A DNA stretch of 23,277 bases from Armatimonadota bacterium. Lineage in GTDB: Bacteria; Armatimonadota; Zipacnadia; Zipacnadales; UBA5352. The notes under the pieces were generated by a model. The model saw nothing but the letters and a program-made list of their open reading frames with translations, searched no databases and was not told the DNA's origin. Position numbers and translations under genes: made by a program. The stretch's first letter is position 1. Each line of letters opens with the position of its first letter. The stretch is from positions 1-23,277 of the forward strand of contig JAYENL010000240.1 of assembly GCA_034722055.1 (NCBI GenBank), read 5' to 3'. This document shows, piece after piece, positions 1 to 23,277 of the stretch.

Positions 1-159
1 CGCGACGGTACTGTCACCGACCGTGGTGGGCCGGCCTCGCGCCTTCGGCGCTCGTGCGGCCCCTCCGACGGCGCACGACCGCAGGCTGGAAGCCTCCGCC
101 ACCACCCTTCTCTGTGCAGCACCCATCCGTGCCCGCCGCCGTTGTGCCCGGGATCCCTG

Positions 160-1623
160 TCACGCGAACGGAATGTGCAGCGGTCGCCCCTGAGCCGCCA
201 GCGCCGCCTCGTGCAGGGCCTCGCTGAGCGTGGGGTGAGCGTGAATCACGTCAATGATGGCGTCCACGCTCAGCCCCTGCTCGATCGCCAGCGTCAGCTC
301 CGGCATCAGCTCGGTGGCGTAGGTGCCGCACACCGTGGCGCCCAGCAGCCTCCCGCTCTGGGGATCTGACAGCAGCTTGGCGAAGCCGTGTCGAGCCCCG
401 GTGCACACCGCCCGGCCGTTCGCGGCAAAGGGGAAGCGCCCCACGTTGACCTCGATGCCCAGCTCCTTCGCCCGGTACTCCACCAGCCCCACGGAGGCGA
501 TCTCCGGATGACAGTAGGTGGCGGTGGGCACGGCGTTGTAGTTGATGTGGCTTGCGATCCCCTGCGTCGCCTCCACGGCCGCCACGCCCTCGTGCATCGC
601 CAAGTGCGCCAGTCCGATGCCCCGGATGCAGTCGCCGATGGCGTAGATATGATCCATCGAGGTCCGCAGTTGCGTGCCCGGACACATCGCCGCATGGGGG
701 TGATCCGGATCGGAGGCCGGTGTGCTGACTCCCTCCTGGACGCAGATGCCCTGCCGCTCGATCTCCAGCCCGATCTCCTCGGCGCCGAGCTCCTCCAGGT
801 TCGCCTCCCGGCCCATAGTGAGCAGCACCACCTGGGCCTCGAGCTGCTCCTCCTCGTCATTGCGCTCGAAGATCACGCGCTTGGCGTCTCCCGCGTCCTC
901 GATGCGCCGGACCATGGCGCTGACCTCCGTCCTGCCGCCCCGGCGCTGGAAGGTGCGCATGACCACTTCGCTGGCCTCATGGTCCTCGCGCGGCAGCGGG
1001 CGGTCGAACAGCTCCATGAGGGTCACATCGGTCCCGAAGTGCAGGTAGGCGCAGGCCATCTCCGCCCCGGTGGCACCGCTGCCGATGACGATCATGGATT
1101 CGGGGATGAAGGGCACGTTCAGCGCGGTGTCGCTGGTCCATACGTTCTTGCTCCGGGCCCCCTCGATGACGTCGATGACCGGCTCCGACCCGGTGGCCAC
1201 GATGATGTGCTCGGCCTCGATGGTGCGCTGCCCGTCGCCGGTGGTCACCGTCACCTCGTGCTCACCCGCGAACCGCCCGTGCCCGCGGATAAGCTCCACG
1301 CCGGCCCTCTCCAGGAGGGTCTCCACGCCGGTGACGAGCTGCTTGACGGCGCGCTGCTTGTGCCGTCGCACGCGCTCCACGTCGATGCTGAGGTCCTCAA
1401 CCACGACCCCGAACCGCGACGCGCTCTCGCAGCTTTCGAGGATGTGCGCGGTGTGGAGCAGCGCTTTGGCGGGGATGCAGCCCCGGTTGAGGCAGGTCCC
1501 CCCCACCTCGCGCTCCTCGACCAGCGCCACCGACAGATCGAGCTGCCTGGCGCGCAGCGCAGCGACATACCCCCCCGGTCCCGCCCCGATGACCGCCAGG
1601 TCGTAGCGGTCGGTATCGCTCAT
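160..1623 (-). CDS. lpdA: Dihydrolipoamide dehydrogenase (E3)
   Basis: FAD-binding GAGPGGY, redox disulfide GGTCLNRGCIP, NAD-binding GSGATG and C-terminal HAHPTLSE. Start placed at ATG 1623 (MSDTDRYD) behind an AGAGAGGA RBS rather than at the ORF-track start 1911. Confidence 0.92.
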   Translation of the reverse strand: MSDTDRYDLAVIGAGPGGYVAALRARQLDLSVALVEEREVGGTCLNRGCIPAKALLHTAHILESCESASRFGVVVEDLSIDVERVRRHKQRAVKQLVTGVETLLERAGVELIRGHGRFAGEHEVTVTTGDGQRTIEAEHIIVATGSEPVIDVIEGARSKNVWTSDTALNVPFIPESMIVIGSGATGAEMACAYLHFGTDVTLMELFDRPLPREDHEASEVVMRTFQRRGGRTEVSAMVRRIEDAGDAKRVIFERNDEEEQLEAQVVLLTMGREANLEELGAEEIGLEIERQGICVQEGVSTPASDPDHPHAAMCPGTQLRTSMDHIYAIGDCIRGIGLAHLAMHEGVAAVEATQGIASHINYNAVPTATYCHPEIASVGLVEYRAKELGIEVNVGRFPFAANGRAVCTGARHGFAKLLSDPQSGRLLGATVCGTYATELMPELTLAIEQGLSVDAIIDVIHAHPTLSEALHEAALAAQGRPLHIPFA

Positions 1624-1714
1624 GGTGCCATCCTCTCTTCGGAGCCCGCTCCGCCCGTCACCGCAGTGCCGTTCGCCGTAAGCGGTTGCTTTTCCGCCAT
1701 TGCAGTTGCCGTTA

Positions 1715-1749
1715 GCTCGTGGCTCGTCGCTGGTAGCTGGTAGCTGACG
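1715..1749 (+). repeat. GCTNNNN heptamer tandem array, 5 units
   Basis: GCTCGTG GCTCGTC GCTGGTA GCTGGTA GCTGACG between the PHP gene stop and lpdA. Confidence 0.75.
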
Positions 1750-1750
1750 T

Positions 1751-2551
1751 TCACCCCGCCGCCGCCTCGCCCACGGGCCTGGCCGGCCGCCACAGGTGGC
1801 TGTCCCACCGCTCCTCGGGCAGTCCGGCCTGGCGCAGGATGGCGACGTGGTAGCTGAAGTCCCCGAACTCCGACCAGCGGTGCGTGTCCGTCCCCACGGC
1901 CAGCGGCACACCCATCTCCGCCGCCAGCCGCGTCATGCGCAGGTCCTCAGCGGGGTACTGCTTGTGGGAGTTTATCTCCAGGGCGAACCCGCGGTCTCTC
2001 GCCGTCGCCACGGTCCAGCAAAGCAGCTCCTCGGACAGCGGCACGTCGGCGGCCAGCAGCAGTCGCCAGGGATGCGCCAGCACCTGCATGCCATGCCCCG
2101 CCAGGGCCTGCACCTGAAAGCGGAACTCGGCCTCGATCTCCTCCGGCCGCCCCTGGTGGCGCAGCGTCGGCATGGAGTGCACCGCGCCGAGCACTACGTC
2201 CAGCGTCCCCAGCAGGCCCTCCGGGAAGACCTTCCGCCCGTCGGGCAGCACGTCCAGCTCGATGCCCACCAGCATCCGCCCCCGCTGGGCGGCGCGGGCG
2301 GCGCGGATGTAGTCGAGGACCCTCTGGCGGGCGGCCGGGCGGCCGGCCTCGAACAGCGCCTCAGCGTCGTCGGTCCAGAAGCCCCAGCGGTTGCCCGGCG
2401 GGTAGAAGATGTGCGCGGAGTGGTCAGTCACGGCGAAGGCAATATCGGTGCTGAGCGCTCGCTTGGAATATCCCTGGAGGCTGACGTCCTCGGCGCAGGA
2501 AGAGAACTCGCTGTGGGTGTGACAGTCGAAGAGCTCGGTCTCCATCCTCAT
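1751..2551 (-). CDS. PHP-domain phosphoesterase (HisPPase/YcdX-like)
   Basis: Motifs DCHTHSEFS, AVTDHS, GIELD, GAVH, LAHP, LEINS and GTDTH match the PHP metal-binding pattern. Start may be ATG 2545. Confidence 0.88.
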   Translation of the reverse strand: MRMETELFDCHTHSEFSSCAEDVSLQGYSKRALSTDIAFAVTDHSAHIFYPPGNRWGFWTDDAEALFEAGRPAARQRVLDYIRAARAAQRGRMLVGIELDVLPDGRKVFPEGLLGTLDVVLGAVHSMPTLRHQGRPEEIEAEFRFQVQALAGHGMQVLAHPWRLLLAADVPLSEELLCWTVATARDRGFALEINSHKQYPAEDLRMTRLAAEMGVPLAVGTDTHRWSEFGDFSYHVAILRQAGLPEERWDSHLWRPARPVGEAAAG

Positions 2552-2586
2552 CTCTCGTGCGCGTGCTGCCTGTTGGTGTTTGGGGC

Positions 2587-2615
2587 ATGGTACACCGACC
2601 CGCGCGCCGAATCAA
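2587..2615 (-). promoter_or_regulatory. Putative sigma70 promoter for the PHP-lpdA unit
   Basis: Minus strand reads TTGATT-17 nt-TACCAT, with the -10 box about 36 nt upstream of the start codon. It is AT-rich against a very GC-rich background. Confidence 0.6.
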
Positions 2616-2780
2616 GCACAGGAGCGCCCGGTGCGCCGTGGGCGTATAGCGAGGCCGGCTGCCACTTCGTTGCGGTGGGTGCTCTCTGCGAGGGTCGCTT
2701 CTGTGCCTGGCGCCGGAGCTTCGGCGGGCGGCGGCGGCCGGAGCCGGTTGCCCGCCTCTCCCCGCGACCACAGCCCCCCC

Positions 2781-3265
2781 GCCGCAACGGCGGGCCGGAC
2801 AGTGGTCCGGCCCCTCCATACGCCACGGCAACAACCACCGACACCGGCGTGCACGCCCCGCAGCGTGGCCACGCCGCCCCTCCATACGGCATAGAGGCGT
2901 CGCCGTCAGCCTCCAGCCTGCCGCCATCCCGGTGCCGTCAGCTTGCAGCTTGCGGCTTGTAGCTGCCAGTGCTGTCGGGCGCGGTCCCGTGCCGCGCCGG
3001 TCGTTGTCGTCCGCCGTTGCTGTTATGTCGGACGGAGCGGCGGGCTGCCTAGCCCGCCGTCGTTGCCGTCTGCCCCCGTAGGGCCCGTTGTTTCTCGTAC
3101 TCGTCTCGTGCTGCGCTACGGGTGAAACGCCTGCGAGGCCAGCCTCCGCTGGCGGGCGCTTCGCGGTGGCACACGCCCCCTCGTCCCAGAGCAACTCCAT
3201 ACGGCACGGCAACAACCGCCGACAACGGCGTCCACGCCCGGCGGCGTGGGCACGCCGCCCCTCCG
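2781..3265. repeat. Mosaic cluster of REP-like palindromes plus a 4-unit GCTNNNN array (2941-2968)
   Basis: GGGCCGGAC-agtg-GTCCGGCCC followed by CTCCATAC (2792-2821), GGCGCGGtcccgtgCCGCGCC (~2978-2998), CGGCGGGCTgcctAGCCCGCCG (3038-3059) and GGCGGCGTgggcACGCCGCC (3241-3260). Each unit recurs at 15410-15625 and/or 17994-18037. Confidence 0.85.
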
Positions 3266-3311
3266 TGCGGCAGGCGAGCGGGTAGGGGCTGACCTCCGCG
3301 GGCAGTCCGGG

Positions 3312-4379
3312 CTAGTAGATCCCGGGGCCGTCGTCCACGTAGGAGAGGGGCAACTCCACCGGCGCCCCACCCTCGCGGCTGGACTTGTAGATGGCCTTGA
3401 TGACCTCCACGGCCTTGCGCGCCTCATGGCCGGGAATGGCCGGCTCGCGGTCCTCCATGATGGCCTCGCACAGGTCCTGCACGTGAGCCACGTGGCCCGT
3501 GGCGGTGAGGGCGGTGGGGTCAGAGGCTGTGCCCTCGCCCGCGGCCTCCTCCGCCTCGCCCTCTTCCTCCTCGCCGGGGATGTCCCACATGGTGATGTTA
3601 TCGCCGGAGAGGCCGATGCTGCCGTTGTCGCCGTGGATCTCGACCTTGCAGCCGTAGCCGGGGGTCACGCTGGTGGTGCCCTCCAGCACGCCCAGGGCGC
3701 CATTCTCATACTCCAGCAGGGCCGCTGCGGTGTCCTCGACGGCGATGTTGCGCACCAGCCGGCGGCACATCGCACAGACCCTGGCGACGGGCCCCATCAG
3801 GTGGATGATCAGGTCGATGCCGTGCACCCCCTGGTTCATCAGCGCGCCGCCGCCATCCAGCTCCCAGGTGGCCCGCCAGTCGCCGCTGGCGTAGTACTCG
3901 TGGGAGCGGAAGTACTTCTGGTAGCAGTCGCCCATCACCAGCTTGCCCAGCTTGCCCGTCCGCACCGCCTCCCGCACCCTCTTGGTGCTGTCGTAGGTGC
4001 GGCGCTGGAAGACGCCCGCCAGCTTCACGTCGTTGCGCTCGGCGGCCGCGATCATGTCGTCGATCTTCTTCAGGGTCACGTCCAGCGGCTTCTCGCACAG
4101 GATGTGCTTGCCCGCCTCCGCCGCCATGATGGCCTGCTCGGAGTGCATGCCGCTGGGTGTGCACACGCTCACGGCGTGCAGGTCGTCGCGCTGAAGCATC
4201 TCCTCGACGTCGCGGTAGTAGCTGTCCCCGATCCCGGCCTCCTCGGCCAGGGCCTTCGCCTTCTCCTCCACGATGTCGCAGCAGGCAACCAGCTCGGCGG
4301 CCTCGACCTCCTCGATGGCCTTCCGGTGCGTGCCGGAGATGACCCCGCAGCCGATAATCCCAAAGCCGATCTTATCCAT
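3312..4379 (-). CDS. Gfo/Idh/MocA family NAD(P)-dependent oxidoreductase
   Basis: GIIGCGVIS Rossmann motif, HILCEKP, GGGALMNQGVHGID. RBS GGAGGG upstream of the ATG. Confidence 0.93.
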   Translation of the reverse strand: MDKIGFGIIGCGVISGTHRKAIEEVEAAELVACCDIVEEKAKALAEEAGIGDSYYRDVEEMLQRDDLHAVSVCTPSGMHSEQAIMAAEAGKHILCEKPLDVTLKKIDDMIAAAERNDVKLAGVFQRRTYDSTKRVREAVRTGKLGKLVMGDCYQKYFRSHEYYASGDWRATWELDGGGALMNQGVHGIDLIIHLMGPVARVCAMCRRLVRNIAVEDTAAALLEYENGALGVLEGTTSVTPGYGCKVEIHGDNGSIGLSGDNITMWDIPGEEEEGEAEEAAGEGTASDPTALTATGHVAHVQDLCEAIMEDREPAIPGHEARKAVEVIKAIYKSSREGGAPVELPLSYVDDGPGIY

Positions 4380-4464
4380 CGATCTGTTCCCTCCGTCCTG
4401 TTCTGTGAAGGCTGTATGTGGGTCTCTGCCGCCGGCCCATAGCCGGCGGACGTCAGCCTCGAGG

Positions 4465-5487
4465 CTACTCCGCGCCCGCCTCGAGGTTGTCGAGCGTCTC
4501 CAGTATCAGGATCAGCGCCTCCGCCGTGGCATCGGTCTGCGCCGACACCAGGTCGCTGGGGAGCTGCGGCTCCAGCCAGCTCCCGTCGGGATTCTGCCGC
4601 TCCACCAGCGCCTCCAGCACGGCCTCGGCGATGCGCCGGTAGTTGACGTTGCCGGTCACCAGAAACAGCCGGGAGGCCGCCCAGCCGAAGAAGCCACTGC
4701 GGGGGCTGGTATAGCGGTCCTCGGCGCCGGACTCGCACAGGTCCACGAACTCCTGAGCCACCTGGGTGTAGGAGCGCTCCTCGATGGCCTCGCCGATCTT
4801 GGTCAGGAAGCCCGCCACCAGTCCGGGCACGAAGTACCACTGTCCGGGCTCTGTGAGCTGCAGCACGTACTCGGCGTCGAGGCCCTCGCCGTAGACGCGC
4901 ACCGGCTCCTCGCCCCGGCGGACCATCAGATACATCCGTTCCCCCGTCTGGGGTATCTGCTCCCAGCGGCGCACCAGGAAGTCGGCGGCGGCGCGGGCCA
5001 CCCGCTCGTCGCCCATGTACAGCGCCGCCAGTCCCGCCGCGGCGGTGCCCAGGGCGTCCTCCTCGTCATCCAGCCCCGCCTCGGGGCCGTCGCGCAGGAA
5101 TCCGCCGGTGTCCGGATGCTGCAGGCTGGACAGGAAGGCCCACGCCCGGATGGAGACCCCGAACTGGCCCAGCTTCTGAGCGCCGGCGATGATCCACGCC
5201 GGGCCGTAGGCGTAGTACCGCTCCAGCGACCCCTGGCGCCCGAAGCTCGCCCCCAGGTCCCCGTCCTCGTCCATACTGTTATCCACGATCCACGTGCACA
5301 GGCGCACTCCGCGGCCGCTCTGACCGCTGAGGGCCAGGGCGTAGGGGACCTTGTGGAAGCCCGCCATCCCCTCCGCCAGGGGCTGGAAGGAGCCGTCGTC
5401 GTTCTGCTGTCGTATCAGCCACTTGACGGCCCGAATGGCCGCCTGCTTGCACGTTGATCTGTCCGTCGTCATCACTCCCGGCATCAT
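4465..5487 (-). CDS. Prenyltransferase/squalene-cyclase repeat (QW-motif) alpha/alpha-barrel protein of unknown function
   Basis: Three QW-type repeats: WLIRQQNDDGSF, FLSSLQHPDTGGF and LVERQNPDGSW. Start is uncertain (5487, 5484 or 5472). Confidence 0.7.
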   Translation of the reverse strand: MMPGVMTTDRSTCKQAAIRAVKWLIRQQNDDGSFQPLAEGMAGFHKVPYALALSGQSGRGVRLCTWIVDNSMDEDGDLGASFGRQGSLERYYAYGPAWIIAGAQKLGQFGVSIRAWAFLSSLQHPDTGGFLRDGPEAGLDDEEDALGTAAAGLAALYMGDERVARAAADFLVRRWEQIPQTGERMYLMVRRGEEPVRVYGEGLDAEYVLQLTEPGQWYFVPGLVAGFLTKIGEAIEERSYTQVAQEFVDLCESGAEDRYTSPRSGFFGWAASRLFLVTGNVNYRRIAEAVLEALVERQNPDGSWLEPQLPSDLVSAQTDATAEALILILETLDNLEAGAE

Positions 5488-5547
5488 CGCGCGCCCCCGG
5501 GCGGGAGGGCGTGCCGCGTCATCGTTGCAGGTGCCATGGCGCCGGCG

Positions 5548-8500
5548 TCAGGTCAGAACGACGCCCTCCTCCACCACCTGCTCGCCGCGGTCGGCGTACG
5601 CCACCTTCTCGCCCTGCGGCACCGTCCGCCAGATCAGGAACTGCTTGCGGATCGAGGACAGGAACAGGGAGTTCGTCTTCTTCCAGGAGGTGATATCCCC
5701 GGCCAGCCGATCCAGCCGGATCTCGATGGCGTAGATGTTCTCGTCCTCGGTGGGCAGACACGACAGCGAGAAGTCCTGGCTCACGCCCAGGTCATACGGC
5801 GCCAGCCACATGCGCAGCTTCACCGCCACCCCGTCCTCGGGCTCGTCGCCCAGCGCCTCCAGCCGCACGTTCTCAGCCAGAAACTCCCCGCCGGCGTAGC
5901 CGACGTACTCGGAGAAGAACTCCTGGAGGAAGGCCGCCACCCCGAAGGCGTCGCGACCGGTCACCGTGAAGGGCAGCCGCACCAGCAGCACGTCGCCCTC
6001 CGGCTCCGGCAGCTCCCACTTCCGGGCGATGCCCGGCGAGGCGATCTCGGAGGCCTTCTTGGAGGGGTAGACCGTGGACAGCAGCACCACGATCACCACC
6101 AGGATGGTCACGCCCACCGCCGACATGGAGGAGTAGTTGAGCTCCACGCCGGCCTGGATCTTGAAGGTGTGGATGCCGTAGGCCAGCACCTGCCCCAGCA
6201 GGTAGCCCACGATGGCGCCCAGGTTCGCGAACACCGAGGCCTCCGCCAGGAAGAGGATGGCGATGTGCGACGGCGCCAGCCCCAGGGAGCTGTAGATGCC
6301 GATCTCTCTGGTCCGCTCGTAGACCGCGCCCAGCATGGTGTTGAGCACGATCAGCGCCGCGATCAGGATGGGGATGGCCATCGTCTCCAGCCCCGCCGCC
6401 GTGGTCATGCCCACGGAGCTGAACAGGTAGCTGTCATCGCCCACCCCGGCGTAGAGGCTGAGGGCGAAGCGCTTCATCATGCGATCGACAGTCTCCGCGA
6501 CCTCCTCGGTCTCCTCGAAGCGGATGCCCACCGAGCGGAGCGTCCCGCCCAGCTCCAGAGCCGTGTCGTAGGGAATCACCGCCAGCTTCTCCAGCCCGTA
6601 GTGCTTGTAGTCCTGGAGCAGCGACTGGGCGCCGGAGGAGCCAAGCTGCGAGCGCCGCTGTGCCTGGCGCTTGAGCTCCTCGATGACCTCCGGCCGCAGC
6701 ATGGCGTAGTTCACCGGCGTCATCGGCTCTCCGTCGAGGTCCTGCATGTCGCGCATTGCGGCCTCATCGACGATGCCGACGACCGTGAAGTCGGCGCCGA
6801 ACAGCTTCACGCTGACGTCGCCCACGTCGCCGGGCCCGACCTCCAGCGTCTGCGCCAGGGACTCGGGCAGGAGGATGACGTTCTTCTCCCCGCGCTCGAT
6901 CCACCGGCCGGCCTTGAGCATCAGGTCGGCGTCCATGATCTCATCTTCCTGGGGGGAGAGCCCCAGGATGGCGTTGACCGTGTAGGTCTTCGAGAGGTCG
7001 TCCGCCAGGGAGATGTCCACCATCAGCTCCTTCTCGAGGTCGGCGCTGGTGTACCACGCCCGTGGGGAGACCACCGCCTCCTTCTCAAGCTCATTCTCGA
7101 TGATGTCCGCGGTCGGCGCCTCCAGCGACAGCCAGGAGCGATCCCGCAGCATAATGCCCTGGTAGCTGGGGTCGTGTGACAGGACGATCTTGTTGTGGCG
7201 CAGGTAGGACTTCACGGAGGTGAATGACAGCACCGTGAAGGTCAGGAGGATGAGGGTGACCGCGGTCAGGGCGGTGCGGGTCTTCCGCCGGCGCATGTTG
7301 GCGATCCCCAGCCCGAAGGCCGCGCCGGCCACCGACAGCCGTCCCACGTCGGCCTCGTGCACGCCGCCACGGGACTGCTTCATCGACTTGAGCTCCTGGT
7401 TGAACTTCATGGTCACGATGCTGATCACCAGCACCGCCAGCGCCATGACGATGAACGCCAGCAGAATGATCGGCGGGCTGGTGGTCAGGGCGAAGGCCGG
7501 ATGCACCAGCGCCAGCAGCATGAACACGATCACGAAGACCACCACCGTGCCTATGATCTGCCCGATGATGGTCCGGGCGTACACGAACAGCCGCTCCCCG
7601 AAGAACGCGAAGGGCAGCAGGATGGCCAGGTAGAACAGCACACCCTTCACTACGTCCTCAGCGGTCTTTCGCACGTCCGGGTAGGCCCGGGACTCGTACC
7701 CCCAGGCGTGGCGGGCCGTGGCCATAGCAGTGTCGTACTGCCGTTCCTCCAGCGCATCCCTGGCGGTATCCAGCGCCTCGTACGCCGTCTCGTGCAGCTC
7801 CCCCACCCGCTTGTTCGTGATCCCGTGCTTCTCCAGCCGGTTGATCCGGTACTCGTCGATCAGCCACATGTCGTTGGCGATCTGCAGCGGCGTCATGTGG
7901 ATCGCCGGCGTCTGGGCCGCCGGGAAGCCCACACCGGTGGGCTTCGCCCGCGTGGCGTTGATGCAGACCATCCGAATCCCCACCAGCCCCATGGACATCG
8001 TCACCTGGAAGTCAATATCGGGCATGGAGTAGAGGACTGCGCACGGCTCCGTGTAGGAGGGGAACTCCGCGGCCACCTTGATCTCATCGATCGAGTAGCC
8101 GTAGGAGATGGGCTCCGAGTAGTCCTCGGCGTCGTAGACGAACACCTTCTCCAGCGTCTGGAAGTAGCGCTCATCCACCAGGTCATACAGGTCGGTGGCC
8201 ACGCACCGGAAGACGATCACCGGCCGCTTCAGCCCCGCCCTGCCGTAGACGTCGCGGGGGTACTTCTTGTCCCCGTCGGTACCCCTGTCGGGAGCGTAGA
8301 TGATGTCGCCGCTGTCGGGGTCGAAGTCGTAGGCCTCGAGCTGCGCCGACCGGCTGGCCATCTCGCCCCGGATGAGGAACTCGCTGGTCTCGTTGGCCAT
8401 GGACATCGCCGTGGTGTGCACGCCCATCATGATCCGGTACTGCCCCTGGACCAGCACCAGGGCGTCGGCCACCGGGCTGTTGGGCACGAAGCTCTCTCGC

Positions 8501-10305
8501 CGGCGGAACTCCAGCACAGTGCCCTCCACGTCCTCCAGGTCGTCCATCTTCTTCAGCGCCTCGACGCGCTTGAGGGCCCTGTCGCTGAGCGTCATCTCGC
8601 CCAGCAGCCGGTGCAGCAGATTCACCAGCATCCGGTTCTGCGCCATCAGGTTGTCCATGTTCAGCCGGTCCGGGGTGTCCAGCGGCGTATTCACCCAGTT
8701 CCGGGCGTCGTTGACGGTGGTGAGAGTGATCCCCGGACGCCCGCCACGGATCACCATCTCGTGATCGAAGGCGATCTTGCCAGGGAAGAAGGTGTGCCAC
8801 TCCCGACCCTTGATGGGGTTGATCCCGTCAACGAATCGCTGCTCCACCGGCACCCTCAGCGAGGCCGCCACCCGCTCGGCGTAGTCCGAGAACTGCTTGC
8901 CCAGCGGGGAGTAGAACCGCAGCAGGTGGGCCTGCGCGAAGTACCAGCCCACCTGGAAGGCCCCCAGCGTGGGCGTGTGTGTGCTCAGGTCCAGGCCGAT
9001 GAACATGTGGATGGTCTTGAACTGGTCGAGCGCCTTCCAGATGCGCATATACTCCTTCTTGCGCTCGATATCGTCCTGTAGCCTGTCCACGCGCCGATAG
9101 CCCATCTCGGCCGACAGCTCGAGCTGGCCGATCTGGACCCGGTTGGCCATCTCCTCGCGGCGCTCCAGTTGCGCCTCCGACAGGTCCGCCTTCTCGCGCT
9201 CCAGCTCCTGCCGGCGCTGCTTCATCTTCTCGATCTCCGAGCGCGTGATCCTGAGCTGCCGCTTGAGCTGTTCCAGCTCGCGCTCCAGCTCCTTGTAGCG
9301 GTCCTGGCGCTGGCGCTTCTTCCGGGGCTCCTTGCCCCACAGGTCCACGAACTCCTTGGCGCCCGACAGGGCCTCGAAGTGCCCGCTGCAGGCCAGGAAG
9401 ATGACGCTGCGCTTGGGCCGGTGCTCGGCGAAGATCTCCGCCAGCTCCAGCAGCGTGGCGATGGACACCGCGTTCTCGGCCCCCGGCGCCCGTGAGGGCA
9501 CGATGGAGACCGAGTCATAGTAGGCCTCCAGGATCATGGCCTCCTCGCGGAGGGTGGGGTCGCTGCCGGGAAGGATGCCGATGATGTTGCGGTTGGTGCG
9601 GTTCTCCCAGTGCGTCTGCGCGGTGAGCGTGCCCTCCAGCTCGGCGTCGGCGGCCGCCTCCTTCAGCGCCTGGCCGTCCTCGCGGTCGATCCAGAATCGG
9701 GGCACGTCCACCGGCACGCGCAGCCACTTCGTCTCCGCCTCGCCGCGCGTGGTGACCTCCGGCTCGATGAGCACTACGGCCGCCCCGCCCAGCAGCGGCA
9801 CGTTCAGCCAGTTCTGCCCGTTGTTGAAGTCCATGAGCACGATGGCGTCCTTGACGGGCTTGCCGTTGAAGTCCGAGAGGTGGCCGTCATCGACGTAGAT
9901 GATGGGCCCCTCCAGGCCCTCCTTCGGCACACAGGAGGTGCGGCACAGGTTCGGCCACAGGCCGGCCAGCTCATAGCTCTCACCGCCGGCCTCCAGCGCC
10001 GCGCCGCCCTCCAGCGGCGTGGGCAGCTCGAACTCCTGCACGTAGGTGGTCATCCCCAGCTCCTCGAAGGCATCCAGGATGATGTCGGCCGCCTCCTGGT
10101 TGCCCGGATAGCCTGAGACCCTGGAGCCGAGGTCCGCGAACTGCTCTATCCTTGACGCCAGCCGCTGCTCCGAGATCTGGTCAGCCAGCTCGCGGGGGTT
10201 CATCGCGCCCCAACTGGTGCCGCACATGGCCACCGTCAGCAGTGCCCCAACCGCGATGACCGCGCTCAGCTTCCGGAGCGCCGTTTGCTGTCTGGTGAGT
10301 GGCAT
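5548..10305 (-). CDS. Giant fusion protein: signal peptide, PA domain, M28 peptidase-like domain (degenerate), TM block and MacB/FtsX-like ABC permease
   Basis: Start placed at ATG 10305 (MPLTRQQ) after GGAGGAAG, giving ~1585 aa. M28-like SRVSGYPGN...NIIGILPG...EAYYDS...PGAEN, MacB-type ANMRRRKTRTALT and FtsX-type NTMLGAVYERTREIGIYSSLG. Confidence 0.88.
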   Translation of the reverse strand: MPLTRQQTALRKLSAVIAVGALLTVAMCGTSWGAMNPRELADQISEQRLASRIEQFADLGSRVSGYPGNQEAADIILDAFEELGMTTYVQEFELPTPLEGGAALEAGGESYELAGLWPNLCRTSCVPKEGLEGPIIYVDDGHLSDFNGKPVKDAIVLMDFNNGQNWLNVPLLGGAAVVLIEPEVTTRGEAETKWLRVPVDVPRFWIDREDGQALKEAAADAELEGTLTAQTHWENRTNRNIIGILPGSDPTLREEAMILEAYYDSVSIVPSRAPGAENAVSIATLLELAEIFAEHRPKRSVIFLACSGHFEALSGAKEFVDLWGKEPRKKRQRQDRYKELERELEQLKRQLRITRSEIEKMKQRRQELEREKADLSEAQLERREEMANRVQIGQLELSAEMGYRRVDRLQDDIERKKEYMRIWKALDQFKTIHMFIGLDLSTHTPTLGAFQVGWYFAQAHLLRFYSPLGKQFSDYAERVAASLRVPVEQRFVDGINPIKGREWHTFFPGKIAFDHEMVIRGGRPGITLTTVNDARNWVNTPLDTPDRLNMDNLMAQNRMLVNLLHRLLGEMTLSDRALKRVEALKKMDDLEDVEGTVLEFRRRESFVPNSPVADALVLVQGQYRIMMGVHTTAMSMANETSEFLIRGEMASRSAQLEAYDFDPDSGDIIYAPDRGTDGDKKYPRDVYGRAGLKRPVIVFRCVATDLYDLVDERYFQTLEKVFVYDAEDYSEPISYGYSIDEIKVAAEFPSYTEPCAVLYSMPDIDFQVTMSMGLVGIRMVCINATRAKPTGVGFPAAQTPAIHMTPLQIANDMWLIDEYRINRLEKHGITNKRVGELHETAYEALDTARDALEERQYDTAMATARHAWGYESRAYPDVRKTAEDVVKGVLFYLAILLPFAFFGERLFVYARTIIGQIIGTVVVFVIVFMLLALVHPAFALTTSPPIILLAFIVMALAVLVISIVTMKFNQELKSMKQSRGGVHEADVGRLSVAGAAFGLGIANMRRRKTRTALTAVTLILLTFTVLSFTSVKSYLRHNKIVLSHDPSYQGIMLRDRSWLSLEAPTADIIENELEKEAVVSPRAWYTSADLEKELMVDISLADDLSKTYTVNAILGLSPQEDEIMDADLMLKAGRWIERGEKNVILLPESLAQTLEVGPGDVGDVSVKLFGADFTVVGIVDEAAMRDMQDLDGEPMTPVNYAMLRPEVIEELKRQAQRRSQLGSSGAQSLLQDYKHYGLEKLAVIPYDTALELGGTLRSVGIRFEETEEVAETVDRMMKRFALSLYAGVGDDSYLFSSVGMTTAAGLETMAIPILIAALIVLNTMLGAVYERTREIGIYSSLGLAPSHIAILFLAEASVFANLGAIVGYLLGQVLAYGIHTFKIQAGVELNYSSMSAVGVTILVVIVVLLSTVYPSKKASEIASPGIARKWELPEPEGDVLLVRLPFTVTGRDAFGVAAFLQEFFSEYVGYAGGEFLAENVRLEALGDEPEDGVAVKLRMWLAPYDLGVSQDFSLSCLPTEDENIYAIEIRLDRLAGDITSWKKTNSLFLSSIRKQFLIWRTVPQGEKVAYADRGEQVVEEGVVLT

Positions 10306-10372
10306 CTGAGTGCTTCCTCCTTGCCTGCCGCTACGCCGGCATCGCCCGCACCCGCGGGCGCCCCTGTGCGGC

Positions 10373-12406
10373 TCAGCCGAAGTGAACCACGTAGCGACGG
10401 CCCATCTCTTCATATATCGCGCTCAGCCAACCCCACACCAGGCCGGCTGTGAAGAAGTGCCCCACGACGATTCCCAGAAAGAACGGGATCAGGCGGCGGT
10501 ACATCCCCATCCCGCCGACGCGCAGGATGAGCGTCTTGATCACCCAGACGATGAAGAACGGCCCCCACAGCGGTCCGCCGTAGGCTGTGACCATCGCGTA
10601 GCCCAGCGGGTGCAGGGGAAAGCGCAGGAAGATCGAGCGCAGCCCGATCAGCACGGCCGCCACCACAAAGCCCACCGCTGCGGCGCCTGTCTTGCCCCGG
10701 TCCGGCTCCTTGTGGCCCCGCTCGAAGCTGGCCAGCTCCTCGTACTCCGTCGTCGCCAGCCGCGTGCGATAGCCGCCCTGGGTCGTCCCGCCCTCCAGGA
10801 TGTTCGCACCGTGCGTGTAGTACGCCTGCAAGTGTATCACATAGGCACCGGCCAGTCCAACCAGGAGCGCCACCACCAGCCACACCGCCATGGTCCTCTG
10901 ACAGATGCGCCCCTGGTCGGCGATCTTGGTGGCCTCGATCTGATACGCCATCATGGACTGGAAGTAGCCGCGCGAGAGGAACATCAGCAGCGAGAAGATG
11001 GTCAGATTCGACCACCCGCCGAAGCGCACGTAGGGCTCTGAGCCGGCGATGTTGATCATCATCCGCTTATGCTGGTAGAACGGGAAGAGCCACACCATGG
11101 CCGCCCCCGCCTCCGCTCGCGCGCGAGCGTAGACCAGCGAGAACAGGAAGAACAGGAACAGGTAGATGGCCGCCGTCCACAGCGCCATCCCCGCCATCGA
11201 CGTCCACAGCAGCATCCCGCCGAACCCCACCACCAGCCCGATGAGAGCCCCGCGGTAGGTCATCGGCTCATCGCTGTCATCCACCTCCGGCGCCCTGCCC
11301 AGGGCCTTGCGGAAGATCCGGCCCAGGTGCTCCCGGCCCACGTAGGTGAGGAACAGCCCCAGGGCCAGATAGGAGCCGAAGGACTGCTCCTGCACGTGGG
11401 GGAAGCCGGCCGGCTCATGCCCCATCGCCGTGGCCGCCACGTTGGTCAGCCGCTCCAGGAGGTAGAACACCCACACCGACAGCGTGATCTCGGTGGGGAC
11501 CAGATAGCCCAGCCCGAAGTTCTCCGGTCGCCAGGCGATCGACAGGGGCTGGATGGCCGACCACGGGCGCTCCGTGAACAGGCCTCCCAGGTCGTGGCTC
11601 CGGCCCATCGCCGGCACCGCCGGGTTCCAGGCGTTGAAGATGTTCATCACGTTGTAGATCGCCGCCAGCGCGAAGCCCGTCCACATGGCGCCGCTCTTGA
11701 AGAAGCTCAGCGCCGTCGCCGCGCTCTCGCCGCCTGAGAGCTCCATCACCAGGTGGACAATGGGGAAGGTCAGCCGCTCCCGCTCCACCCACTGGCGCCG
11801 GAACATGGTCATCAGCGACAGCATGCCGATGAAGGCCAGCAGCAGCAGCACCGTCCACGCCACCAGCGGCACCAGCCACGCTCCCCACGGCACCACCAGC
11901 GAGGAGACCAGCCACGGCTGCACATCCGGCTCGCTGTCAACGGCCTCGTACATCTCCCGGATGACCTCCGGGTCCCCGGGCCTCAGCCAATCGGGGATGT
12001 GCTCCTGAAACTGGGCGAAGTTGTTCTCCGGGGTGGCGAAGTAGAACAGGGCAGTGGAGTTGGGGAACAGCATCCGGGCCACGCCCACCGACGACATGGA
12101 GACCGCGATGCACAGGAAGGCGTAGACCATCAACGCGCCCCCGCGCCTGAGCTGCAGCCACCGCGGGAGCTTGCGAAACAGCGGGAGGAGCAGCGTCAGC
12201 ACCAGCAGGGCCCCCACCGCCGGCACCACCGGAACGCTCTCACCAAGCTGGGCCCCGTGGCCCACCAGCCCCGACTGCTTTATCCACAGCAACGAGAAGA
12301 CCAGGAACACCAGCGACAGCACCACGGCCCGCCACGACAGGCCGTAGAGCTCCTCCGCCTCCTGGGCTCGATCCTCGGGCATCTCCGTCTGTCGCTCAAC
12401 AGCCAC
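10373..12406 (-). CDS. DUF6785/DUF6784-like polytopic membrane protein (putative peptide-transporter-like)
   Basis: Many hydrophobic segments, QWVERERLTFP, and C-terminal FPLHPLGY...WVIKTLILRVGG...YRRLIPFFLG. Family recognised from recalled motifs, not from a search. GTG start follows AAAGG; alternative ATG at 12383. Confidence 0.8.
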   Translation of the reverse strand: MAVERQTEMPEDRAQEAEELYGLSWRAVVLSLVFLVFSLLWIKQSGLVGHGAQLGESVPVVPAVGALLVLTLLLPLFRKLPRWLQLRRGGALMVYAFLCIAVSMSSVGVARMLFPNSTALFYFATPENNFAQFQEHIPDWLRPGDPEVIREMYEAVDSEPDVQPWLVSSLVVPWGAWLVPLVAWTVLLLLAFIGMLSLMTMFRRQWVERERLTFPIVHLVMELSGGESAATALSFFKSGAMWTGFALAAIYNVMNIFNAWNPAVPAMGRSHDLGGLFTERPWSAIQPLSIAWRPENFGLGYLVPTEITLSVWVFYLLERLTNVAATAMGHEPAGFPHVQEQSFGSYLALGLFLTYVGREHLGRIFRKALGRAPEVDDSDEPMTYRGALIGLVVGFGGMLLWTSMAGMALWTAAIYLFLFFLFSLVYARARAEAGAAMVWLFPFYQHKRMMINIAGSEPYVRFGGWSNLTIFSLLMFLSRGYFQSMMAYQIEATKIADQGRICQRTMAVWLVVALLVGLAGAYVIHLQAYYTHGANILEGGTTQGGYRTRLATTEYEELASFERGHKEPDRGKTGAAAVGFVVAAVLIGLRSIFLRFPLHPLGYAMVTAYGGPLWGPFFIVWVIKTLILRVGGMGMYRRLIPFFLGIVVGHFFTAGLVWGWLSAIYEEMGRRYVVHFG

Positions 12407-12435
12407 CGTATGTGCCTTTCGTGCCGACCTGAAAC

Positions 12436-12465
12436 TTGACGTCGCCGAAGGAGTTTTGGTATTCT
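12436..12465 (+). promoter_or_regulatory. Putative sigma70 promoter with extended -10
   Basis: TTGACG (12436-12441), 18-nt spacer ending TGG, TATTCT (12460-12465). Predicted +1 is about 12472. Confidence 0.7.
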
Positions 12466-12471
12466 CCCCTT

Positions 12472-12623
12472 GGCCTGAGAGGACCTCCGCTGGGCCGGAG
12501 ATTCCGCAGAGAGCTCGGATGCATCGTTCTCAGCGTGCCCGGAGGCCCTACTGCTCCGGGCTCCGCGCTTTCTGTGGCCGCGGCGGCTGAGGTCGCCGCT
12601 GGCGCAAAGCGTCCGGTGAGGCC
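12472..12623 (+). ncRNA. Candidate structured RNA of unknown class (~152 nt)
   Basis: Hand-folded nested stems: GGCCU/AGGCC plus GGAC/GUCC closing stem, CCGCAGAGAGC/GCUUUCUGUGG plus CGGA/UCCG, GCCCGGAG/CUCCGGGC, GCGGCGGC/GUCGCCGC and CUCCG/CGGAG. It begins at the predicted TSS. Confidence 0.45.
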
Positions 12624-12639
12624 TGTGAGGGCGGCGAAC

Positions 12640-12790
12640 GGGCCGCAGGTTCCACCCGGCCCGGCATGCAAGTGTGCCTAGACAAACGGCGTGCAGGCGA
12701 GGGCGCCTGCACTACTTAACAAGTGGGCCGGGGTGGAACCTGAGGCGCTGGCGCGCCTCACCGCTCGCTCCGCTCGCGGCGGCCCCTCCA
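12640..12790. repeat. REP-like cluster: inverted pair flanking a GTAG-type palindrome
   Basis: CAGGTTCCACCCGGCCC (~12646-12662) is inverted at ~12725-12742. The reverse complement of 12691-12715 is GTAGTGCAGGCGCCCTCGCCTGCAC. Hairpin TGAGGCGC-tggc-GCGCCTCA at 12741-12760. Confidence 0.7.
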
Positions 12791-12900
12791 CGGTGGCCGC
12801 AGGCGCGTTGCGCCAGCGCCGCATGACACGGGAGCTTCTGCCGCTCAGGACTAGCTGCTTGCCGCCGGCTTGCCGCTCGCATCTGCCGTCGTCGGCCGTG

Positions 12901-13019
12901 GCTCGTAGCTTGTAGCTCGCAGCTCGTAGCTTGCTGCTTGTAGCTTGCTGCTGATAGCTGACTGCTGATAGCTGACTGCTGATAGCTGACTGCTGATAGC
13001 TGATCGCTGACAGCTAATG
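12901..13019 (+). repeat. GCTNNNN heptamer tandem array, 17 units
   Basis: Strict 7-bp period with invariant GCT, including alternating GCTGATA/GCTGACT. Ends just before the GGAGG RBS of the next gene. Confidence 0.95.
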
Positions 13020-13032
13020 ACTGGAGGACGTC

Positions 13033-13833
13033 ATGGGTCTTACCATCTGCCCCAAGTGCGGCGCGACCGTGCAGGAGACTGATACCCACTGCATGGAGTG
13101 TGGCGCCAACCTCGCTGAGGCCGAGCGGGAGCTGGCTCGCAAGGAGAAACAGACCCGCGGCGGCGGCCCCATCATCAGCGACGAGCCGGTTGTCCAGGGC
13201 GCCGCCGCGGGGCTCGCCGAGCCCGGCGAGACCTCGGAGAAGGTTCGCCTCAAGGAGTTCGACCGGCAGCTGGCCCGGAAGCTCGTGGCCGAGCGCACCG
13301 CCGTAGTCATCACCGCCCTCATCGCTCTCGTGGCCGGAGCCGGCATCCTCTTCGCGGGGTGGAGCGCCCTGAAGGCCGTCGGCGGCGTGGAGGCCCTCAG
13401 GGCGATGAGCTACGCCGACCTTCGCGAGCGCGGGCTGGGCGCCTTCGCCGACCAGGCCTTTATTTCGGCGCTGCTGATACTGCTGGGGCTGTCGGGACTG
13501 CTGTGCATGGCCGGGCAGGTCCATCGCTTCGTGCTGGCTCAGAGGGCCGTGGCGCAGGTGAGGGCCGGGGAGCGCCCCGACGTGGTGGGCATCAGCAGCA
13601 TGACCGCCTGGGGCCTGATCATCGCCTCCTTCGTCTGTCCTCCGCTGGGCATCATCCTGGGGATCATCTTCACGTTGGGCCAGGATGAGAACACGCGGGA
13701 TCTGGGCGGCACCATGATCAAGAGCGCGCTGATTGCGGTGGCGGTCGTCATCGCCCACCTCATCTGGAACGCCGTGGCGGGCTTCGCCTCCCAGGCCGGC
13801 GCCTCCCGTGCCGTCACCAACGCCGCGGAGTAG
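13033..13833 (+). CDS. Zinc-ribbon-containing membrane protein
   Basis: N-terminal CPKC-x9-HCMECG, then about four hydrophobic segments. GGAGG RBS at 13023-13027. Confidence 0.8.
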   Translation: MGLTICPKCGATVQETDTHCMECGANLAEAERELARKEKQTRGGGPIISDEPVVQGAAAGLAEPGETSEKVRLKEFDRQLARKLVAERTAVVITALIALVAGAGILFAGWSALKAVGGVEALRAMSYADLRERGLGAFADQAFISALLILLGLSGLLCMAGQVHRFVLAQRAVAQVRAGERPDVVGISSMTAWGLIIASFVCPPLGIILGIIFTLGQDENTRDLGGTMIKSALIAVAVVIAHLIWNAVAGFASQAGASRAVTNAAE

Positions 13834-14053
13834 CCTGTCCCGTATCCGCGCCAGTGGCGCACCGCTTCCATCCTTCAGCGCTCGCCGGCCATCCACCTTC
13901 GATTCTCCCGGCGACCTCGGCCTGATCGTGCATTCCCGTGTACCACGGAGGAGGGGGGCGCTGGAATGCCGAATACCTCCCCGCCGACAGTCTCCTCTTG
14001 ATGGAAACGTACCAGGGGGCCGGGCACGAGACAGGAGAAAGGAAGATGGCCTG

Positions 14054-15372
14054 ATGCGCATCGCGTCGAGAGTCCTTCTCGCGGCTGCCTCTTGGTGGTG
14101 TTCACGTCCTGCCAGGGCGGGGACGGGATCGGCCCGGTGCCGGACGGAGGCGAGGACCTGGAGACGACGTTTGATGTCACATGGGACCAAAGTGCGACCG
14201 TCATCGACGAGGACCACCTGGGGCTGGTCAAGGACGTGGACCCGGACAACCACCGCTACACGCTTGATGCCGACGGCGTCCAGGCCGCCGGCCTGGACAT
14301 CTCCGCCGGGCGGGTGCTGGTCATTCACGGGATCGCGCTGCGCAAGATCACCTCGGTCCAGCAGGACGGGCAGAACCTGGTAGTCGATACGGAGTTCGCG
14401 GCGCTGCCGGAGGCCATCGAGGAGGGCACCATCGAGTGGGACTACGGTGTCCGCTTCACCGAGGACACCATCACCGCTCCCAGCGTCGCCGGACAGGTGA
14501 TGCCGCGGGTACCCGGCACGGTTGAGCCGCAGTTCAAGTTCACCTACGGCGACTACACCTACGACATCAAGATCACTCCCCAGGGCGACAAGGTCACCTT
14601 CAACTTCACGCTTGAGAAGGACCTCCCGGGGCCCGCTGGTGCCAAGCTGGTCGCCGAGGGCTTCGTGCAGCGGTTCCGCCACAGGGGCCGGATATCCATC
14701 ACTGACAACAAGGTCGATGAGTTCGTCAACCGCCTCGACAAGATGCAGGGCCAGGCCACCGTCAAGGTCATCATGGCCGGCTCGGGGCGAGATGTCATCA
14801 ACTACAAGCCCGACTTCACCCTGATCTCGCTCAACTTCCTCGTGGGGCCGGTCCCGATGAAGCTGGGCATTTCGGCGCAGTTCGTCATCAACGCGTCGGT
14901 GCCGGTGGAGGGCTCAGCGAACCTGCGGCTGACCATCGACTACGACAGCGATCTGGGCTTCCGCTTCTCCGGCGGCACGCCCCAGGTGGAGGGCGGCGTG
15001 CGGTCGCTGGACCAGGGCGACAAGAGGACGGAGGTCGGGGCGGCCGCCGCCATCGGGGCGAACTTCGGGCTGGGCTTCCCGCGCGTGAAGCTGAGCATCT
15101 GCGAGAGCCTGACGGGGTGGATACAGCCGGCCTACCTGCTTGGCGGCAGCTTCACCTTCACTCCGCCATGTGTGGAGGTGAAGGGGCGGTTCATCGCCTC
15201 AGCCGGGGCCGACGTCTCCGCCAAGATCTTCGGAGCCGACTTCAAGTACGATATCTGGAGCAAGACGCTGGCCGAGAAGGAGTGGGTGCTGTTCAGGAGC
15301 GCCGAATGCCCCGACGCGGCCGCGGTGGCGGCGATAGGCGAGCCCCTCGACGCAGCCGTTGCCGGCCGGTGA
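14054..15372 (+). CDS. Probable beta-rich lipoprotein of unknown function with an apparent 1-nt frameshift in its signal peptide
   Basis: ATG 14054 gives MRIASRVLLAA in one frame. LLVVFTS-C (lipobox) and the 426-aa body lie in another frame, joined by adding one base near 14085-14091. Purine-rich RBS AGGAGAAAGGAAG upstream. Confidence 0.7.
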
Positions 15373-15409
15373 ACGGGACGCTCAGCCGCTCACTTGCCGA
15401 AGCCGTCGG

Positions 15410-15760
15410 ATGCTAGGCAGCCCGCCACTCCGTACGACATGACGGCAGCGGCAGGCCACAACGACCGACCACGAGCGGAGGCGCGGCACGGGTCCGCGCC
15501 CTACAAGGCGCCGCTCCTGTGCCGTGCGGCGCGGCGTGCCCACGCCGCCCGTCGTTGAGGGCGTTCTCCGTGGTCGTTTCCGTGCCGTGTGGAGGGGCCG
15601 GACCACCGTCCGGCCCGCCGTTGCTCTGTCGGGCAAGGATGCCCGACCTACGCGGATGACATCTCTGTCGGGCAAGGATGCCCGACCTACGCGGGTGACA
15701 GGGTCTCTGCTTCTGCAGAAACATCTCTGTCGGGCAAGGAAGGAGGCCCGACCGACGCGG
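15410..15760. repeat. Mosaic REP-like cluster between convergent genes
   Basis: 15412-15504 is an inverted homolog of 2974-3056 and 15581-15624 of 2784-2827. Three tandem GTCGGGCAAGGATGCCCGACCTAC units (15628-15651, 15667-15690, degenerate 15729-15756) read GTAG plus palindrome on the minus strand. Confidence 0.88.
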
Positions 15761-15777
15761 AGATTGCGCAGCAGGCT

Positions 15778-17898
15778 CTAGCGCTGCAACTGCTCGATGA
15801 CCTCGAGCATCTCCAGGCGCAGGTCGCTCATGTGGCGCAGCGTGGCCTCCGGCGCAGGATCGAACTCCCAGATGTACCGGTGGTCGCGCGGCGCGTCGGC
15901 GAAGGCGTCGATGGGCGTGATGCGCCGCGCCTCCGCCAGCAGCTCCCGGCCCCGGCTCGCCGTCTCGCCCTGGCGGCCGGCGACCAGCCGCTGCAGCGTC
16001 TGCAGCACCCGGTAGTCCTCGATGCCCTCCCGGCGGGCCTCCCACCCCACGGTGCCGATCGGTCCCTGATCGGAGGCGATCATGTACCACTCCCGCCAGG
16101 CCTCGGGGAGCTGCCAGCGGCCCTCCTCGTCCCGCTCGAGGGCGCGCTCGGAGTAGTAGGCCCACTGACCCAGCCCGCCGATCCCCGTCCGCCACGCCCA
16201 CAGGCCGCAGATGAAGCGGTCGAACTCCGGCCGCTGACCGCGATGCCGGCAGTCGTAGGCCCACAGCTCTCTGCCCTCGCGCTCCGCCCGCGCCATCAGC
16301 TCCTCGCTGACTGATCCGTGGGACGCGATCCAGACGTCGTAGAGCTCGCCGATCTGCTCGATGCCGTAGCCGCCGATGGCCGTGACCGTCCGGGCCTGCG
16401 GGACCTTCGCGTAGACCCGCTCGTAGGTCGCGCGGACCGCCTCGACCCGCTCCGGCGTGTTCGGCTCATCGTGCACGTAGAACAGCAGCGGCGGCCAGCC
16501 CAGCTCCTCGCCCATGCGCAGCAGCGTCCTCACGCTCTCGGGCTCCCGGAATCCGCCCCACGTGGAGCCGCACGCGGACAGGAGGATCAGCGGCCGGTCC
16601 GGCGACGCCAGCCCGGCCTCGCGCATCTGTGCCAGCCGCTCGGCCAGGCCGAGGAAGTGCCGGGGGTCATCGGGATCGTAGCGCCAGTTGTGGTGCAGGT
16701 CGATCTCGACGCGGCCGTCCACGTCGTGCTCGGGCTCCACGTAGAGGCTGACGGAGTTCATGCCATGCTCCGCCATGTCGCGGTAGTAGGCGGCCTGCAT
16801 GGGCGCCGTCGCCATCTCCGGCGGCAGGTAGCTGTCGGAGTAGTACATGAAGAACGTGGCGTCGGCGGGGTCGAGCCGCACCTGCGGCACGTCCACGATC
16901 ACCTGCACCAGCGTCCGATCGTCGCCGGTGTAAAGCCACATCGCCAGCAGCACCGTCTCCAGCGGATAGCCCTCCGGCACATGCACGCGCACGCCGTACT
17001 GCAGCACATCACCGGCTGGCACGTCCACCTCCTGCGGGGGAAGCAGCAGCAGCGGATGGCGCTCGTAAGACTGCGACGTCAGCCCCCGCCGGCCGTAGCC
17101 GACCTGCAGCAGCTCGGCGTCGATGGGAGGCCGCCGCGCGTGGGCGAACAGCGGCGCGTCCTGGGGAATCAGCTCCGCGCGCACATCCTCCAGGTCGCGG
17201 AGGGCGCGCACCCCCAGCACGATGGTCTCGAACTGTCCCGGCGGGCAGGCGCCCCTGATCGGTGTGTGGCAGTCCCAGCGCGTGGGGGCGTAGCGGGCCG
17301 GCACGAAGTCGTTGGCCTTGCGGCCGAAGATCATGAAGCCCCGCTCGCGCTCGTGGCTGGTGGGCTCGGTGAGCTCGTTGACCGTCGGCGTGAGGTCGCC
17401 GATGCGCACCGACTCGTCCTCCCACATGCGCACCGCGTCCCAGTGCGCCTCCGGGCCGAAGCTTAGCAGGCCCACTTGTACCACGCTGTCGCTCTCGCGG
17501 GTGCGGAAGTCCAGCTTCAGCTCCAGCCAATCGCCGATGACTGCCCACCCGGTGCTCTTGGCGGCCAGCGTGTTCAGCACCGCGTCGTAGGCCACCAGCG
17601 AGTAGTAGCTGGCTTTCGGCGCGCGCAGGTAGGCGCGCAGGCGATAGCCCGTGTCCGGCTTCACGTGCACGCGCTGCCTGGCCAGCGCGTGTGAGGCGCC
17701 CTCGGGCCTGGCGAGCCTCAGCCACCGCTCGCCCTCCGGGGCGCCGCCGGTCTGCATCGTGGCGACTTCCTCCGCCACGCGCCAGCCGGTCGGCAGCCCA
17801 TCCTGGAGCTGCTCGAAGGAGCCGTTGGTCACCATGTTCTGCGGCTGCGCGGCTGCCAGCGTGCAGGCACACAGCAGCGTCAGGCACGTTGCGCGCAT
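15778..17898 (-). CDS. Secreted carbohydrate-binding-module plus DUF4091/GH123-like glycoside hydrolase domain protein
   Basis: Signal peptide MRATCLTLLCACTLAAA (ATG 17898 after GGGAGAG), CBM-like NMVTNGSFE...GW, YVHDEP acidic pair and C-terminal WEARREGIEDY. Confidence 0.72.
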   Translation of the reverse strand: MRATCLTLLCACTLAAAQPQNMVTNGSFEQLQDGLPTGWRVAEEVATMQTGGAPEGERWLRLARPEGASHALARQRVHVKPDTGYRLRAYLRAPKASYYSLVAYDAVLNTLAAKSTGWAVIGDWLELKLDFRTRESDSVVQVGLLSFGPEAHWDAVRMWEDESVRIGDLTPTVNELTEPTSHERERGFMIFGRKANDFVPARYAPTRWDCHTPIRGACPPGQFETIVLGVRALRDLEDVRAELIPQDAPLFAHARRPPIDAELLQVGYGRRGLTSQSYERHPLLLLPPQEVDVPAGDVLQYGVRVHVPEGYPLETVLLAMWLYTGDDRTLVQVIVDVPQVRLDPADATFFMYYSDSYLPPEMATAPMQAAYYRDMAEHGMNSVSLYVEPEHDVDGRVEIDLHHNWRYDPDDPRHFLGLAERLAQMREAGLASPDRPLILLSACGSTWGGFREPESVRTLLRMGEELGWPPLLFYVHDEPNTPERVEAVRATYERVYAKVPQARTVTAIGGYGIEQIGELYDVWIASHGSVSEELMARAEREGRELWAYDCRHRGQRPEFDRFICGLWAWRTGIGGLGQWAYYSERALERDEEGRWQLPEAWREWYMIASDQGPIGTVGWEARREGIEDYRVLQTLQRLVAGRQGETASRGRELLAEARRITPIDAFADAPRDHRYIWEFDPAPEATLRHMSDLRLEMLEVIEQLQR

Positions 17899-17923
17899 CT
17901 CTCCCGCCTCCCGTCTCAGCCGG

Positions 17924-18114
17924 CTACTCCTGATGGGCCTCGCCCAATGCCGCCTCGTGGATGCTGTCAAGCTCCCGGCTCGGACCCGCCGTCGCCGTGC
18001 CGTATGGAGAGGCAGGACCACTGTCCGGCCTGCCGTTCCTCACGCCGTCCCGCGACCTTCTACTTGTGCTGGGCCTGGCTCAAGGCCGCCTCGTGGATGC
18101 TGTCAAGCTCCCGG
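17924..18114 (-). repeat. 55-bp direct duplication of the oxidoreductase 3' end flanking a REP-like element
   Basis: 17924-17978 versus 18060-18114: 49/55 identical with a perfect 30-bp core. A REP unit lies at 17994-18037. Confidence 0.9.
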
Positions 18115-19133
18115 GCCACACGCAGCCCATCCGCGAAGCTCGGCGACGCCTCTCCGCCCTGCAGGATAGCATCCATGAAGCTCCCGAAGAGCGTCTGCCC
18201 GTCGCGGTACCGCTCAGGGATCTCGCGCCCGGCATACTCCGAGGCCGGGATCTGGTCATCGCGCGGCCGGCGCTCGTAGACCATGATGGCGCCCCCAGGG
18301 TCGTCGCCCCGCACGGCCACCGAGGCCTCCTGGCCATCGATCTCGAAGCCCGAGTAGCCGGGGCTGAAGCGCGAGAGCTGGTAGCTGCCCAGCACGCCGG
18401 TCTCGTAGCGGTTGGCGACGTTGATGGCGTCCCAGGCGGTGACTTCCCCGCTGCCGTCGGCGTCCTCGAGCCGGCGGCGCTCGATGAAGATGGCGCCCAT
18501 CCCCACCGCCGCGACCATCTCCCCCGCGCTCTCGCCCATGGTGAAGTGCGCCAGGTCCAGCGCATGTGCGCCCAGGTCGCCGAGCACCCCGTAGCAGCCC
18601 CTCTCGGCCTGCAGGCGCCACTCCAGCCTCACGTCCGGGTCCGAGATCCGATGCACCGACATGCGGCAGCGGAAGTGCCGCAGCTCGCCGAGGAAGCCCT
18701 CGGTCACCAGGTCGCGGATGTAGCGCACCGAGGGCGCGTAGCGCCGCTGCATGTGCACGGCGTGAACCACGCCGGCCTGCTCGGCTGCCTCCAGCATCTC
18801 CTCCGCCTCGGAGGCGTTCATGGCCAGCGGCTTCTCGCACAGCACGTGCTTCCCGGCGGCGATGGCCTGGAGCGTGAAGTCACGATGCAGATGATCCGGC
18901 AGCGCCAGGCTCACCGCCTGCACGTCATCGCGCGCCAGCAGTTCCGCGAAGTCGGTGGTCGCGAAGGCCGCATCCAGCCCGTGCCGCTCCACGGCATCCG
19001 CGACACGGTCGGGCCGCACGTCACACAGCGCCACCACCTCGGCCCTGTCCAGCGCCGCGTATCCAGTGATGTGATTGTCGCTGATGCGCCCCAGTCCCAC
19101 GACTCCCACGCCGATGGTCTCCGCCACGGTCAC
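18060..19133 (-). CDS. Gfo/Idh/MocA family oxidoreductase
   Basis: GVVGLGRIS, HVLCEKPLA, GVLGDLGAHALD. GGAGG RBS before the GTG start. Confidence 0.92.
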   Translation of the reverse strand: MTVAETIGVGVVGLGRISDNHITGYAALDRAEVVALCDVRPDRVADAVERHGLDAAFATTDFAELLARDDVQAVSLALPDHLHRDFTLQAIAAGKHVLCEKPLAMNASEAEEMLEAAEQAGVVHAVHMQRRYAPSVRYIRDLVTEGFLGELRHFRCRMSVHRISDPDVRLEWRLQAERGCYGVLGDLGAHALDLAHFTMGESAGEMVAAVGMGAIFIERRRLEDADGSGEVTAWDAINVANRYETGVLGSYQLSRFSPGYSGFEIDGQEASVAVRGDDPGGAIMVYERRPRDDQIPASEYAGREIPERYRDGQTLFGSFMDAILQGGEASPSFADGLRVARELDSIHEAALSQAQHK

Positions 19134-19280
19134 TCAGCCTCCGGTGTCATCAGCTCCAACGGCAGGGCTCTCTGCAGATGCGCGTGACCACAACATATTC
19201 ACGGCCCCGCCGGCGATATCCTGCGCGTCCTCAGACTCTCGGTTGCGGAGGGGGCCCCTGCAAGCCAGGTGAGTGCTGGG

Positions 19281-19302
19281 GCGCGGGCGCCCTCGCCCGC
19301 GC
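19281..19302. repeat. REP-like palindrome, same family as 12691-12712
   Basis: GCGCGGGCG-ccct-CGCCCGCGC. It differs from the 12691 copy by two compensatory base-pair changes. Confidence 0.7.
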
Positions 19303-19345
19303 GTTCCACCGACACTTGGAATTCGCACCCGCGATATCCTGCCGC

Positions 19346-19375
19346 TTGCGTCCGGGCGCGCCGGCGGTGTATACT
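19346..19375 (+). promoter_or_regulatory. Putative sigma70 promoter for the epimerase gene
   Basis: TTGCGT-18 nt-TATACT. Confidence 0.55.
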
Positions 19376-19444
19376 CATGACGCCGAACGCCTCGCCCACG
19401 AGACCGCGGCGATTATCATGTGGGGCGGCGGGACACACACCATC

Positions 19445-20407
19445 GTGAGCGAACACACTGGCGAGACGATCCTGGTCACCGGCGCCGCGGGCTTCATCGG
19501 CTCTCACCTCAGTGAGGCCCTGGCGGCGCGCGGGGATCGCGTCATCGGGCTGGACAACTTCGACCCCTACTACGACCCGGCCATCAAGCGCCGCAACGTG
19601 GCCGAGCTGGCGCAGTCGGATCGCTTCCAGCTCATCGAGGGCGACATCTGCGATCCGCAGGCCGTGGAGCGGGCCTTCAGCGACGGGCTCGACGGCGTGA
19701 TTCATCTCGCCGCCCGGGCAGGTGTGCGTCCCTCCATCAAAGACCCCACGGGCTACGCGCGGGTCAACGTGGAGGGGACGGCGGTGCTGCTGGAGGCCGC
19801 GCGACAGCACGCTGTTGACCGCTTCATCTTCGGCTCCTCGTCCTCCGTCTACGGCGCGGCCAACAAGGTGCCCTTCAGCGAGGACCAGCGCATCGACCGG
19901 CCCATCTCCCCCTACGCCGCCACCAAGGTCGGCGCCGAGGCGCTCTGCCACACCTGCCACCACCTCTACGGCATGCCCATCGTGGTGCTGCGCTTCTTCA
20001 CAGTCTACGGTCCCCGCCAGCGCCCGGATCTGGCCATCAACAAGTTCGTGAGGCTGCTGGAGACCGGCGAGCCCATCCCCCAGTACGGCGACGGCTCCTC
20101 CAGCCGCGACTACACCTACGTCGCCGACATCGTGCGCGGCGTCATCGCCGCCTGGGAAAGCGACCTGCAGTGGGAGATCATCAACCTGGGCAGCTCCGCC
20201 CCGGTCCGCCTGGATGAGATGATCGCGGCCGTGGGCGAGGCCGTGGGAGTGGAGCCGGTGGTGGAGGTGCTCGACGACCAGCCGGGCGACGTCCCCCGCA
20301 CCTACGCCAGCATCGAGAGGGCCCGCCGGCTGCTGGGCTGGGAGCCGCAGTGGAGCCTGGCAGAGGGCCTGCGCGAGTTCGTGGCGTGGTACCGCGAACA
20401 GCGCTGA
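19445..20407 (+). CDS. NAD-dependent nucleotide-sugar epimerase/dehydratase (UDP-glucuronate 4-epimerase-like extended SDR)
   Basis: LVTGAAGFIGSH, HLAARAGVRPS, SSSSVYG, YAATK, LRFFTVYGPRQRPD and QPGDV. Start is GTG 19445 or ATG 19418. Confidence 0.92.
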   Translation: MSEHTGETILVTGAAGFIGSHLSEALAARGDRVIGLDNFDPYYDPAIKRRNVAELAQSDRFQLIEGDICDPQAVERAFSDGLDGVIHLAARAGVRPSIKDPTGYARVNVEGTAVLLEAARQHAVDRFIFGSSSSVYGAANKVPFSEDQRIDRPISPYAATKVGAEALCHTCHHLYGMPIVVLRFFTVYGPRQRPDLAINKFVRLLETGEPIPQYGDGSSSRDYTYVADIVRGVIAAWESDLQWEIINLGSSAPVRLDEMIAAVGEAVGVEPVVEVLDDQPGDVPRTYASIERARRLLGWEPQWSLAEGLREFVAWYREQR

Positions 20408-20433
20408 GCCCGGCCCTGCCTCAGAGGTGAGAG

Positions 20434-20461
20434 AGCGGGGAGGGCGGCCGCCCTCCCCGCT
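20434..20461. terminator. Perfect 28-bp palindrome between convergent genes, probable bidirectional terminator
   Basis: AGCGGGGAGGGCGGCCGCCCTCCCCGCT equals its own reverse complement. U-tracts are weak. Confidence 0.6.
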
Positions 20462-20481
20462 GGTTCACGTCCTGCCTGCGC

Positions 20482-21012
20482 TCAGGAGTCCCCCTCGTCG
20501 GACTCGCGCGGGAGGGTCTCGATCTCGTCATGCGCCGAGAACTCAGCCACCTCCGCCGTCTCGGCGACCTCGGCCATCTCCTCAGGCTCAGGCAGGTCGC
20601 TGTCAGGGTGGTGCAGGGCGTGGAAGGCCGCGTCCCATATCTCCCACACGCTCTCCGGCTGGTCCTGTGTGAGCATCGACACTACGTAGATGGCCAGGAA
20701 GGCGGCTGGAACGCTGACGATCGCGGGCTGGTCGAACGGCCAGAAGCCCGCCAGGTGGCCGATAACCACAACTGCCGAGATCAGGCCGCCCACCAGTAGC
20801 CCGGCGAAGGCGCCCTGCTCAGTGGTACGCCGCCACCAGATGCCCATCGCCAGCACAGGGAAGAAGGTGCTGGCCGCCACCGCCAAGGCCAGCCCCACCA
20901 TCCAGGCGATGTTCGCCTCCCGAAAGGCCAGTCCCACGAAGATCGCCAGCGCGCCACAGATGACCACCGCGATCTTCGCCACCGCCATCTTCTGCTGCTC
21001 GCTGGCCTCCGG
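20482..21012 (-). pseudogene. C-terminal fragment of a sodium:solute symporter (ActP-like)
   Basis: PEASEQQKMAVAKIA...NIAWMVGLALAVAASTFFPVLAMGIWWRRTTEQGAFAG matches the last helices of SSS/ActP permeases. The N-terminal two-thirds are absent. Confidence 0.75.
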
Positions 21013-21013
21013 A

Positions 21014-21613
21014 GTGGGTTCCCTGGTTATGATCGGCTGTGGGAGTGGTATCCCCGCCAAACGCGTCACTATCTCGGGCCAGCCAGAGGGTGGCCAGGTG
21101 ATAGTCTCTGAGCCACCGGGGGCATCCGGCCAGACCTATGACCTGGCCTGGTCCGATCGGTGGATCCACGGCGCTGAGCTGTCAGTGACGGCTGTCCCGC
21201 CCGCGGGCTCCACCTTCGATCACTGGTCTGGCGACGTGCCCGCCGGCCACGAGACTGACAACCCCCTGATGCTGACCATGGACCGCAATCGGGAGATCGT
21301 CGCCCATTGGCAGAGCCCGCCGGAGCTGGCGGCCCACATCGACGAGGTCTCGCCCGATCCTCAGATCGAGGGCAATCCAGTTCACTTCGCCGGGCGCGGC
21401 GAGGCCAGCGGCGGCCAGCCCATCGCGGCCTATGAGTGGCGCTACGCCGTGGACGGCGTCGCGCAGCAGTTCGGCGACCAGCCGGAGTTCCACTACTGGG
21501 ACTTCTCCGCGGGCGAGTATGACATCCTTTTGCGCGTGCAGTCCGGTGACGGCACCTGGTCACCGTGGGTGGAGTGGGACGGCAACCCGCTCACAATCAC
21601 GTCCGGAGGCTGA
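21014..21613 (+). pseudogene. 5'-truncated lipoprotein with a divergent InlB B-repeat-like domain and a PKD-like domain
   Basis: LVMIG-C lipobox lacking an N-region, VTAVPPAGSTFDHWSGD...NPLMLTMD (B-repeat-like), and IAAYEW...AGEYDILLRV (PKD-like). Confidence 0.62.
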
Positions 21614-21651
21614 CGGCCGCGGCGGCCTCGCACATACTCCACTCTGTGCAG

Positions 21652-23277
21652 CTACCTGGCGGTCACAGCCCGCAAGGCTAGTAGGGCCTGCCGGCGAGCC
21701 GATGCGACGGCCCGCGGGCTGCGCTCAGCCACGGCCTCGTCCGCCGCCTCCAGCGCTCGCCGGCCCGCCCTCCGCGCGGCCTCGGGGCACTCGCCCCCCT
21801 CCAGCGCCTCGGCTACCATCGCCAGCAGCGTGTAGTCCTCCACGCCCTCCCGCCAGGCCTCCCAGCGGATCGACGGGATCAGCTCCCGCTCGTCGCCGTC
21901 GTAGACGGGCGCGTAGTCATGGCGCTCGGCGTCCCAGGGATCCCAGGCGCTGCCGCCGGCGTCGGCGTAGCACCAGAAGCCCTGGCCGGTGATCCCCCTG
22001 TCCCAGCAGTCCCAGAAGCCCAGGCGATAGCTCTCGAACGGGTCGCGGCTCTTCCCCAGCACCTGGTAGCTCCACAGGATCTCTGAGCCCTGGCGGAAGA
22101 ACTCCAGGCGCTCGCCGGATGCGAACGACAGCTCCGGGCACCACAGGTTCACCACCGGGTCCATTATGTCCAACAGCTCCTGCGTGGCCGCGCTGTAGGG
22201 GTTTGCCAGCACGTGGGCGTCGGGCGCGATCTCCCTGATGACCTCCCCCGTGAGCTTCACGGCCGTGGCCCGCTGCATGTTGCACGGCTCATCGGAGAGG
22301 TACCACGCCACCTGCTCCGGCCCGAATCCCCGCTCTGCCAGACCCTCCCGCATGGCCGTGAACCACGCCACGAAGACCTCCCGCCAGCCCTCCGAGCCAG
22401 GCTCGAGATCGAGCTTGAGCCGCAGGTTGTCCTCCCACTCGAAGCCGGGCCACAGCAGCAGCCACTGGATGTTGTCGTGCGTGCCCAGCCCGGCGTCGAA
22501 GCGCGACCAGTCCAGCGGCTGCAGGCCGCCCTCCTCATCCAGCTCCAGCCACGGCAGATACGGATGCGGCCAGCAGTAGGCGTTAATGTGATGCTCCACC
22601 AGGTCCCGGCGGGCGTCCTCCCAGCGCTGTGGCATGATCCAGTAGCTCTCGTAGGAGTAGTTCCAGGTCACGATGGGCTTCTCGGGGGGCAGCTCGACGG
22701 GCAGCACCCGCAGGTGGACCTCTACCTCAACCGGCGGGCCCGCGCCCTGCGTGACCATTAGCGGCAGCCGGTAGAGACCAGGGCGCGCGCCGCCGCTGTC
22801 GATCTGCAGCCACCACCCGCCCATGAGCCCCGGCGGGAGGGTCATGGAAGCCACGGTCCCCAGCGTCATGTCAGCCAGCGGCAGGGGATCGCCCTTGAGC
22901 ATCTCCACGCCGCCCGGGTGGATGCACTTGACCTCGCGCACCGTCACCCGTGGGGCCTCTTCGGGCTGTTCGGGCACCCTCAGGCGCGCGCTCACCTCGG
23001 TCTCGCCGATGTTGCACAACCGCACCAGCACCTGCTCGCGGTCGTCGAGGCACATCTCTACGTCCGCGTCGGTCTCACGATCCTCCGGCACCGGGCCGAT
23101 CGCGGGGAAGGGCTCGAAGGGGTCGGTGGTCCACACCTGCACGGGTCCCGCCACGTTCGGGAGGCGCCTGCGATTGACATCCGCGGCCACCTGGAAGACC
23201 TCGGCGTGCAGCGGGAAGTACGGCGGGCCGGCGCGGTGATCGACCTCGGTGGGCAGGTCGGCGGTCGCGAGTCGCTG
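21652..23277 (-). CDS. DUF4091/GH123-like glycoside hydrolase domain protein, 5'-partial
   Basis: YLSDEP, NLWCP and PSIRWEAWREGVEDY. The frame stays open from 23190 to the window edge, so the start lies outside the window. Confidence 0.75.
   Translation of the reverse strand, partial: QRLATADLPTEVDHRAGPPYFPLHAEVFQVAADVNRRRLPNVAGPVQVWTTDPFEPFPAIGPVPEDRETDADVEMCLDDREQVLVRLCNIGETEVSARLRVPEQPEEAPRVTVREVKCIHPGGVEMLKGDPLPLADMTLGTVASMTLPPGLMGGWWLQIDSGGARPGLYRLPLMVTQGAGPPVEVEVHLRVLPVELPPEKPIVTWNYSYESYWIMPQRWEDARRDLVEHHINAYCWPHPYLPWLELDEEGGLQPLDWSRFDAGLGTHDNIQWLLLWPGFEWEDNLRLKLDLEPGSEGWREVFVAWFTAMREGLAERGFGPEQVAWYLSDEPCNMQRATAVKLTGEVIREIAPDAHVLANPYSAATQELLDIMDPVVNLWCPELSFASGERLEFFRQGSEILWSYQVLGKSRDPFESYRLGFWDCWDRGITGQGFWCYADAGGSAWDPWDAERHDYAPVYDGDERELIPSIRWEAWREGVEDYTLLAMVAEALEGGECPEAARRAGRRALEAADEAVAERSPRAVASARRQALLALRAVTAR

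Follow-up and report, generated by a model that had tools for sequence, protein, structure and literature searches.

A giant MacB/FtsX-type membrane protein and a DUF6785 carrier in Armatimonadota, possible parts of an ABC motor shared by many carriers

The two genes and their predicted products

Here, we describe two co-oriented genes within a 23,277-nucleotide stretch of Armatimonadota DNA (contig JAYENL010000240.1 of assembly GCA_034722055.1; "the window"), together with related parts found elsewhere in the genome and across the phylum. Both minus-strand open reading frames (Table 1) were confirmed as real genes, recovering the pair and the 67-bp spacer given in a preliminary description of the sequence. 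The first gene starts at GTG, with an alternative ATG at 12382 that would yield 669 aa, and the second, encoding a giant protein, starts at ATG (10305) with GGAGG 10 nt ahead; a longer start at 10413 offered by the ORF finder was rejected because it would overlap the upstream gene. Promoter and terminator scans gave signals no more than in shuffled sequences, and no RNA runs were listed for positions 4400-12500. The divergent gene is retained next to the window-type giant in 15/20 orthologous loci. Genes downstream in the window were rejected as members of the system, their conservation being restricted to the family. As the preliminary description had stated, no ABC ATPase gene accompanies the pair: neither sequence nor Pfam results identified one among the contig's 14 called genes.

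Table 1. Positions of the two genes, their parts and a neighbouring gene in the window
Feature	Position	Strand	Description	Evidence
Divergent gene	13033..13833	+	Candidate member of the system; cysteine-pair N-terminus, 4 TM, no Pfam match	
DUF6785+DUF6784 carrier	10373..12406	-	677 aa; predicted OPT/YSL (YS1) fold; 1 of 39 paralogues in genome	Pfam, model, Foldseek, VIA
GGAGG ribosome-binding motif of giant gene	10316..10320	-	Within the 67-bp spacer	Sequence
Giant membrane protein	5548..10305	-	1585 aa; from N to C: putative export signal, PA/M28 pseudo-peptidase, beta-sandwich domains, helical bundle, 3 extra TM helices, MacB/FtsX unit, cytoplasmic tail	
PA + M28-type outer domain	8581..10206	-	Residues ~34-575, including a charged helical insertion at ~330-420; resembles nicalin; substitutions at the canonical metal site	Sequence and profile matches
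Outer beta-sandwich domains and three-helix stalk	7666..8538	-	Residues ~590-880	Structural comparison
Three-helix membrane module	7414..7653	-	Residues 885-964; family-specific, very conserved	Hydropathy, conservation
MacB/FtsX unit	6049..7269	-	TM1 1013-1031, periplasmic core domain, TM2-4 to 1419	Pfam, hydropathy, model
Cytoplasmic tail	5551..6018	-	Residues 1430-1585; conserved; region joined to DUF6785 in natural fusion	

The domain and transmembrane scan proposed in the preliminary description matched DUF6785 (24-533, E 4e-126) and DUF6784 (575-665, E 3e-22) in the 677-aa protein, and Peptidase_M28 (240-327), MacB_PCD (1056-1197, E 5e-5, below cut-off) and FtsX (1310-1419) in the giant, with helices placed by hydropathy. 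The model of the DUF6785 protein (pLDDT 93.8, C-terminal strand predicted) aligned with barley YS1, an iron importer, by VIA at Z 23.9 (rmsd 3.9 over 557 residues; next match Z 5.6), and Foldseek matched it to the YS1-type fold at E 3e-8. As modelled, the protein has the OPT/YSL (YS1) fold with YS core and scaffold, giving a specific fold to what had been noted as a resemblance to secondary transporters. Among solved structures, neither sequence nor profile searches with DUF6785 returned a match; PF03169, the Pfam OPT family, is carried by 11% of one related archaeal Atlas cluster. Four segments corresponding to YS1 substrate-site elements, mapped by topology and not residue by residue, are the top 4 of 21 for paralogue-versus-orthologue variation (1.80-2.17 bits, mean 1.14; p 0.015), suggesting that paralogues differ most at the predicted substrate site. 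Cytoplasmic R358, R428, E210, E432 and K624 are fixed across paralogues. At the segments corresponding, again by topology, to the YS1 proton aspartates (TM8-H6 loop and TM9), acidic residues occur in at most 12/36 and 6/36 paralogues with no shared column. Proton coupling may nonetheless occur, because 28/36 paralogues have an acidic residue at E491 and because E56 is invariant (85/85) within the window's clade.

The giant belongs to a family of 1202 representatives at E below 1e-30. Hydropathy places a segment at 13-31, taken as a putative export signal, then TM helices at 885-964 (three), 1013-1031 (one) and 1310-1412 (three); with Pfam and the model, this gives a type VII four-TM fold with the periplasmic domain between TM1 and TM2. 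The three-helix module is a candidate docking site for carriers. Weak structural matches link the first beta-sandwich domain to the SusC N-terminal extension (Z 8.5) and the tail to SRPBCC/Bet v1-like proteins (Z 8.3).

Sequence and profile matches support an M28 fold with a PA domain in the outer region, the latter from alignment to YwaD (residues 38-330). At the M28 ligand positions, taken from the YwaD alignment and family motifs, the first His is replaced by Tyr in 108 of 143 giants (His in 7), Asp by Gln, Asn or Ser, the Glu-Glu pair by His-Phe, and the last His by Asp in 114 (Asn in the window's giant), while one Asp is retained in 128. By this alignment the domain does not have the five canonical metal ligands and the catalytic glutamate, which bears out its earlier designation as a pseudo-peptidase. 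A putative rebuilt pocket is conserved across these 143 giants, with H309 in 137, D439 in 128 and E or D at 277 in 125. The longest solved match of the domain is nicalin (profile 156-568 versus 89-520, E 7.8e-12), with weaker profile matches to nicastrin (E 6e-4) and transferrin receptor (E 2e-9); over the N-terminal half, active aminopeptidases outscore nicalin (E 1e-25).

Further parts and distribution across Armatimonadota

Elsewhere in the genome are a small FtsX subunit (229 aa, no periplasmic domain), an ABC ATPase, a constant OPT-like subunit ("C4") and a PqqD protein; the inventory comprises 39 DUF6785 proteins, two giants, two C4 and one small FtsX. The ATPase lies at C242:95383-96291, flanked by the small FtsX and the second giant; its Walker A, LSGGQ, Walker B and H-loop motifs are intact, and it may also serve the window's giant. 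Gene order and co-occurrence make the small FtsX a likely transmembrane partner of the giant. The order small FtsX-ATPase-giant-C4 is found in 19/19 second-type loci, so the neighbouring ATPase sought since the preliminary description is present there and missing from the window's contig. Across the phylum, giant-C4 is found in 15/20 loci, 10 of which continue with a 320-aa protein, the PqqD protein and small FtsX, and three loci (L061, L062, L087) hold all main parts plus DUF6785 within one operon. A C298-type C4 accompanies the window-type giant in 5/5 genomes.

DUF6785 lies directly upstream of the giant in 18/20 window-type loci (missing in L034 and L037), and the two genes therefore do co-localise across relatives, a point on which the preliminary description had made its proposal depend. 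No DUF6785 adjoins the giant in 17/20 phylum loci. In a quick version of the giant tree, giants with DUF6785 directly upstream fall on three separate parts, and the upstream gene may be a distant paralogue (44% and 28% identity). Of the two-protein machine first proposed, the adjacency stands; the constant partner phylum-wide is instead C4, with small FtsX, ATPase and PqqD protein. One of 264 giants is a natural fusion, giant(1-1455)-DUF6785(1474-2110); it belongs to a cluster named Ca. Latescibacterota, whose 56 members include several of full length. A weak search, which also missed the known fusion, yielded no longer or fused form of DUF6785 among 7992 candidates. Complex prediction of DUF6785 (22-668) with giant pieces 880-1003 and 1340-1565, with controls not folded, gave scores of 0.15 and 0.02, below the mark of 0.32, and speaks neither for nor against an interaction.

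DUF6785, giant and C4 occur in the same 98/121 Armatimonadota genomes, and none of the three in the other 23, which fall in 9 families, related genomes not being independent. Five families are divided into positive and negative genomes, and all three parts divide identically. Small FtsX is present in 97 of the 98. Every genome of the 121 that has DUF6785 also has giant and C4, including those in which no DUF6785 adjoins the giant. Small FtsX is single-copy in 94/97 and C4 has one match in 85/98, while DUF6785 ranges from 1 to 51 first-look candidates per positive genome (genomes with one match include G103, G130 and G142). A control family that also flanks the operons, pilin-like DUF1559, occurs in 116/121 genomes and does not follow the pattern; with expansion in several system-less genomes and 1/105 neighbours, these proteins were rejected as obligatory binding subunits. 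Scanning a species-genome collection with a single giant gave only 6 close loci, and the range outside the phylum is drawn from Atlas taxa and cluster names. The co-occurrence would fit an energiser, an assembly factor or a regulatory factor alike. The system is open to experiment because the cultured genus Fervidibacter carries it.

Possible cargo and modes of action

Around 20 DUF6785 paralogues, glycosidase, lyase, sulfatase, BNR-repeat and sugar-catabolic genes are far commoner than peptidases. Neighbours in glycan and sugar use, with gene classes assigned by hand, number 34/105 versus 21/129 control genes (p 0.005); glycan-degrading neighbours alone do not differ significantly (21/105 versus 15/129, p 0.10; per locus 15/20 versus 8/16, p 0.17). 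Only 10 genes for binding-protein-dependent ABC permeases are present in the genome. The PqqD protein and the peptidase-like domain of the giant point to peptides.

Tentatively, we favour a reading in which, by analogy with group II ECF transporters, many exchangeable carriers share one ATP module and probably import the products of glycan breakdown. It is based on folds, gene inventory, co-occurrence, copy numbers and one fusion family. The giant and the 229-aa FtsX would form a heterodimer of the LolCDE type together with two C242 ATPase copies, and each giant would hold one constant C4 (for the window's giant, C298:14356-16332). A variable DUF6785 carrier would dock next to C4 and to the extra helices and tail of the giant, and might form a heterodimer with C4 via the scaffold domains. 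The carrier's hairpin loops would select the substrate and ATP cycles would drive or reset its elevator movement, with the pseudo-peptidase domain as scaffold or cargo funnel and not a classical aminopeptidase. Carriers would be served one at a time, importing diverse small nutrients, mainly glycan-derived sugars. We know of no ABC motor that drives a carrier of secondary-transporter fold. The case is weakened because DUF6785 retains the YS1 fold in full, and YS1 is itself a stand-alone proton symporter (PMC9691689). It is weakened further because known type VII ABC systems act at the outer face without carrying substrates through the membrane (PMC12646458).

The same one-to-many copy numbers and strict co-occurrence would equally suit a machine for assembly, quality control or gating of OPT-fold carriers, made of giant, C4 and ABC parts, with each DUF6785 then running alone on the proton gradient. 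Nicalin and nicastrin are non-catalytic scaffolds of membrane complexes, and nicalin acts in multipass protein biogenesis; the nicalin match of the outer domain, the weaker nicastrin match and the carriers' complete YS1 fold all speak for such a role. We nevertheless consider it unlikely: the domain's N-terminal half scores higher with active aminopeptidases, classical OPT and YSL carriers, to our knowledge, require no such machine, and a permanent giant-DUF6785 fusion better suits a working complex than a transient assembly step. That fusion also agrees with a one-to-one model along the lines of the preliminary description, in which the giant's outer domain captures cargo for the adjacent, proton-driven DUF6785 and other paralogues are independent, as do the DUF6785 genes directly upstream in 18/20 window-type loci and at three separate places in the giant tree, and the genomes with a single match. 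A dedicated pair is rather improbable, however, given that 0/121 genomes have DUF6785 without giant and C4 though 17/20 phylum loci have no adjacent DUF6785, that L034 and L037 miss it, and that upstream genes can be distant paralogues.

The same complex might instead handle peptides: it could take them up, or it could export and process a ribosomal peptide that the PqqD-type protein recognises. The operons regularly include a PqqD-family gene, the outer domain derives from a peptidase and has the conserved putative pocket, and OPT-family members carry oligopeptides, with PF03169 included in related Atlas clusters. Precursor-like or modifying genes, however, did not recur in the loci examined, and paralogue neighbours are far more often glycan or sugar genes than peptidases, making peptide cargo a poor prospect.

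The shared-motor reading can be extended to a broader and more doubtful claim: a new class of primary-active importer in which a type VII ABC motor, via a constant OPT-fold adaptor and a nicalin-like outer scaffold, drives dozens of exchangeable elevator-fold carriers. Armatimonadota and other little-studied degraders of polysaccharides would take up sugars and oligosaccharides mainly by this route, with the ECF principle invented independently. If true, the shared-motor reading would add a transporter class, give a function to DUF6785/DUF6784 and the giant family, and suggest how Armatimonadota that are rich in CAZymes but have few classical sugar importers recover what they release. In the literature searched, no paper names DUF6785 and no description of a one-motor-many-carriers arrangement of this kind was found, consistent with the preliminary description, which knew of no functional account.

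Comparison with known systems

The whole fold of the DUF6785 protein is common to OPT/YSL transporters (barley YS1, PDB 7wsr/7wst), yet identity is only 11-13%, PF03169 is unmatched, the YS1 proton-site aspartates are not common to the paralogues, and DUF6785 never occurs without the ABC module in 121 genomes, with up to dozens of paralogues. Like the M28 pseudo-peptidases nicalin, nicastrin and transferrin receptor, to which it has profile matches, the giant has lost the dinuclear site; it differs in being prokaryotic and fused to an ABC permease, and its closeness to nicalin is read from profile matches. As a prokaryotic relative of nicalin and nicastrin, the outer domain merits a phylogeny. 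Type VII ABC systems (MacB, LolCDE, FtsEX, YtrEF, YbbAP-TesA) share the four-helix MacB unit with periplasmic core domain and a cognate ATPase with intact motifs; by VIA, the MacB unit matches YtrF at Z 15.6 (342 residues, with domain shifts accounting for the rmsd of 18.8) and FtsX at Z 13.8 (rmsd 3.1 over 167 residues). YbbAP-TesA also has a hydrolase-derived outer partner, but in the giant this partner is fused and without its canonical catalytic site, three helices and a tail are added, the second subunit (229 aa) has no periplasmic domain, and OPT-fold membrane partners are obligatory. Group II ECF transporters likewise combine one ATP module with many scattered, substrate-specific membrane subunits (PMC10368641), a likeness that here concerns the genomic pattern only. 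There is no homology: EcfT, EcfA/A' and S-component folds are absent from the subunits, which have MacB/FtsX and YS1 folds, and an FtsX-type motor stands in place of EcfT, 650-aa elevator-fold carriers in place of small S-components, with a large outer domain in addition.

Gene pair and architecture of the giant

The window, contig C240 of the source genome (G000; 6.1 Mb, 93% complete), carries two co-oriented genes separated by 67 bp, one for a 677-aa protein (the carrier) and one for a 1585-aa giant, which bears out the preliminary description; a GGAGG motif lies 10 nt upstream of the giant's ATG. Pfam assigned DUF6785 and DUF6784 to the carrier, and to the giant Peptidase_M28, FtsX and, below threshold, MacB_PCD (table); NCBIfam gave partial LolC/MacB/FtsX-type matches to the giant, well under cut-offs. 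The divergent gene adjoins orthologues of this giant (window-type giants) in 15 of 20 loci, including loci without DUF6785, and is present in 29 of 31 relatives, three of them lacking a window-type giant. The downstream run is retained only in same-family loci (9 of 10).

Features of the window and of other contigs (C numbers) of G000
Feature	Position	Strand	Description
Downstream run	160-5487	minus	340-aa protein (weak squalene-cyclase-repeat match), Gfo/Idh/MocA oxidoreductase, PHP protein, flavoprotein (apparently resembling dihydrolipoamide dehydrogenase in its motifs)
Giant gene	5548-10305	minus	1585 aa; Pfam Peptidase_M28, MacB_PCD (sub-threshold), FtsX
M28 domain of giant	8581-10206	minus	motif-like stretches vs human nicalin, about 410 profile positions
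DUF6785 gene	10373-12406	minus	677 aa; Pfam DUF6785, DUF6784
Short tandem repeats	about 12915-13010		spacer between DUF6785 and divergent genes
Divergent gene	13033-13833	plus	N-terminal cysteine-pair motif, four TM helices, no Pfam
Dispersed intergenic repeat	about 2780-2830, 15570-15620, 17700-17760		also in locus L125; identical spurious translation in several ORFs
Second repeat unit	near 15600-15700 (approximate)		three copies
GH123-like glycoside hydrolase genes	15778-17898; 21652-23190	minus	
Overlapping fragments	20482-21613		sodium:solute symporter C-terminal fragment over opposite-strand fragment with InlB-repeat and PKD matches; look like gene remnants
Run after C4 (L001)	C242:82080-87555		two DUF1559 pilin-like genes, RodA/FtsW gene, 327-aa gene, TPR protein
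ATPase gene	C242:95383-96291		N-terminal zinc ribbon, in this lineage
PqqD gene	C100:30357-31247		acidic linker, C-terminal cysteine-pair domain, in this lineage

Residues 38-330 of the giant align to aminopeptidase YwaD (E 1e-11), and an outer-domain profile (107 sequences) matches aminopeptidases at E 1e-25, transferrin receptor, nicastrin and, at greatest length, nicalin (156-568 vs 89-520, E 8e-12); the M28 domain is possibly a prokaryotic relative of the nicalin/nicastrin branch. Across 143 giants the canonical M28 site is lost (His to Tyr, with His in 7; Asp to Gln, Asn or Ser; Glu-Glu to His-Phe; last His to Asp, or Asn in the window giant), with a single canonical Asp retained. Because H309 (137/143), D439 (128/143) and E/D277 (125/143) are conserved, a rebuilt pocket is possible, and peptidase activity may persist. 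In the model of residues 575-1585 (pLDDT 87.5), beta-sandwich domains and a helical stalk precede a module of three extra helices, the MacB/FtsX unit and a tail whose match to the SRPBCC fold is weak (Z 8.3). The three-helix module and the tail are among the best-conserved parts. The family has 1202 representatives at E <= 1e-30. In some giants (P0035, P0045, P0058, P0070, P0078, P0088, P0150, P0335) the outer part is enlarged by additional hydrophobic helices or by inserts that reach ~1200 residues.

Fold and paralogues of the carrier

The carrier was modelled with AlphaFold2 from 120 sequences (pLDDT 93.8, pTM 0.93), and barley YS1 was its sole fold match (Foldseek E 3e-8, 2 matches at E <= 0.001; VIA Z 23.9, rmsd 3.9, 557 residues, next match Z 5.6); Pfam gave no PF03169 match. 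G000 has 39 DUF6785 genes, and 36 near-full-length paralogues share 20-67% identity (median 27%). The YS1 study points to hairpins TM1-H1 and TM8-H6, together with the broken TM2, as the likely elements of substrate binding, and proposes that protons bind at Asp446, 490 and 494 of the TM8-H6 loop and TM9 (PMC9691689). Placed on the carrier by topology, these sites form four segments that rank 1-4 of 21 in diversification score (1.80-2.17 bits, mean 1.14; entropy among the 36 paralogues minus that among 85 close homologues). Homologue-fixed, paralogue-variable positions number 11/19 in these segments vs 36/129 (p 0.015), and cytoplasm-side charges are conserved in the paralogues (R358 and R428 in 35/36, E210 in 33/36, E432 and K624 in 31/36). 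On this evidence the paralogues appear to be carriers that share a frame and differ in substrate. Proton use is possible: under the topology mapping, the two proton-site segments have no acidic column common to all 36 (best 12/36 and 6/36), while E491 is acidic in 28/36 and E56 in 85/85 of the window carrier's clade.

Parts of the system and their distribution

A second giant on C242, 39% identical to that of the window, is preceded by small FtsX (229 aa, with four helices but no periplasmic domain) and then an ABC ATPase (302 aa, with intact motifs and a zinc ribbon), and is followed by C4, a 647-aa protein without Pfam match that is distantly homologous to DUF6785 (hhalign probability 94%, 508 columns). 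This order recurs in 19/19 second-type loci, one C4 being cut by a contig end and one FtsX coming from tblastn. Of the further parts in G000, C298 carries a second C4, C100 a PqqD-family gene and C242 a conserved 327-aa gene; pilin-like genes number about 70. The C298 C4 is likely the window giant's partner, since, of five genomes tested, the three that have a window-type giant all carry a C298-type C4 (71-81% identity) and the two that have none lack it (only 51-52% matches).

Gene neighbourhoods agree with the giant-DUF6785 pairing of the preliminary description: in 20 window-type loci, taken from 20 of the 25 other genomes with this giant type, DUF6785 lies directly upstream in 18 and is absent in L034 and L037. 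In L061, L062 and L087, DUF6785, giant, C4, small FtsX and two ATPases stand together. In a phylum-wide selection of 20 loci, the giant has C4 behind it in 15 and DUF6785 ahead of it in 3 (one of these also with C4), and adjoins neither in 3; a 320-aa gene, PqqD and small FtsX lie downstream in 10. The upstream-DUF6785 arrangement requires three changes on a quick giant tree. Two M16-family peptidase-like genes lie directly upstream of the giant in L069, L074 and L076 (three families).

Co-occurrence is strict: across 121 Armatimonadota genomes (each >= 85% complete), DUF6785, giant (query residues 420-1000) and C4 occur in the identical 98 and in 0/23 of the remainder, which represent 9 families, the 121 not being independent cases. 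The tallies match by family and genus, five split families included. Small FtsX occurs in 97 genomes, its sole absence being G069 (93% complete); DUF1559 genes, common downstream in this order, have a differing profile (116/121). The ratio is one-to-many, with small FtsX single-copy in 94/97 genomes, one C4 match in 85/98, and 1-51 first-look DUF6785 candidates per positive genome, scored for the best ~11-14; scored matches number 4-27 in each of 18 congeneric genomes, the giants of which group with records named Fervidibacter. DUF6785 was found in 0/14 control genomes. Among the giants listed, 1/264 has a DUF6785 domain fused at its tail; the fusion cluster has 56 members, named Ca. Latescibacterota, and 5/15 of those listed are 2083-2120 aa.

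Cargo, mechanism and related systems

Large soluble or secreted proteins are over-represented among the products of genes within two places of a DUF6785 gene (33/130 vs 515/4379, p 1e-5). Neighbour classes, which were assigned by hand and in both sets include putative families (DUF4838 and DUF6259 among them), were compared between 20/36 paralogues (105 genes) and 16 of 20 drawn control windows (129 genes). Glycosidase, lyase, sulfatase, BNR, deacetylase or carbohydrate-binding domains occur in 21/105 vs 15/129 (p 0.10), rising to 34/105 vs 21/129 with sugar-catabolic enzymes (p 0.005); by locus, the comparison is 15/20 vs 8/16 (p 0.17). No solute-binding protein is among the 105 neighbours, and G000 has 10 BPD_transp_1, 2 TonB-barrel and 19 MFS matches. 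From this modest signal, sugars appear the likeliest main cargo. Peptides are an improbable one. In the Fervidibacter sacchari paper, hints of peptide use are seen in an OPT protein and an 'M28 peptidase', and the available text has the word 'transporter' only twice (PMC11535203). WP_259093227.1 of that species, with PA and M28 domains and an eggNOG seed score of 1113.6 (cf. 1139 bits between G000's two giants), is probably its giant, and accessions neighbouring it are an FtsX-only permease and a PqqD protein. WP_259093227.1 varies less than twofold over eight substrates (row 22, RNA table), and its proteome level stays even across five (adjusted p 0.19) (PMC11535203), which, if the identification holds, fits a constitutive shared module. 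Word searches of the supplement file found a single sugar ABC product and a single solute-binding protein; TonB receptors gave no match.

What the data show directly is the folds, the gene inventory, the strict co-occurrence, the one-to-many ratio, the diversification of the predicted sites and one fusion; from these we tentatively propose that giant, small FtsX, an ATPase dimer and C4 would form a core on which DUF6785 carriers dock one at a time, ATP cycles driving or resetting the docked carrier. Such a shared core serving the carriers in turn is plausible, short of probable. A core that instead assembles or gates the carriers is unlikely, and a dedicated one-to-one giant-DUF6785 pair is quite doubtful. 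A full-text literature search, covering few subscription papers, returned no paper for DUF6785, DUF6784 or their accessions, and among the papers listed for combinations of the other parts none described the system. The proposed sharing resembles group II ECF transporters, whose S-components are described as competing for a single module (PMC10368641). Type VII ABC proteins are described as acting at the outer face and having no pore (PMC12646458); coupling one laterally to a carrier, as proposed here, would therefore be new.
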